Source: Candidatus Binatia bacterium (GTDB lineage Bacteria > Desulfobacterota > Binatia > Bin18). From it: a stretch of DNA of 64,000 bases. The position numbers were made by a program, and so were the translations under genes. The notes below the pieces were generated by a model that saw only the letters and a list, made by a program, of their open reading frames with translations, was not told where the DNA came from and ran no database searches. This document shows, piece by piece, positions 1 to 64,000 of this stretch (position 1 is the stretch's first letter; every line of letters starts with the position of its first letter). Location: contig OY761159.2 of the NCBI GenBank assembly GCA_963664395.2, forward strand, positions 3,328,001-3,392,000, in the 5' to 3' direction.

Positions 1-74
1 GTGTCGAATGGTGTCAATTGCATACCAGATCCACTATACACGAGCTGTGACGAAACGCCTCGGGAGGAAGTGAT

Positions 75-836
75 ATGGACACCTTTCAATATGAAACCGT
101 TCTGAGCAGGCTGGGCGACAGTGGGGTGCGCACCATCGCTCTGAACCGGCCGGAGCGCCTCAACGCCATGAACCAGCAGCTCATGGTCGATATTGCTCGC
201 GCCTTTGACGAAGCCAATGCTGATCCGGAGACCCGCGCCATCATCTTTACCGGTCAGGGCCGCGCCTTTTGCGCTGGCGATGACCGTAAGGCACATCGTC
301 AGCCGGCAAACGAAGCGCAGGCCAGAGAGGCCGTGGACGCGGTCCAGCGGGCGACCCTGGCGATTGTCTTTGGCGGGAAGCCGGTGGTGGGAGCCATCAA
401 CGGCTGGGCAGTCGGGGGTGGGTTTGAGTTGGCGCTCAACTGTGATTTTCCGATCTGGGCGGAAAGCGCTAGAGGGTTTTTCCCCGAAGTGTCGCTCAAC
501 GCCTTTGTGACGGGGGCCGTCTCCTCGCTTTTACCAGCCCTGGTCGGGCTGAACAAAGCCCGAGAAATGCTCTTTCTGGGCGAGCAGTATGACGCCCGCA
601 CCCTGCTGGACCTGGGCGTTGCGTGGCGCGTGGTCGGCGATGATCGTCTGCTTGCCGAGGCGCACAGTGTGGCGGAGAAACTGAGTAGCCTGCCGTCTCT
701 TGCCGTCCGAGCGATGAAGCGCGTGCTCAATCAGTGCGCGGCCAGCGATATCCACACCGCACTGCGACTTGAAACAGAGGCGACGGTTGCAAGTTTTCTC
801 GACCCGGAAACAACCGAACGACTCACGAATTTCTAG
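75..836 (+). CDS. Enoyl-CoA hydratase/isomerase (crotonase) family protein
   Basis: LNRPERLNAM, AFCAGDD and GWAVGGGFELAL crotonase motifs; GGAGG RBS upstream. Confidence 0.9.
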   Translation: MDTFQYETVLSRLGDSGVRTIALNRPERLNAMNQQLMVDIARAFDEANADPETRAIIFTGQGRAFCAGDDRKAHRQPANEAQAREAVDAVQRATLAIVFGGKPVVGAINGWAVGGGFELALNCDFPIWAESARGFFPEVSLNAFVTGAVSSLLPALVGLNKAREMLFLGEQYDARTLLDLGVAWRVVGDDRLLAEAHSVAEKLSSLPSLAVRAMKRVLNQCAASDIHTALRLETEATVASFLDPETTERLTNF

Positions 837-872
837 CCTGGTACACGGTAACAGCACGCGGCTCGACTATCC

Positions 873-1580
873 CTAGTCCTTTGCCTTCTCAGGGTTTGGT
901 ACCATCTTGCCATGACCGGGGATAATCCAGTCCGCGCGCTGTAAAACCTTTGCTCGACTCGTATTGAGCGCCTCTTGGTCCCAGGTCAGCGGGGCGTCTC
1001 CGGGGGTGATGTCGGGGAATGCCCAGGTATGTGTCAGGACGTAGGTCCCTTGGGCCGTCTCAACGACCAGCGACGCATCCTCTTCGGTATGTCCTGGGGT
1101 TTGCAGCACACGTATGCCGGGCGCAATGGCATACGCATCGCCATGATCTTCCCACAGGTCGCCGGTATACGTCGCCCAAAAATCGACCAGTTGGGCGTTG
1201 GGGAAGAGGGCAATATTCACGGTATGGTCGGGATGGTGATGGCTGATAAAGATATGGGTGACGTCCTCAGCGGAGACACCTTCTTTTTTCAGCGCGTCAA
1301 GAATGAGAGCCCGTTCTGCAACCATGCCGGGATCGGCGACCAGCGTGACACCCGCGCCTCGGACCAGGGCAACCGTCCCCGCCACATGTCTGGCGCCGTC
1401 ATCAGTCACACCGGGCATGGGCTGTCGCCCTTCTATCGGCTTGACATAGCCTTCAAGCAGAACGGTGACGGTGTTCGTGTTTGGTGTTTCCTGTCCCTGT
1501 ATTCCGAGGGGCGTACAAATAAACGCCACTCCCATGAGTCCAACCAGGGCAACGAATCGGCATCTTTTGGTGTGCAGCAT
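873..1580 (-). CDS. Secreted MBL-fold metallo-hydrolase
   Basis: HHHPDH (HxHxDH), TPGH and PGH motifs; start taken at MLHTKR with CAGGAGG RBS and a signal-like N-terminus. Confidence 0.85.
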   Translation of the reverse strand: MLHTKRCRFVALVGLMGVAFICTPLGIQGQETPNTNTVTVLLEGYVKPIEGRQPMPGVTDDGARHVAGTVALVRGAGVTLVADPGMVAERALILDALKKEGVSAEDVTHIFISHHHPDHTVNIALFPNAQLVDFWATYTGDLWEDHGDAYAIAPGIRVLQTPGHTEEDASLVVETAQGTYVLTHTWAFPDITPGDAPLTWDQEALNTSRAKVLQRADWIIPGHGKMVPNPEKAKD

Positions 1581-1733
1581 ATCTCCCTCCTGCTTGTTCC
1601 CTGACATAGCACTCCGGTCTGTGGGGAACCAGTCGTCTCGTTTCTCGCTTTTTTTACTCGGTGTGGCTATTATCACTGGCATTGGGATGGTGGTGAGTAT
1701 AACGCCTTGGGCAGACACATACTGGAGACGCAA

Positions 1734-3074
1734 ATGAGTGATCTATCCTCTGACGAGATCTTACGCCTGACTCGTGAGTACGGCCTGTACGAATGGGCCG
1801 CGCAGAAGGCGGTGAATCCAATCAGCGTTGACCATGCCAAGGGCGTCTACTTCTGGACGGTCGACGGCAAACGCTTTCTCGACTTCAACTCCCAGCTCAT
1901 GTGCGTCAATATCGGCCACGGGGATGAGCGCGTCCTGACTGCCATTCGGGAGCAAGCTGAGAAGCTGACCTATGTGATGCCGCATATCACGACCGAGCCG
2001 CGTGCCAGGCTGCATCAACTCCTGGCCGAGGTCAGCCCCGGTGCCCTCAAACGCTCCTTTTTGACGCTCAGCGGAGCGGAGGCCAATGAACACGCCGTTA
2101 GGATCGCCCGCTTGGTCACGCAGCGTCAGAAAATTCTTGTCCGCTACCGTTCCTATCACGGCGCGACAGCCGGAGCCGGAACGCTGACTGGAGAGCCGCG
2201 CCGCTGGGGAGCCGAACCAGGCATCCCCGGTGTTGTGCGGGCCATGGACCCCTACCGCTATCGGTGCCGCTGGTGTCAGGAGCAGCCAGCTTGTAACCTC
2301 AACTGCTTGAATCATGTTGAAGATGTCATCCAGTTTGAGGGCGCGCACACGATTGCCGCCGTGCTGATTGAGACCGTGACCGGAACGAACGGCGTGATCA
2401 TTCCACCCGACGGCTATCTGCCGGGGCTGCGCACCTTGTGCGATAAATATGGCATCCTGCTGATCGCCGATGAGGTCATGAGCGGCTTTGGCCGGACGGG
2501 GGAGTGGTTTGCAGTCAATCACTGGGATGTCGTGCCTGACATCATGACGCTGGCAAAGGGCTTAACGAGCGCCTATCTGCCGCTTGGCGCCATTATGGTA
2601 AACGACGAAATCGCGGCCCATTTTGAAGACAACGTCCTGTACGCCGGGTTGACCTATGGGGCGCATCCGGTCTCCTGTGCAGCCGCGATTGCCACCATTA
2701 AGGTCTACCAGGAAGACGGTTTGATCGAGAATGCCAAAAAGATGGGTACGGTCCTGGCTCAAGAGATGGAACGCTTACAGCACAAGCATCCCTCAGTCGG
2801 AGAGACCCGTTCCATTGGCCTGTTTGGCCTGTTCGAACTTGTCAAAAACCGTCAGACGCGCGAGCCTCTGGCCCCCTTTAACGCCACGCCTGCCGAGATG
2901 GGTCCTATGGCTCAGCTCGGCGCATTTTTTCGAGACAACGGTCTCTTTACCCTGGTCCGCTGGAACACCTTTTTTGTGAATCCGCCGCTGTGTATTACCG
3001 AGGCACAGCTCCGCGAGGGATTGGCTATTATTGACCAGGCGCTCGACATTACCGACGCGGCCGTTTTGTCCTGA
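1734..3074 (+). CDS. Class III PLP-dependent aminotransferase
   Basis: SYHG, DEVMSGFGRTG and LAKG (PLP lysine) motifs. Confidence 0.92.
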   Translation: MSDLSSDEILRLTREYGLYEWAAQKAVNPISVDHAKGVYFWTVDGKRFLDFNSQLMCVNIGHGDERVLTAIREQAEKLTYVMPHITTEPRARLHQLLAEVSPGALKRSFLTLSGAEANEHAVRIARLVTQRQKILVRYRSYHGATAGAGTLTGEPRRWGAEPGIPGVVRAMDPYRYRCRWCQEQPACNLNCLNHVEDVIQFEGAHTIAAVLIETVTGTNGVIIPPDGYLPGLRTLCDKYGILLIADEVMSGFGRTGEWFAVNHWDVVPDIMTLAKGLTSAYLPLGAIMVNDEIAAHFEDNVLYAGLTYGAHPVSCAAAIATIKVYQEDGLIENAKKMGTVLAQEMERLQHKHPSVGETRSIGLFGLFELVKNRQTREPLAPFNATPAEMGPMAQLGAFFRDNGLFTLVRWNTFFVNPPLCITEAQLREGLAIIDQALDITDAAVLS

Positions 3075-3281
3075 CGGCTCTTTTCGGGAGCAGGCGCGTA
3101 TCAACATCAACCGTAATGTCCAGAGTATGCCGGACCTGACCGCCTGCTGGAGTGCGATATTTTGGCATCTTGGCCATGAGACTGGGAACTCCTCTAGTGG
3201 GGTTGGTATTGTCCTACTGCCCTGCGGCGATATACCCTTCTGCACTGATTGCAGCCTAAGCGAAAGGTGGGGGTACACGGT

Positions 3282-4595
3282 ATGAGAGTAATGACGAGGA
3301 GGGCGCTGATCCGCTCCGGTCTGAGCTGCTGCTTGACCGCCCCCTGGTTGGAGCCTCTGATGGCGCTCGCCAACACAGACGCCAGCCAGTCTGCGCCGCA
3401 GACGGCATCCGGCTTGACCGACACTGAGATTATTCTCGGCATGTCCGCAGCATTCTCCGGCCCGTCCCGAGGTTTGGGCGTCGAACTGCATCGAGGCGCC
3501 AGCGCGTACTTCGCACACGTCAATGAGCAAGGGGGTATCGCGGGCCGCAACGTCATTCTCAAAACGTATGACGATGGCTACCAACCCGACCCTTCCATCA
3601 AGAACACCCTGAAGCTGATACGGCAAGACCGGGTGTTTCTGCTATTCGGTTACGTTGGAACGCCGACGGTCACGCGCGTACTTCCCATGCTCAAGAAGTT
3701 CCAGGACAGAAACATCTTTTTGTTTTTTCCCTTCACTGGTGCCCAGCCGCAGCGGGAACCTCCGTATGGAGACTTCGCGTTTAATCTGCGTTCCTCCTAT
3801 CGCCAGGAAACCGCGGGTCTCGTCGACAATTTCGTTCGCATCAACCGAAGACGCCTCGCCGTGTTCTATCAAGCGGATGCCTATGGACGCAGTGGCTGGG
3901 CGGGTGTCAGACGCGCCCTGAAGAGGCACGGGGAACGGATTGCGGGCGAGGCGACGTACCGCCGCGGCGAAAGGTTCACCGGAAGCATGCGCAAACAGGT
4001 CGAAATACTGAAGGCGTCAAAGCCCGAAGCGGTGATCTGTATCGGCTCCTATGCGGCCTGCGCGGCCTTTATACGCGACGCCGTAGACCTCGGCCTGCAC
4101 GTGCCGATTGCCAACCTGTCCTTTGTTGGCAGCGAAGACCTTTTGAAACTTCTCACTTTCTGGGCGCTTACTGAGAGGCATGGCGACAGCGAAGCGTATA
4201 CGCGACTGCTCGTAAACTCCCAGGTGGTCCCGAGTTACGAAGAAGCCTCCATGCCAGCTGTCAAAGAGTATCGTACATTGATCCGACGCTACAACCCGCA
4301 GCCGCCTATAGAACTGTTGAAAGAGGCCTACCTGTCCTCTGAGTTCAGCTTCGTCAGCCTCGAGGGATTTATCAACGCCAAGTTAATGGTTGAAATTCTG
4401 CGCCGTCTTGGCGACAAGCCGGAACGGAGCCAGCTCGAGCGCGCAGTCTTCACCGTCCAGGATTTCGATCTGGGCATCGGCGAACGGGTCTCCTTTAGTC
4501 CCGGTCGCCGACAGGGTCTACAGCAAGTCTACTACACCGTTGTTGATAAAGGCCGTTTTGCCACTCTGGACAATTGGGAAGATAGGTTTGCATAA
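3282..4595 (+). CDS. Type 1 periplasmic (Leu/Ile/Val-like) solute-binding protein with Tat-like signal
   Basis: TRRALI twin-Arg signal; GMSAAFSGP, DDGYQP and GYVGTPT motifs. Confidence 0.85.
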   Translation: MRVMTRRALIRSGLSCCLTAPWLEPLMALANTDASQSAPQTASGLTDTEIILGMSAAFSGPSRGLGVELHRGASAYFAHVNEQGGIAGRNVILKTYDDGYQPDPSIKNTLKLIRQDRVFLLFGYVGTPTVTRVLPMLKKFQDRNIFLFFPFTGAQPQREPPYGDFAFNLRSSYRQETAGLVDNFVRINRRRLAVFYQADAYGRSGWAGVRRALKRHGERIAGEATYRRGERFTGSMRKQVEILKASKPEAVICIGSYAACAAFIRDAVDLGLHVPIANLSFVGSEDLLKLLTFWALTERHGDSEAYTRLLVNSQVVPSYEEASMPAVKEYRTLIRRYNPQPPIELLKEAYLSSEFSFVSLEGFINAKLMVEILRRLGDKPERSQLERAVFTVQDFDLGIGERVSFSPGRRQGLQQVYYTVVDKGRFATLDNWEDRFA

Positions 4596-4596
4596 C

Positions 4597-5334
4597 ATGA
4601 AAGTACAAAAGCTTTTTCAGAAAACATTATTCGGCGTTTTCTCGCTGTTCGGTGTGATTAGCCTGTCAACCTCCGTTCTGTGCGTCTATACGGTCGATAC
4701 GCACTTGTCAGAGGAATACGAGAGCAATAGCAAGGATATCGCCAAGACCCTGGCTGATGCCAGTGTGGACATTCTCTTGAATCGGGACCTGGCGGCTCTG
4801 CAATCGCTCATCGATCAATTTGTCGAAATTCGGAGCATACGATACATCTATATTACGGACGAAGCCGGCGATTTTATCGCCCACACTTTTGTCCCCGGAA
4901 TTCCCGAAGAAATTCGAACGGGGGACCGGAACAACACGGCGCCTGTGGAGCGCCGCCTGCCCGGGATGGGCGATTTCGTGGAGGTTGGCAGTCCGATTCT
5001 GGCCGGCGTTGCGGGCACCGTTCATGTCGGCATGGACACCGGTCTGATTGCGCTGAAGATTCAAAGAGCAATCGGTCGACAGATCTACCTCATCTCCATT
5101 ATACTTGTGGTTGGCGTCCTGGCCGCCATCTGGTTCGTCAACCTTGCGGCGAAGCCCCTGGGCGACCTCCTCGCGTATGCCGTGGGTCTCGCACGTCACC
5201 AGGAAGACCGACCGGATGAAAAGCTTCTGGCACGTGACGATGAGGTTGGACAACTGGCCCGACTCTTCTTCTATTTTGCAGAGTTCGTGGATGCCGAAGG
5301 GGGACGGCGCGTACCGCCCGGAAGCGATAGTTAG
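4597..5334 (+). CDS. Two-TM sensor-like membrane protein with C-terminal HAMP domain and no output domain
   Basis: Two hydrophobic segments flank a periplasmic domain; KPLGDL...DDEVGQLARLF HAMP motif; starts 1 nt after the upstream stop. Confidence 0.75.
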   Translation: MKVQKLFQKTLFGVFSLFGVISLSTSVLCVYTVDTHLSEEYESNSKDIAKTLADASVDILLNRDLAALQSLIDQFVEIRSIRYIYITDEAGDFIAHTFVPGIPEEIRTGDRNNTAPVERRLPGMGDFVEVGSPILAGVAGTVHVGMDTGLIALKIQRAIGRQIYLISIILVVGVLAAIWFVNLAAKPLGDLLAYAVGLARHQEDRPDEKLLARDDEVGQLARLFFYFAEFVDAEGGRRVPPGSDS

Positions 5335-5448
5335 TTCTTAACTCCGGAGGATTTCCACAGAATGTCCAGGCATATGGGCATGGCTCGTCGGATCAAGACG
5401 AAGTCCTGCGAGCGGTTGAGGCTGAGTGGCGATTGAGGGCTCTTGGAA

Positions 5449-6759
5449 ATGGCGAAACAACAAAGAATCCCTATTCCGCGTACGATTATCGTACTGTTAT
5501 GCACCCTCCTGCAGATTTGCTTCGGGACCGTGTATGCGTGGAGTTTCTTTCAAACGCTTCTGGTCAGACAGCTCGGTTGGTCGTTCACGGAAACGGCCTG
5601 GGCCTTCAGCCTCGCGATCTTTTCGCTGGGTACCTCCGCGGCCTGGGCCGGCGCTATGCTGCCACGGTTCGGACCGCGCAGATTGGCGCTGGCCGGGAGC
5701 GTCATGTTTTCGGGCGGCTATGTGATCGCCAGTCTCGCGCTTCACCTGAACTTTGTTGAGCTCTTTTATCTCGGCTACGGTGTGATCGGCGGGGCGGGAA
5801 TCGGGCTTGGCTACGTGACGCCGGTCGCAACCGCGGCGAAGTGGTTTCCAGACCACAAGGGGTTGGTGACCGGGATCGTCGTGATGGGTTTCGGCGTGGG
5901 CGCGTTTCTTTTGAGCAAAGTGCTGGCGCCGCTGCTCGTGCTGTGGGCGGATGGTGACCTGCCGCTCGTCTTCTTGTGGCTCGGGATTGTATTTGCCTGT
6001 ATTTTACTGCCTGCCAGCTTTGCGTTAAGCGATCCCCCGACCTCTGCTGTGCCTGCGGCCGCAAGTCAGCAGAGCGACGACTCCGACTCTGTCGTGCCCT
6101 ACCTCCGGTCTCCTGGGTTCATCCTCATGTGGACCGTCTTTTTTTTCAACATCGTCGCGGGGATATCCGTTATCAGCTTTCAGTCGGAACTCCTGCAGGA
6201 AGTGTGGGGACTGGCCGACCCGTCGTTGGAGCCGGCGACGCTCGTCGAGTATGGGGCGACACTGATCGCCGTCAGTTCGCTGTGCAACGGCGCGGGGCGG
6301 CTGTTCTGGGGGTTACTATCGGACCGTATTGGGCGCGTCAGGGTTTTCAGAATTCTGCTCGCCAGTCAGATGATCGTTTTCGGTATTTTGATGACAGAAC
6401 GTAATCCCTGGATATTTTCGGCGCTCGTGTGTTATGTCCTCTTATGCTTCGGAGGCGGCTTTGCCACCATGCCCTCTTTCGTTCTCGATGTTTTTGGCGC
6501 GAAAAAGATGTCCACGATTTACGGGGCCATTCTGACGGCCTGGGCCGCGGCGGGGATCTTCGGCCCGCTCTATGTGGGGCATTTGAAAGACCAATATCCC
6601 GACCGGGCTGTCATGTATTGCTTTTTGATCGGGATTCTGATGCTTGGCCTTGGCTATGTATTCTCTTATTTGTTGAACGACGACCGCATTCGCCTGCATC
6701 GCCCGACATTGGAAAGTACGCTGCGTCAGTATGGCATTTCGCCTCCTCGGCGCGTCTGA
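5449..6759 (+). CDS. OFA-family (oxalate/formate antiporter-like) MFS transporter
   Basis: GTVYAWS, GLGYVTPV..KWFPD.KG and GRLFWGLLSDRIGR motifs; about 12 TM segments. Confidence 0.88.
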   Translation: MAKQQRIPIPRTIIVLLCTLLQICFGTVYAWSFFQTLLVRQLGWSFTETAWAFSLAIFSLGTSAAWAGAMLPRFGPRRLALAGSVMFSGGYVIASLALHLNFVELFYLGYGVIGGAGIGLGYVTPVATAAKWFPDHKGLVTGIVVMGFGVGAFLLSKVLAPLLVLWADGDLPLVFLWLGIVFACILLPASFALSDPPTSAVPAAASQQSDDSDSVVPYLRSPGFILMWTVFFFNIVAGISVISFQSELLQEVWGLADPSLEPATLVEYGATLIAVSSLCNGAGRLFWGLLSDRIGRVRVFRILLASQMIVFGILMTERNPWIFSALVCYVLLCFGGGFATMPSFVLDVFGAKKMSTIYGAILTAWAAAGIFGPLYVGHLKDQYPDRAVMYCFLIGILMLGLGYVFSYLLNDDRIRLHRPTLESTLRQYGISPPRRV

Positions 6760-7136
6760 TTCCCGCTCCCCCTACGTCTCTCCAGGGCGTCCTTCTGCTG
6801 GCGCTTTTTTTACCCGTACAGTACACTGGGCGTATGCTGTATGCTTGTTCACCTGACGATGGTTTTGACGACGAGGATGATGAGGACGAACGCTGTCCGT
6901 GCTCTATCCTCATTCGATGGCCCCGCCCACACGCCGTGAGGCCATTACAACCAAAATAATCGAGAGGCCTGCGGCCCGCCCGCTTGAGTCTGAATCAAAC
7001 AAAGAGAGCCTCAGGCTTGCCTTTCCAGCCTGTTCTCTCTATAGGGATGCAAGGAATTTGACCCATACGCCGGGACTATGACCGCACGTGTGGCTGTGTC
7101 ATAGAGACGTGCCTGCGCACATAAAGGAGAGACGCC

Positions 7137-8870
7137 ATGGCTGAGTTTGATGTGCATATTAAAGGGGGAACGGTTGTTGACGGGACCCGCGTCCCGCGCT
7201 TTCAGGCTGATGTCTGGATTAAAGATGGAAAAATCGCCCAACTCGGCGGTCGGACGCCTGGCAGTGCGCACAAGGTCATTGATGCCGACGGGCTGATTGT
7301 TGCGCCTGGGTTTGTTGACCTGCATACCCATTATGACGCTCAGATTCGCTGGGACCCCTGGTGCACGATTTCCGGCTGGCACGGCGTGACCTCGGTTGTT
7401 CTTGGCAACTGCGGCTTTGGCTTTGCCCCGGTCAAACCCGATTTTCGGGAACGGTCCATGCTTACCATGACGCGCACGGAAGCTATCCCGTATGATTCCA
7501 TGAAAGAGGGCATGACCTGGGACTGGGAAACCATCCCTGAATATCTGGACTCGCTTGCCCGCTCGGCCAAAGGCGTCAACTGTATCCAGTATATGCCCAC
7601 TGCGTCGTTAATGACCTATGTGATGGGACTGGAGGCCGCCAAGTCCCGCACCGCCACGGATGCCGAAAAGAAAGAGATGCAGCGGCTCTTGCACGAAGGC
7701 ATGGATGCCGGACTGTGCGGCTTCTCGATTCAACGGCTTGGCCCCGACTCAACGCAAGCTGATTATGATGGCTCCCCCATGGTGACAGACATCATGGCGG
7801 ACGAGGACATTCTGAGCCTGGCCGAAGTCCTGCGGGGGCGAGACGAGGGATGTATCCAAATCACCCAGTCAACCGGGCATATTAAGGCCGACCTTGCCTT
7901 TTTGGAAAAACTGGCGGAAACCGCCCGACGGCCCATTCTGCACAACGTCATTGTCGCGGCCCGCAAGGACCCGAAGATCCACCGCCGGAGTTTGGACTGG
8001 CTGGAGCGCTGCCAGGAGAAGAACCTGCCGATCTATGGCCAGACCGGAACGCATCGGACGGGCTTTGCGTTTACGCTCGAACACTGGAATCTGTACGACG
8101 CGAGTCCTGCCTGGCGTGAGCTGACGACCGGAACGAAGACCGACAAGCTGGCCAAGATGAAAAACCCGGCCCTGCGCGCAGCAGTCAAGCGCGAGACCGA
8201 AGAAGCGGACCGTAAGCTGCAAGTGATCCAGGCGGGTGTTGGCGGTCCGATTCAAAGACTGATCGTCCAGACGGCCAACAATCAAACCGAGCTGGAACAC
8301 TATGTGGGTAAATCTGTCGGTCAGATTGCAGAAGAAGAGGGGAAAGACCCCATCGACGTCATGCTCGACCTGTCGCTTGCCGGTGATCTGAATGTCGAAT
8401 TCCTTGGACCGGACCGTGGTTTTAATGCCGAGCATACGGCCGAGATGATCAACGATTCGTACTTTACCGTTCCGGGAGCCTCAGACGGTGGTGCGCATAC
8501 CAAGTTCTTCACGGGTGGCGCTTTTACGACCGACTTCCTGCGTTGGTTAGTCCGGGATGAACACCTGATTAGCTTGGAAGAAGCCCATTACCGACTCTCT
8601 GCGCTTCCTGCTCATGCGGCCGGCTTCCGTGATCGTGGGGTGTTGCGTGAAGGCGCGGCAGCCGATGTGGTGGTTTACAATCTGGATGAATTGGACATCG
8701 AGCCGAATTGGATTGGTGAGATCGTGCATGACTTTCCCGGGAATGAATGGCGCCGGATTCAGCGGGCCAAAGGCTACCACGCGATCCTGGTGAACGGGGT
8801 CCAAACGTTCGAGGATGGCGAGTGTACCGGGGAAACACCGGGCCAGTTGCTGCGCAACGGGAGAGGCTAA
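7137..8870 (+). CDS. N-acyl-D-amino-acid deacylase-like amidohydrolase
   Basis: PGFVDLHTHYD, GNCG and SDGGAH motifs; AAGGAG RBS. Confidence 0.9.
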   Translation: MAEFDVHIKGGTVVDGTRVPRFQADVWIKDGKIAQLGGRTPGSAHKVIDADGLIVAPGFVDLHTHYDAQIRWDPWCTISGWHGVTSVVLGNCGFGFAPVKPDFRERSMLTMTRTEAIPYDSMKEGMTWDWETIPEYLDSLARSAKGVNCIQYMPTASLMTYVMGLEAAKSRTATDAEKKEMQRLLHEGMDAGLCGFSIQRLGPDSTQADYDGSPMVTDIMADEDILSLAEVLRGRDEGCIQITQSTGHIKADLAFLEKLAETARRPILHNVIVAARKDPKIHRRSLDWLERCQEKNLPIYGQTGTHRTGFAFTLEHWNLYDASPAWRELTTGTKTDKLAKMKNPALRAAVKRETEEADRKLQVIQAGVGGPIQRLIVQTANNQTELEHYVGKSVGQIAEEEGKDPIDVMLDLSLAGDLNVEFLGPDRGFNAEHTAEMINDSYFTVPGASDGGAHTKFFTGGAFTTDFLRWLVRDEHLISLEEAHYRLSALPAHAAGFRDRGVLREGAAADVVVYNLDELDIEPNWIGEIVHDFPGNEWRRIQRAKGYHAILVNGVQTFEDGECTGETPGQLLRNGRG

Positions 8871-8895
8871 GAACAGTGTTCACCCGGGTTGATTC

Positions 8896-8925
8896 AAGGG
8901 CGGCCGAGTGGCCGCCCTTTTTATT
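8896..8925 (+). terminator. Rho-independent terminator
   Basis: AAGGGCGGCC-GAGT-GGCCGCCCTT stem followed by a T-rich run, 25 nt after the stop. Confidence 0.85.
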
Positions 8926-8955
8926 CCCGCTCTTCATACGGGATAGCATTCCATT

Positions 8956-8987
8956 AAAGATTCGGCTCCGCAAAGATTCGGCTCCGC
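8956..8987. repeat. 16-bp tandem duplication AAAGATTCGGCTCCGC x2
   Basis: Read directly from the sequence. Confidence 0.9.
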
Positions 8988-9144
8988 TGGAGCATGCGTC
9001 GTTCCGGTATCGAAGAGACCTCAGAGCTAGAGACCGGGCGGGGAGAGCCTCTCTGGGCTGACGCTATTCAGCTGGTCCTCTCCCTGGTATACTTCACTGC
9101 CCACGTTCACGAGAAGGATGTGGAGATGATTGAGAGATGATGCG

Positions 9145-9606
9145 ATGAGTCAGCTTCCCGCAGTTGTTCGCATAGGTTTCAAACCCGCCTCTACGCTGTC
9201 CCCCGCCCGCTCTCACTTCCTGTGCCCGGCCTGTTTCTGGGTCGGTCTGCCGCAGCCTCGTACGCCCGGTTCGCTCGTCATTGAAAGCCTCTTGTGGGGA
9301 CTCGGAGTGACAAGCAGCATGGGGCTGCTGCTGTGGGCGGGACAGCTCTCTCTGGTCCCGGTTGCACTGCCGTGTCTCCCTGGTCTGGGTTACTCAGTGT
9401 GGAGACGCTATCGCCGTCCGGCAGCCTGTCCTCGGTGCGGTATGCATTCGCTGCTGCCTGAAGAGGCGGTGTATCCCCCGGCCTGCTCTCATTTTCTTTT
9501 TAGTACGGAGCCGCGGCGTACGCCAGATGAAAACTATGAGCGGGCGTCCGCTGGCAACGCCCCTCCTCCAATCGCAGCTCTTGAGTCATCATCAAAGGTC
9601 CGTTGA
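9145..9606 (+). CDS. Membrane protein with split Zn-ribbon (CPAC...CPRC around a hydrophobic hairpin), LITAF-like architecture
   Basis: Two CxxC motifs flank TM segments; start uncertain. Confidence 0.55.
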   Translation: MSQLPAVVRIGFKPASTLSPARSHFLCPACFWVGLPQPRTPGSLVIESLLWGLGVTSSMGLLLWAGQLSLVPVALPCLPGLGYSVWRRYRRPAACPRCGMHSLLPEEAVYPPACSHFLFSTEPRRTPDENYERASAGNAPPPIAALESSSKVR

Positions 9607-9635
9607 ACACGGGCACCAAGACAGGAGTCATATCC

Positions 9636-9872
9636 ATGAGCCCAGGTGAGGTGATCTGCGACTACAAGGGAAAATATACCTCGCTCAAAGTCCTTCCTTT
9701 TGAAGACGCCAGCCGGGAAGTCTCCCTTGAAGGAACATTGGTGTCCGAGTATCAGGGCCGATTGAGTGGCACTGAAGTCGGAACGGTATACTGGCGCCAG
9801 GCGTCCGATGGAACAGCGACCCTTGAAGGCGAAGGCGACTTCTCCGAAGCCGTCGGGCAGTTCTACGCCTGA
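9636..9872 (+). CDS. Hypothetical protein, possibly truncated
   Basis: AGGAG RBS and protein-like composition; no family recognised. Confidence 0.4.
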   Translation: MSPGEVICDYKGKYTSLKVLPFEDASREVSLEGTLVSEYQGRLSGTEVGTVYWRQASDGTATLEGEGDFSEAVGQFYA

Positions 9873-10047
9873 CGCGGCCACGGGGTACAGGAGTACGCGC
9901 CGACGCCGAGCACCCCTCACAATGAAAAGAGGATATTATGTGGACCAGGGTCACACAGACAACCAAGGACGTGACCGCTTATCAGTTCCGTCGGTGCAGT
10001 GTCGGTCTCGGACAAGAGCCGAATCGGCATGTCCCGAGTACGAGGCT

Positions 10048-10674
10048 GTGACGCACTTGATCCGGCTGTATAAGCCGCCTCAGCACCGTCGTCTTTTGCG
10101 TGCTATTGCCTTTGATCTCGACAGCACGCTCACGCGGCCCTATCTGGACTTCACGCGCCTCAGAGCCCAACTTGGCCTGCCTGAGGGCGATATCCTGCAA
10201 TGGGCGGACTCTCTCCCGCCGCGCCCACGGGCTGAAGCCTTTGCCACGATTGAGGCCTTTGAACAAGACGGAGTTGAGAATGTCGCCTGGAACGACGGCG
10301 CACCGGAAACGTTAGCGGCTGTCCAAGCGTGCGGCCTGCCTGTGGCCATTATTACCCGGAACAGCCGGACTTCGCTCAAAGCCGTCTGTGCGCACTTGGA
10401 CATACGCGTAGACGTCCTCATTGCCCGAGAGGACGCAGCTCCCAAGCCGGACCCGGCCTGCGTACAGCTGGCGAGCGCACGCCTCGGTGTTCGCGTAGAG
10501 ACGCTGCTCATGGTGGGAGACTTTCGGCACGATACTGAGGCTGGACGCGCGGCTGGCGCCATGACGGTCCTCCTGACCAATGGCAAAACGCCAACCTGGC
10601 CGGTTGAGGCCGACCTGGCGATTACCCGTCTGCCTGAGCTATTGTCCTATCTGGAATCTGTGACACAAACATAA
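10048..10674 (+). CDS. HAD-family hydrolase
   Basis: FDLDSTL, ITRN, KPDP and MVGD motifs; GTG start inferred. Confidence 0.85.
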   Translation: MTHLIRLYKPPQHRRLLRAIAFDLDSTLTRPYLDFTRLRAQLGLPEGDILQWADSLPPRPRAEAFATIEAFEQDGVENVAWNDGAPETLAAVQACGLPVAIITRNSRTSLKAVCAHLDIRVDVLIAREDAAPKPDPACVQLASARLGVRVETLLMVGDFRHDTEAGRAAGAMTVLLTNGKTPTWPVEADLAITRLPELLSYLESVTQT

Positions 10675-10689
10675 AGAAGGAGGACACCC

Positions 10690-11763
10690 ATGGAATTTGC
10701 CATTGCTTATCCGGCGAAACTGGACGCGTGGAAAGATCTCGTTGTTGCCGAGGACAACGGATTCAGCCATGCCTGGCTGTACGATTCCCAGATGCTCTAC
10801 AGCGATGTGTATGCGTGCCTGGCACTTGCCGCGGAGCACACCAAGGCCATGACGTTGGGAACAGGAGTCGCGATCCCGAGCAATCGCATCGCCCCAGTCA
10901 CCGCCCACTCCATTGCCACTATTAACCAACTCGCGCCAGGGCGCGTCATTCTTGGCCTGGGGACGGGGTTTACCGGACGGAATACCATGGGTCTCCCGCC
11001 TGTCTCTCTGAAAAGCATCCGGCACTATATTGAGCAATGTCGGGCGTTGCTCAAAGGAGAAGACGTTCTCTTTCAAGACAATGAAGGGGATGGTTCACGC
11101 GAACGCTGGATTCGTTTTCTGCACCAAGACCACGGCTATATCAATTTGAAAGACCCCATTCCGATTCATTTTGCGGCCAACGGTCCCAAGGCGTTAGAGC
11201 TGACAGGCGAGATTACGGACGGCTGGATTACGACCATTTCCACCCCTGAGACCTTGCGCAAAAACCTTGACGTGGTTGAAAAGGGGGCAGCCAAGGTCGG
11301 TCGGTCGGCCCGGGACTTACCCAATGTCGCGCTGACAACAGCCTGCGTACTCCAACCGGGTGAGTCTGCGACCTCGCCCCGCGTGATTGACCGTGTTGGC
11401 CCCTTTGCCGTGGTCGCGCTCCATGCACTATGGGAGCAATCTGCGGTCAGCGCAAACATGCCGCCTGCCATGGAGCCACTCTATCAGGGTTTTGCCGACT
11501 ATGTGGCCCAGATGCAAACGCCCGAAGACCGCCGTTATCTCGAAGTCCATGAAGGCCACCTGATCTACCTCAAGCCGGGTGAAGAGCGCTACTGTACTGA
11601 AGATCTGATTCGCGTCGTGACGCTGACCGGGACCGGGGAAGAGATCATTGCCCGGCTCAAAGCCCTCGAAGCGGCCGGTCTCAAACAGGTTGCCGTTCAG
11701 GTCGTGAACAATGGCCGTGAAATGATCGAAGAGTTCAGCCGCGAGGTGATTGCGAAATACTAG
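10690..11763 (+). CDS. LLM-class flavin-dependent oxidoreductase
   Basis: AEDNGF..AWLYDS, APGRVILGLGTG and AANGPKAL motifs; AGGAGG RBS. Confidence 0.9.
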   Translation: MEFAIAYPAKLDAWKDLVVAEDNGFSHAWLYDSQMLYSDVYACLALAAEHTKAMTLGTGVAIPSNRIAPVTAHSIATINQLAPGRVILGLGTGFTGRNTMGLPPVSLKSIRHYIEQCRALLKGEDVLFQDNEGDGSRERWIRFLHQDHGYINLKDPIPIHFAANGPKALELTGEITDGWITTISTPETLRKNLDVVEKGAAKVGRSARDLPNVALTTACVLQPGESATSPRVIDRVGPFAVVALHALWEQSAVSANMPPAMEPLYQGFADYVAQMQTPEDRRYLEVHEGHLIYLKPGEERYCTEDLIRVVTLTGTGEEIIARLKALEAAGLKQVAVQVVNNGREMIEEFSREVIAKY

Positions 11764-11770
11764 GAGGACT

Positions 11771-12913
11771 ATGACTCAAGACACCATCACTTTCGGGATC
11801 GCCATTTCTCTCAGTGGCCGGTATGCCCTGCTGGGGCGCCAAGTCCTTGAAGGGCTTGAGTGCTATGTCCGCGATGTGAATGCCGACGGCGGGATGCTGT
11901 TACGGGACGAGAATCGAAAAATACCCGTCTCTTTAATTGTCGAAGATGACCACAGTGATGAGGCGAGAGTCCGCGGGCTCGTCGAGAAGTTGATTAGCCA
12001 CGCCAAGGTCGATCTGCTGCTGGGGCCCTACGGCAGTGGGCTGACTCTTGCCGCCGCGGAGACGGCCGAGGCCGCCCGGCATGTGCTGTGGAACCATAGC
12101 GGGTCGGCAGACGAAATTTTCGAGTGCAACCTCTCTTGGGTAGTCGGCATTCTGAGTCCGGCGTCACAATACCTCTGTGCCATTCTCGAATTGCTGCACA
12201 CGCTGGACCCCGGCGCAAAACGGGTGGCTGTATTGAGCGCCCAAACCGGCTTTGCAACCGATATGGCCAGGGGTGCGCTGGCGTGGATACAACGGCACGG
12301 CCTGACGCTCGCCAGCCACCAGCTATACCGGTCCGGTCTTGACGATTTCAGCCCTTTGCTCAACCCGCTCAAGGACGACCCGCCGGATTGGTTTCTCAGC
12401 GTGGGCCGCGTAGAGGATGATCTTCGGCTGGGTCGGCAGTTGTGTGACATCCGACCACGACTCAAGGCCGCCGGGCTGGTAGTAGCGGCCATTAGTCGTT
12501 TTAAGGCCGAGCTCGGCGAGCGGGCAGACGGGTTTCTCGCACCGAGTCAGTGGGAGCCACAAGTGGAATACCGGGTGGATTGCGGCCCGCCGGAAAATAC
12601 GTTTTTGACCCACTATCTCAAAGGTGCAACCGTTCCTATCGACTATCCGGCGGCTCAGGGCTATGCCGCCGGGGTGATTGCCCAGCGCTGCGTTGAGGAG
12701 GTGGGCAAGATCGATCAACAGGCGCTGCGGGCCGCTGCCGGCCGTGTCCGCTGCACAACCTTCTACGGCCCGTATGCGATTGAAGCGCAGACCGGTCGCC
12801 AAACCGCCCACCCCATGCTGGTGACGCAATGGCAGCAGGGCCGTAAGGAAATCGTGTGGCCACGCACGGTGGCTGAAGCCCAGCCGGTCTATCCCGGACC
12901 GCTGTGGGAGTAG
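11771..12913 (+). CDS. Branched-chain amino acid ABC-type substrate-binding protein (no evident signal peptide)
   Basis: [13 protein letters not shown] and TFYG motifs; AGGAGG RBS. Confidence 0.8.
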
Positions 12914-13035
12914 GTGGGAAAGGAGAAACCCGTCCAACAATTGAACTTGCTCTCCACCTTGGTTACACTCTTACGAAGTTGGGGCAGGCAAGCGCCTATT
13001 CCAGCGACATCATCTTCACGAAAGGGGAGAGCGAA

Positions 13036-13455
13036 ATGAGTCACATCAGAGCGGAATACATCTGGATAGACGGGAACAAACCGACTGCCACGCTGCATCC
13101 AAAACCGATCAAAGGAGATTGGAATGGCGCCGGTGCCCACACAAATTTCAGCACCAAATCCATGCGCGCGGCAGGCGGCTTGCAGGTGGTGAAAGCCGCC
13201 TGCGAAGCGCTGGAAAAAAAGCACGAGGAACACATTGCGGTGTATGGCGCCCACAATGAAGAACGCCTCACCGGCCTGCATGAGACGTGCAGCATCCATG
13301 AATTTCGCTACGGCATAAGTGACCGTGGAGCCTCGGTCCGGATCCCGATGGCCACGGCCAAAGAGGGGCGCGGCTATTTGGAAGATCGCCGCCCGGCAGC
13401 CAACATGGACCCCTATCGGGTCTGCGCCGCGCTGCTCGAAACAACGTGTGGCTGA
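13036..13455 (+). pseudogene. glnII: Glutamine synthetase type II with a large in-frame internal deletion
   Basis: N-terminal AEYIWIDG joined directly to C-terminal [26 protein letters not shown] and [15 protein letters not shown]; only 139 aa. Confidence 0.85.
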
Positions 13456-13504
13456 GGCGCACAATCAGAGAGATAATACCTTCTCTCTTGCTCGGAGGGC
13501 CGCT

Positions 13505-14515
13505 ATGTTACACACGCCAGTATGCCAGGACCTGGGTATCAAGTATCCAATTTTTTCCGTAGGTATGGGCGGTGGGATGTCCGGGCCACCGCTCACGGCA
13601 GCGGTTTCCAACGCCGGCGGCTGTGGTGTCTTGGGTATGGGCGGTCTGCCGGCGCCTTTCATACAACAGCAGATCCGGCAGGTCCGGGTGCTGACCACGC
13701 AGCCCTTTGGGGTCAATATTATTCTGCCCCTGCTGCAAGAGGGACAGGTTGAAACGTGTCTGGCCGAAGCCGTTCCCCTGCTTGTGCTCTTCTGGGGTGA
13801 TCCTGAACCCTATGTCAAAGAAGCCCATCGCGCAGGGACCAAAGTCTTTATCCAGGTTGGCTCAGTTGAAGAAGCGCTTGCCGCGGCGGACGCCGGAGTG
13901 GATGGCATTATCGTCCAAGGTGTTGAAGCGGGGGGGCACGTCAAAAGCACAACCTCACTGTCAACCATCGTGCCGGCTGTGGCCGAAGCCGTTGGACCGG
14001 TGCCGGTTATTGCCGCTGGTGGCATCGCCACCGGACGCGGGGTCGTGGCGGCCCTCACGCTGGGTGCTCAGGCGGTATCCATGGGCACGCGCTTTGTGGC
14101 CAGTGAAGAAGTCCACGTCACCCAGGAATACAAACAGCGCATTGTTGACAGCACGGCAGAAGATACGGTGTACACCACGCTCTTTGATGTGGGCTGGCCG
14201 GAGGCGGCTCATAGGGTGTTGCGCAATAGGGCTCTGGACGAATGGGAAGCCGCCGGCCGGCCGGCCAGCGGCCAGCGGTCCGGCGAAGGCAGCATTGTCG
14301 GTACGATGCCGCTGGCCGGAACGTCCATAGACCTGCCCAAATACGGCATCTTCCCGCCTATGCTTGGCTTTGAGGGCGACCTGGAACAAACCGCATTGTA
14401 CGCGGGTGAATCGTGTCGGTTGATTCATGCCATTAAGCCGGCGGGTCAAATCGTGCACGACATCGTGCACGAAGCCCAAGACATTCTGAAAAGCCTGGGC
14501 GCGTCAAGAGCGTAA
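13505..14515 (+). CDS. Nitronate monooxygenase family flavoprotein
   Basis: AVSNAGG.G, QGVEAGGH, AAGGI and MGTRF motifs. Confidence 0.9.
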   Translation: MLHTPVCQDLGIKYPIFSVGMGGGMSGPPLTAAVSNAGGCGVLGMGGLPAPFIQQQIRQVRVLTTQPFGVNIILPLLQEGQVETCLAEAVPLLVLFWGDPEPYVKEAHRAGTKVFIQVGSVEEALAAADAGVDGIIVQGVEAGGHVKSTTSLSTIVPAVAEAVGPVPVIAAGGIATGRGVVAALTLGAQAVSMGTRFVASEEVHVTQEYKQRIVDSTAEDTVYTTLFDVGWPEAAHRVLRNRALDEWEAAGRPASGQRSGEGSIVGTMPLAGTSIDLPKYGIFPPMLGFEGDLEQTALYAGESCRLIHAIKPAGQIVHDIVHEAQDILKSLGASRA

Positions 14516-14558
14516 TCAAACTCCCCTGCGCTCTGAGAAAAGAAAGGAAACAAACTGC

Positions 14559-15311
14559 ATGACTCGGCTCGCAAACAAAGTCAGCCTGATTACCGGCGGC
14601 GGTTCCGGCATTGGCCGCGCAACCTGTCTGCTGTTCGCCCAAGAGGGCGCTCGGGTGAGTGTGGCAGACTACGACGAACCCGGCGGACAGGAAACCGTGC
14701 AACAAATCCGGGCCAGCGGCGGTACCGCCGCCTTTATTCGAGCCGATGTCTCTCAGTCAGCGGACGTGCAGCGCATGATTGCGGCAACCAAAGAAACCTA
14801 TGGGCGCATTGACGTCTTATTCAATAATGCCGGGATTGAGGGCCCGTCCGCAAAATTAGCCACCTATCCCGAGGACGCCTGGGACACCGTTATCGCTGTT
14901 GATCTCACGTCGGTCTATTTAGGCATGAAATACGTCATCCCGCATATGCTTGAACAGGGCGGTGGCGTCATTCTGAGTACCGCCTCCGTAGCCGGATTGG
15001 TCGGATTTCCCGGCAGCGGCGCGTATGCTGCCGCCAAGGCCGGCGTGATCAACCTGACCCGCATGGTCGCACTTGAATACGCCAGTAAAAATATTCGGGT
15101 CAACTGTATCTGTCCGGGCATTATTGCAACGCCCATGGCCGAGCGCGTCATAGGCGAGCGCCCGCAAGAGCAGGTTGTCCGCATGGAGCCCATCGGTCGG
15201 CTGGGCAAGGCCGAAGACATTGCCCAGGCCGCGCTCTTCTTAGCCAGTGATGAGTCGTCGTTTGCCACCGGTGCGCCCTTCATTATTGACGGGGGGTATG
15301 TAGCACGGTAG
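14559..15311 (+). CDS. SDR family NAD(P)-dependent oxidoreductase
   Basis: TGGGSGIG, NNAG and YAAAK motifs. Confidence 0.92.
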   Translation: MTRLANKVSLITGGGSGIGRATCLLFAQEGARVSVADYDEPGGQETVQQIRASGGTAAFIRADVSQSADVQRMIAATKETYGRIDVLFNNAGIEGPSAKLATYPEDAWDTVIAVDLTSVYLGMKYVIPHMLEQGGGVILSTASVAGLVGFPGSGAYAAAKAGVINLTRMVALEYASKNIRVNCICPGIIATPMAERVIGERPQEQVVRMEPIGRLGKAEDIAQAALFLASDESSFATGAPFIIDGGYVAR

Positions 15312-15321
15312 TGGAGACGGC

Positions 15322-16014
15322 ATGAAAGAATCGTTTATCCTGCTGTTGTGGTGGGGTCTCTTTGGTGGCGCGCATATGCTTATGTCCTCGCCCGGTTGGC
15401 GCCCGAAACTGGTTGCCGGTCTTGGTGAGCGGGGCTTCTTGGGACTCTATTCTCTGATTGCGCTCGCCACCCTGGTGCCACTGTGCCTCTACTACGGCGC
15501 GCACAAACACACCGGCCCGCAGCTCTGGATCACACTTGCCCCCTACCTTCTTGCGCGTGATATGAATATCCTGCTCATGCTGCTGGCCTTTGCCCTCTTC
15601 GTCAGCGGACTTGCTGCGCGTCCGCCCAGCTCCATGCTGGCCAGTGGAGAGCCCCGGGCCTATGGCGTCACCCGTATTACCCGCCACCCGGTCTTTGCCG
15701 CGTTCTTTTTGTTCGGCGTGGCGCACTGCCTGGTGAACGGCGCCCTCAGCGACGTCGTCTTCTTCGGCGGTTTCGTCGTCTACTCCTGGCTGGGCGCTCG
15801 CCATCAGGACGAACGCAAAGCGGGCGACATTCCCGGCTATGCAGAATTTCGGCTGTCCACCTCGTTTGTGCCATTCGGGGCCATTGTCAGCCGACGGCAG
15901 CCGTTTCCTGCCGGAGAGTTGCGTTGGGGGGCGATCGTCATTGGCCTAGTTGTGTTCTACCTCGTGCGAACCTTTCATCCCGGCATATTTGGCGGGATTC
16001 TCATGACGCTCTAA
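15322..16014 (+). CDS. nnrU: NnrU family membrane protein
   Basis: ITRHP, AHCLVNG, HQD and TSFVPF motifs. Confidence 0.75.
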   Translation: MKESFILLLWWGLFGGAHMLMSSPGWRPKLVAGLGERGFLGLYSLIALATLVPLCLYYGAHKHTGPQLWITLAPYLLARDMNILLMLLAFALFVSGLAARPPSSMLASGEPRAYGVTRITRHPVFAAFFLFGVAHCLVNGALSDVVFFGGFVVYSWLGARHQDERKAGDIPGYAEFRLSTSFVPFGAIVSRRQPFPAGELRWGAIVIGLVVFYLVRTFHPGIFGGILMTL

Positions 16015-16026
16015 TAATACTGTATT

Positions 16027-16317
16027 ATGAACCTGGAGGCGTTGACTGAGGCCTGGAACTGGCTCCTCGGCCTGTCCAAGGTCCAATTGATTATGCTGGG
16101 TGGTGGAACCGCTCTGCTCGTTGCGGTGAGTAAAGTTCTCCGCCTTCTGTTCTTAATTGTTGTCCTGCTCCTCTTTCTTGGCGTGTTTCTGCCGCACCTG
16201 CTCAAGACTTATGAAGAGGGTCCGCTTCCGGCTGTGGTCGACGATGCCATCCAACGGGGAGTTGATGCCTCTCAGGATATTGCTCCCGCACTGCCCCCGG
16301 CCACGCCTCAACCGTAA
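16027..16317 (+). CDS. Small hypothetical membrane protein
   Basis: Two hydrophobic segments; fits between co-oriented genes. Confidence 0.55.
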   Translation: MNLEALTEAWNWLLGLSKVQLIMLGGGTALLVAVSKVLRLLFLIVVLLLFLGVFLPHLLKTYEEGPLPAVVDDAIQRGVDASQDIAPALPPATPQP

Positions 16318-16363
16318 GACTGGCCTAAGACCGTATCAAAAGACGAATGAGCGAAAGGAGACG

Positions 16364-16837
16364 ATGATGGAAGTTGAAAGGAAACTCGAAGAACTCGGGC
16401 TGACCCTGCCGCCCATTCCCACTCCCGTGGCCAATTATCTGCCCCTGGTGCGAACCGGCAATCTCCTGTTTGTCTCCGGCCACGGACCGGGTGTCCTCAA
16501 GGACGGCGCGGTGTCGTTCATCCAGGGTAAGCTCGGCAGAGACCTGGATGTCGAGCAAGGCTATGCCGCGGCCAAACAGGTCATGCTCAATATCTTGCAA
16601 TCCATGAAGCAAGAACTGGGAGACCTGGACAAAGTTCAGAAGGTTGTCAAGCTGCTCGGCTTTGTCAACTGTACGCCCGACTTCCCGGATCAACCCAAAG
16701 TGATCAATGGCGCGTCCGACCTGCTGGTCGAACTGTTCGGTGAGCGCGGTCGCCACGCCCGCTCGGCCGTGGGGATGAACCAGCTCCCGTTCGGCATCGC
16801 GGTCGAGATTGAGCTGGTGGTGGAAGTCAAGGACTGA
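16364..16837 (+). CDS. RidA/YjgF family protein
   Basis: PVANY, LFVSGH, NGASDL and HARSAVG motifs; AAGGAG RBS. Confidence 0.9.
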   Translation: MMEVERKLEELGLTLPPIPTPVANYLPLVRTGNLLFVSGHGPGVLKDGAVSFIQGKLGRDLDVEQGYAAAKQVMLNILQSMKQELGDLDKVQKVVKLLGFVNCTPDFPDQPKVINGASDLLVELFGERGRHARSAVGMNQLPFGIAVEIELVVEVKD

Positions 16838-16880
16838 GGCGGAGATCCGCGCCGCCGCCTATGTATCGTCGGGCAGGGGA

Positions 16881-17867
<987 letters not shown>

Positions 17868-17967
17868 TATTCTTGTATTGTTCCTGATCTGCACGCTGTC
17901 CACAAGCTCGACTGACTGCAAAGCGCGTTGAGACCGGCGCACCCCGGCGCACACAAGAGACGCATCC

Positions 17968-17996
17968 GTGACGCCAGCCAGCCTCCACTGTATAAT
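17968..17996 (+). promoter_or_regulatory. Sigma70-like promoter, probably giving a leaderless mRNA
   Basis: GTGACG-N17-TATAAT, then 6 nt to the ATG at 18003 with no SD. Confidence 0.6.
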
Positions 17997-18002
17997 ACGA
18001 CT

Positions 18003-20036
18003 ATGCCCCAGGAAAATACTGCGGACTACCCCGTTCGGGTTGTCCAGAATGTTTACGTCCCTCTGCCTGATGGGATTCGGTTGGGCGCGACTCTGTATAT
18101 GCCGGACTCATCGAATGACGGTCCGTTCCCCGCCGTGATCGAGTATGACCCCTATCGTAAAGATGACAATAAAGTCGTCCGTAACTGGCAGACCCATAGC
18201 TATCTCGCGCGCAAGGGGCATATCGGCGTCCGCCTGGACGTGCGTGGCACAGGTGCATCGACAGGAATTGCCGAGAATGAGTACACCCGGCAGGAACAAG
18301 CGGATTGTCTCCACGCCCTCGCATGGTTGGCCGACCAATCCTGGTGTACGGGCAATATTGGGATGTGGGGTTCCTCATACGGTGGCATCACTGCCATCCA
18401 AACCGCTATGCACGCCCCGCCTCAGCTCAAAGCCATACTGCCCATGCATGCTGTTGTCGATCGCTATGGTGACGATGTGCACTACCACGGGGGGTGTGTA
18501 CCGGTGCATGAATCTGTTGCCTGGGCCGGCCGTATGGTGGCCCTGAATGCGCTGCCGCCTTTGCCTGAGATCGTCGGAGATGCATGGCAGCGGCTCTGGC
18601 TGGAACGTCTGGAGCAGACCCCCCAATGGCCGTGCGCATGGCTGCAACATCCACACCGGGACGCTTACTGGGAACATGGCTCTGTCTGTGAGAACTGGGA
18701 ATCCATTGTGTGCCCGGTTTTTGCTGTTGGCGGTTGGGCGGACAGTTATCACAATTTTGTCCTGCGCCTCCTGGAACATCTGACGGTTCCGCGCAAAGGG
18801 CTGATCGGACCGTGGCTACACGACCGTCCGCATACGGCGCGACCCGGGCCACAGATTGACTTTCTGCGTGAGATGGTCCGTTGGTGGGATCATTGGCTGA
18901 AAGGGATAGCGACCGGCATCATGGACGAACCCCTCTTAACCGTATGGGTTCAGGAGTCTCGTCCGCCCGATCCGTACCTGGCCACCATTCCAGGATACTG
19001 GCGCGCTGAAACGGAATGGCCGGTCGCACGCGCACAGCAGCAGACCTGGTTTCTTGGGGACGGGGCGCGCTTACAACCAGACTGCCCTCTTGAAACTGCC
19101 CAGAATCAATCGACTGAATGGAACGGGCCGCTCACGGTCGGGACCGCCGCCCCGTTCTGGTGTACCGGCTTTCGGCCAAGCGGTATGCCGCGGGATCAAC
19201 GCCGGGATGATGCCTGTTCTCTGGCGTTTACCAGTGCGCCGCTCCAAGCGCCCGTCGAAATCCTCGGCTTTCCTACGGTCAGGCTCTACGTTGCTGCTTC
19301 AGAACCTGTTGCCCACGTAGCAGTCAAGCTGTGTGATGTGGCTCCGGACGGGGCGTCTCTTCTGGTGACACGCGGCGTTCTCAATCTCACCCATCGCACC
19401 GGCCATAGCGCTCCCACACCACTCACGCCGAGAACGATCTATCCCGTAACTATCGAGCTGGGCAGTATCTCGCACGTGTTTGCCGTGGGTCATTGCCTGC
19501 GGCTGAGTATGAGCGGCGCAGATTGGCCGCTGGTGTGGCCGGCTCCCCGACCGTATGCGCTCACGTTGTATCACGCGGCCGAACATCCAACTCAACTGAC
19601 CCTCCCTGTGCTTCCGCCGCAAACGACGGCATTGCCCACCCCCGTCTTTCGCCCGCCAGAGGTCTCTCTCCCGCCTGCTCGCGCTGAAGGAGAGCCGGGT
19701 TCGTTTACCATCCTTCAGGACATGGAAACCGGAACAACGCAAATGGAGACCACGTCAGCGTCTCGAACCACGCTGCACGAGCGAGATTTGGTTATGACGG
19801 AGTCAAACCGGAAAACCTTATCTCTGCAAGAAGGCAATCCGCTGAGTTGTCGAGCCGTGATGACACGTCAGCTCGGTCTGGAGCGTTCTGGCTGGAATGT
19901 GCAGGTTGACAGTACGCTCCACATGGGGTGTACGGAAAAAATGTTCACAGTCGAGATCGATCTGAGAGCCCGGCATAACGATGAGGTAGTCTTTGAACGA
20001 CACTGGAAGGAAGAGGTCCCGCGTCTCTTGGGGTGA
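18003..20036 (+). CDS. CocE/NonD family (X-Pro dipeptidyl-peptidase-like) hydrolase
   Basis: PYRKDD, DVRGTG.S.G, GMWGSSYGG nucleophile motif, GGWADSY and GPW.H. Confidence 0.9.
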   Translation: MPQENTADYPVRVVQNVYVPLPDGIRLGATLYMPDSSNDGPFPAVIEYDPYRKDDNKVVRNWQTHSYLARKGHIGVRLDVRGTGASTGIAENEYTRQEQADCLHALAWLADQSWCTGNIGMWGSSYGGITAIQTAMHAPPQLKAILPMHAVVDRYGDDVHYHGGCVPVHESVAWAGRMVALNALPPLPEIVGDAWQRLWLERLEQTPQWPCAWLQHPHRDAYWEHGSVCENWESIVCPVFAVGGWADSYHNFVLRLLEHLTVPRKGLIGPWLHDRPHTARPGPQIDFLREMVRWWDHWLKGIATGIMDEPLLTVWVQESRPPDPYLATIPGYWRAETEWPVARAQQQTWFLGDGARLQPDCPLETAQNQSTEWNGPLTVGTAAPFWCTGFRPSGMPRDQRRDDACSLAFTSAPLQAPVEILGFPTVRLYVAASEPVAHVAVKLCDVAPDGASLLVTRGVLNLTHRTGHSAPTPLTPRTIYPVTIELGSISHVFAVGHCLRLSMSGADWPLVWPAPRPYALTLYHAAEHPTQLTLPVLPPQTTALPTPVFRPPEVSLPPARAEGEPGSFTILQDMETGTTQMETTSASRTTLHERDLVMTESNRKTLSLQEGNPLSCRAVMTRQLGLERSGWNVQVDSTLHMGCTEKMFTVEIDLRARHNDEVVFERHWKEEVPRLLG

Positions 20037-20290
20037 GAGGAAGTCGAAAGAGTGGCTTCAGATGAAAAGCGAGTCGCTTTGGACCGCGTATGAGGCCCAC
20101 CGTCCGGCTATCGCCGGGAAAGTCGAAACGTTTCTCGCTGGGGCAAACCCTGCGGACCGGTAACGAGATTCACCGTTGTAGGACTTGACAGTGGCAGCAG
20201 AAAGCTGACAGTTTTTCTCTCTTACATCATACGGCACCCTGTCCCATTCCCAGGGGAGGCGACCCGCAAGGAGAAAGGACCTCCACCGCG

Positions 20291-21007
20291 ATGACAACCA
20301 CGAGTGCATTCCTCCAGGAAGTCGAAGTCAAGCTCCTCACCGATGACGTGTCGGTCTTCGATCAGATCGCGGCCCTCCCGCAGCTCGGTCCTTTTAGTCT
20401 TGAGCGCCGCCCGACTTTACAGTTGCAGACGACGTATCTGGATACGACGGGCTTCCTCATAGCACGCCATGCGCTTGCCCTGCGCCTTCGGCGGATAGGC
20501 GAGGCTGGTGAGGGGGGCTGGGAAGTTTCGACAAAAGGGCAGGGGCAGGTCACAGGGGCTATGCATGCCCGACCGGAACGGACGGTGGTGCTGCCCAGTG
20601 CTCCTGTCTTCCCATTCGTCCCGCCAGCAGAGTTAGCCGACGGTTTACCGACCGCCGCTCTCCGCCAGACGCTCGCTCCGATTCTGATTTCCGAGGTGAC
20701 ACGACAACGCTTGGCCATCAAGCGCAGCGCTGAACCACAGGAAAAATCGCTTGCAGAGGTGGCCCTCGATACGGCGCAGTATCGTGACCCGAAAGCGCCC
20801 GCGCGTGCCTTTGCCACGTTTTATGAAGTCGAAGTCGAGCTGGAAGCCGGTACGCAGGATGAGCTGAGACGCATCAGCCGTTTTCTCCAGGAGCATTTTC
20901 CCTTACACCCGTCACACGCTAATAAGCTCCAGCGTGGCCTGGCTCTTTTATATGGCCCAGGTGTGTGGAAAGTCCCCTATGCAAGCCCGCAGCAGTCAGG
21001 CGGGTGA
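20291..21007 (+). CDS. CYTH domain protein (triphosphate tunnel metalloenzyme)
   Basis: EVEVKL (ExExK), YLDT, ALRLRR, EVEVEL and NKLQRG motifs. Confidence 0.85.
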   Translation: MTTTSAFLQEVEVKLLTDDVSVFDQIAALPQLGPFSLERRPTLQLQTTYLDTTGFLIARHALALRLRRIGEAGEGGWEVSTKGQGQVTGAMHARPERTVVLPSAPVFPFVPPAELADGLPTAALRQTLAPILISEVTRQRLAIKRSAEPQEKSLAEVALDTAQYRDPKAPARAFATFYEVEVELEAGTQDELRRISRFLQEHFPLHPSHANKLQRGLALLYGPGVWKVPYASPQQSGG

Positions 21008-21037
21008 GGTCCGGCCGTCCTCCTGCGTCGGCACGTT

Positions 21038-22534
21038 TTACGACCACGGGGCGACCTCGGCGATAAAATCCGTAAAAGTCGTATGGACTTCCGCGTGAAG
21101 CCTATCCTTCTGATTCTCGAACGTCTGCATCAGGATTTGGATCGTTCGAGCGGTTCGGTGCCTCTGGCGGGACGAACCTGATACTTCGTGAGCGAGTTCT
21201 TGCAGCATAGTCTGCTGAACATCAAGATCGTTGAGCTGGCCTAACACGTCCTGGAGGGTGCGCAGACGACGAATCGGTTCAGTTGTCAGCGCCTCGGGGA
21301 ACGCACTGGTAAAAAACTCGAACAAATAGCGGAGTTTCTTACATTCAATGCGGAGTCTATGCAGCCGTCGGGGGTCGCTCGCCTTGAGGGCGTCCGGTCG
21401 TATGGTGGTGACCACGCGCTGACACTGCTTGCGGATACATTTCCGGACAAGTTTTCCCAGCGTGTGGTCTGCCCGTGGTCCCTTGGCTTTCGTATCCGTT
21501 GCGACGGCTTCCCAGCGCTGGAGAATGCTCTCATATTGCTGTGTGTTCAGCGCTTCCACCAGACGGTGGTGCGTGGCGTAGCGTTCATACTGAACCGCGC
21601 GAAAGAGCGGTGCAATGTCCGGGCGCAGGTCCGGCGGGAGAGCGGCCAGATAGCCCGCCTGTTGAAGCAGAAACACGTCCAGATCGCGCAGGTGGTTGGT
21701 GAGGCTTCCCAAAAAGGACAAATCCTTGCGCAGGTGTTTGGTCAAGCGAACCGGCAATACCGCCGGCAGTTGGCCGAGCAAGGACCGGGCACGCCGAATG
21801 GCTACGCGAAAGTCGTGCAAAAACTCAGTATCAATATCGGAGAGGATGCCCGCCCGGTTCTGTCTGACTATGCCAAGCAGAAAGGCCAGAATTGTGCGCA
21901 CCGCGCTATCAGCCCGCATATCGGGCTCGAACCCAAACGCGAGTTTCGCAGAATAGGCGCGCGCCTGCTGGGCTGTATATAGGGTCGCCAGCGGACCGCT
22001 CGGAGAAACCGGAGTCAGGGCTAAGGAATCCAGCCATGCGCACAGCCCACCCGCCGACTCGGCATAAGACGAGACCTCGACCTGGGTCGGAAACGGGACG
22101 ATCCCTGCGTAGTCTTTGGCCGCGCTCTCTTCAAAGACAATATTCGCCACAGGTCGATGGGGGGCCGCCTGCTCCGCCAGCGCAAAATACGCGGCATGCA
22201 CGACCGCCCGCTCCATAAGCGCGCGGATTGAGACCAGCGGCAAGAGTTGCGCTTTGAGGGGACTCTCTACCCACTCGCCGACACAAGGCAGGAGCGCCGA
22301 GCAGGGCGTGCGTTCACCGACCGGACGGCTGTCCAGCGACCAGAGCGCAACCGTATCGTGCACCTGACACAAGGCCAGCTCACGCCGAAACAGGCGCCAG
22401 TCAAAGGTATCGAAATAGCGCCGCGTCTGGGTTCCTAAAGAGGTGAGATCAACGGAAAAACGCGCCTGCAATTGGCGCAGGAACTGGTCCTGGGTTATGT
22501 TCCCTGGCAAGCTATAGCGGGTCCGCATACTCAT
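21038..22534 (-). CDS. CHAD domain protein (polyphosphate-binding) with degenerate CYTH-like N-terminus
   Basis: LHDFRVAIRR.RS, RDLDV, LHRLRIECKKLRY..E and LQD.LG.LND motifs. Confidence 0.88.
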   Translation of the reverse strand: MSMRTRYSLPGNITQDQFLRQLQARFSVDLTSLGTQTRRYFDTFDWRLFRRELALCQVHDTVALWSLDSRPVGERTPCSALLPCVGEWVESPLKAQLLPLVSIRALMERAVVHAAYFALAEQAAPHRPVANIVFEESAAKDYAGIVPFPTQVEVSSYAESAGGLCAWLDSLALTPVSPSGPLATLYTAQQARAYSAKLAFGFEPDMRADSAVRTILAFLLGIVRQNRAGILSDIDTEFLHDFRVAIRRARSLLGQLPAVLPVRLTKHLRKDLSFLGSLTNHLRDLDVFLLQQAGYLAALPPDLRPDIAPLFRAVQYERYATHHRLVEALNTQQYESILQRWEAVATDTKAKGPRADHTLGKLVRKCIRKQCQRVVTTIRPDALKASDPRRLHRLRIECKKLRYLFEFFTSAFPEALTTEPIRRLRTLQDVLGQLNDLDVQQTMLQELAHEVSGSSRQRHRTARTIQILMQTFENQKDRLHAEVHTTFTDFIAEVAPWS

Positions 22535-22620
22535 GTCCGACTCTTCTGTGTTATGAGACAGGCTCCTGAGCATCCCTGTAGTATAAAGACCTGTCAGGAC
22601 TAATAAAGGTAGCCCCAAAA

Positions 22621-22848
22621 ATGAACGCCCAGCCCGGCAGCTATGCCCTCCTCTTGCAAGCCGACCGGCGGCGGACCGTCCGGATTGGGCGGCTGGGCCA
22701 GCTCACCGTTGAGCCGGGCTGCTACATCTACGTCGGCAGTGCCCTGGGACCGGGAGGGGTACGGGCGCAGGGCGGTCATCACGGCGCAGGCTTCGGGCCG
22801 CTATTCCGCAGCATGGTCGAGCCGAACGGGTGGCGGCGGAGGGGATAG
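22621..22848 (+). pseudogene. Truncated GIY-YIG/DUF123 nuclease fragment
   Basis: GSYALLL...IGRLG...GCYIYVGSALGPGG N-terminal motif, then loss of similarity; no C-terminal WHIDY-type motif. Confidence 0.6.
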
Positions 22849-22908
22849 TCTGTCTTGTCTGACAGGCCCGGACTGGTCTATAGAGGAGCGGGTATAAGGA
22901 TAGAAACT

Positions 22909-24360
22909 ATGGGAGCACGCACCGGAGCAGAGTTTACTGCGGGACTACGCGATAATCGAGAAGTCTGGCTGGGCAACGAGCGCGTCGAAGATGTGACCAC
23001 GCATCCGGCCTTTCGCGCCGCGGTCGAGAGTATTGCCCAGTTATACGACATGCAGCACGATCCGGCCTATCGGGACACGCTGTGCTATCCCTCGCCGACG
23101 AGCGGTAATCCGGTCGGGCTGTCGTTTCTGATCCCGCGCACGCGGGACGACCTGGTGCGGCGGCGGGCCATGAGTAAGGTCTGGGCGGACGCGACCTGCG
23201 GCATGATGGGCCGCAGTGCGGATTTTCTCAATGCCATGGTCACCGCCTGGGCGGCCAAGGCCGACTATTTTGCCCGGCAGAGTCCGGAGTGCCGGGAGCG
23301 CGTCCTGGACTATTATGAACATTGCCGCGAGAACGACCTGTTTCTCACCCATACCCTGGTTGATCCGCAAGTGGACCGCTCCAGGAACCGGGCCGAGCAG
23401 GACGATCCGCATCAGTGCCTCGGTATTGTAGACGAGACGGCTGAGGGGCTCGTTATTCGAGGCGCGAAAATGATTGCCACGGCCGCGCCGTTCGCCGATG
23501 AGATTCTGGCCTGGCCCTTTCCGCCAACCCTGACCGCAGCAGAGTCGGCCTATGCCATTGTCTTTATCATCCCGGTTGCCTCGCCGGGGCTGAAGATTAT
23601 TTGTCGCGAGTCTTTTACCCGACCTGGCCCGGTCGAAGATCATCCGCTGAGCGCCCGCTTTGACGAGATGGACGCAGTCGCGGTTTTTGACGATGTGCTT
23701 GTCCCCTGGCCGCGCGTTTTTTTGCACAAAGATGTCAATCTGGTCGGCCAGATGTACACCGGCACCCGCATTCGAGAATGGACGGCCCACCAGACCAATA
23801 CGCGGCTGTTGTCGAAGATCGAGTTTGTCTACGGCACGCTCAGCCTCATGGCTGAAGCCATCGGGGTCCAGGACAAACCCGTCGTACAAGAGACACTGGG
23901 CGAAGCGGCCAGCTACGTTGAAATCATTAAATCCATTCTCCTTGCAGCGGAACAAGAAGCCGAAATTGACCCTTCCAACGGGGCGATCTACCCTGCCCTC
24001 ACGCCCCTGCAAGTCGGACGGGTCTGGGGGCCGCGTATCTATCCGCGCTTGATGGAAATGATGCGCCGGATTGGAGCGGGCGGGCTGATGCAGTTGCCGG
24101 CCACATTTGCTTCCTTTGACGGGCCGACCGGGCCGGACCTGGAAAAATACTACCGCGGCGCCCACATCCCGGCCCAGGATAAAGTCCGGCTCTTTAAGCT
24201 GGCCTGGGACCTTGTCGGCTCTGATTTTGGCTCACGCCACGAGCTATACGAAATGTTCTATGCCGGCGATCCCAGCATGATTACGGCCGGCTTGCAGCGT
24301 GATTTCGACACCGCACGGTGTACGAACCGGGTGAAAGCATTTCTGGGTCTGGGAGAGTAG
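22909..24360 (+). CDS. hpaB: 4-hydroxyphenylacetate 3-monooxygenase oxygenase-like component
   Basis: REVW..ERV.DVT.HP, GR..DF.N, PQVDR, RFDEMD, LAWD..GS.FGSRH.LYE.F motifs. Confidence 0.85.
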   Translation: MGARTGAEFTAGLRDNREVWLGNERVEDVTTHPAFRAAVESIAQLYDMQHDPAYRDTLCYPSPTSGNPVGLSFLIPRTRDDLVRRRAMSKVWADATCGMMGRSADFLNAMVTAWAAKADYFARQSPECRERVLDYYEHCRENDLFLTHTLVDPQVDRSRNRAEQDDPHQCLGIVDETAEGLVIRGAKMIATAAPFADEILAWPFPPTLTAAESAYAIVFIIPVASPGLKIICRESFTRPGPVEDHPLSARFDEMDAVAVFDDVLVPWPRVFLHKDVNLVGQMYTGTRIREWTAHQTNTRLLSKIEFVYGTLSLMAEAIGVQDKPVVQETLGEAASYVEIIKSILLAAEQEAEIDPSNGAIYPALTPLQVGRVWGPRIYPRLMEMMRRIGAGGLMQLPATFASFDGPTGPDLEKYYRGAHIPAQDKVRLFKLAWDLVGSDFGSRHELYEMFYAGDPSMITAGLQRDFDTARCTNRVKAFLGLGE

Positions 24361-24561
24361 AACCCTATCGGTTCATGCATCGATTTTCAGAGGCGTATGG
24401 CGTGCCGACGCCTCGAATTATCGACAAGAAAGATTTGTGGATTTTTAGGACAGATGCCAGTTTACCCGCGATTTATTCAGATGGGAAAAAAGCGAGCGCG
24501 GTAAGTCCGTGATTTTATTGACATCCAGCCTGGCTCGCTACATCCGATAAGATATTATGTG

Positions 24562-24786
24562 TCAGACTTGCCGGGGTGCGGTCCGTTCAATCAGCGCCCG
24601 CAAGGCCAGCATGTTTTCCTCATGCTGCTGGTCACGATAGCCCGCGCTCTGGCGCATCAACCGCAGGCCCCAGGCAATCAAGGCGCATTGGATCAAGCCC
24701 ACCAGCCCAGCTATCCCGGCCTGGACATACATTGCCCCTAGTGAAGCGTGCTGCAAAGCAATCGTTGCCGTCTCAAATTCAGTCAT
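24562..24786 (-). CDS. Small single-TM protein, paralogue of 42946-43242
   Basis: GGAGAAGG RBS; shared motif Q..LI.WGL..M......R..Q and C-terminal L..L..RTA. Confidence 0.65.
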   Translation of the reverse strand: MTEFETATIALQHASLGAMYVQAGIAGLVGLIQCALIAWGLRLMRQSAGYRDQQHEENMLALRALIERTAPRQV

Positions 24787-24928
24787 GATTTCCTTCTCCC
24801 CTATGCCGTTCCTTTAGCTTATCCAATACTATGGACGGGAATTCATTCAGGAATTCATTCAATAGTGAGCCTATTTTCGCAGGAATGACGGAAGGTGGCG
24901 GGCGGCTATACGGAATCGTGAATTTGCC

Positions 24929-25987
24929 CTAGACCGGTATCGCCAGCAGTTCGCCCAGGTGTTGGTCGATTTGTTTCAGATAGTCCGGCTCGATGCCGAA
25001 CAGCCCGAGGTGGCCGTAGATGCTGTGAATCACCCGGAACTCGCTGTTGGGAATGAGTTGCTGCTCGGCTTCACAATCGCGCGGGGGAAAGAACATGTCT
25101 TCGTCAATCGGCAGGACAAATACTTTGGCCCGAATACGCTCAAGCGCCTGTTTAAGGTCACCGCCGGTATGCCGACTGACATCACCCCGCTGCCATTTCC
25201 AGGCCATGCACAGCAGATTGTTCGGGTCCATGGGCAGAAAATAGTTTTCCACAAAACCGACCACAAAGTCTTCGGTGGAAGAGAAGCCCAACTCCCGCCA
25301 GGCTTCCTGCTTGAACAGCTCGGTGCAGAAGCCCATCACGGACCACAGGCGGGCCTGGCGGCGCAATCCGACCTGGACCGCGTGCGGGTCTGTATACCAG
25401 CCGTTATTCCAGGCGGGGTCTGAGGTGATCGCCTCGTTCAGGGTCTCAACGTACAGAAAGTCGTGCGGCGTGTTCTTGGCCGTGCCGGCCAGCGGGGCCG
25501 CACGCTTGACCATAGCGGGATAGCGCACCGCCCACTCATAGGTTTGCTGCGCACCCATAGAGCCGCCGCACACCAGTTCCAAGCGTTCAATACCAAACTG
25601 TTCGGTCACAAGCTTGTGCTGGGCGCGCACATCGTCGCCGATTCGGATGCGCGGGAAACGTGCCATATTGAACGGAGCAGGCGTATTTGACGGCGAGCTC
25701 GACAGACCATTGCCGAGTTGGTTGGCGATAATGACAAAATACTTGTCCGGATCAATCGCCCGGCCTGGACCAACATGGACATCAGCCATGATCTTACTGG
25801 TGCCCGAGTACCAGGTCGGCAGGAGAATGGCATTGTCCTTTTGGGCGTTCAGCGTCCCCTGGGTGGTATAGGCGAGCTTGCCGTCATGCAGCGTTCCGCC
25901 TTCTTCCAATGTGAAGTTGCCGAGATCGAACAACTCAAATGGCCCGTGATTCTCTTGCGAGTAGTAGTCGTTGAACGTACTGGACAT
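24929..25987 (-). CDS. Alpha/beta hydrolase of the homoserine O-acetyltransferase-like family
   Basis: GNG.SSSPSN, GGSMGA nucleophile, D.FF and GH motifs. Confidence 0.85.
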   Translation of the reverse strand: MSSTFNDYYSQENHGPFELFDLGNFTLEEGGTLHDGKLAYTTQGTLNAQKDNAILLPTWYSGTSKIMADVHVGPGRAIDPDKYFVIIANQLGNGLSSSPSNTPAPFNMARFPRIRIGDDVRAQHKLVTEQFGIERLELVCGGSMGAQQTYEWAVRYPAMVKRAAPLAGTAKNTPHDFLYVETLNEAITSDPAWNNGWYTDPHAVQVGLRRQARLWSVMGFCTELFKQEAWRELGFSSTEDFVVGFVENYFLPMDPNNLLCMAWKWQRGDVSRHTGGDLKQALERIRAKVFVLPIDEDMFFPPRDCEAEQQLIPNSEFRVIHSIYGHLGLFGIEPDYLKQIDQHLGELLAIPV

Positions 25988-26095
25988 GCTACGTCTCCTT
26001 GTCCGCTGAGCAACCTCTGAGGCGTGTTTGAACCAACTGCCTGATTGGGGTATAGCTTATCCGAACGGAAAGCCCAAGAGAAGAAAACGAGCACC

Positions 26096-27157
26096 ATGCA
26101 CGCAAACACTGACAGTCTGAACGAAGATATCGACGCTATCGAATACTATTTCGAGCAGGGCGTCACCGACGGTCTGCCCGTTGTCCCACCAACCGAAGAA
26201 CGGATGCAACTCATGCTGGCCGCTACCTCACAGGCTGCGGACGAAGTTGTTGCACTCGTGCCGCCCAATTTTGGCGAAGCCTCGATTGAGAAGATCGCCG
26301 TGAATGCAGTCATGGCCGGCTGCAAGCCGGAATTCCTGCCGGTCGTTATTGCCGGTGTGCGGGCCATGTGTGACGAGCGGGCCAATCTGCATGGCGTGCA
26401 GGGCACCACCCACACGGCCACACCGCTGTTTATTATTAACGGCCCAGTCCGGCAGCAGCTTGATATTAATTGCGCCGCCGGCGTGTTTGGCTCAGGCTGG
26501 CGGGCCAACGCGACCATCGGCCGGGCACTCCGCCTGATCATGATTAATATCGGCGGTGCGTATCCGGGCGAAATCGATAAATCAACCATGGGCCATCCCG
26601 GCAAATACACCTATTGCATCGGCGAATACGAAGAACAGAACCCGTGGGAGCCGTTACATGTCGAGCACGGCTACGCGCCGGAGCAGAGCACCATCAGCGT
26701 CTATTGTTGCGACGCCCCACAGTGTGTGAGCAATCACGGCAGTCGCACGGCGCGCGGTATTCTGGACACCGTCGGGGCCAGCATGGCTGTCGGCTGGAGC
26801 GATAAGACCTATCTGGCCGGAAACTATATTGTCGTGCTCGGCCCGGAACACGCCAAAAGCATTGCGGCGGATGGCATGCGCAAACAGGACGTGAAGCGCT
26901 ATCTGTATGAAAACGTCCGGCGGCCTCTTCACGAACTGCTTCCCGGACCGGACGGCAGTGAGGGAGTGAGACGGGAAAGCCTGCCCGGCTGGCTAAACGC
27001 AACAGACGACTTCAGCCTTATCCCAAAAGTGTCCTCGCCGGACGGCATTATTCTTGTCGTGGCCGGCGGGACAGCCGGACGCTTTTCCGTGCATATGTGT
27101 GGCTGGGGTGGGGGCGCCGGCCAGAGTGAACTCGTGACCGTACCTATAGGGACATAA
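26096..27157 (+). CDS. Conserved protein of the 'DGLPVVPPT' family that accompanies UGSC selenoproteins
   Basis: TDGLPVVPPT, EKIAVNAVMAGC.PE, ANATIGRA and E.EE.NPW motifs. Confidence 0.75.
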   Translation: MHANTDSLNEDIDAIEYYFEQGVTDGLPVVPPTEERMQLMLAATSQAADEVVALVPPNFGEASIEKIAVNAVMAGCKPEFLPVVIAGVRAMCDERANLHGVQGTTHTATPLFIINGPVRQQLDINCAAGVFGSGWRANATIGRALRLIMINIGGAYPGEIDKSTMGHPGKYTYCIGEYEEQNPWEPLHVEHGYAPEQSTISVYCCDAPQCVSNHGSRTARGILDTVGASMAVGWSDKTYLAGNYIVVLGPEHAKSIAADGMRKQDVKRYLYENVRRPLHELLPGPDGSEGVRRESLPGWLNATDDFSLIPKVSSPDGIILVVAGGTAGRFSVHMCGWGGGAGQSELVTVPIGT

Positions 27158-27180
27158 AGCACGCAAGAGGAGAAAGACAC

Positions 27181-27714
27181 ATGCCAAAACTCTATGACCC
27201 GACGGCAACCCCGAAACAAGCCACCGCGGCGCTCGCGGCCCGTTTACCGGACTTGCGAGGCAAGACGGTTGGTTTGCTCGATATCAGCAAGGCCAAGGGC
27301 AATTTTTTCCTGGACCGCGTAGAAGAGATGTTGACTGCGCAATTCCAGCCGCAGGCAATTATCCGGCGCATGAAGCCCACGTTTGCCCGTCCGGCGCCGG
27401 AAGACATACGCCAGGAACTGGCGCAAAAGTGCGACTTTCTGATTGAAGCCCTGGCCGATTGAGGCTCGTGTACAACGTGCAGTGTGCACGACGGAATCTT
27501 TTTTGAAAAAGCCGGTATCCCTTCGGCGGTGTTTGCCACGACCGAGTTTTCCAACGCGGCACTCGCTCAGGCCAAGGCGTTGGGCTTGCCGGATTTCAAG
27601 GTCATCTTGGTCGAACATCCTATTCAGCCCCTGACACCGGAAGAAGTCCACGGACGGGCGGAGGCGGTGTTCGGCCAGATGGTTGAAAAGGTGACGGGAC
27701 GAGCGGGCTCCTGA
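27181..27714 (+). CDS. UGSC-family selenoprotein (in-frame TGA = Sec94)
   Basis: ORFs 27181-27462 and 27484-27714 are in the same frame; read-through gives ALAD-U-GSCTTCSVHD; hairpin directly after the UGA. Confidence 0.85.
27466..27491 (+). promoter_or_regulatory. Candidate bacterial SECIS hairpin
   Basis: TCGTGTACA-ACGTGCAG-TGTGCACGA, a 9-bp stem with one G:U starting 3 nt after the UGA. Confidence 0.55.
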
Positions 27715-27751
27715 TTTCAGGAACACCGCCCGCCCAGGCTTGTGCGCCCGC

Positions 27752-28090
27752 TTACCCGGCCAAGGGTATAATACCCATCACCACCGCTTCGTCACTCACC
27801 ACTCGGGTGGTATGACCCTGACCGGTCGTGTCTTCAACCAGGCGGGCGTCGCCGGGGCCAAAGCGCCGGGTGGTGCCGTCGCCCAGGCCGATTTCCAGTT
27901 GCCCGGAGACAATAATCACGTACTGCCGGCGCGGCGCGGGATGCCAGTCCATAAAAGTCCCGACCGGCACTTCGACAAAAGAGATATGCGACGTGGCCTG
28001 CGGCTCGGTCAGGCTTGGATGCGAGGCCAGGCTTTGATCTTCAAAATGTGATTGGCCGTCGTCGCCGGTGTACAGTCGATACAGTCCCAT
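27752..28090 (-). CDS. Cupin domain protein
   Basis: LYTG.DG.SHF, WHPAPRRQY and EDTTG.GH motifs; GAGGTG RBS. Confidence 0.85.
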   Translation of the reverse strand: MGLYRLYTGDDGQSHFEDQSLASHPSLTEPQATSHISFVEVPVGTFMDWHPAPRRQYVIIVSGQLEIGLGDGTTRRFGPGDARLVEDTTGQGHTTRVVSDEAVVMGIIPLAG

Positions 28091-28121
28091 TACCCACCTC
28101 TCTTTTCTTACGCTTGGCCTT

Positions 28122-28153
28122 GGTAGGGGGCGACGCAGGCGTCGCCCCCTACC
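28122..28153. repeat. GTAG-type REP palindrome
   Basis: GGTAGGGGGCGACGC-AG-GCGTCGCCCCCTACC perfect inverted repeat overlapping the stop of the protease tail. Confidence 0.8.
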
Positions 28154-29410
28154 GAACATCCGTAATAACAAAGTTCTGGCTGTTCTGCTGCCACTCCAGT
28201 GTGACCGTCCCGCCCAGCATGGGAAAGTCCTCCGCCATACACTCGCCCTCGGCCCCCCGCAGAAACTCTTCCTCTGCCCCTTCCCCCACGGTCGTCACCC
28301 GCACCGTGGCCCGACCCAACTCGATGTCATCGACCCACGCTACCACCGTATGCTCCCCCTCCCCCAACAGGTTCCAGTTGAACAACAACCCAAACCCATT
28401 GTCCGTGTCCCCACACGCACCTTGGGTATCCACCCGCTCCGTCCCATACGCCGCCCCCTGCCGCCCGGCGGTCCCAATCGCAAGCTCGACCGTGTCGGCG
28501 TCACACACCCAGCCCGACAGTACCCGGACCCCACTCTGAAAGGAGTTATGACCCGGATTCTCCAGAAACCCGGTCAGTGCACTTGTCCGGCCCGGAGTGG
28601 CCCCAGCCGGGGGATTCCCGCCCGCAATGACGAAGTTCTGGCTGTTTTGCTGCCACACCAAGGTCACCCGTCTCGCCCACCACCGGAAAGTCCTCGGCCT
28701 CACACGTCCCCGTCTACCCCCCGCAGAAACTCCTGTCCCAGCGTCGTCACGGTCACAGTCGCCCGGTCCAACTCCACCCCATCCACCAGGGCCACGACTT
28801 CATGCTCCCCGTCTCTCAACAGGTTCCAGTTAAACAAGAGGCCAAAGCCATTGTCCGTGTCGCCACACGCCGGCAGCGTGTCTAGCCGCTCCGTCCCATA
28901 CGCCGCCTCCTGCGGTATCCCGTTCAACTCGATCTCCACCACCGCCGCCTCACACACCCAGCCCGAGAGCACGCCCACGCCACTCTGGAACGAATCGGCA
29001 CCGGGGTTCTCCAGATAGCCCTGCACGAAGGTGATTTCTAAGTCGTACGTCCCAGTCGCTCCCCCTTGCCCTTGTACGGCTACGACGACTGGGCCGGCCT
29101 GCACGAGGGCACCAAGCCGGTCGTTCTGCTGCCCCCCCGTGGGGCCGGACGCCACGACCACGTCGTTCTGCCAGATGGTCCCTCGGGTCGGCACTCCGCC
29201 GGTGGTGTCCACAAAGACGAGACCCCGGCCGGGGGCGGTGACGGTAAAATAATCCACATCTGCGGCGGGACAGATGGCGCCAGCAGTCACCGCAGACAGC
29301 GCACTGTCAGTGGCCTGTGCAGCGGTGTTGGCGTGCACGTCATCCTGCGTACAGGCTGGGGCCCCCACCGCCGCCCCCACCGCCGCTGCCCCCACCCACG
29401 CTGCCCCCAC
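28149..29410 (-). CDS. Frameshifted C-terminal continuation of the giant protease (PPC-like domain plus two LENP..SFQSG...NGFGLLFNWNLL repeats)
   Basis: Protein-like reading continues across shifts near 29360, 28710 and 28668, at G/C runs. Confidence 0.7.
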
Positions 29411-32400
29411 GATCAGGTGGCGGGGGAGGGGGCGGCGGAGAAGACGAGACGGTGATGAAGACGGGGATGTCGTCGGATTCCCCGGACGGGTCAGTGGCGA
29501 GCACGGTGAGTTGGTAGGTCTTGGATTCCTCAGCCCTCGCGCTTATCGTGCGCTGCCCGGGTGACCGCGTCACCGAGTTTGCACAGGGCGCCACCCCCTG
29601 TGGGCCCACCGCGATCTGGCCGCTGAGCCAGTCGATATCGAAACAGGCCGCAGCCGATTCCGTTTCGTCCAGGGTGTAGGTGAGCGGGTCACCAGGGTCC
29701 TCGGCCCTCACCGGAGCACCGACGCGACTCCCCGCTCTCGCGTTGGCTCCGATGGTGAGGGTGGGCGGGGACCCGGTAAATTCTGGGGGATCGTTATTGA
29801 CCCGCGCCTGTCGTACCGCATAGGGCGCAACGATCGGCGGGACGTGCTTGTCGGCCCCGGCCCCGTCGGTGTACGTCACTGTGACCCGCAGGTACGCGCC
29901 CACGTCGGCAGTCTCCGGCGTATAGCTGGCGGCGGGCGTCCCCTTGACGGGCTCCCAAGTCCGCTTGTTGTCCTGCGACTGCTCCCAGACCCAGTCGATG
30001 GAGACAAGGCCGTCGGGATCGGTCAGGATGGCGGTCAGCTCGGTATCGACCTGCGGCTGTACCGACGACAGGGTCAGGCTGCCCGCTTCGTCTTCGTTGG
30101 TCACGGTGACCGTCACGTCCAGCTCATCAGTAAACTCGTCATCGGAGGCTGTCACGGTCACGGAATAGCTATCCTTGGTCTCGTGGTCAGGCGGAGTACG
30201 GAAGCGCAGGACGCCGTCGCTGATGGTGAAGGCGGCGGAATCGACGGTCCACTGAATCGGGTCGCGCTCCGGGTCGGTGGCACGGTAGGTGGCAACCGGC
30301 CCCGTGGCGTGCTCCGTGTACGGGATATCGGTATCGGCTGGCCTGGTGATTTCCGGCCGCTCGTTCACGTCGGTGACGTTGACGGTGACGGTCTGTCGCG
30401 CGGTATGGCTCCCGGCGGAGGCTTCCACGGTCACGGTGTAGCGGGTGTCCGCCTCGTAGTCGGGCGGGTCGTTGAAGGTGAGGGTGGCGTCGGTGATGTT
30501 AGCGGTGAGGGTGAGAGAGTTTCGATCGACTCCTGTTAGCGCCCAGGTAATCGGCCAGGTAATCGGGTCGTGTTCGTGCTCCGGGTCGTCAGCGCTGAAG
30601 GTGTCAACTGGCCCCGTGTCGTTCTCCGCGTACGGGACGGCGCTCGGTCCCATCAGCGTGAGCGGTTCATCCTCATTTTCGACGGTGATGGTCACGTCGA
30701 TGGAGGCGGAGTCTCCGGAGGGGTCGGTGGCCGTCACGGTGACGGCGTAGCTCGACGTTTTCTCGCGGTCCAGCTCTGCTTTGGTCCGCAACTGGCCGGA
30801 CCTGCTGTCGATGGCGAAGACGCTATCGCCCGCAGCATCCAAAGAGTAAGTCAGCGGGTCGTCGGTGTCCGCGTCGGTAGCCACTATTGGGTCGCCGATA
30901 TTCCTCCCGGCTGCCGTGTTCTCCTGGACGCTGCGGGTCGTGGTGGCGTCCGAGAACAGCGGTACGTTGTTGTTGCCCCGTGCCGCTCGTACCCGGTTGG
31001 TGGCCTCGCGCTGGAAACTTTTGCTGCCGGGCTCCCCATGCCCGTCGGTGTAGGTCACCCTGACCCGCAGATAGTTGCTTATGTCGCCGGTCTCCGGCGT
31101 GTAGCTGTTCGAGGTCTCATCATCAATCTCCGTCCACGTACTCCTGTTCGAGGAACGCTCCCAGAGCCAGATGATGTCGGAGGCGCCGTCGGGATCGGTC
31201 AGGGTTGCGGTCAACTCGGCATCCACCTGCGGATACTCCGACGACAGGGTCAGGCTGCCCGCTTCGTCCAGGTTGTTGACGGTGACGGTGAGGGCCTGCG
31301 GCGTGGTGAGGTCTCCATCAGAGGCGACCACGGTCACTTCATAGTTGTTGTCGCCGTCAGCGTCGGCGCGCGCTTCGTAGTTGGGAGCGGGGCTGAAGTT
31401 CAGGACGCCGTTGCTGATGGTGAAGTCATCGGCGTCGGTTCCGGTCACTGTCCAGATGACTGTCGCACCCTCCGGGTCGGTGGCGGTGTAGCGGGCGACC
31501 TGGGCCGTGTTGTTCTCGGCATACGAGACCTCGGATGGGACCGGCGATCCCGTCAGCACGGGCGGTTCATCCACGCCGGTGACACGAATGGTGATGACCT
31601 GCGGTATGGTGTGAATCCCAGCGGCGGCTTGCACGGTCACCTCATAGACGTTGTTGCTACCGGCGTCGGCGGGTTGCTCGAAGTTGGGAGCGGTTGCGAA
31701 GCTCAGGGTGCCGCCGCTCATGGTGAAGTCGCCACGGTCGGTGCCGGCCAGTGACCAAGTGACTGACTCGTTCTCCTCCAGGTCGGTGACGCTGTATTCC
31801 GCAACCGACCCGATGCCGTTCTCGGCATACGACGGAACGCGGCTCAGCTCCGTCAGCGTGTGCACTTCCTCCACGTTGGTGACAGTGACGGTGACGGGCA
31901 GTGTAGCGGGGCTGGTGGTCCCATCCGAGGCGACCACGGTCACTTCATAGACATTGTTGTGGTTGGGATCCTCATAGTTGGGAGCGGAGTCGAAGCTCAG
32001 GACGCCGTTGCTGATAGTGAAGTCATCAGCGTCGTCTCCGGCCAGCCTCCAGGTGAGTGACTTCTTCTCCGGGTCGGTGGCGTCGTATTCAGTGACCGGG
32101 AGAATGCTGTTCTCGGCATGCGAGACACTGTCTTTGCCGGTCAGCGTGGGCGATTCGTCCACGTCGGTGACTTCGATAGTCACGGCGATGGAGTCGGAGT
32201 CTGCGGAGGGGTCGGTGGCCGTCACGGGGTCGGTGGCCGTCACGGTGACGGCGTAGCTGGGCTTGGTTTCGTGGTTCAGCTCCGTTCCTGAGGCTACCGT
32301 CAGTTGGCCTTGGCCGGTGCTGTCGTCTATGTCAAACGAAACGGCGTCGGTACCTGAAAGCGTGTAAGTCAAAGTCTCGTTGGTGGGATCGGTAGCGACG

Positions 32401-35060
32401 ACCGGGGCGCCAACGTTCGTGCCGGCGGTCGCATCCTCAGGGACGCTCCGGGTGGTGGTGTCTCCAGGGAAGTAGGGCGCGTCGCCTGAGGGCGTCCCGG
32501 TGGCCGTGTATGACCACGCGCCGTCGCCCTGGTCGTTGACCGCCCGCACCTGGATGTCGTAGGCCGCGTCATCGGACAGGCTGGGGATGATGTGTTGCAG
32601 AGCGCCGCCAGAAGTCCAGCCGGTATCAACCTCCGTCCAGTTGTCGTCGTCCGTCTCGTCCTCTGTGGTCTTGATATAGCGCACATCGTAGCCGGTGACG
32701 GCGGATGCGCCAGTATTGGTCGGCTCCTTCCAGGTAACAGTGAGGGAGCCGATCCCCGGAGTCACTTCGTCGATGTCCGGTGCTCCGGGGGTGGATCGAT
32801 GTCCGTAGACGGTGAGACTCCACGAATACAGCCTGCCGGGATTTCCCGCGGATACACGGTCGCTGAGGCGCAGCGTCCATGTCCCGGCCGGGTTCTCACC
32901 CAGATGCTTGGCCGAGCCGAACCGGAAGCTCCCCTCTAATCCGTATGTCGCACGGTAGACGCCCGATCTGGGGGGATCGTAGGGAACAGACAAGACGGAC
33001 ACCTTACCCGCCGGGGAGACCAACTCTACCTGCAAGTCCCGGAAGGATAGGTGGTCGAAGTCGGCGTTGATTTCGACGAATTCGGTGAACTCGACCTCAG
33101 AGCCCAGGGTGAGGCTGTTCGTGACCCAGGTGCGCGAATCGGGAATTATCATGTACCCACCGGTGAAGGGCGCGGAGTATGCGCTTGCCTCTGTCAGCGT
33201 CGGAAGTTTGGTCCAGCCGTCGGCCAGATCCACAGCGGCCTTGGCGTCTACCACGCCGAAGCCGTACTCGTGGTTGAAGTGGTAGCGCTCCGTGTCAGAG
33301 CCATATTTCAGCGTGCCGTCCTCCCAGCCGGTGTTGTCCGGGTCGTTCTGGCGGGCGGACGCGGCCAGGATGAGCTTCACGTCTCGCCAAGTCAGGTTGG
33401 AGTTGGCCTTGCGTATCAGCGCAACCACGCCGGAGACGATGGGGGTAGCCGCACTGGTGCCGCCAAAACTGTTTCTATAGAAGTCGTCGTTGTCGGTAGT
33501 GGTGATGCCGTGGCGGTCGCGGGTGCGGTCATTCGACGGAGCGCAGACCCACAGGTTGGCACCCTCTTCCGAATACGCGGAGCGCTCGCCCTGGTCGTTT
33601 ACTGCGCAGACGGCGGTGACGCCGTAGTGGTTGGCGTACCCGTCGAGGTTGGAGTTGTCTCCATCATCTCCCCCGTTTCCCGCGGCCCAGGCATAGAAGA
33701 TGCCCTTACGGCCAAAACCTTCCGTGATGCCTTTCTCCACCGCCATCTCCCATATGCCGTGGGCGGCGTCCAGCCCAGGCCCGTCGTAAGGTCCCCAACT
33801 ATTGTTGGAGACGGCTGTTGTATCCAGATCGCGTTTCGCAGCGTCGGCTTCGTTTGCAGCGGTGGAATCCAGGATGAGGTTGTAGCCGTAGATTTTTGCC
33901 TGGGGCGCGACACCCCGCACGCCCAGGCTGTTATTCTGCGCCGCGATGATACCCGCCACCGCCGTGCCGTGGTCTTCGAGAGGATGAAATATGTCGTTCC
34001 TGTCGGTGTAATCGTGGTTGCGCGTCGTATCCACGTTGGCGCTCAGATCCTCGTGCGTATAATCCATGCCATCGTCAACCACGGCCACATTGATGTCTTT
34101 CCCCAGGTTGTCGGCGGTCCAGACCTCTTCGACGTTGATGTCTTCGCCTGCCGTCCCCCCTGTGAGTTGTCCCGTGTTGTTCAGATGCCACTGGCAGCCG
34201 TACAGCGGGTCGCTGACTGTGGCATCGATATCCGCACAACCGTCTAGAAAGTTGTTGTAGCCCGCGACTTCAAACGCGCGAATGGTGTACGTCCCGGTGT
34301 CGCCACTGTCGGAACTGACCTTGATGTAGTAGGTGCCCGCGTCGAGGCGGTCGTGGAGAAAAAAGGTGGACAGTCTGTCCCCGAACCCTATTCCATACAG
34401 ATTTGTGTCAACCGCGCCGCCGTCTGCATCAAGCAACTCTCCGTCAATATCCACCGTTGCACTCACGGCCCCCACGAAGATGGGCGTGGTTTCGGGGACC
34501 ACGAGGCGGAAGTAGTCCTCATCGCTTGATGGGTCTATCCGGCTCCCTTCTGCGATGCCGAGGTCCAGGGTGGTGGCGGTAGCGCGCGTGTTGCCCGGCT
34601 CATTGGCTTTGTTGACGTGCAAGGTGTAGGGCCCGGTGTCGTACTTGTCATAGCTGCTGACCTGGATGTAGTACGTCCCGGCGTCGAGTCGGGTGCGGAT
34701 CAGGAATTGAAACAGACTCGGCCACAGATACCCGTCATCGTTGAAGGCAAGAATCTCCATTCTGTCGCTGTTGAGGAGTATCCCGACCGTATCACCCACA
34801 AGACCGGTGGTATGAATGACGATATCGGTCGTTTCCGAGAGTTCTATCTTGAAGTAATCCGTATCGTCGTCCGGGCCGCCCTCTGGAGAGATAAGCCCGT
34901 TTGCAGCCCCGTTTCCAGCACTGTCGAAGGTGATCTCAACTGTGGTGGTGGTGGGAGCGCCGGGTGCGGTCTGCGCCCAGGCTTCGCCAGCAATCAGTAG
35001 CAGCCAACACAGTCCCCACACTGCCGTCGGCAGCAGTGTTTTCCTCACGTGCGAGTGCAT
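29340..35060 (-). CDS. Giant secreted kexin/furin-like S8 protease with PPC domains, P-domain, FN3 and multiple cadherin-like repeats
   Basis: Signal peptide; VAVVDDG, HGTAVAG, AAGNG, GGTSAA and TWRD; H.YGFG; repeated P.YE..Y.VTV.A.D...V.V..V.E cadherin motifs. Confidence 0.9.
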   Translation of the reverse strand: MHSHVRKTLLPTAVWGLCWLLLIAGEAWAQTAPGAPTTTTVEITFDSAGNGAANGLISPEGGPDDDTDYFKIELSETTDIVIHTTGLVGDTVGILLNSDRMEILAFNDDGYLWPSLFQFLIRTRLDAGTYYIQVSSYDKYDTGPYTLHVNKANEPGNTRATATTLDLGIAEGSRIDPSSDEDYFRLVVPETTPIFVGAVSATVDIDGELLDADGGAVDTNLYGIGFGDRLSTFFLHDRLDAGTYYIKVSSDSGDTGTYTIRAFEVAGYNNFLDGCADIDATVSDPLYGCQWHLNNTGQLTGGTAGEDINVEEVWTADNLGKDINVAVVDDGMDYTHEDLSANVDTTRNHDYTDRNDIFHPLEDHGTAVAGIIAAQNNSLGVRGVAPQAKIYGYNLILDSTAANEADAAKRDLDTTAVSNNSWGPYDGPGLDAAHGIWEMAVEKGITEGFGRKGIFYAWAAGNGGDDGDNSNLDGYANHYGVTAVCAVNDQGERSAYSEEGANLWVCAPSNDRTRDRHGITTTDNDDFYRNSFGGTSAATPIVSGVVALIRKANSNLTWRDVKLILAASARQNDPDNTGWEDGTLKYGSDTERYHFNHEYGFGVVDAKAAVDLADGWTKLPTLTEASAYSAPFTGGYMIIPDSRTWVTNSLTLGSEVEFTEFVEINADFDHLSFRDLQVELVSPAGKVSVLSVPYDPPRSGVYRATYGLEGSFRFGSAKHLGENPAGTWTLRLSDRVSAGNPGRLYSWSLTVYGHRSTPGAPDIDEVTPGIGSLTVTWKEPTNTGASAVTGYDVRYIKTTEDETDDDNWTEVDTGWTSGGALQHIIPSLSDDAAYDIQVRAVNDQGDGAWSYTATGTPSGDAPYFPGDTTTRSVPEDATAGTNVGAPVVATDPTNETLTYTLSGTDAVSFDIDDSTGQGQLTVASGTELNHETKPSYAVTVTATDPVTATDPSADSDSIAVTIEVTDVDESPTLTGKDSVSHAENSILPVTEYDATDPEKKSLTWRLAGDDADDFTISNGVLSFDSAPNYEDPNHNNVYEVTVVASDGTTSPATLPVTVTVTNVEEVHTLTELSRVPSYAENGIGSVAEYSVTDLEENESVTWSLAGTDRGDFTMSGGTLSFATAPNFEQPADAGSNNVYEVTVQAAAGIHTIPQVITIRVTGVDEPPVLTGSPVPSEVSYAENNTAQVARYTATDPEGATVIWTVTGTDADDFTISNGVLNFSPAPNYEARADADGDNNYEVTVVASDGDLTTPQALTVTVNNLDEAGSLTLSSEYPQVDAELTATLTDPDGASDIIWLWERSSNRSTWTEIDDETSNSYTPETGDISNYLRVRVTYTDGHGEPGSKSFQREATNRVRAARGNNNVPLFSDATTTRSVQENTAAGRNIGDPIVATDADTDDPLTYSLDAAGDSVFAIDSRSGQLRTKAELDREKTSSYAVTVTATDPSGDSASIDVTITVENEDEPLTLMGPSAVPYAENDTGPVDTFSADDPEHEHDPITWPITWALTGVDRNSLTLTANITDATLTFNDPPDYEADTRYTVTVEASAGSHTARQTVTVNVTDVNERPEITRPADTDIPYTEHATGPVATYRATDPERDPIQWTVDSAAFTISDGVLRFRTPPDHETKDSYSVTVTASDDEFTDELDVTVTVTNEDEAGSLTLSSVQPQVDTELTAILTDPDGLVSIDWVWEQSQDNKRTWEPVKGTPAASYTPETADVGAYLRVTVTYTDGAGADKHVPPIVAPYAVRQARVNNDPPEFTGSPPTLTIGANARAGSRVGAPVRAEDPGDPLTYTLDETESAAACFDIDWLSGQIAVGPQGVAPCANSVTRSPGQRTISARAEESKTYQLTVLATDPSGESDDIPVFITVSSSPPPPPPPPDRGGSVGGGSGGGGGGGGPSLYAG

Positions 35061-35077
35061 GGTCTTGGGTCAGTCGT

Positions 35078-35689
35078 TCACTTTGTTGTATGTTCTCTCC
35101 ACCAATTGGGGCTGGAGATGAGTACCCCGTCCTGCGCGGCCAGAGTGTTAGCCAAATTCAGAGACGCAAAGCCTGGCTCGGTCTCCACGAAGAAACTGTT
35201 GGCGGCGACATCCAAGTCTGACACCCGGCCCAGCTTGATTCGGTTGCGGGCGAAAAAGGCATTGGTCTCTGCCGTGCTCCACTCCGCGTCCAGCACTAGC
35301 AGGACACCGCCGGGCAAGGTCATCAGGGTGCCCGAGGATTCGGAGCGGAACACCGGTTGCCCGGTGCTTGTTTCGGAGCGGTCCTTCGTGGAGCTGTCCT
35401 TGGTCACGATGTGCTCTCCGCTGCCTCTGGCGACGCTGCTGTCCCCGCTCACCTCCAGGTCGGACTGCAACCGCACCCGCACGGTGCGGTCGCCATCTTC
35501 GTAGGTGTAGACCGGCCCCTGATCGCTTTGGCCGGAGTCGCTTCGTGCCTGGGGACTGCGCTGTTTCAGAGCGGGAGAGCGCTTTTTTTGTGAAGGCGGA
35601 TCGATCGATTCAAACTCAAGCGGCTGCGCCCACGCGACCGGCGCCGCAACCACCGCCACAATAACCATACCGATAGCGAATGTACTCAT
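35078..35689 (-). CDS. Secreted protein resembling a stand-alone subtilase prodomain/external chaperone
   Basis: Signal peptide; C-terminal LNLANTLAAQDGVLISSPNW..K resembles S8 propeptide ends; 17 nt upstream of the protease start. Confidence 0.6.
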   Translation of the reverse strand: MSTFAIGMVIVAVVAAPVAWAQPLEFESIDPPSQKKRSPALKQRSPQARSDSGQSDQGPVYTYEDGDRTVRVRLQSDLEVSGDSSVARGSGEHIVTKDSSTKDRSETSTGQPVFRSESSGTLMTLPGGVLLVLDAEWSTAETNAFFARNRIKLGRVSDLDVAANSFFVETEPGFASLNLANTLAAQDGVLISSPNWWREHTTK

Positions 35690-35953
35690 CTCACCCTCCG
35701 GTCGTGTCTCACTGCGCCTCCTGGGCCTTTCCATCCTGGGCCTTTCCATCGAGAGCCTGGCCGGGACTCTGACTCCGCACGGACTCTCTCCTTCCAGAAC
35801 TAGCCCATCCCGCCGCCTGTGTCCCTCCTAAAATGGGAGGAATCTTCACACCGAATGACGAGGACGCCGCACTAGGCGACCGGCGCCGCCGAGAGGCGGG
35901 AAGGGCAAACGCGGCGGTGCACCGGGAGGCCGCCCCGCAGGCCGGCCTCCCTA

Positions 35954-36052
35954 TTAAGGTGGGACTGTCGATTCAAACTCAAGCGGTTGCGCCCACACGA
36001 CCGGTGCCGCAACCACCGCCACCACAACCATACCGACAGCGAATGTGCTCAT
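35954..36052 (-). pseudogene. Signal-peptide-only duplicate of the 35078-35689 gene (32 aa)
   Basis: MSTFAVGMVVVAVVAAPVVWAQPLEFESTVPP* versus MSTFAIGMVIVAVVAAPVAWAQPLEFESIDPP. Confidence 0.75.
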
Positions 36053-36112
36053 CCGCGGTCTATTTATTGGATTTTTCCGGCTTTACTACCCGCCCTATAA
36101 GCGTGAAATACT

Positions 36113-36937
36113 CTAGGCCGTCCCTCCGCGTCGGCGCAGCCATTCGACGGTGAGCAAGAACAGCAGTGAGAAGACGATGAGCACGCTGGCCACGGCGAGA
36201 ATCGCCGGGCTGATCTGCTCGCGGATGCCGGTCCACATCTGACGCGGAATGGTGCGCTGCTCCAGGCCGCCCATGAACAGCACTGTCACCACTTCGTCGA
36301 ACGAGGTGGCGAACGCGAAGACGGCCCCGGAAATCACGCCTGGAGCGATCAGCGGCAGCACGACGCGCCGGAAAGTCCGCAGCGGCCCGGCGCCCAGACT
36401 GGCCACCGCGCGATACAGATTGGGGTCGAAACCGGACAGCGTGGCGGTCACCGTGATGACGACAAACGGCGTGCCCAGCGTAGCATGGGCCAGGATGAGG
36501 CCCAGGTGGGTCTGGGTCAGGCCCAGGTTCGAGTAGAAGAAAAACATGCCCGCCGCCGAGATGATCACCGGGGTAATCAGTGGCGAGATCAGCAGGCCCA
36601 TGATCGCCGCGCGACCCGGCAGAGCGGGATTCGTCAGTCCCAGCGCCGCCAGCGTACCGAGCGTGGTCGCCAGGGCGGTGGCCGACAGGCCGATGAACAG
36701 GCTGTTGAGCAGGGCCTGGACCCACTCCGGGTCGCCCATAACAGTCCGGTACCAGCGCAGCGAATAGGCGAGGGGATCCAGACGCAGCATCCCCTCGGTA
36801 AAGGTGAAGTAGGGTTCGGCGTTGAAGCTGAGCGGCACAATCACCACAATCGGCGCAATCAGAAACACGAACACCGCGGTGCAGAACGCCAGATAGGCGA
36901 TCCGACCGGCGCGCTCCCAGGCTCCCTGTGGTCCCAT
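36113..36937 (-). CDS. Polyamine/opine-type ABC transporter permease (PotC-like)
   Basis: SLRWY, A.SLGA loop and SFDEV motifs. Confidence 0.88.
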   Translation of the reverse strand: MGPQGAWERAGRIAYLAFCTAVFVFLIAPIVVIVPLSFNAEPYFTFTEGMLRLDPLAYSLRWYRTVMGDPEWVQALLNSLFIGLSATALATTLGTLAALGLTNPALPGRAAIMGLLISPLITPVIISAAGMFFFYSNLGLTQTHLGLILAHATLGTPFVVITVTATLSGFDPNLYRAVASLGAGPLRTFRRVVLPLIAPGVISGAVFAFATSFDEVVTVLFMGGLEQRTIPRQMWTGIREQISPAILAVASVLIVFSLLFLLTVEWLRRRGGTA

Positions 36938-36938
36938 C

Positions 36939-38156
36939 TCAGCCCAGCCTCATCCGTTCGATGCCCACCAGGCGGTTGTACACCAGATACAGCCCGAGTA
37001 CGAAGGCCAGCAGGAGGCCGCCGAGCGCCGCGGCCAGCCCCCAGTTCAGGGAACTCTGCATGTGGTAGGCGATCATATTGGCGATGAGCTGGCCGCTGCG
37101 ACCGCCGACCAGCGCCGGCGTGATGTAGAAGCCGATCGCCAGGATGAAGACCAGCAGCGCGCCAGCGCCAACGCCCGGCAGGGTCTGAGGCCAGTAGACC
37201 CGCCAGAATGCCTGGACCGGGCCTGCGCCCAGCGAGGCCGCAGCGCTCAGGTGCAGCCGGGGGATGGTGCGCATGACCGCGTACAGCGGCAGTACCATGA
37301 AAGGCAGCAGAACGTGGGTCATGGCGACCATGGTGCCGGTCATGTTGTAGACCATGGCGAGGCGGCTGCCGTCGGCGATCAGGCCGAGCGACACGAGCGC
37401 GGTGTTGATCACCCCCTGAGTCTGGAGCAGCACGATCCAGGCGGTCGTTCGCACCAGCAAGGAGGTCCAGAACGGAACCAGCACCAGTAGCAGCAAGAGA
37501 TTCGTCCGGCGGGCATGGGCGATCAGATAGGCGACCGGATAGCCGAGCAGCAGGCACAGCCCGGTCAGACTCAGGCTCACGACCAGGGTGCGCCACAGGA
37601 GGGGCACATAGACGCGATACTCGTCCGGGCGCGGGGCGATGTGGCCGTCGCTGCGGCGTTCCAGGTCCAGGGCGTGCAAATAGTGGCGCGCGGTGAAGCG
37701 CTGGCCGGCGCGGCGAATCGCGTGCCAGGTTTGCACATCGTCCCAGGCCGCGTGGATGCCGATCAGCGCGTCGCGCCACGAACGGTCCTCCGCACCGCGC
37801 AATCGACGCGCCGTGCGGGTGATGACGCTCCGCAGTCCGCCGTGCACGCGGTTGATACGGGTGGCGACCCGTCCCAGGGTGCGCTCCTGACGCGCTGTGC
37901 GCAGTTCGCGGGCGAGCATCTCGAACACCGGCTCCGGCGGGGTGTGCGTGCCATCCCAGGCCCGCAACAGGCCGAGGGTTTCGGGCAGCGCATCGGCCAC
38001 CACCGGGTCATACACGCTGCGCGCCAGCATGGTCGCCAGCGGCGCAACGAAGGTCAGCCCGATAAAGGCGACCAGCGGGAGCACCAGCCCCACAGCGCGC
38101 AGCTGTGGGCCGAAAAGAATAAACGTGCCAACATTTGCATGTCTATTGGAGGACAC
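36939..38156 (-). CDS. Polyamine-type ABC transporter permease (PotB-like); start uncertain
   Basis: GYP.AY, PFWTS.LVR and AA.SLGA motifs. Confidence 0.85.
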   Translation of the reverse strand: MSSNRHANVGTFILFGPQLRAVGLVLPLVAFIGLTFVAPLATMLARSVYDPVVADALPETLGLLRAWDGTHTPPEPVFEMLARELRTARQERTLGRVATRINRVHGGLRSVITRTARRLRGAEDRSWRDALIGIHAAWDDVQTWHAIRRAGQRFTARHYLHALDLERRSDGHIAPRPDEYRVYVPLLWRTLVVSLSLTGLCLLLGYPVAYLIAHARRTNLLLLLVLVPFWTSLLVRTTAWIVLLQTQGVINTALVSLGLIADGSRLAMVYNMTGTMVAMTHVLLPFMVLPLYAVMRTIPRLHLSAAASLGAGPVQAFWRVYWPQTLPGVGAGALLVFILAIGFYITPALVGGRSGQLIANMIAYHMQSSLNWGLAAALGGLLLAFVLGLYLVYNRLVGIERMRLG

Positions 38157-38170
38157 GTTTACTCTTTTTC
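38112..38170. repeat. Palindromic REP-like element, copy 1
   Basis: AAAAGAATAAACGTG...CACGTTTACTCTTTT; 30 bp (38138-38167) identical to 39305-39334. Confidence 0.8.
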
Positions 38171-39255
38171 AACGAGCCAGCCATGCGCTGAAGCGCTCGT
38201 TCATCTCGTCGCTGTGATCTCTCCACCACTCCCAGTCGTTGTGCAGGGCGCGGGCGACGTTTGCGGGGCTGTTCGGCATATGCGGCTGCATGTCCACCCC
38301 GGTTTCGAGATGGGTGGTAATCAGGGCTGTGCCCGACTGCCGGGCCGGACTGTAGGCAATATAGCGACCGACCGCGGCCAGGGACTCGGTCCGGGTTGCG
38401 AAGCTGAGAAACTTCCGCGCCGCTGCCAACTTGGGCGTGCCGGCGACAATGCCGAGGATGCCGTAGTCCAGCACCTGGCCGTCCCAGACGATGACAAAGG
38501 GCTGGTTTTCCAGGACCTGGGCGTTGAAGATACGGCCGTTATAGGCCGTGCTCATCACGACCTCGCCGTCGGCCAGCATCTGCGGCGGCTGTGCTCCGGC
38601 CTCCCACCAGACGATCTGGTCCTTGAGCGTGTCGAGCTTGCGGAACGCCCGCTTCACACCCTCCGGCGTGTTCAGCGTGGCATACACCTGATCCACCGGC
38701 ACCCCGTCGGCCATCAGCGCGAACTCCAGATTGACCAGCGGACTGCGGCGCATGCCGCGGCGGCCGGGGAATTTTTCCAGGTTGAAGAAGTCGTCGATCG
38801 TGGTCGGTTTGGGACCGGGCAGGTGTTTGGGGCTATAGGCATACACCGTGGAGTAGAACAGCATGCCGATGCCGCATTCGGTGAGCATACCGGGGAAGAA
38901 ATCCTCCAGCGCGGGTGTCCCGTCCGGCGCCGGGAGCAGGTCGGCGCTGGAGAAAGGTTCCAGCAGACCCTCATCACAGCCCCGCACCGCATCGGCCATT
39001 TCCAGGTCAATCAGGTCCCAGTGCACCTTGCCGGTCTCCACCTGAGCGCGGACCTGGGCCAAGCCGCCGTTATAGGCATCCAGGCGAATGGTGATACGCC
39101 TTCTGGCAGGCGCGGGCGTAGGAGCCTCCCCAGGAGACCACGGTGAGCGATTCGCTGCCGACGGCCGGGCGGCTCCAACTCAGCGTTGCCAGCAAAACGA
39201 TTGCCGCGACGTGGACCGCCGGGCGGATTCGGCTGCAATGTAGGCGGGATGTCAT
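38169..39255 (-). pseudogene. PotD/PotF-like substrate-binding protein disrupted by a short deletion/frameshift near 39091-39096
   Basis: SWGGSY N-terminus in one frame; ITIRLDAYNGGLAQ and FPG.R.MR, L.ADGV, YNGR in another. Confidence 0.75.
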
Positions 39256-39269
39256 GCTGTCTGCTCCTC

Positions 39270-39334
39270 AAAGAGTAAACGTGGAGTAAACGTGTCCGGC
39301 AGCTCATGTCTATTGGAGGACACGTTTACTCTTT
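39270..39334. repeat. Palindromic REP-like element, copy 2
   Basis: AAAGAGTAAACGTG-GAGTAAACGTGTCC...GGACACGTTTACTCTTT. Confidence 0.8.
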
Positions 39335-40426
39335 CTCATCCGGCGCCATGGCCCGGCAATCGATCGGCGTCCAGCCGATCCGGACTCGGTCTCCCTCCAG
39401 CACGGCGCCGTGACCGACGGTATTCGGAATCTTGATGATGAAGTCCGTGCTGCCACACACGGCCACCCGCAGGCGCAGGTGATCGCCCAGGAAGGTAATG
39501 TCCTCGATGCCGGCCTCAAACCGGTTGCTGTACAGCTCCGGCTTGGGCGCGAGGCAGACCCGTTCCGGGCGGATGGCCAGGGTGACCGGGTCACCCGGTT
39601 TACACGGCCCGACCTGGAAGGCCTGGACGATTTGGTCACCGACCTCTACCCGCGAAATATCGTGCTCAAGGCTGAGGACCCGCCCGTGCAGCAGATTATT
39701 TTCGCCAATGAAGCTGGCAACGAACGGGCGTTCCGGCTCTTCGTACAGCGTTTCAGGCTGGGCGATCTGCTCAATCCGGCCGCGGCGAAAGACGGCCACC
39801 CGGTCCGACAGTACCATGGCCTCCTGCTGGTCATGGGTGACGTAGACGACCGTGACCCCCAGGCTGCGCTGGATGCGCCGGATCTCATACTGCATTTCCT
39901 CACGCAAACGGCGGTCAAGGGCGCCGAGCGGTTCGTCCATCAGCACCAGGCTGGGCTCAAACACCAGCGCCCGGGCGATGGCCACGCGTTGCTGCTGGCC
40001 GCCGGACAGCTCGGCCGGACGCCTCTCCTCAAGTCCTTCCAGGCGCACGAGTTGCAGCGCGCGCCGGACGCGCTCTCGGATCTGCTCCGAGTCGAGCCCG
40101 CGTACTTCGAGCGGAAACGCCAAGTTGCCGCCAACCGTCATATGCGGAAACAGCGCGTAGTTCTGAAAAACCACGCCGATGCCGCGCTTGCGCGGCGGCA
40201 GGTCATGCACCGAGTGGCCGTGGATGCGGATGGTGCCCGAGGTGAGCGGCTCAAAGCCGGCCGGCATCATCAGGCAGGTAGTCTTGCCCGAGCCGGAAGC
40301 GCCGAGCAGGGTCAGGAACTCTCCTTCGTACACGGTCAGATCGAGATCGCGCACGACTTGAACCCGCCCGTCATAGCTCTTGCACACGCGCTCGAATTCG
40401 ACGTGGGCGTTATGGGTTGCCTCCAT
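39326..40426 (-). CDS. PotA-like ABC ATP-binding protein
   Basis: GASGSGKT, LSGGQQQR, LMDEP and VTHD motifs; TOBE-like C-terminus. Confidence 0.92.
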   Translation of the reverse strand: MEATHNAHVEFERVCKSYDGRVQVVRDLDLTVYEGEFLTLLGASGSGKTTCLMMPAGFEPLTSGTIRIHGHSVHDLPPRKRGIGVVFQNYALFPHMTVGGNLAFPLEVRGLDSEQIRERVRRALQLVRLEGLEERRPAELSGGQQQRVAIARALVFEPSLVLMDEPLGALDRRLREEMQYEIRRIQRSLGVTVVYVTHDQQEAMVLSDRVAVFRRGRIEQIAQPETLYEEPERPFVASFIGENNLLHGRVLSLEHDISRVEVGDQIVQAFQVGPCKPGDPVTLAIRPERVCLAPKPELYSNRFEAGIEDITFLGDHLRLRVAVCGSTDFIIKIPNTVGHGAVLEGDRVRIGWTPIDCRAMAPDEKE

Positions 40427-40521
40427 GTTGATCCTGTGTCGCCCGCCTGTCGGGCCTTCAAATCTAGGCGGCTCGCCTCAAAACAAGTGGGGGGTATCCT
40501 GACGTATTCGAGCGAGTGGTG

Positions 40522-41847
40522 TCAAGTTCGGTACGCTGAGGCGTCACCGGGTAGTTCCATCTGCTGACCCGTTCTGATGCCGCGCCGCTCGTCCACCGTC
40601 AGCAGCAGCAAGCCGCCAAGGACAAAAAAACCGACCACCGTTGCCACGCCCAGGCGTTGACTGCCGGTTGCCTGGGTCACTATGCCCAGCAGCAGGGGCC
40701 CGGCGAAGGTGGTAATCTTGCCGGAAAAGGCGAATAAACCGAAAAAGCTGGCAGTGTGCTGCTCTGGTATGAAGCGGGCCATCAGCGTGCGGCTGGCCGA
40801 CTGATTCGGCCCCACGAACAGCCCCAGGCTCAGGCCGGCCAGCCACAGCCAGCCGACGCTGGGCGCCCAGACCGCCAGCAGGCTGCACGCCGTCAGCGCT
40901 ATCAGCGTAACCAGGATGGTGCGCTTACCGCCCAGCCGGTCGTCCACAAAGCCGAACACGCCGGCGCCGATGCCGGCCGTGACATTGAGGGCGATACCGA
41001 ACTGGATGACCTCCGGCAGGCTCATCCCGAACGTGCCCGCCGCGTAGATGCCGCCGAACGCGAAAATGGTGACCAGCCCGTCGTTATACAACAGCCGGGC
41101 GGCCAGCAGCCGGGCGATGTCTGGATAGTGGCGCAGCCGCCCGAAGGTGCGGCCCAGCTCGCGGTAGACCCCCGTACGGGGAGAGGCCGAACCGCTCCCG
41201 GATGGCTGGCGCGGGGCGAACATGAATAGCGGCAGGCTGAACAGCGCGAACCAGCCGGCCGCCAGCAGGCAGACCGCCCGGTAGTTGAAACCGGCCTCGG
41301 TACTGATGCCGAACAAGGGCTGCTCACGCGCCAGCACGGCCAGGGCCAGGACGAGGCTCAGCAGGCCGCCGGCATAGCCCAGCCCCCAGGCCCAGCCCGA
41401 CAGCCGGCCGACCCGCTCGGCCGGGGCCAGTTCGGGCAGAAAGGCGTTGTAGAATACGGTGCTCAGCTCGAATCCGACATTGGCGATCACGAACAGGGAC
41501 AGCGCCGTCAGTCCGGCCCAGGCCAAGTCCGGATGCACGCCGGTCATCCCCGCGCTGGCGATGCAGCACACCAGGGTACACACTCCCAGACAGGTCAGCC
41601 GCCGGCCGCTACGGTCGGCCAGCGCGCCGAGCGGCGGGGCCAGCACTGCCACCAGTATGCCGCTCAGGCCGACCGCACGAGACCACTGCGCCGTACCGGT
41701 CACCTCGTCCGCGGCAATGGCAGTCGTGAAATACGTGGCGTAGACAAAAGTCACCACCAGGGTGGCAAACGCCGAATTGGCCCAGTCGAACATCGCCCAG
41801 GCGACCAATGTCCTGCGGGGTGGAGGCTGGGCGATAGTGGCTCGCAT
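40522..41847 (-). CDS. UMF1/Atg22-like MFS transporter
   Basis: WAMFDWANSAF, FYNAFL, GWAWGLGY.GG and SASR motifs. Confidence 0.88.
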   Translation of the reverse strand: MRATIAQPPPRRTLVAWAMFDWANSAFATLVVTFVYATYFTTAIAADEVTGTAQWSRAVGLSGILVAVLAPPLGALADRSGRRLTCLGVCTLVCCIASAGMTGVHPDLAWAGLTALSLFVIANVGFELSTVFYNAFLPELAPAERVGRLSGWAWGLGYAGGLLSLVLALAVLAREQPLFGISTEAGFNYRAVCLLAAGWFALFSLPLFMFAPRQPSGSGSASPRTGVYRELGRTFGRLRHYPDIARLLAARLLYNDGLVTIFAFGGIYAAGTFGMSLPEVIQFGIALNVTAGIGAGVFGFVDDRLGGKRTILVTLIALTACSLLAVWAPSVGWLWLAGLSLGLFVGPNQSASRTLMARFIPEQHTASFFGLFAFSGKITTFAGPLLLGIVTQATGSQRLGVATVVGFFVLGGLLLLTVDERRGIRTGQQMELPGDASAYRT

Positions 41848-41905
41848 GGCCGATCACATAGCAGGCAGGCGGCGCGGTGACGAGAGACGACGACGCGGGT
41901 TCACT

Positions 41906-41943
41906 GTTTCAATCCTTACCGACCTATTAAGGCCGGCAGCTAC
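41906..41943 (-). CRISPR. Orphan CRISPR repeat of a second family (type I-C-like)
   Basis: Minus strand GTAGCTGCCGGCCTTAATAGGTCGGTAAGGATTGAAAC, with a hairpin and ATTGAAAC end; 29/31 nt identical to 56779-56809. Confidence 0.7.
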
Positions 41944-42008
41944 TGATGAATGGTTTGACCGTATCGCAGATTCCAACTAGTCTACCACTAGCGCAAATCA
42001 CGATTCTG

Positions 42009-42110
42009 TGTAGCCGTCCGTCATTCCTGCGGAAGCAGGAATCCAGGCCCTCGCCGCCCGCTGGATGCCGGATCACGTCCGGCATGACGGAAGCCCCCTG
42101 AACGGCTACA
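42009..42110. repeat. REP/MITE-like element (CGTCATTCC..GGAATCCAG / CTGGATGCCGG..CCGGCATGACG) with 9-bp terminal inverted repeats
   Basis: TGTAGCCGT...ACGGCTACA termini and internal hairpins; partial copy near 24878-24910. Confidence 0.7.
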
Positions 42111-42155
42111 GTCTAACGTGAAACGCTCTAGTCTGAAATTCTGGAGGTATGTTGC

Positions 42156-42398
42156 ATGCCTGAAATCGGTGCTTTCGAAGCAAAAACCCACCTGCCGAAG
42201 CTGTTGCGGCGCGTTCAGGCGGGGGAGCGATTCATCATCACCAAACATAATCGGCCCGTGGCCGAGTTGATTCCTTTTCAGCCGCACGATTCCGACAAGG
42301 TACGTGCAGCGATTGCCAGGCTGAAGGCGTTTCAGGAAACGCACAGTCTGGAAGGATTATCGGTTCGCCAGATGATCGAGGAAGGCCGCAAGTACTGA
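42156..42398 (+). CDS. Phd/YefM-family antitoxin
   Basis: EAKTHL..LL..V..GE...IT.H..PVA.L.P motif; GGAGG RBS. Confidence 0.9.
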   Translation: MPEIGAFEAKTHLPKLLRRVQAGERFIITKHNRPVAELIPFQPHDSDKVRAAIARLKAFQETHSLEGLSVRQMIEEGRKY

Positions 42399-42814
42399 TG
42401 GCATTCGTCCTGGATTGCTCGGTCACCATGGCCTGGGTCTTCCCTGACGAAGCGACGGACACCACCGACTGGCTGCGAGACTCGCTGGTGGAAGGTCGGG
42501 CGTTCGTCCCCTCCCTCTGGCCAGCGGAGGTTGGCAACGTGCTGCTGACTGCCACTCGGCGGGGCCGAATCCGTGTTGACGAGTGGCCGGAGATTCGCGC
42601 GAATCTTGAGGCATTGCCTATCGAAATCGACCCAGTGACTACATCCCGGGCGTGGGGTGTGTCGCTGGAACTGGCGCAGACGCACCAGCTTTCCGTCTAC
42701 GACGCGATGTATCTGGAACTCGCCATGCGGCTGCAATTACCGCTGGCTACGCTGGACCGCGCGCTCCGTAACGCCGCGCAAGCCGTGGGCCTTGAACCGC
42801 CGCCGGTCAAGTAG
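42398..42814 (+). CDS. vapC: VapC PIN-domain toxin
   Basis: VLDCS, W..EV.N, LS.YDA.YL and LATLD motifs; overlaps the antitoxin stop. Confidence 0.9.
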   Translation: MAFVLDCSVTMAWVFPDEATDTTDWLRDSLVEGRAFVPSLWPAEVGNVLLTATRRGRIRVDEWPEIRANLEALPIEIDPVTTSRAWGVSLELAQTHQLSVYDAMYLELAMRLQLPLATLDRALRNAAQAVGLEPPPVK

Positions 42815-42822
42815 TCTTCGAC

Positions 42823-42850
42823 GGCCTATCCCCGCGTGTACGGGGGAACC
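42823..42850 (-). CRISPR. Orphan type I-E repeat 2.3 kb beyond the trailer end of the array
   Basis: GGCCTATCCCCGCGTGTACGGGGGAACC, 27/28 identical to the array consensus, same orientation. Confidence 0.9.
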
Positions 42851-42945
42851 GGTTGTTATCTCAGAAATAAGATTCGCGGGGGCGGGTACATCAGGAAACC
42901 TCTGTGCCGGGCTTGACCCCGCCCGGCTGGGGGACTTGGTAGGGA

Positions 42946-43242
42946 CTAGGCGGTGCGCCGTAACAGCTCGGCTAAGACTTCGCCTTGCCGCTCTAGCGCC
43001 TGGCCCTGCTGTGTGAACGCCTTGGTCATGGCTTCGCCTCGCCGGTCCAGGGCCTGGCCGATTTTGCCCAACGCTTCCGACTGCGCTCGGCTCTGCTCGC
43101 GTTGGCCGGCCTCCATTATGTCCAGCTGCCGGTTGCGCTCCTCTGAGGCTTTCTTCATCTGCCACAAGCCCCAGCTAATCAAGATCAGCTGCCCGAGCCC
43201 AATCCCGACCTGCGCCGATGTGGCTATGATTTGATGTTCCAT
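42946..43242 (-). CDS. Small single-TM, coiled-coil protein
   Basis: AAAGGAG RBS; TM segment then repeated GQAL(D/E)R.GE units; paralogue of 24562-24786. Confidence 0.7.
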   Translation of the reverse strand: MEHQIIATSAQVGIGLGQLILISWGLWQMKKASEERNRQLDIMEAGQREQSRAQSEALGKIGQALDRRGEAMTKAFTQQGQALERQGEVLAELLRRTA

Positions 43243-43437
43243 ATCTGCTCCTTTCCGGACAAAATTTGCGCACCCACCCAGCAAAAAAAGAGGCTCCGCA
43301 GTCAAGGGCCGACCGGAGGGAGGGGAGCGCAGCGACTGTACCCTTGACGTGGGATTCTTTTTGCTACCATCGGACAAGCAAGGCAGGAGGCGTCTTTCAT
43401 CAAAAACAGCGCCCGGAGGGCCACTTTTAGCCCCGCG

Positions 43438-44430
43438 TTAAATATGAATCCGCTCGATCTCATCAAGGGATACCTCATCCTGCAAGCGGTTGTATAATTG
43501 CGTCGTGCGGGTCGATTCATGGCCGGCGATACGCGCCGCCGTCTCCAGCGTTCCCCCCGCGCGGAGATATTCGGTAATGCCTGTTCCCCGGAAGCTGTGG
43601 GCGCAGATCTCACCAGGCAAGCCCGCGCTCTTCGCGCGGCGCTTAATCATCTTCAAGGCGTCGGTCCGTTTGATCGGGCGGCTGCTGAGCTGGTCGAGCC
43701 CCCGTTGTGTGCCAGCAGAGGGAAACAAGGGGCCTTTCGGGTCGGCCGTCAGGCCGGCGCGCTCGATGTATTCATCCGTCCAGGCCTGCGCCATATGGTG
43801 AGCGGGAATGACCAGATACTTACCGCCCTTCTCGTGCAGCCGGAAGTAGGACCGCTTGCCCTGGGTGTAATAGTCGGCCACCCGCATCGCCAGCGCCGCG
43901 CTCACCCGCGCAAAGCCGTACACCATCAGGCCCATCAACGCGCGATCCCTCAGCCCTATGAGAGTTGAAGGGTCTATACTGTCGAGCAAGCCCCGCGCTT
44001 CTTCCGCCGTTAAAATGGGGGTCTTGCCCGTTTTGATGATCTGCTTCGGGCCGCGGACCGCGCCGGCCGGATTACTGCGCATGACCTGGCCCACTACGAG
44101 CCAGTCAAAGAGCTGCCGCAAGGCGGCCGGATTTTGCTTGACTGTGGACGGCGCATAAGCCCGCCCAAGCTGCTCGATGTAGCGGGCGACATGCAAGGGC
44201 TCGACCCGGGCCAAGGTGAGGGCCTGCGCCGCGCACCAGTCCGCGAAGCGGTAGGCCGCCGTGACGTAGGCCATCCGGGTATTGGCATTGCGGATGTTCG
44301 CCCCAAAGAACTCCCAAAACCGCTGCTGCCCCTGCCTGGTGTCCGCAAAGAGCTGCGGGGGGCGTCCACCCGCAATGCGGGCCGGAATCGGCTCACTCGC
44401 CGGGCGGCGTTCCGCTATTTGCATCTTCAT
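43438..44430 (-). CDS. Tyrosine recombinase/integrase
   Basis: SAM-like N-terminus (NIRN.NTR.AY); catalytic R (FARV), K (EKGGK), HSFR, GH and TQLY all present. Confidence 0.92.
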   Translation of the reverse strand: MKMQIAERRPASEPIPARIAGGRPPQLFADTRQGQQRFWEFFGANIRNANTRMAYVTAAYRFADWCAAQALTLARVEPLHVARYIEQLGRAYAPSTVKQNPAALRQLFDWLVVGQVMRSNPAGAVRGPKQIIKTGKTPILTAEEARGLLDSIDPSTLIGLRDRALMGLMVYGFARVSAALAMRVADYYTQGKRSYFRLHEKGGKYLVIPAHHMAQAWTDEYIERAGLTADPKGPLFPSAGTQRGLDQLSSRPIKRTDALKMIKRRAKSAGLPGEICAHSFRGTGITEYLRAGGTLETAARIAGHESTRTTQLYNRLQDEVSLDEIERIHI

Positions 44431-44451
44431 CCCCGCCCTCCTGCCATAAGG

Positions 44452-44475
44452 CAGTCATAACAACGTTTATGACTG
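44452..44475. promoter_or_regulatory. Candidate tyrosine-recombinase core site
   Basis: CAGTCATAA-CAACGT-TTATGACTG, perfect 9-bp arms with a 6-bp spacer, 21 nt upstream of the integrase start. Confidence 0.65.
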
Positions 44476-44553
44476 ACAGACAAGACGCCCCCACCCCCGC
44501 CGCGTTTTTCGAGCCCTATCTTTCTCCTGTCGTCGGCCAGCACCCGACCTCAT

Positions 44554-44582
44554 TTGACGCATATACGATCTGTATATATAAT
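44554..44582 (+). promoter_or_regulatory. Sigma70 promoter of brnTA with overlapping palindromic operator
   Basis: TTGACG-N17-TATAAT with an ATATAC-N5-GTATAT inverted repeat inside; GTG start 6 nt downstream (leaderless). Confidence 0.8.
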
Positions 44583-44588
44583 TTTGGG

Positions 44589-44858
44589 GTGCAATTGACC
44601 TGGCACGAAACGAAGCGCCGCACCAACCTGACCAGCCACGGCTTAGATTTCGGGGATGCCGAGGAGGTCTTTGCTGGTCCGACGTTCACCTTCGAGGACG
44701 ACCGATTGCACTATCCTGAACAGCGGTTTGTGACACTTGGCCTCCTGAGAGGGGTGTGTGTGTCGCTTGTGCATACCGAGACGCCGGCGCGTATTCATGT
44801 CATTTCCTTCCGAAAGGCAACCAGAAATGAACAGATCATCTTCTTCCAAAACGTCTAA
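44589..44858 (+). CDS. brnT: BrnT family toxin
   Basis: W...K...N...HG.DF, Y.E.R...G and ISFRKA...E motifs. Confidence 0.88.
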   Translation: MQLTWHETKRRTNLTSHGLDFGDAEEVFAGPTFTFEDDRLHYPEQRFVTLGLLRGVCVSLVHTETPARIHVISFRKATRNEQIIFFQNV

Positions 44859-45105
44859 GACGGATTGGCCGCGGCTCAAGGCGATGCAAGAGCAAGACAT
44901 TCGGCTCACCGACGAGCATCCGGCCACCGAGGTGGACCATATTGTGCGCGGCATTGCCCGCCAGGGCTTGCGGCCCATTCCCCCCAAAACGCTGATTTCC
45001 CTGCGGGTGGATGCGGACGTGCTGGCGTGGTTCAAAGCGCAGGGCGCCGGCTATCAGACCCGGATGAACGCCGTGTTACGGGCCTTCAAGGAAGCCGCCG
45101 GCTAA
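44827..45105 (+). CDS. brnA: BrnA family antitoxin
   Basis: TDW.RL and K..ISLRVD.DVL.WFK..G.GYQTR.N.VLR motifs. Confidence 0.9.
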   Translation: MNRSSSSKTSKTDWPRLKAMQEQDIRLTDEHPATEVDHIVRGIARQGLRPIPPKTLISLRVDADVLAWFKAQGAGYQTRMNAVLRAFKEAAG

Positions 45106-45169
45106 TCCTTTCATTGTGGCTTTCACCCCCCCCCCCCCCAGCGCGCGCCTTGACGCTGTTGAGGCAGCC

Positions 45170-46125
45170 GGTCTATCCCCGCGTGTGCGGGGGAACCGTT
45201 CGGGTTAGGGTGATGCTATGCCTGTACTGGGGTCTATCCCCGCGTGTGCGGGGGAACCTAACCTCCCCAACTCTTCACTATGTGTGACTAAGGTCTATCC
45301 CCGCGTGTACGGGGGAACCGCGGCCCAACGTTTGAAGTAAAGGTGAGGCTCAGGTCTATCCCCGCGTGTACGGGGGAACCTCCTGGCTCAGCGTCGGAGG
45401 CTGGCTAACTGTCGGTCTATCCCCGCGTGTACGGGGGAACCGAGTTGCAGCCCGCTGTACGGCTCTGGCCGCAGTTGGGTCTATCCCCGCGTGTACGGGG
45501 GAACCGACCAGATTGGCGATACGGCCCTGGCCGAGTTGGGTCTATCCCCGCGTGTACGGGGGAACCTGTTAACTTTCTTCGTGGGTGAACTGGATATTGG
45601 GTCTATCCCCGCGTGTACGGGGGAACCCAAGAGCGGGGGTAGGCGTGTTGATCGTGAGGCGGTCTATCCCCGCGTGTACGGGGGAACCGGCACCACGTCT
45701 CGCCATCGCTGGCCTGCCGAGTACGGTCTATCCCCGCGTGTACGGGGGAACCATCGCCAGAAGCTCCTCCATAGAGCAGGAGGCGGGTCTATCCCCGCGT
45801 GTACGGGGGAACCCGACCACCGTTGTTCCGCCACCACCGGCTATAGGGTCTATCCCCGCGTGTACGGGGGAACCCATGTCGGTTGCTCCCTTCGTATCGG
45901 TTAGGGGGGTCTATCCCCGCGTGTACGGGGGAACCGTGGCAAGCCGAACCGGGACAAGCCGACTGGGCGGTCTATCCCCGCGTGTACGGGGGAACCCTTC
46001 CCATATTGCCCATGCCGCCCCATAGGTGCGGTCTATCCCCGCGTGTACGGGGGAACCGCAGGGGCAGATCTTTACTCCTTTGCGCTTTCGTGGTTAGGGT
46101 CTATCCCCGCGTGTACGGGGGAACC
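45170..46125 (-). CRISPR. Type I-E CRISPR array: 16 repeats of 28 nt and 15 spacers (12x33, 2x36, 1x40 nt); leader on the cas2 side
   Basis: Plus-strand GGTCTATCCCCGCGTGTACGGGGGAACC; minus strand ends GGGGATAGACC like I-E repeats; the two trailer repeats carry a GTGC variant. Confidence 0.98.
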
Positions 46126-46206
46126 TCTACTGAGTTTATTAGACTTTTTGCCGCCGTGAGTCTATTCTCCGGCATGTAGAGGGATGCCGTTCAGATTATC
46201 AAAGAG

Positions 46207-46513
46207 CTATTTGTCCTGAGTTTGGCGGGTTCGCCGCGACAAGATGAGGCCCTCTTGGTCCACTAACTCGACCGGTGGTGACCCCAGGACTCGAACGCCT
46301 TGTCCCCCCGGCTCACGTGGGTCCTGCCATGTCATGACAATAGATTGGCCGCCCAACTCCAGGAACCATTCCTCTATCACCGTCCATACCCGCTCTCTGA
46401 CGCTACGAGACAGCCTCGGGGCAGTGTACACCCCAGGGGGCAATCTCAATCATGCAAGAGGCCAAAAACCCACGGGTGCGTGGGGCAACGTCACGTGTCA
46501 CTACTACTGTCAT
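46207..46513 (-). CDS. cas2: Type I-E Cas2 with a +1 frameshift in the G5 run at 46436-46440
   Basis: MTVVVTRDVAPRTRGFLASCMIEIAP continues as GVYTAPRLSRSVRERVW after removing one base. Confidence 0.85.
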
Positions 46514-47372
46514 CGTCGTCCATCAATTTTATTATGCGATCAATCATTTTCGATATGATCTTCTTCTCTCTGAATCGGCGTCCCGCCAATCGCCGGACAT
46601 GCCGTTCGAGCGGAATATGTCCATTTTTGTGATGCTGGCTCACTGCCTCAAATGCGACCGGGATGGTCACTTCAGTCCGGTACAGGTCCGCAATATCCAG
46701 ACAAAAGGCAATAGACGCATCCTCGTGAATAAAGCCCAGAGGAGGCAGCGTTCCGGTTGCGGCCACGGCAACAATAGCCGCGGCTTCGATTGCCGTGGCC
46801 GCGTGGTTAATGGCCTGGTTCGGAGCGTCGGCAATGTCCGGGTTTTGCCGGTCATAGTGGCGGCCATGCCACGCAATGCCATACTTCTGTGCCAGCAGGC
46901 CGTAGGCCGTTTTCATCCGCGCTCCCTCGATACCGCGCAGGATGGATATGTCCTGTTCGGGCAGCACCTCACCCAAACGCCAGGCGTACATGCGCCGGGC
47001 TAGGCGAAGCCGGGAGCGCATGTCGTTCCAGAGTTTTGCCTGACGGCGCGCTCTTCTCGAATCGTTCGGTCCAAAGGGCTGGGCGCTATACATCCGCACG
47101 CCGTCTTCCCCAACCGCGACAAGGCCGGTCCCGTGGCGGGCGAGAAGACGGAACACGTCATGGCTCACGGTTGAGCCCGGCCCCAGCAGGATGAACGAGA
47201 TATTCTGAAACGGAATGGCGTAATCGCCGGCAGCCATATCCGGCGACCCGGCGGTCCGAAAATGCAACGTGCCGTCCTCCACGCTGAGATTCCCACGCGC
47301 CAACCACAGCAGCCCATGACGGTCGGCGTGCGGAATCCGCGCGGCCTCAAGCCCTAATCTTCCTTTCAACAT
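46491..47372 (-). CDS. cas1: Type I-E Cas1
   Basis: LGPGS.VSH, VGE.GVR.Y, LRGIEG.R, LGFIH and F.LDIADLY motifs. Confidence 0.95.
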   Translation of the reverse strand: MLKGRLGLEAARIPHADRHGLLWLARGNLSVEDGTLHFRTAGSPDMAAGDYAIPFQNISFILLGPGSTVSHDVFRLLARHGTGLVAVGEDGVRMYSAQPFGPNDSRRARRQAKLWNDMRSRLRLARRMYAWRLGEVLPEQDISILRGIEGARMKTAYGLLAQKYGIAWHGRHYDRQNPDIADAPNQAINHAATAIEAAAIVAVAATGTLPPLGFIHEDASIAFCLDIADLYRTEVTIPVAFEAVSQHHKNGHIPLERHVRRLAGRRFREKKIISKMIDRIIKLMDDDDSSSDT

Positions 47373-47392
47373 AGCTCACCCTGGAGTCCGTC

Positions 47393-48178
47393 TTATCCGT
47401 CTTGCATGGCGGCCAGGCGTTCGGTCGGCCCAACGCAGGCCGGCCGCAGCAGCAACATCCCGTAGCCGTAGGCGCGGTGCCGTCCAATACCCTGGGTCAG
47501 CAAGGCGGTGAAGGCAGCGGCATCAGTAATGGTCAGGACGCCCCGCATGACCGCGTCCGGCCCTTCGCTGTGACGGGCACGGAGCTTACGCACGGCGCGG
47601 GTACGCTGGAATGAGCGTAACTCCGCCGACTCCAACCGCGCGCCGCCTCTGCGGGCAAACTGATCGGCCAACCACTCACGATACACTTCTTCACGACTGC
47701 ACGGCATCCCGTTCTTCGGATACTGCATTGCCTTGAGTTGGAAGGCGTCCCATTCCCTACCGGGGTGGCCTTCCGCGTTGCGACTGCGGCGCACGATGGG
47801 GCGAATCCGTGTCTCAAAGCCGAGCTGCTTGTCTGACCGCCATTCAGTCGGCATTGGTTTGCTGTTGATCGTATGACCGGGGATGATTTTTGCCTGCAAG
47901 GGATCGGCGTATATGCCAGCCGCGTCACGCAAAGAGTCGGCCTCGGCGTATCCGTATCCGTACCATACGCCACATACCGCGCCGCGCGGCACAATCAGAC
48001 GAAAGGGTTTGGGTGCCAGGTCGCCGAAGCATTCGGTGAGCAGACAGTGCATGGCGTGGTCCGCGTCCTGGAGGCGCTTACCGCCCATCCAGCGCTGAAA
48101 ATCGCGTACCCTGACATCGGCGCGGATCAGTTGAAGCGGAGCCGCAGGCGAATCGGTTGATGTGGCAGTATCCATCAT
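47393..48178 (-). CDS. cas6: Cas6e (Cse3/CasE)
   Basis: D.D.A.H, G.LTI.D...F..LL and the GIGRHRAYGYGML G-loop. Confidence 0.93.
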   Translation of the reverse strand: MMDTATSTDSPAAPLQLIRADVRVRDFQRWMGGKRLQDADHAMHCLLTECFGDLAPKPFRLIVPRGAVCGVWYGYGYAEADSLRDAAGIYADPLQAKIIPGHTINSKPMPTEWRSDKQLGFETRIRPIVRRSRNAEGHPGREWDAFQLKAMQYPKNGMPCSREEVYREWLADQFARRGGARLESAELRSFQRTRAVRKLRARHSEGPDAVMRGVLTITDAAAFTALLTQGIGRHRAYGYGMLLLRPACVGPTERLAAMQDG

Positions 48179-48179
48179 T

Positions 48180-48926
48180 TTACTCGTCCTTTGCCGTGGA
48201 AAACCGGTCGTGTTCGATAGCGCCTTCACACACCAGTCGCCCGCCGCCGTGCAGCCCGGACATCCAGTTGCGCTGGTCGGTGAGCATATAGCTGCGACTG
48301 GGAGTGATCTCCGCTCTGCCTTCGCCGTCCGGCCAGAGCGCTCGTATGGCGACCGCAGGCGGTATATCAGTAGCCAGAGGCGTGGCCAGCAGTGCTGCCA
48401 GGGCCGTGTCGCCCTGACTGAAACCGCCGAACAGGGTGCCCGACGGCAGGCAGGGCTTGCGTCCGATGAACAGCGGTCGGGCCGGTTCCTGCAAGGCACC
48501 GGCCAGGTCGTCCAGCGTCGGGGGCTCATCAGCCGGCTCCAGACGCAGTGCAACGGTGACGCGCATATCCGCGAAGTAGTCGCGATAGCGCAGATGGGGG
48601 GCGTCATATGTGGCCGCTCCACCGGCGCGGCCTTCGGGGACTCCCCGCGTGGTCCAGCCTTGGTCTTTTTTACTCAACTGTGCCGTCTGAAAATCGGTGA
48701 GCCTCACACCGGTCGCCGGCTCGCGGTCAATACGTGCGGCGAATACCAGGCGGTCTTGTAGGCGTTGATGCAGGTCCCGTTCGATCCGTCGCCAACCCAG
48801 AGCGTTGGCCAACAGCCCGGTCAGCATGGAGACGGACGGGAACCAGCGGATGACGCCGTAATTGTCAATGGTTTCCCCGCCAAAGGCCATGAGTGGGGAT
48901 TCGAGAGACAGAATCAGATGGCGCAT
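48180..48926 (-). CDS. cas5: Cas5e (CasD)
   Basis: L..PLMAFG, P..S.LTGLLANALG, DFQT, R.Y.AD and LFIGRK.C motifs. Confidence 0.95.
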   Translation of the reverse strand: MRHLILSLESPLMAFGGETIDNYGVIRWFPSVSMLTGLLANALGWRRIERDLHQRLQDRLVFAARIDREPATGVRLTDFQTAQLSKKDQGWTTRGVPEGRAGGAATYDAPHLRYRDYFADMRVTVALRLEPADEPPTLDDLAGALQEPARPLFIGRKPCLPSGTLFGGFSQGDTALAALLATPLATDIPPAVAIRALWPDGEGRAEITPSRSYMLTDQRNWMSGLHGGGRLVCEGAIEHDRFSTAKDE

Positions 48927-48928
48927 CT

Positions 48929-50147
48929 CTATGCCTCGCCGCTCAGCACTGCCTGTGACGCCCATTCTGCCAAATCGTCCAGACCGAGGCGTTCGGCGTT
49001 GGGAATGTCGCAGTCCTCAACCGACAGCACCCGTCGGGCTTCCTTTGCTCCATAGGCGACGTCCAGTTTACTCAGGTATTGGGATAGGGCGTTGGTGGCA
49101 TCGGATACCTGCGCCTTGGTCGGGTTGCGAAACGTATTGGCCAGGCTGCGCGGCTGACGTATTCCAGCCTCAATGAGCATCAGGTCGGCGCAGGAATAAG
49201 GCGCGGTGGAACCGAGTTTGGCACCGGGCGATACGGTGGCAATCAGATGAACGAGGTGGTCAACCACCTTACCGGCGAGGTCTTTATCCGCGCTCAGGTT
49301 GGACACCAGCCCCGGTACGTCCACCACGACATAGCCGTAGAACAGCCCCGCAGTCAGTTCCATGTCTCCGATGTGTGCGGCGCCGGCGTCTTCGTCAGCC
49401 TGCTGCAAGTCGTCTACCACGGAAAAGTAATCGCTCTCGCTTTCTTCCTGATGCACGGTGAAGGCGTGGGCGACATGGATAGCGGCGTCAATATTGGCTG
49501 CGGGGTCGGAGGTGACCATCCGTCCGAACAGCGCCCCGACAAGCCCACCGGGCAGACTCGTGCTTTTGCGGAATGCCTCGAAATTCGGGATTTCATCACC
49601 GAACATCTCAGTAGCGGCATTTCTGGCATCTCTCCGCGGTCGGTCTTGGCTTTTCCAGTGGCGGTTTTAATTTGTTCGTCAGTCACCAACAAGCCAGTAG
49701 CCACTTTCGTGCGGCAATTTCGTCCTCGGAGTGTTTCTCACAGATCGCTTTGGCTTTCTCACGCATAGATATTCCACTTCGGGCAGACCCAACAGCAAGG
49801 GTTGGCGACCCTTTTCCGTGTCACCTGTCTTGCCGTACACTCCTATGTTGAAAGCCTTTTCAACTGCTTCAAGCACATCGCCAGAAGTCTCTCCGGCATT
49901 GCGCAATGGCTGCATGACCGTGCGGTCAACAACATTTCGAGAGCGGAACGCATCCGGCCCAATGTGAGTGATGAGAAAATTCGTCCTCTGCCATGCGCCA
50001 GTGCCGCTTGAGGCACTGCGACGAGATACGGGTCCGTACCGCGTCACCGAAGGGCAGGCGCTTGGCCAGGCCGCTGTCGTCGCGGTTCAGCAGCGCGGCG
50101 GGATAGGAATGAAGGGTGTGGATTTGCAGAAAACGTGGTGTGGTCAT
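48929..50147 (-). CDS. cas7: Cas7e (Cse4/CasC) interrupted by about four frameshifts between ~49630 and ~49980
   Basis: IH.L..YP..LLNRDD.G.AK, RISSQCLKR and ALFGRM, VAHAFTVH, DYF.VVDD motifs lie in different frames. Confidence 0.88.
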
Positions 50148-50203
50148 GGTGAAAACTCCTTGGTGCTTTTGTCTTCTTGTCGTCCCTATGGGCGAAATTG
50201 TCT

Positions 50204-51154
50204 TTACTCGTCGGTCGAGGAAGAACGGTGCTGCTCCGCCCGGTAATACTCACGGGCAATTTTTATTCGAGCCTCATCAGCCCGCTCTTCGTTGTATCCG
50301 TCGTTGAGGATGAACCAAGCCATTTCCCGCCAGTTGAAGGCGCAGCCTTTGCTCGCCAGCATCCGAAACAGCCGTGCCAGCAGACGATGGAGCGTTGGTC
50401 CTCTGGCGGCAAGTAACGTCGCTAGTCGGTCCTCGCTGTAAAAGGCCGTTCCCGGTTGGTCTTGATTGCCCTCATATAATACCCGCCCAACCGGCCTTCT
50501 TGGATTATGAGCCAAGCCAGCAGTATGGGACATCAGGGCTATGCCGTGTGTGATAAGCCCCCATTTTTTAATATCCGGGTTTCTGGACATTCCGCGTTGG
50601 CTCATGAGCTTCCAGAACACAGCGCCGCCAGGATTGCTCGGGTCCATGCGTCGGAGGCTGGCTTTTTCTCCTGTTGTCATTTCCTTGGATTCAATCGACT
50701 CGATGGTGTTCGCCATAACAACACCAAAGTTGGCAGGTATCGGACTGCTGGGCAGTCCAGGCAAGAGTTTGGTCACGCTGTTGTGTCCAGCAGTGCCATT
50801 TTCGATAATGTCGTACAGTTCGCGTCGGTGATCTGAGTTATCACCACGCCAAACCTTTGTAGTGATACCCATCTGTTTGAACGCTTCCAGCCAGTCTTCC
50901 TGTCCTTCTCCGAATGGGCTGTCAGCCTCGCGCTTTAACTCTGCTACCAGCATTTCAAACAGACCTGACTCTGGGTGCTGCCGAAACATAACGAGGTCGG
51001 GAAATCCCCTGCCGCGCACTATGCGAAAACCATCAACATGGAACGGTCTCCATCCATGATGAATAGCTTCTTCATGCACCTCTTTGTTAAAGAACCACTC
51101 CCTATCCGTAACAGCGGAATCTGGAGCTTTGTTGACTGGTTGTTGCTCTGACAT
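50204..51154 (-). CDS. cas11: Cas11/Cse2 fused to an N-terminal VRR-NUC PD-(D/E)XK nuclease domain
   Basis: C-terminal half has A.LRR, FW.L, G..L, SE.RL..LL, W..MA and IAREYY; N-terminal half has GFPDL, ELK and Q..WL; canonical position between cas8e and cas7. Confidence 0.85.
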   Translation of the reverse strand: MSEQQPVNKAPDSAVTDREWFFNKEVHEEAIHHGWRPFHVDGFRIVRGRGFPDLVMFRQHPESGLFEMLVAELKREADSPFGEGQEDWLEAFKQMGITTKVWRGDNSDHRRELYDIIENGTAGHNSVTKLLPGLPSSPIPANFGVVMANTIESIESKEMTTGEKASLRRMDPSNPGGAVFWKLMSQRGMSRNPDIKKWGLITHGIALMSHTAGLAHNPRRPVGRVLYEGNQDQPGTAFYSEDRLATLLAARGPTLHRLLARLFRMLASKGCAFNWREMAWFILNDGYNEERADEARIKIAREYYRAEQHRSSSTDE

Positions 51155-51156
51155 AC

Positions 51157-52746
51157 TTAACTCTCCTTCTGTCCTTCATCGAAAAGAAACGGGAGCCCCT
51201 TCGCGCCGCATATCCGACCCTCAAACAGTCCCTCAGCGTTGACACGGGCGCGGTAGCGGTGAATGGCCGGGCAGGGCAGGGAATCCTCGGCAGCGTGCAA
51301 AGTCCGACGAGCGAGGTCAACTATGCCGTCTTTGCCGTTCATTAACCACTCGTTGCGAACACGCTTCCGCTCTGCCTCATCGTCAACCTCGAACTCATCC
51401 TGTAGGTCGTTAAAAAAGCGGGCGTCTACGATTTCGTCTAACTTGTTCAGCCAGGGATGGGCTAGGGCACGATGTTCAGGACTCACCTTATCGCCGTCGC
51501 CTCGGGCGGCGAACACCTGGATGGCGTGGCTGAGAATGCGCTGAACGGTGCCGACCTGTTCAATGCGCTGTTGAGCAATGTCGCCGAGTTCGGCAGTACC
51601 TCCCACTCTTCCGAAAACCTGTATTGTTTTGGAGCGTAGTGGGATGACTCGTTCGTGATAGCCTTCGGTCATGCCTTGTTTATTCGTATTGTTCTTTGTA
51701 CTTCGCGCTACTAGTTGCATTGAGGTGTTTGAATCACGGTCTTCTGAAGACCTTGATAACAATGGAGGCCACTCCCAATCAGCGGACGTGAGATAGGTCG
51801 TTATGCGTTTATAGCTAAAACCTGCCGGTCCGATGTTCAGGGCTTTGCCTTCTTTTTTGTTGATCGGAGTCCAAGGGTCTCCAGTCCGTCCGTTAATATT
51901 TTTTGCCTCAATACGACTGGATTCAGAGTTTGCCCTGACGCCGTACAGATTTCCCTTTTCGTTTGTTTGAAGCCGGACGCGGCGGCAGATTTCTATGTAG
52001 AAGGGGTCCAGTTGGTCAAGTCGTATTCCTTCTTTCTTGTTTCCGTCCCACGGTATGGCCCACAATAAATCCGCCCCACCATCGGTCATCGGATAATCGG
52101 CCAAAATTGTCTGGCGATGTTTCTGCAAGACTTTAATATCTCTGAGAACGTGAGCGCCAGTGCGTCCGGATGGCGCGAGGCTAAAAGCGGGCCGCCCGGA
52201 ATATGCGCTTCTGATTCTCGAAATCGGATAATTGCCTCTACCATTCTGGAGTGACATCGTTTGCAGCGTAATCAGCGCGAAGAGCCATTCATCAGGAACG
52301 GCCTGCGTCGCCACAGCGGCTTTCAGGTCGTGATTCTTGGAGGTGACGAGCATGTCCAGTTCGTCGGGTGTGGCGACAGTGCTCTTGTAATCCTTCTCGC
52401 GCTCTGCGGACGAGGCCGGGGGCTGCATGAAGGCGGGTTTGGTGATGTCGTCAACCACAAGCTGCCAGGGCTCGTCGTTGGGATAGTCAGGTGTCAGCGC
52501 GCGAATAATACGCAGCCACTCCGTGGCATCTTTAGGTGGCGTCAGTCCAGCCCGTCCCGGTGCATCGCCATTGACACCCAACTGAACCAGAAAGGCGTGC
52601 CAGGCGTGGCGCTGATGGGGCCGGAGCGCAGGAAAGGCGTCTATTTTGTCATCTATCAGTGCGGCGTAGGTTTCGGGCAGGGAGGCGGGATATGTACTTC
52701 CGGCCGCGTTAATCCGAATCAAGGGGTCAGTGAGAATGTTGAGCAT
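51157..52746 (-). CDS. cas8e: Cas8e (Cse1/CasA)
   Basis: N.L..PLI, F.ALRPHQ.H.W.AFL.QL, PAF.QP, LVT.KNHD, IEICRR.RL and GDPW.P motifs. Confidence 0.9.
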   Translation of the reverse strand: MLNILTDPLIRINAAGSTYPASLPETYAALIDDKIDAFPALRPHQRHAWHAFLVQLGVNGDAPGRAGLTPPKDATEWLRIIRALTPDYPNDEPWQLVVDDITKPAFMQPPASSAEREKDYKSTVATPDELDMLVTSKNHDLKAAVATQAVPDEWLFALITLQTMSLQNGRGNYPISRIRSAYSGRPAFSLAPSGRTGAHVLRDIKVLQKHRQTILADYPMTDGGADLLWAIPWDGNKKEGIRLDQLDPFYIEICRRVRLQTNEKGNLYGVRANSESSRIEAKNINGRTGDPWTPINKKEGKALNIGPAGFSYKRITTYLTSADWEWPPLLSRSSEDRDSNTSMQLVARSTKNNTNKQGMTEGYHERVIPLRSKTIQVFGRVGGTAELGDIAQQRIEQVGTVQRILSHAIQVFAARGDGDKVSPEHRALAHPWLNKLDEIVDARFFNDLQDEFEVDDEAERKRVRNEWLMNGKDGIVDLARRTLHAAEDSLPCPAIHRYRARVNAEGLFEGRICGAKGLPFLFDEGQKES

Positions 52747-53246
52747 ATCTTCTCCGAGCTACTGATGCAGAGCGAGGTTCGTCCAAATCAACGGATCATT
52801 TAAGGCGTTTAACGTGTGAAAATCTCCTTTCGGGTTTTTTACCCGACTATGGTGAGGCATGTCAGGATGGTGCTCGGAAATTTGGGTAGTGTCTCAGTTT
52901 GAATCCTTTGGATTTCGCTCTCGTATGGCGGACCTTGACTCCGCCTGCCGCAGTGTTTTGGCCTCGCTGATAAAGGGATACTGTGCATAATTTGCCGCCC
53001 TTGTCCCTACCAAGATTAGTAGGAAGTGAAGAAAAATGACGAGGGCGTCGAAAAAAGTGGGCAGGCAATCAGCGGCGAGGAGAAGCAATTTCAAAGTGAG
53101 ACACTACCGAAATTTGAAATTCTATCCTTGTGCATAGCGTCCGCACCTCCAATGAACACGGTGATTCAGCGAGCGCAGCTTGTACAACGGCTGTATTTGG
53201 TATTGCGATTCTGACCAGAGCGGTCTTTTGAGAAATGGGACGGACT

Positions 53247-53480
53247 ATGCAAGCAGACTATGCTGGAATTATCACGGTCGAACCGGGCAAGCGCGGCGGG
53301 AAACCCTGCATTCGTGGCCTGCGCATCACGGTCTACGATATTCTGGAGTATCTGGCGTCCGGGATGACCGAGTCTGAAATTCTGGCCGATTTTCCCGACC
53401 TGACCCGCGAGGATATCCGGGCGTGTCTGGCATTTGCCGCTGAGCGGGAGCGTCGCTTGGTAGCCATTCCGCCAGAATGA
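53247..53480 (+). CDS. DUF433 antitoxin-like protein, followed by a 4-codon remnant of a partner gene
   Basis: P.K.GGKPCIRG.RI.V.DIL..LA.G....IL...P.L..EDI motif; ATGA overlap gives MRLL*. Confidence 0.88.
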   Translation: MQADYAGIITVEPGKRGGKPCIRGLRITVYDILEYLASGMTESEILADFPDLTREDIRACLAFAAERERRLVAIPPE

Positions 53481-53520
53481 GACTGTTGTAGCCGGCGAAA
53501 CAGCGCGGCGAGCAGGCTGC

Positions 53521-56199
53521 CTATACCCGGCGCAGTCCCAGCCGGTCGTACCGGAAACGGGACTCGCCCATACGGAATGTAAAACCGCTGTCCTCCAGGT
53601 CGGGAACGACCGGCTTGTCGTCGGTCGCCTCGTCGGACAGACGGGGGGCCAGATGATGGGGGATGGTCAACTGCCCAATGGCTTCTGCCCCGAACGGGCT
53701 TGGCGCTGGTGGGTCCAACTCCACTTCAATGCCCTCGTCACCCAGCCGAGTGCGTATGCGTTCTTCGTCACTACCGAATACAACCTCACGGTTGTCATCG
53801 CCAAAAAAGGATTTGTCGTAACGAACGAGGGCACTCCGCGCGGTCAGGGCTCCGGCCAGGGTTGCCCCGGTCATACGATTGGCGTGGATTTGCCAGGCGT
53901 CGCCCAACTCGTCGGTTATGGCTTTCAGGGCGTCGGGGTGGGTCGTTCGCTCCACCAGTTCCCGGTTCATTGCCGGGATACGCCATTCCGGGTGGTGGAG
54001 AATCAGCCGGCGCGTCGCCTCAAGCACACGCAGATCCTCGTAGACGAACCCGTGCGGTCCCAGCCCGTTCCGACCGGGACCTTTGGATAATAAGGGTGAG
54101 AGGTCATCCCTCTCCGGCATCAGCACGATACACGCGGGCGTCGCGTAGCCTTCGGGCCGGTCAGCCCGTTGGTGGCGGTGCAGCCGACCGATGCGCTGGA
54201 GCAGTACGTCCATCGGGCACAAGTCGGTGATTAACAGGTCCGCGTCTATGTCCAGCGATTGCTCCAAGGTCTGCGTCCCCACAATAATGCATCCGCCGGA
54301 CGGACGGTCTTTACCGATCTGATCTTCCACCGCTTTGTCCAGCACGAGTCGGTCTTCACGGGCGAACCTGCCGTGGTGGAGGGTGAGAATGCCGCGACAG
54401 GCGTAGAGCAGGTGGCTTTCGTCCTGGGCAATCATTGCTTCCACCGTCTGTTGGGTGTCAATGGCGTATTGCACGGTGTTCCGTACCACCAGAACCTTGG
54501 CTCCGGCACGGGTCGCGCGCAGAGCGCGTTGGGCTACCTGGGTGAAATCTCCCATGTCCGAGATGGCCTCAACCCGAACCGTTTTCTCCCTCCCGTTTTC
54601 GTTCACGGCGATGGTGGTTTTGCCGGTACGCGTCGAGACCGCAGGGTAGGGGGTCTCGATGGCGTCGTTCAACGACGGTGGAGTATTGGTAGCAGAGGAA
54701 GATTTTTCGGACAGCCAGCGAGAGCGTGCCGCAGAGCCGAGCGTGGCAGACATCAGGAGGGCGTAGCCGCCAGTCCCGATATGGACACGTAGTAAGGCTT
54801 CGAGAATGACGCGCATATAGGGGTCGGAGGCGTGCACCTCGTCCACTACCAGAAGATTGCGCGACAGGCAGGCGGCGCGCATATGGGCGTGCTTGACCTG
54901 GAGGGCGGCCAGCATGGCTTGGTCAACCGTACCGACGGCGATTTGGGCTGCCAGGTAGCGCTTGGCGCTCTCGGCTGCCCAGCGGCGTTTTTCGGTGAGG
55001 ATGTCGGGATGATCGTCCCACCACACCTCGTATTTCGGCAGATGCTTTCCTGTGGCGGCTCCGGCACGGACATAGCCGGGGACTGCCAGCACGGGCTCCG
55101 GGCCGACTCCTTCGGGGAACAGCTTGTCAATGAAGCGTGTGATGCGTCTGTGCATCTGGCTGGCTGCCGCACGGGTAGGCAAGGCAAAATACAGTCCGTC
55201 TACCCGTCCGTCTTGATACATATGGGCAAAGCGCCAGAGCGCGGCCTCGGTTTTCCCAGAGCCGGTTTCGGACTCGATGATAACCAGGCGCTCGTCCAGC
55301 GGAACCGCTATCGCCGAGTGCTGAATGGGGTTGGGCGTTGCGTTGGGGATGCCGAATAGGGCGTCGAAATTCGGCAGGGCGGGCAGTACGTGAAAAGCGC
55401 TCCGCTGGCTTTCGATATTCAACCCGATTTCCAAGAGCGCATTGTGGGCGTTGTGCCGTGCGGTCTGCATGTAGTCGTCACGAGGCTCGTCGCAGAATGG
55501 GAAGTGGGTTTCGTCAGAACCAATCCAGTCGGCCAGCATGCACAGGCCCAGAAACATATGCTGAAAAGCGGGAGTGGACGGCAGAGGAAGCGCACGAAGT
55601 GTCCAGGCTGCAGGAAACCAGTCTCGCACCAGCCGCCCGATGCGCTCTACACCACGCCGGGGGTGCAGTGCACCGAAGGAGCGCCAGATGGCGGGATTCT
55701 TGGACCGACTATCCTGCATGTTAAGTGGCCGACCGTGGTGAGACAGCGCAGCCACGAACAAGGCGCAGACCGTCTCTCCGCCGCAATCGTCCCAGGTCAG
55801 AAAATCCTCCCACCAGCCCAGCGTACTGAAGAACCAGTCCGCGGTTTCGGTGTCATCGTAGTTCAGAACCGGTGTCAGGTCGGCGATATGTCCGGCAGGG
55901 CGTGGGTGGCGCGTATCTGTGGGAAAGTCGGATTCCTGCCATATCCGTGTCTGAAAGCCGATGTTGACTTTGCCTATGTCGTGCATAGCTGCCAAGACTG
56001 CCAGCCGTGCTGCAATCACAGGGTCAATGTCGTCCAGCTTGCCAGCCCGTGCTAGTCGTTGTCGGATAGTCGGCTGTGCCAGCAGAGCCTCAAAGCAGGC
56101 CCCCACATCAGCCATATGGTGTTCCAGCAGATGGATACGTTGTGGGTTTTCGCGGTCGGATTTTGCCCAGAAGACCTGGGTATATGCTGCGGGTAGCAT
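53521..56199 (-). CDS. cas3: Cas3 HD nuclease-helicase, apparently intact
   Basis: WAKS, H..DV, HDIGK, HHG, ADWIGS, ETGSGKT, DEVH, SAT and QRIGRLHRH motifs. Confidence 0.95.
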   Translation of the reverse strand: MLPAAYTQVFWAKSDRENPQRIHLLEHHMADVGACFEALLAQPTIRQRLARAGKLDDIDPVIAARLAVLAAMHDIGKVNIGFQTRIWQESDFPTDTRHPRPAGHIADLTPVLNYDDTETADWFFSTLGWWEDFLTWDDCGGETVCALFVAALSHHGRPLNMQDSRSKNPAIWRSFGALHPRRGVERIGRLVRDWFPAAWTLRALPLPSTPAFQHMFLGLCMLADWIGSDETHFPFCDEPRDDYMQTARHNAHNALLEIGLNIESQRSAFHVLPALPNFDALFGIPNATPNPIQHSAIAVPLDERLVIIESETGSGKTEAALWRFAHMYQDGRVDGLYFALPTRAAASQMHRRITRFIDKLFPEGVGPEPVLAVPGYVRAGAATGKHLPKYEVWWDDHPDILTEKRRWAAESAKRYLAAQIAVGTVDQAMLAALQVKHAHMRAACLSRNLLVVDEVHASDPYMRVILEALLRVHIGTGGYALLMSATLGSAARSRWLSEKSSSATNTPPSLNDAIETPYPAVSTRTGKTTIAVNENGREKTVRVEAISDMGDFTQVAQRALRATRAGAKVLVVRNTVQYAIDTQQTVEAMIAQDESHLLYACRGILTLHHGRFAREDRLVLDKAVEDQIGKDRPSGGCIIVGTQTLEQSLDIDADLLITDLCPMDVLLQRIGRLHRHQRADRPEGYATPACIVLMPERDDLSPLLSKGPGRNGLGPHGFVYEDLRVLEATRRLILHHPEWRIPAMNRELVERTTHPDALKAITDELGDAWQIHANRMTGATLAGALTARSALVRYDKSFFGDDNREVVFGSDEERIRTRLGDEGIEVELDPPAPSPFGAEAIGQLTIPHHLAPRLSDEATDDKPVVPDLEDSGFTFRMGESRFRYDRLGLRRV

Positions 56200-56337
56200 G
56201 TCCTCTCTCGATAAAAGCGCCGACTGCTGGAAACACGCAGGTATAGCAATCGACATTGAGGGGTCAAGCTCGCCTGCCCCGCCGCTCAGCTCTTCCTGCT
56301 CAAATACGAATGCGTTGACGCAGAGCCGTGAGGAGAC

Positions 56338-56373
56338 CCCTCACCCTAGCCCTCTCCCCCAAGGGGAGAGGGG
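56338..56373. repeat. REP-like palindrome CCCTCACCCTAGCCCTCTCCCC-AA-GGGGAGAGGG
   Basis: Hairpin; related copy at ~61615-61645. Confidence 0.65.
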
Positions 56374-56445
56374 ATAATCAGAACAGGAACGAGGGAGACA
56401 TATCAAACGGCCGCCGGACAGTCGTGAACCCGAGCCGTCGGCGTA

Positions 56446-56766
56446 TCAGGCTCCCGGCGGCCGGTAGGGTACGCTTTTGCCGACCGCTTCGTCCACGGTT
56501 TCCGGTGTAACGAGGACGGTGACGCCGATGTTGAGGGCGCCGGCGGCACCGATCGTCAAGGACACGGCCGTTGCCGTGGCGTCGTCTGGAAGATCGGCAA
56601 TGATGTACAGGTCGGGCTCCCCGAAGGCGTAGTACAGCACCTCTACGCTGCCGCCCATGCCCTCAATGGTCGCGGTTAAGGCCTCCCGCCGGCGCGTGCC
56701 GCCTTCCTTCAGCAAACCGGTCAGTCCCGACTGCGTGTACGTTGCGTGAAACATGTATTTGCCCAT
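56446..56766 (-). CDS. GYD domain protein
   Basis: YT..G..GL, GG.VE..YYAFG..D motifs; GGAGG RBS. Confidence 0.85.
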   Translation of the reverse strand: MGKYMFHATYTQSGLTGLLKEGGTRRREALTATIEGMGGSVEVLYYAFGEPDLYIIADLPDDATATAVSLTIGAAGALNIGVTVLVTPETVDEAVGKSVPYRPPGA

Positions 56767-56778
56767 TGGCTTCCCTCC

Positions 56779-56875
56779 GTTTCAATCCTCACCGACCTGT
56801 TAAGGCCGGTGTTTCCGCTGAGTGGATTATATGCCAGTCGGATCAAGTGTTTCAATCCTCATCGGCCCGTTGAGG
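56779..56875 (-). CRISPR. Relic mini-array of type I-C-like repeats (37-nt repeat, 33-nt spacer, truncated repeat)
   Basis: GTTTCAATCCTCACCGACCTGTTAAGGCCGGTG at 56779 and GTTTCAATCCTCATCGGCCCGTTGAGG at 56849; 70-nt period. Confidence 0.75.
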
Positions 56876-56979
56876 AGGGAACGTAAACTGAGGGAGCCCT
56901 GAATGCGTGAGTCGTCGCGCCTCAGTTGCATTCGCGGGATGGGCTGACGTATGATTCCGCAAAAAGAAGGAGGCTGCCT

Positions 56980-58491
56980 ATGCCCGTGCGTATGCCTAGC
57001 CCGCAGGATCTGCGTGACGCCGGTCGGCGTTTCGGTTTTGATGTGAATGACGAAGAGGTTGACGGCTTCTCGCAGTATATCCGCGAGATGCTGCCGGCCT
57101 ACCGGCGCCTTGACGAATTGGTTGCGCCCACCGTTCCAGTCAAGTATCCGCGGCGGGATTTTGGGGCGCGACCGGCGACCGAGGACAATCGGGACAACGG
57201 CTGGGCGTGGCGCTGCTCCATTCCCGGTGCGCCCAATGGCCCGTTGGCCGGCAAGAAGGTCGGGCTGAAGGATCACGTGCGCGTTGCGGGCATTCCGCTG
57301 CTGAACAGCTCCAGCGTCATGGAAGGCTATGTGCCGACCGAAGACGCCACGATTGTCACCCGTCTGCTCGACGCCGGCGCCGAGATCATCGGCAAGGTGG
57401 TGAATGGCTCGCACTGTTTCGACGCAATCGGGCTCAGCATCTACCCTGGGCCGCAGCCGATCAATCCGGCCGGGCCGGCCACGGGCCGCCACTGTGCCGG
57501 TGGGTCGTCAAACGGCAGCGCGGTCGTGGTCGCCAACGGCGACGCGGATATCACCATGGGCGGTGACCAGGGTGGCTCGATTCGCTGCCCGGCTGCGTGG
57601 TGCGGCATCGTTGGGCTCAAGCCGACCTTCGGCCTGGTTCCGCATACCGGGCTGGCCGGCCTCGATCATAGCGTCGATCACACCGGGCCGATGACGAAAA
57701 CGGTGCGCGACTGTGCGCTCGCCTTGCAGGCCGTGGCCGGCGCGGACGGCCTGGACCCGCGCCAGAAAGACGTTCAGGTCAAAGATTACACCGCCCGCCT
57801 CGAAGATGGCGTCGGCGGCTTGCGGATAGGCATCCTCGCCCAGGGCTTCGGCCACGCCCAATCGATGCCCGCGGTGGACGCGGCCGTGCGTGAGGCGGCG
57901 CGGGTGCTGGAGCGCGCGGGTACGACGCTGAGCGAGGTGTCGGTCCCGCTGCATCTGGACGGCAACGCGATCCTGTGGCCGCTCATGATTCAGGGCGGAA
58001 ACGAGACGACCAAACAGGATGGCTGCGGACACGGCTGGTCGGGCCACTACGCCCTGGATCACGTGAACTTCATGCACCGGGCCGTGAAGGCGCGCTCGAA
58101 CGATCTGCCGCTGGGTCTGAAGCTCGTACTGCTGCTGGGCGAATATACCCATCAGCGCTACGGCATGCACTACTATGCCAAGGCGCAGAACCTCACCCGC
58201 ACGCTGCGGGCCGCCTACGAGCAGGTCTTCAAAGACGTCGATGTGCTGCTTATGCCGACGGTCCCGTTCACCGCGCCGGCCATGCCCCAAGAGGAGCTTT
58301 CGACGTATGGCTTTCTGTCGATTTTTGCCAACATGATCCACAACACCGGGTCGTTCAACGTGACCGGCCATCCGGCGCTGAGCGTTCCCTGCGGCACGCA
58401 CGAGGGGCTGCCGATCGGCCTGCAACTGGTCGGCCGCCACTTCGACGACGACGTGCTGCTGCGGGCGGCGTATGCGTATGAGCAGAGCTGA
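56980..58491 (+). CDS. Amidase signature family enzyme
   Basis: LKD, GGSSNGS and GGDQGGSIRCPAAWCG motifs; AGGAGG RBS. Confidence 0.92.
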   Translation: MPVRMPSPQDLRDAGRRFGFDVNDEEVDGFSQYIREMLPAYRRLDELVAPTVPVKYPRRDFGARPATEDNRDNGWAWRCSIPGAPNGPLAGKKVGLKDHVRVAGIPLLNSSSVMEGYVPTEDATIVTRLLDAGAEIIGKVVNGSHCFDAIGLSIYPGPQPINPAGPATGRHCAGGSSNGSAVVVANGDADITMGGDQGGSIRCPAAWCGIVGLKPTFGLVPHTGLAGLDHSVDHTGPMTKTVRDCALALQAVAGADGLDPRQKDVQVKDYTARLEDGVGGLRIGILAQGFGHAQSMPAVDAAVREAARVLERAGTTLSEVSVPLHLDGNAILWPLMIQGGNETTKQDGCGHGWSGHYALDHVNFMHRAVKARSNDLPLGLKLVLLLGEYTHQRYGMHYYAKAQNLTRTLRAAYEQVFKDVDVLLMPTVPFTAPAMPQEELSTYGFLSIFANMIHNTGSFNVTGHPALSVPCGTHEGLPIGLQLVGRHFDDDVLLRAAYAYEQS

Positions 58492-58506
58492 TACCCCGGC
58501 GGCGAA

Positions 58507-59679
58507 TCAGGCGGGGTCTGACTGACCGGCGAGTTCTCGGGCGAGCCAGCGGTAGAACTGGGCAATCGTCTGCTCGAACGGACTCAGCGGCCCGCGCGCG
58601 GCCTTGCTCGAATGCATCGCCTTGGCGAGTTCGGTGGTCGCCAGCCGGTCCTGCTCGTTGACGCGCTGCATGATCCCACGGCGTTGCTCGCCGATATCCG
58701 GGGCGACTTCAAGCAGGTCCGGTGACACCAGGTAGCCGCCCAGGATGCCGGTGCGCTCGGCTGCCTGCGGGTGGAAGCTCAACCAGTTGTTACCGTTGGG
58801 CCGCATCGCCATGGTAAACGCCGGCCAGATATAGACCATATAGCCGGTGGTGAGGTCTTCTTCGGTGAACGTGTCCAGGCGTCCTTTGGGTGTCATGGTA
58901 TGGCCGCCGGATTTGAACGCCTCGTTCATGCGGCAGCGCATATGGGTGAAGGATAAATCCGCGGGCGGCGGCGGGGTATACGAATTCTGGCCCGGCATAG
59001 CGTCCTGCACCGTGTCGCTGTGCAGCCCGATGTGGTGGTAATACTCCATCGAATTCTCCGCCGAGAGTTTCCAGTTACCGTTCCAGACGGATTCGTAATG
59101 AAAAATCTCTTTCTGCTCGGCCACGCGATAGTTGGCGATATAGCCTTCGAGGGTTTGCATCCGGGCGGCGAGTGGGGGCGCGTCTTCATCGAGGTTGACG
59201 AACAGAAATCCGAACCATTCTTCGAGCCGATAGCACGGCAGGCCGCATTGATCACGGTCGAAGCGGCGCGATCCTTCCATATACGGTGCGGAAAGCAGGC
59301 GGCCGTCGGTCGCATACGTCCAGGCATGATAGGGACAGACGAAGCGGCGCGTGCTGCCCGAGTCCTGTACGAGCGGCATGGAACGGTGCCGACAGATGTT
59401 TGACAACGCCCGGATCTCGCCGTCGTCGCCGCGTACGATGATGAGCATATCACCCAGGACCTCGCAGGCATAATAGTCGCCGGGATTGGGGATATATTCC
59501 GCGCGCCCGACACACAGCCAGGCGGTCTTGAAAATTTTCTCGACCTCCAGTGTGTACAGCTCGGACGACCGGTACGCCGCGGGCGGCAGGCTGAGGCAGT
59601 CGGTGTCGTCGAGCGCAAGATACTCGCCGAGCACCGCGAGCAATTGTGCCAGCGTCGGCGGTGGTGTTACATCGACCAT
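58507..59679 (-). CDS. Rieske oxygenase alpha subunit
   Basis: CRH...CPYH Rieske motif; EN..E.YH....H and D iron ligands. Confidence 0.9.
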   Translation of the reverse strand: MVDVTPPPTLAQLLAVLGEYLALDDTDCLSLPPAAYRSSELYTLEVEKIFKTAWLCVGRAEYIPNPGDYYACEVLGDMLIIVRGDDGEIRALSNICRHRSMPLVQDSGSTRRFVCPYHAWTYATDGRLLSAPYMEGSRRFDRDQCGLPCYRLEEWFGFLFVNLDEDAPPLAARMQTLEGYIANYRVAEQKEIFHYESVWNGNWKLSAENSMEYYHHIGLHSDTVQDAMPGQNSYTPPPPADLSFTHMRCRMNEAFKSGGHTMTPKGRLDTFTEEDLTTGYMVYIWPAFTMAMRPNGNNWLSFHPQAAERTGILGGYLVSPDLLEVAPDIGEQRRGIMQRVNEQDRLATTELAKAMHSSKAARGPLSPFEQTIAQFYRWLARELAGQSDPA

Positions 59680-59734
59680 GCGGGCATTCAATCACGAAAC
59701 CGGACACAGGGGAAAGTCCTGTGGACGCAGTGTG

Positions 59735-61564
59735 TCAGCGGCTTTGTCGATAGAAGAACAGCAGCGCGGCCAGTGCGGCAATAATGCTCAGCCCGGTTTG
59801 CAGCCCGTCCGACAGACCAAGCTGGAGTCGAGAGAACCCCAGGCTGGCGGCCAGTGCAATGCCTACGCCGGTCAGGGCTTCGCCCGCAATGGCACCCGAG
59901 GCCAGCAGCACGCCGGGCTGCTGGGTTGATGCCGTGCGGTGGAGGAGCGCGGAGAGAATGCCGCCCAGAAAAATCGGGACGCTCAACCCGAAGGGGAGGT
60001 ATATGCCGACCGCAATCGGCATGAGGTGCAGCCGGAAAGCAGCTCCGCGCTTTTCGAGTGTACGATCCACTGCGACCAGCGCGAGACCGAGCACGGCACC
60101 GCTCCCGACCAGATTCCAGGGCAGATGCCCGTCGCCAAAAAAGCCACGCGCCAGGCTGGCAAACAGTTGCGCCTGGGGAGCGGCGAGTTCCTTGCCGCCA
60201 ATACCGCCTGGGGTGTAGTCGTGCAGCAATTGCAATACAGGAGCCATAATAAGCGCGGCCACTGCCACGCCGCCTATCTGCATCATCTGCTGGCGGCGCG
60301 GAGAGGCTCCGACCAACTGGCCGGTCTTGAGATCGTTACACACATCACCGGCCGTACACGCCGTACAGCACACCACCGCGGCCACGCCCAGGGTTGCCAG
60401 CATGCCGGTCGTGCCCGTAAAGCCAAACAGGACGAGCATGACCCCGGTAGCCAGCACGGTGGTGATGGTCATACCTGAGACCGGGCTGTTGGAGTTGCCA
60501 ACCAGACCAACGATATAACTGGCCACCGCGGTAAAAAAGAAGGCCATGACAACCATGATAGCCGTTGCGGTCAGGGTGACATCCAGCCGTCCGGTAAAGA
60601 GAAAATAGACACTGCCGATGAGGGCAACGCACACTAGGCTGAGGACGATAATCCAGGTCCGGGGAATGTCTTCCTGAGTGGGGTCGGCCTGAAACAGTTC
60701 TCCTGTTTTATGCGGAGTCCGGGTCAGCGCACGGACGGCTTCCAGCAGGCCATGCCGCACGTGCATAATGGCCACCAGGCCGCCCACGACCATGGCGCCG
60801 ACGCCGATATAGCGTACCTGCTGTGACCAGACGGCATAGGCGCGTTCAATCGGATTTTCGGGAATGGAGGTGCCCGCACTCAAAATGGGCAGCGCCACCA
60901 GCCAGCCGAGTGCTCCGCCCAGAAACACGAGGGCGGCGATATTGAGCCGGACGATCATGCCCACGCCTAATAGGGCGACTGACATATCGCTGCCCAGATA
61001 CACCACACTTTTGCCCACGATCCAGGCCCCTTCGAGTGTGCCTTTGAGTACGCCGACAAAACTCATCAGCGCCTTGAAGACAAAACCAAACAGGGCTCCC
61101 TGGATGACCTGACGGGCGTCCCGGTCGTCGGCCTGTTGACCGGTCCGCAGCACTGCGGCACACGCCACGCCTTCGGGAAAGGGCAGGGTGTCGGCAGTGA
61201 CAAACACCCGCCGCATCGGAATCATGAGCACAATCCCCAGCAGGCCGCCGGCCAGGGCAACCAGCGTGGTCAAGACCAGGTCAAACTCGTGCCAGACGCC
61301 GACCAGGACCAGGGCCGGCATGGTAAAAATAATGCCGGCGGCCAAGGACTCCCCCGCGGACGCCGCGGTCTGGGCCTGGTTGGCTTCAAGCACAGAGCCT
61401 CTACCGAGCATGACGCGCAAGAGCAGCATGGAGACCACCGCAGCCGGAATAGAGGCCGACACTGTCATGCCGACCTTCAGGCCCAGATAGACGTTGGCCG
61501 CGCCCATGATCACGGCCAGGGCCAGCCCTATGGATACGGAGTAGACCGTCAGTTCCTGCCGCAT
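59735..61564 (-). CDS. OPT family oligopeptide transporter
   Basis: YLGLKVG, SIPA, FPEG.A, NSPVSG, DLKTG and APQA motifs. Confidence 0.9.
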   Translation of the reverse strand: MRQELTVYSVSIGLALAVIMGAANVYLGLKVGMTVSASIPAAVVSMLLLRVMLGRGSVLEANQAQTAASAGESLAAGIIFTMPALVLVGVWHEFDLVLTTLVALAGGLLGIVLMIPMRRVFVTADTLPFPEGVACAAVLRTGQQADDRDARQVIQGALFGFVFKALMSFVGVLKGTLEGAWIVGKSVVYLGSDMSVALLGVGMIVRLNIAALVFLGGALGWLVALPILSAGTSIPENPIERAYAVWSQQVRYIGVGAMVVGGLVAIMHVRHGLLEAVRALTRTPHKTGELFQADPTQEDIPRTWIIVLSLVCVALIGSVYFLFTGRLDVTLTATAIMVVMAFFFTAVASYIVGLVGNSNSPVSGMTITTVLATGVMLVLFGFTGTTGMLATLGVAAVVCCTACTAGDVCNDLKTGQLVGASPRRQQMMQIGGVAVAALIMAPVLQLLHDYTPGGIGGKELAAPQAQLFASLARGFFGDGHLPWNLVGSGAVLGLALVAVDRTLEKRGAAFRLHLMPIAVGIYLPFGLSVPIFLGGILSALLHRTASTQQPGVLLASGAIAGEALTGVGIALAASLGFSRLQLGLSDGLQTGLSIIAALAALLFFYRQSR

Positions 61565-61759
61565 ACGCTGTCACTTAGCCTGTTCTTGGCAATGTCGAAA
61601 GACTGGCCGTGTTCTCCTCCCTCGCCCCCGAGGGGAGAGGGGGAATAGCCCTACTGAGATGCGCTCATCCTGTCGAACGTCTTGTCAGCGCAGGGCAAAG
61701 CTTCTACAAGCATTTCCAGGGAGCACCGGCCCGTTATGGCCAGTGAGAATTGAAGTCTG

Positions 61760-63814
61760 ATGTCCTACCGTCTTGGTGTTGATGTGGGCGGCACTTTTAC
61801 CGACTGCCTGCTGATTGACGAAGAACGTGGCAGCGCCGTCACAGCCAAGGTGCCGTCAACGCCGGCCGACCCGTCTCTTGGGGTGCTCAACGGGATTGCG
61901 CTGGTGTGCGAACGGGCCGGGGCGGACGCCCGCAATATCGCTCACGTGCTGCACGGCACGACCGTTGCGACCAACGCCATCCTGACCGGCAGTGGCGCGC
62001 GGGTTGGCTTGGTGACAACCCAGGGCTACCGCCAGGTGTTACAGATTGCGCGCTCCTTTGTCCCCGGCGCGCTGAGCGGTTGGGTGCTGTATGACAAAAG
62101 CGAACCGCTGGCGCCGCTGGAATGTACGGTTGAGGTGTCCGAACGCATCAGTGCCACGGGCGAGATCATTGAACCTTTGGATGAAGCCCAAGCCCGCCGG
62201 GCGTTGCGGAGCTTGCGGGCACGTCAGATCCAAGCCCTGACGATTTCTTTAATCAATGCGTATGCAAACGGCAGGCATGAACACCGTTTACGTACGCTGG
62301 CAGAGGAAGAGCTGCCCGGCCTGCCCGTTTCTCTCTCGTCCGAGGTCATTCCGGAAATGCAGGAATATGAGCGGACCATTACCACGGTGGCGAATTCCTA
62401 CGTCCGTCCTGTTGTCGAAACCTATGTGCAGAACCTGAAGACTGAGCTGGCCAAGACCATGCGGGAGCCTAAGCTCCACATCCTGCGCTCGGACGGCGGG
62501 CTGGCCTCGGCTCAGGCCGCCGGCCAGTATCCTGTCAATTTGCTGATGAGCGGACCGGCCGGCGGGGTCTCGGGAGCCATTTGGGTGGCGGGGCAGGCCG
62601 GCTATCGGAATCTGCTGACGTTTGATATGGGCGGCACTTCGACCGACGTTGCCCTGGTTCAGGATGGGAAAGCCCAACTCCGGCGTGAGACCACGGTTGG
62701 AGATATCACGGTCCGGGCGTCCTCCGTTGATGTCCGCTCCGTTGGCGCCGGCGGTGGCTCGATTGCCCATGTGCCGGAGTTGACCGCCGCACTCCGGGTG
62801 GGGCCGCATAGTGCCGGCGCTGATCCTGGTCCGGCCTGCTATGGCAAAGGCGGCGGTGAGCCCACCGTGACGGATGCCAACCTCGTGCTCGGCTATTTGC
62901 CGGCCGTGACCCGACTGGGTGGAGAAATGGTCCTCGATCACGCCGCGGCCGAGCAGGCTGTCGGCACGGTCGCGCGCGGTCTGGGCCTGTCGGTCAAACA
63001 GGCTGCGGCCGGCATCATTGATATTGTGAATGAAAAAATGTTCAGCGCTCTGCGCCTCATATCGGTTCAGCAGGGCATTGATCCGCGCGACTATGCCCTG
63101 ATTGCCTTCGGCGGGGCAGGTCCTTTGCATGCCAATGCCTTGGCTAGGTTGTTAGGGGCCTGGCCGGTGATGATTCCGAGAGGACCGGGCGTGTTGTGCG
63201 CCTACGGTGACGCCACAACCCGGCTGCGCAACGAAACCTCCCGAACCCTGTTGCGTCCTTTTTCACAGCTTGAGACCGCGGAAGTGGTTGCCGTGTGCGA
63301 CGAACTCGCCCTGGACGCGGCCCGAGCGCTTGACGCCGAAGACGTGCCGCGCGCAGAACAAACGACCAGCTTTGAGATCGACGTCCGCTATCACGGTCAG
63401 GGCACGCTGCTCACCCTGGAACTGGAGCGCCGGGAGTTGCAGCGCACGGGCCTGCCGGCCGTGGGAGAGCGGTTTGATCGCCTGCACGAGCAGTTGTACA
63501 CCTTTGCGCTCGACTCCGACCGTGAACTGGTGAATATCCGGGCCGTCGTGCAGGGCACGGCTACCACGGTGACGCCCTATCGCGCCGAGCCGGGAGACGG
63601 CAATCCGGCCCGCGCGGCAATGGGGGAACAGCCGGTGTTCCTCGACAATACGGATCGGCCGGCTGTGATCTACGACCGGGCGCGGTTGCGGGCACGGGAT
63701 GTCATACGCGGTCCGGCCATTGTCATGGAAATGGACTCGACCAGCTTGATTCTGTCCGACCATGTCGGACAGGTCGATGCGTCCGGCAATATTCTTATCA
63801 GACCGGACTCCTGA
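61760..63814 (+). CDS. Hydantoinase/oxoprolinase A subunit
   Basis: DVGGTFTD, HGTTVATN, SGPAGG, DMGGTSTD and GAGGGS motifs. Confidence 0.93.
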   Translation: MSYRLGVDVGGTFTDCLLIDEERGSAVTAKVPSTPADPSLGVLNGIALVCERAGADARNIAHVLHGTTVATNAILTGSGARVGLVTTQGYRQVLQIARSFVPGALSGWVLYDKSEPLAPLECTVEVSERISATGEIIEPLDEAQARRALRSLRARQIQALTISLINAYANGRHEHRLRTLAEEELPGLPVSLSSEVIPEMQEYERTITTVANSYVRPVVETYVQNLKTELAKTMREPKLHILRSDGGLASAQAAGQYPVNLLMSGPAGGVSGAIWVAGQAGYRNLLTFDMGGTSTDVALVQDGKAQLRRETTVGDITVRASSVDVRSVGAGGGSIAHVPELTAALRVGPHSAGADPGPACYGKGGGEPTVTDANLVLGYLPAVTRLGGEMVLDHAAAEQAVGTVARGLGLSVKQAAAGIIDIVNEKMFSALRLISVQQGIDPRDYALIAFGGAGPLHANALARLLGAWPVMIPRGPGVLCAYGDATTRLRNETSRTLLRPFSQLETAEVVAVCDELALDAARALDAEDVPRAEQTTSFEIDVRYHGQGTLLTLELERRELQRTGLPAVGERFDRLHEQLYTFALDSDRELVNIRAVVQGTATTVTPYRAEPGDGNPARAAMGEQPVFLDNTDRPAVIYDRARLRARDVIRGPAIVMEMDSTSLILSDHVGQVDASGNILIRPDS

Positions 63815-63906
63815 GTACGCCATGCGGGCGCAATGCAGAACAGATGAGCGAATCGTCAAACAGACCTTCAGACCTTCGACTTTCAACCTAATAAGGAGCA
63901 CCTACC

Positions 63907-64000
63907 ATGCCGGCCACGATTATTGAGCCTCACCCCAAATCGCTCACTCGCGTTCGGGTTGATCCGATTACGCTCGACCTGATTGAAAACGGCCTGGTTG
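63907..64000 (+). CDS. Hydantoinase B/oxoprolinase, 5' part (runs off the window)
   Basis: AAGGAG RBS; VDPITLDLIENGL typical N-terminus; follows subunit A. Confidence 0.7.
   Translation, partial: MPATIIEPHPKSLTRVRVDPITLDLIENGLV

Follow-up and report, generated by a model that had tools for sequence, protein, structure and literature searches.

Orphan type I-C CRISPR repeats in a Candidatus Binatia defence hot spot, and the probable co-option of one repeat pair upstream of a GYD-domain gene

Introduction

Why should a type I-E CRISPR-Cas locus lie between repeats of another CRISPR family? In the 64,000-nt stretch of Candidatus Binatia DNA analysed here (the window), a sequence-only reading had noticed such repeats on both sides of an I-E block, and had proposed either that the I-E system was inserted into or replaced an older type I-C locus, or that the repeats act as attL and attR of a mobile CRISPR island. 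Defence-island integration hot spots occur between conserved core genes, and the interval considered here is framed by an amidase gene and a gene of the major facilitator superfamily (MFS).

Results

On the plus strand, a 31-nt motif occurs at 41906-41936 and again, in the same orientation and 14,873 nt away, at 56779-56809, the two being identical at 29 of 31 positions, while a third, degenerate copy at 56849-56879 is 74% identical and lies 70 nt from the second; position, orientation, identity and spacing (about 14.9 kb) are as the sequence-only reading had given them. The motif found matches in none of 100 dinucleotide-preserving shuffles. The full repeat unit is 37 nt long, with its functional orientation on the minus strand, and the hairpin and CRISPR-like end formerly ascribed to that strand are borne out by a 3' end of GAGGATTGAAAC and by a 9-bp hairpin predicted in copy 2. 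A GC-rich hairpin of 8-9 bp and an 11-nt 3' tail, AGGAUUGAAAC, are features of type I-C repeats. The Rfam model CRISPR-DR9 (RF01322) matched 56779-56815(-) with 37 bits (E 5e-7 in a 401-nt scan) and 41906-41943(-) with 25.2 bits, neither reaching the gathering score of 45 bits. A covariance model built from the repeats of the genus scored the copies at 56779, 41906, 56849 and 61720 with 59.5, 47.9, 17.6 and 20.6 bits, respectively; the first two are rows of the model's own alignment and hence fit it by construction. Covariation in the hairpin (24 repeat variants, 92.7% of cells paired) was not significant, the observed values being reached by 58-102 of 500 shuffles, and thus speaks neither for nor against the hairpin. 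Copies 1 and 2 are full length and copies 3 and 4 degenerate, as is the single further copy in the rest of the 5.04-Mb assembly (C1:2819601-2819637). A dispersed REP-type repeat, entertained earlier, is ruled out by there being only five copies in 5.04 Mb.

Table 1. Features of the locus, in window coordinates.
Feature	Position	Strand	Remarks
Copy 1, solitary type I-C (DR9-like) repeat	41906..41942	-	58 nt upstream of the ATG of an MFS/Atg22-like gene
vapB (Phd/YefM-type) and vapC (PIN) toxin-antitoxin pair	42156..42814	+	Pfam, synteny
Solitary I-E repeat	42824..42851	-	bounds the I-E block on the right; 8 nt from the vapC stop
Cassette between I-E repeats	42852..45170	.	Pfam and sequence
Small membrane-protein-like ORF	42946..43242	-	in cassette
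Tyrosine integrase	43438..44430	-	in cassette
brnT	44469..44858	+	in cassette
brnA	44758..45105	+	in cassette
I-E CRISPR array	45171..46127	-	16 repeats, 61-68 nt spacing; repeat search
Type I-E cas operon	46207..56256	-	cas3, cas8e, cse2, cas7e (disrupted), cas5e, cas6e, cas1, cas2; Pfam
GYD-domain gene	56446..56766	-	106 aa; Pfam PF08734, E 4.5e-23
Copy 2, type I-C repeat	56779..56815	-	downstream repeat of the mini-array; in the inferred GYD 5' leader
Mini-array 'spacer'	56816..56848	-	33 nt; holds TATAAT -10 box, 56831-56826
Copy 3, degenerate type I-C repeat	56849..56882	-	5' stem half lost; tail gives TTGAAA -35 box, 56855-56850
Copy 4, degenerate type I-C repeat	61720..61756	+	covariance model; missed by the sequence-only reading

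The resemblance to type I-C noted earlier is confirmed by these Rfam matches and by the congener G020, in which 148 repeats of identical type, with a period of ~72 nt, directly follow a full I-C operon (cas3-cas5c-cas8c-cas7c-cas4-cas1-cas2; Pfam Csd1 E 1.7e-195, Cas7 E 1.7e-108, plus Cas5d, Cas4, Cas1, Cas2 and Cas3) between the same amidase and MFS genes as in the window. The last G020 repeat lies ~60 nt from the MFS start, compared with 58 nt for copy 1. The repeats are true type I-C repeats. A metatranscriptome contig in X17, in which two such repeats flank an unrelated 37-nt spacer, is a real I-C array in some relative. Strong Cas8c matches were found in three of 28 congeners (G018, G020, G024), along with a weak partial match in G001 (E 7e-8). 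The cognate system is not in the window's own assembly (95.9% complete), where tblastn with all seven G020 I-C proteins (E<=1e-3) found no I-C cas gene, and the I-C repeat copies there are therefore orphans. A Pfam Csd1 search likewise gave no match in the window's genome, but gave none in control genomes either. Cas1 searches returned nothing beyond the I-E locus and one other, at a distance of 113 kb, whose 28-nt repeat is a different one. A functional array would need at least three regularly spaced repeats, unique spacers and cognate cas genes, and a single pair of I-C copies 70 nt apart, together with solitary ones and no I-C cas genes, does not make one.

Pfam agrees with the gene content formerly assigned to the bracket, namely vapBC, an integrase, brnTA, the I-E array, the cas operon with cas3, and GYD, and with metabolic genes outside it (MFS/ABC on one side, amidase/Rieske/OPT on the other). 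The I-E operon matches Cas3_HD, Cse2, CT1975 (Cas7e), Cas5, Cas6e, Cas1 and the I-E type of Cas2; the 529-aa ORF at the cas8e position has no Pfam match, and cas7e carries a frame change and two in-frame stops, which may reflect decay or assembly error. The block is 81-86% identical at the DNA level to that of G002, and this homology breaks off at cas3 on one side (56251) and at the last repeat of the array on the other (45169). The junctions of the block lie ~190 nt past the stop codon of GYD and 8 nt from that of vapC. A REP-like element is found at 56337-56376. Pairs of vapBC occur at this locus also in G001, G005 and G022, and vapB alone in G019 and G026. GYD and vapBC are residents of the locus and not cargo of the island.

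Across species, whose locus flanks are ~88-94% identical, the interval is occupied by a full I-C system, by an I-E system to one or the other side of GYD, by type I restriction-modification or by toxin-antitoxin pairs, or is almost empty. In G002, G005, G019 and G022 the I-E array is found beyond the repeat pair and GYD, on the side opposite to that in the window; the G002 cas block is orthologous to that of the window and the G019 block partly so. A type I restriction-modification system fills the slot in G001. Both bracketing repeats are present in G021, 1.4 kb apart and with no I-E island, and G003 likewise has the repeat pair, GYD and MFS with no island; these two relatives lacking the island retain the repeat. 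Of the two forms of the site sought earlier in relatives, the intact array is found in G020, whereas a site with one lone repeat between amidase and MFS is absent from the 12 congeners in which the locus was examined. The amidase-MFS interval is a hot spot for defence systems, with a decayed I-C array as its foundation. In a tree of the flanking genes, G020 is nested among I-E bearers, and the tree neither separates the locus architectures nor picks out the ancestral one. The earlier proposal stands insofar as the I-E block occupies a former I-C site; I-C may or may not have preceded I-E there.

The individual copies have fared differently among relatives. Orthologues of copy 1 form the terminal repeat of the I-C arrays of G020 and G016 and a solitary copy in G021; in G002, G003, G005, G019 and G022 copy 1 is cut down to its first 15 nt, and in two relatives it is wholly lost. 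The degenerate 5' half of copy 3 (CCCTCC or CCCCCC replacing the stem) also borders the amidase in G001 and G003, whose counterparts have 1-2 more differences in the 3' part. Copy 4 ends 3 nt upstream of the ATG of a 684-aa hydantoinase/oxoprolinase gene (61760-63814, plus strand), and is kept in G001, G020, G021, G024 and G026 and cleanly missing from G003.

GYD itself is 95-99% identical in 14 of 27 congeners. Two repeat-like units around one spacer were seen in 11 genomes, and this repeat-spacer-repeat unit is linked to GYD in 11 of the 15 congeners that bear the gene; the other four have no I-C repeat upstream of GYD, which evidently does not need it. In the window, copy 2 is followed by GGAGGGAAGCCA and then by the GYD ATG, and this gap of only 12 nt limits any GYD promoter to the repeat itself or to the sequence upstream of it. 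A promoter scan of 56200-57100 returned one sigma-70-like site, TTGAAA-18-TATAAT, with 11/12 matches (0.3 expected). A promoter-like site of the form TTGAAA-18 nt-TA(T/C)AAT is present in nine of the 11 genomes in which the unit precedes GYD; G004 and G024 have other spacers, and no such site by the same criteria. The spacer is homologous in nine genomes. That of the window has strongly diverged from that of G003, with both hexamers and their spacing retained, and weakly resembles the native GYD promoter of G007 and G023, which is free of DR9. Simple shared descent among species this similar in their flanks could account for the conservation of the spacer. Four metatranscriptome runs contained contigs of relatives (90-95% identity), mostly on the amidase and the REP-like element and uninformative as to starts, ends and strand, as is one 201-nt contig spanning 56569-56769.

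Discussion

Together, these findings are probably best explained by orphan remnants of a former I-C array between amidase and MFS, of which the unit upstream of GYD has been co-opted. A type I-C array would once have occupied this interval in the genus, and its cas genes would since have been lost from the window's genome, leaving the terminal repeat as a decaying relic beside MFS and a repeat-spacer-repeat unit upstream of GYD, while the I-E block lies between GYD and vapC, its junctions having no relation to the I-C repeats. The GYD-linked unit would have been kept through co-option, its putative promoter being composed of TTGAAA from the tail of the upstream repeat and TATAAT in the 'spacer', 18 nt apart, while the hairpin of the downstream repeat is predicted to stand at the 5' end of the GYD mRNA, just ahead of the Shine-Dalgarno sequence. 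From the sequence, we infer that one repeat pair could thus serve as both promoter and leader of GYD. As to how the cas genes were lost, an orphan three-repeat array at the same locus in G016 has one spacer that matches I-C cas1 of G018 (30/35), G024 (30/35) and G020 (27/35), flanked by TTC in G018 and G020 and by CTC in G024, which suggests self-targeting as a possible route. The mini-array spacers of G000, G003, G021 and G024 had only chance-level matches of 9-11 nt to the I-C loci of G018, G020 and G024.

The readings that give the repeats a role in mobility or in RNA-guided regulation fare poorly. Direct repeats of like orientation that enclose a tyrosine integrase are what would be expected of attL and attR of a mobile I-E island using I-C repeats, perhaps by means of that integrase. 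However, the I-E block ends at cas3 and at the array and solitary I-E repeat, away from the I-C repeats; the integrase cassette sits between I-E repeats and does not adjoin an I-C repeat; and the relatives with the repeats and no island (G021, G003), or with the I-E block outside the bracket (G002, G005, G019, G022), contradict it further, so that we give this part of the sequence-only reading almost no credence. It is also very unlikely that the unit is a present or past regulatory mini-array of the CreA/crlRNA kind, which with an I-C Cascade would repress GYD or a nearby defence gene. Its two repeat-like sequences around one spacer, its conservation across species and its place within a CRISPR locus are shared with the described mini-arrays and solitary repeat units that yield crRNA-like RNAs and include I-C units controlling neighbouring defence genes (Shmakov et al. 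2023, PMC10120712; 'CRISPR-Cas supervises diverse anti-phage defense systems', bioRxiv 10.1101/2024.12.27.630466). Moreover, 11 of the first 12 nt of the G021 spacer agree with the native GYD leader of G023, although 33 of 2000 shuffles equalled this and the match is preceded by ATC, not TTC. Unlike those units, the one described here has no cognate Cascade encoded in its genome; it occurs in 11 congeners, whereas strong Cas8c matches occur in only three of 28; and for the window's spacer neither the window nor contig C1 contains a TTC-flanked match of >=12 nt starting in the seed, and no partial target with a PAM was found. The role proposed here is that of cis-acting DNA and RNA, as promoter and leader, rather than of a guide RNA.

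A more serious competitor, though still an unlikely one, holds that the three copies are functionless fragments of the decayed array, near gene starts by accident of where the array ended. The visible decay of copy 1 in relatives, the loss of half the stem of copy 3, the non-significant covariation and the absence of the repeat from four of 15 GYD genes are all compatible with this neutral account. It sits less easily with the retention of a promoter-like site in nine of 11 genomes despite spacer divergence, with the lack of space for another promoter between repeat and ATG in the window, and with the family-wide placement of solitary I-C repeats, of which eight of 21 end <=20 nt before a same-strand ORF start, as against one of 21 in the antisense control. 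The latter proximity to start codons points to co-option.

Co-option may, more tentatively, extend beyond GYD. For at least eight unrelated host genes (GYD, the hydantoinase, an rlmE-like methyltransferase, a secreted protein, an amidohydrolase, two luciferase-like oxidoreductases and one gene in a second genus), a solitary I-C repeat lies 0-20 nt ahead of the start, and several of these arrangements are conserved across species. It is conceivable, if somewhat doubtful, that solitary I-C repeats have been domesticated across the family as gene-expression modules, in which the tail GAGGAUUGAAAC would provide an ideally spaced Shine-Dalgarno sequence and, at the DNA level, a TTGAAA -35 box, with the hairpin capping the mRNA at its 5' end.

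The remnants bear comparison with other CRISPR components found apart from their systems. According to the review PMC8616872, the orphan I-F (CRISPR4) arrays of Escherichia coli remain where I-F cas genes were lost and I-E kept, and carry anti-cas spacers (Almendros et al. 2016). A small array lacking its cas genes beside another type I system is common to both cases, as is an anti-cas spacer, carried here by the array of G016 and directed at I-C cas1 (flank TTC or CTC). The present case differs from that description in that what is left is a solitary repeat plus a two-repeat unit, in that no cas gene is matched by the spacer in the window, and in that the other CRISPR system lies physically within the remains of the old array. 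RNA anti-CRISPRs (Racrs), described as solitary repeat units in phages and plasmids (PMC10651486), are likewise isolated repeats apart from a cognate array; by that description they differ from the repeats studied here, which are chromosomal and orthologous across species at fixed sites beside housekeeping genes, in a genome with no I-C system to inhibit. The interval resembles defence hot spots in general in holding I-C, I-E, type I restriction-modification or toxin-antitoxin genes according to the congener, and differs from them in being marked by fixed remnants of an old array, part of which is retained with a resident gene.

Conclusion

At this single hot spot, one CRISPR subtype has been replaced by another, and by restriction-modification, in an order that the flank tree does not settle, and the repeats of the old array remain as datable scars. 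Within the literature searched, as represented by the portions consulted, we found no description of CRISPR repeats as a source of promoters or ribosome-binding sites for ordinary genes. If the co-option proposed upstream of GYD is correct, then CRISPR repeats are raw material for just such elements; and if solitary I-C repeats have been domesticated more widely in the family, then strains with an I-C Cas5c could cut these mRNAs at the repeat, tying the expression of host genes to CRISPR state.

Repeat copies and their cognate type I-C system

The 31-nt motif on which the sequence-only reading was built is real, with plus-strand copies at 41906-41936 and 56779-56809 that agree at 29 of 31 positions, lie 14,873 nt apart, and were matched in 0 of 100 shuffles. 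A further copy (74% identical) occupies 56849-56879 and, in minus-strand orientation, all copies form a hairpin followed by GAGGATTGAAAC. The Rfam model CRISPR-DR9 scored 37 bits against 56779-56815(-) and 25 bits against 41906-41943(-), both below the gathering score of 45 bits, though with small E-values. A covariance model made from 24 repeat variants of the genus gave 59.5, 47.9, and 17.6 bits to the copies at 56779, 41906, and 56849, respectively, the high values of the first two arising by construction, as both are rows in the model's own alignment. Beyond the window, the 5.04-Mb assembly holds one extra degenerate copy (C1:2819601-2819637), in low-GC DNA that looks mobile-like; the motif is therefore not a dispersed REP-type repeat, an alternative that the first reading had itself raised and that this count rules out.

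Coordinates of features in and around the defence locus of the window
Feature	Position	Strand	Remark
I-C repeat, copy 1	41906-41942	-	beside MFS
Solitary I-E repeat	42824-42851		
brnTA-integrase-small-ORF cassette	42852-45170		between I-E repeats
98-aa ORF	42946-43242	-	hydrophobic N-terminus
Last repeat of I-E array	45171-45199		
cas7e	48929-50177	-	appears broken
REP-like element	56337-56376		GC-rich, palindromic
GYD	56446-56766	-	Pfam PF08734
I-C repeat, copy 2	56779-56815	-	
I-C repeat, copy 3	56849-56882	-	degenerate
REP-like element	61600-61650		GC-rich, palindromic
I-C repeat, fourth copy	61720-61756	+	degenerate; genus covariance model, 20.6 bits
Hydantoinase/oxoprolinase gene	61760-63814	+	Pfam

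Of 55 genomes in the family screened by pattern, 22 (the window's own among them) contain the repeat, and within the genus 19 of the 27 others do. The congener G020 carries 148 copies on a single strand with a period of ~72 nt, compared with 12 in G024, 6 in G018, 3 in G016, and 1-5 in most others. Its array is preceded by a seven-gene operon (Cas3, Cas5d, Csd1/Cas8c, Cas7/Csd2, Cas4, Cas1, and Cas2 by Pfam; E-values of 1.7e-195 for Csd1/Cas8c and 1.7e-108 for Cas7/Csd2), which is type I-C, and the earlier assignment of the repeat to that subtype was thus largely right. The search for a cognate system succeeded in G020, with a full operon and array, but tblastn with the seven G020 proteins (E<=1e-3) found no I-C genes in the window's assembly, which is 95.9% complete. 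Strong Cas8c matches occur in three of 28 genus genomes (G018, G020, and G024), and G001 has a single weak, partial match (E 7e-8). Cas1 genes of the window's genome are confined to the I-E operon and one locus 113 kb distant (G000:C1:3493000-3506000, stretch L008), where Cas1 accompanies a 28-nt repeat of I-F-like appearance.

Architecture of the locus among relatives

Gene orders were established from tblastn of window proteins and repeat scans over 40-kb stretches.

Gene orders at the locus, read in the direction of GYD
Genome	Order
G020	amidase, I-C cas, I-C array, MFS
G016	three I-C repeats, MFS
G021	amidase, repeat-spacer-repeat, GYD, unknown ORF 0.85 kb, I-C repeat, MFS
G003	amidase, repeat-spacer-repeat, GYD, 0.67 kb, MFS
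G001	amidase, repeat pair, GYD, type I R-M, vapBC, MFS
G002	amidase, I-E cas, I-E array, repeat pair, GYD, MFS
G019	amidase, I-E cas, I-E array, repeat pair, GYD, vapB, MFS
G022	amidase, 18 kb unannotated, I-E repeat, repeat pair, GYD, vapBC, MFS
G005	I-E array (contig begins within), repeat pair, GYD, vapBC, MFS
G026	like G019, except I-E reduced to one degenerate terminal repeat
Window	amidase, repeat pair, GYD, I-E cas, I-E array, brnTA-integrase cassette, solitary I-E repeat, vapBC, I-C repeat, MFS

The sequence-only reading offered two accounts of the bracketing repeats, an older I-C locus or attL/attR sites of a mobile I-E island, and the locus facts support the former. The I-C operon and array of G020 sit between genes orthologous to the amidase and MFS genes in the window, with the terminal repeat ending about 60 nt ahead of the MFS start, compared with 58 nt for copy 1. 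MFS-adjacent repeats in G021, G016, and G020 are orthologues of copy 1, which is reduced to its first 15 nt in G002, G003, G005, G019, and G022, and lost altogether in G001 and G026; the older-locus account therefore largely holds. The att account is contradicted at the edges of the island and by the relatives. The window's I-E block begins about 190 nt past the GYD stop, within REP-like sequence common to G003 and G019, and closes with an I-E repeat that 8 nt separate from the vapC stop, with no I-C repeat at either junction. As its DNA is 81-86% identical to the G002 block, against 87% for the flanks, the two blocks look orthologous, yet the 440-bp unit of repeat pair and GYD has the window's block on one side and the G002 block on the other. 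Such junctions and gene orders speak against att sites, and we reject that reading as wrong.

The architectures are not separated in a tree of the flanking 4.9-kb MFS-ABC stretch, where G022 is the partner of G001 and G020 is nested inside; the tree therefore neither gives an order of events nor tells which of I-C and I-E is older, and recombination between species is likely. One possible hint to the route of I-C gene loss comes from the three-repeat orphan I-C array of G016 (stretch L022), beside MFS, whose first spacer matches I-C cas1 of G018 (30/35, flank TTC), G024 (30/35, flank CTC), and G020 (27/35, flank TTC), TTC being the I-C PAM. No match of this kind to I-C cas genes was seen for the spacer in the window.

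Several further observations concern the contents of the locus. In G001 (L042 1488-9724), a type I R-M system (HsdM, HsdS, HsdR, YgjP-like, and NYN) fills the slot between GYD and vapC that I-E takes in the window. The cassette within 42824-45199 is flanked by I-E repeats, as though inserted into the array. The first ~73 residues of cas7e lie in one frame and the remainder in another, with two in-frame stops, and the gene appears broken, either because the I-E effector is decaying or because the assembly is in error. Against window 46207-56256, Cas1 and Cas2 of G019 (L049/L050) are 95% and 92% identical, and its Cas3, Cas8e, Cas7e, Cas5e, and Cas6e merely 35-56%; adaptation and effector modules seem to have been exchanged separately. 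The two REP-like elements have the form CCCCTCTCCCC...GGGGAGAGGG, and the one after GYD is widely repeated, as many unrelated metatranscriptome contigs cover it.

Repeats upstream of genes

GYD is present in 15 of 28 genus genomes at 95-100% identity. In 11 of these an I-C repeat lies 12-50 nt upstream of the GYD ATG, always with a second repeat-like copy 70-99 nt upstream (11/11; that of G021 scores just 17.7 bits), and in the other four (G006, G007, G011, and G023) the covariance model found no I-C repeat upstream in the stretch fetched. In the window, copy 2 is followed by GGAGGGAAGCCA and then the GYD ATG. A promoter scan of 56200-57100 returned one sigma-70-like site (TTGAAA-18 nt-TATAAT, 11/12 matches; 0.3 sites expected), with TTGAAA formed by the tail of copy 3 and TATAAT inside the spacer. 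Nine of the 11 unit-bearing genomes have this site under identical criteria, and it is absent from G004 and G024, both of which have other spacers. The spacer resembles the native GYD promoter region, free of I-C repeats, of G007 (16/21 positions; 103/2000 shuffles as good) and G023 (11/12; 33/2000), which weakly suggests that it may be promoter DNA rather than sequence captured from an invader. The leader RNA, whose start position we infer, is predicted to fold into the repeat hairpin and a second helix in which the repeat tail pairs with GYD codons 5-7 (-27.3 kcal/mol, z -3.8); the metatranscriptome runs, being contigs of relatives, have no bearing on that start.

The fourth copy ends 3 nt ahead of the hydantoinase/oxoprolinase ATG, and is kept in G001, G020, G021, G024, and G026 and cleanly missing in G003. 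When family pattern-scan matches and those of the window were grouped by orthology into 21 non-array sites, a same-strand ORF of at least 90 aa started within 20 nt of the repeat 3' end at eight, compared with one of 21 in the antisense control, ORF starts being uncertain in such GC-rich DNA. Starts followed the repeat at +12 (GYD), +3 (hydantoinase), +0 (an rlmE-like gene in G006, G021, and G023), +7/+11 (a secreted protein in G008 and G007), +1 (a gene in a second genus), +0 (an amidohydrolase), and +17 and +20 (two luciferase-like oxidoreductase genes; the +20 site is in L066). The repeat tail contains GAGGA 7 nt from the end of the repeat, which, judged by position alone, would give good spacing for a putative Shine-Dalgarno element. 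Leaving aside the window's GYD and hydantoinase sites and the site in L066, these repeats lie 0-17 nt before start codons of unrelated genes in stretches L026, L028, L037, L017, L067, L032, L073, and L072 of relatives.

Homologues of the 98-aa ORF (53-56% identical) occur in G011, G021, and G026 (L068, L071, and L074), and in each genome a solitary I-C repeat lies within a few hundred nt. All three homologues have an I-F-type repeat or array nearby, and that of G026 is flanked by I-E repeats. G026 also carries twice a ~240-nt unit with one I-C repeat and one I-F-like repeat; in the first copy, at least, an I-E-variant repeat follows after another ~130 nt. The arrangement may represent an array-trailer module or a battery of decoy repeats.

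Relation to known systems

The closest known case comes from E. coli strains that retain I-E alongside an orphan I-F array; such arrays carry anti-cas spacers, which the anti-cas1 spacer of G016 parallels (PMC8616872). In form the repeat pair is like regulatory mini-arrays or solitary repeat units (PMC10120712; bioRxiv 10.1101/2024.12.27.630466), but here it lacks two of their defining features, a cognate Cascade and a PAM-flanked partial target. RNA anti-CRISPRs are solitary repeats on mobile elements (PMC10651486), whereas the window copies reside on the chromosome and have orthologues in other species. The window repeats are orphans left behind as CRISPR subtypes turned over at a hot spot, a kind already known; they may also have been reused as modules for promoters and ribosome binding, and this is the aspect that deserves a bench test.
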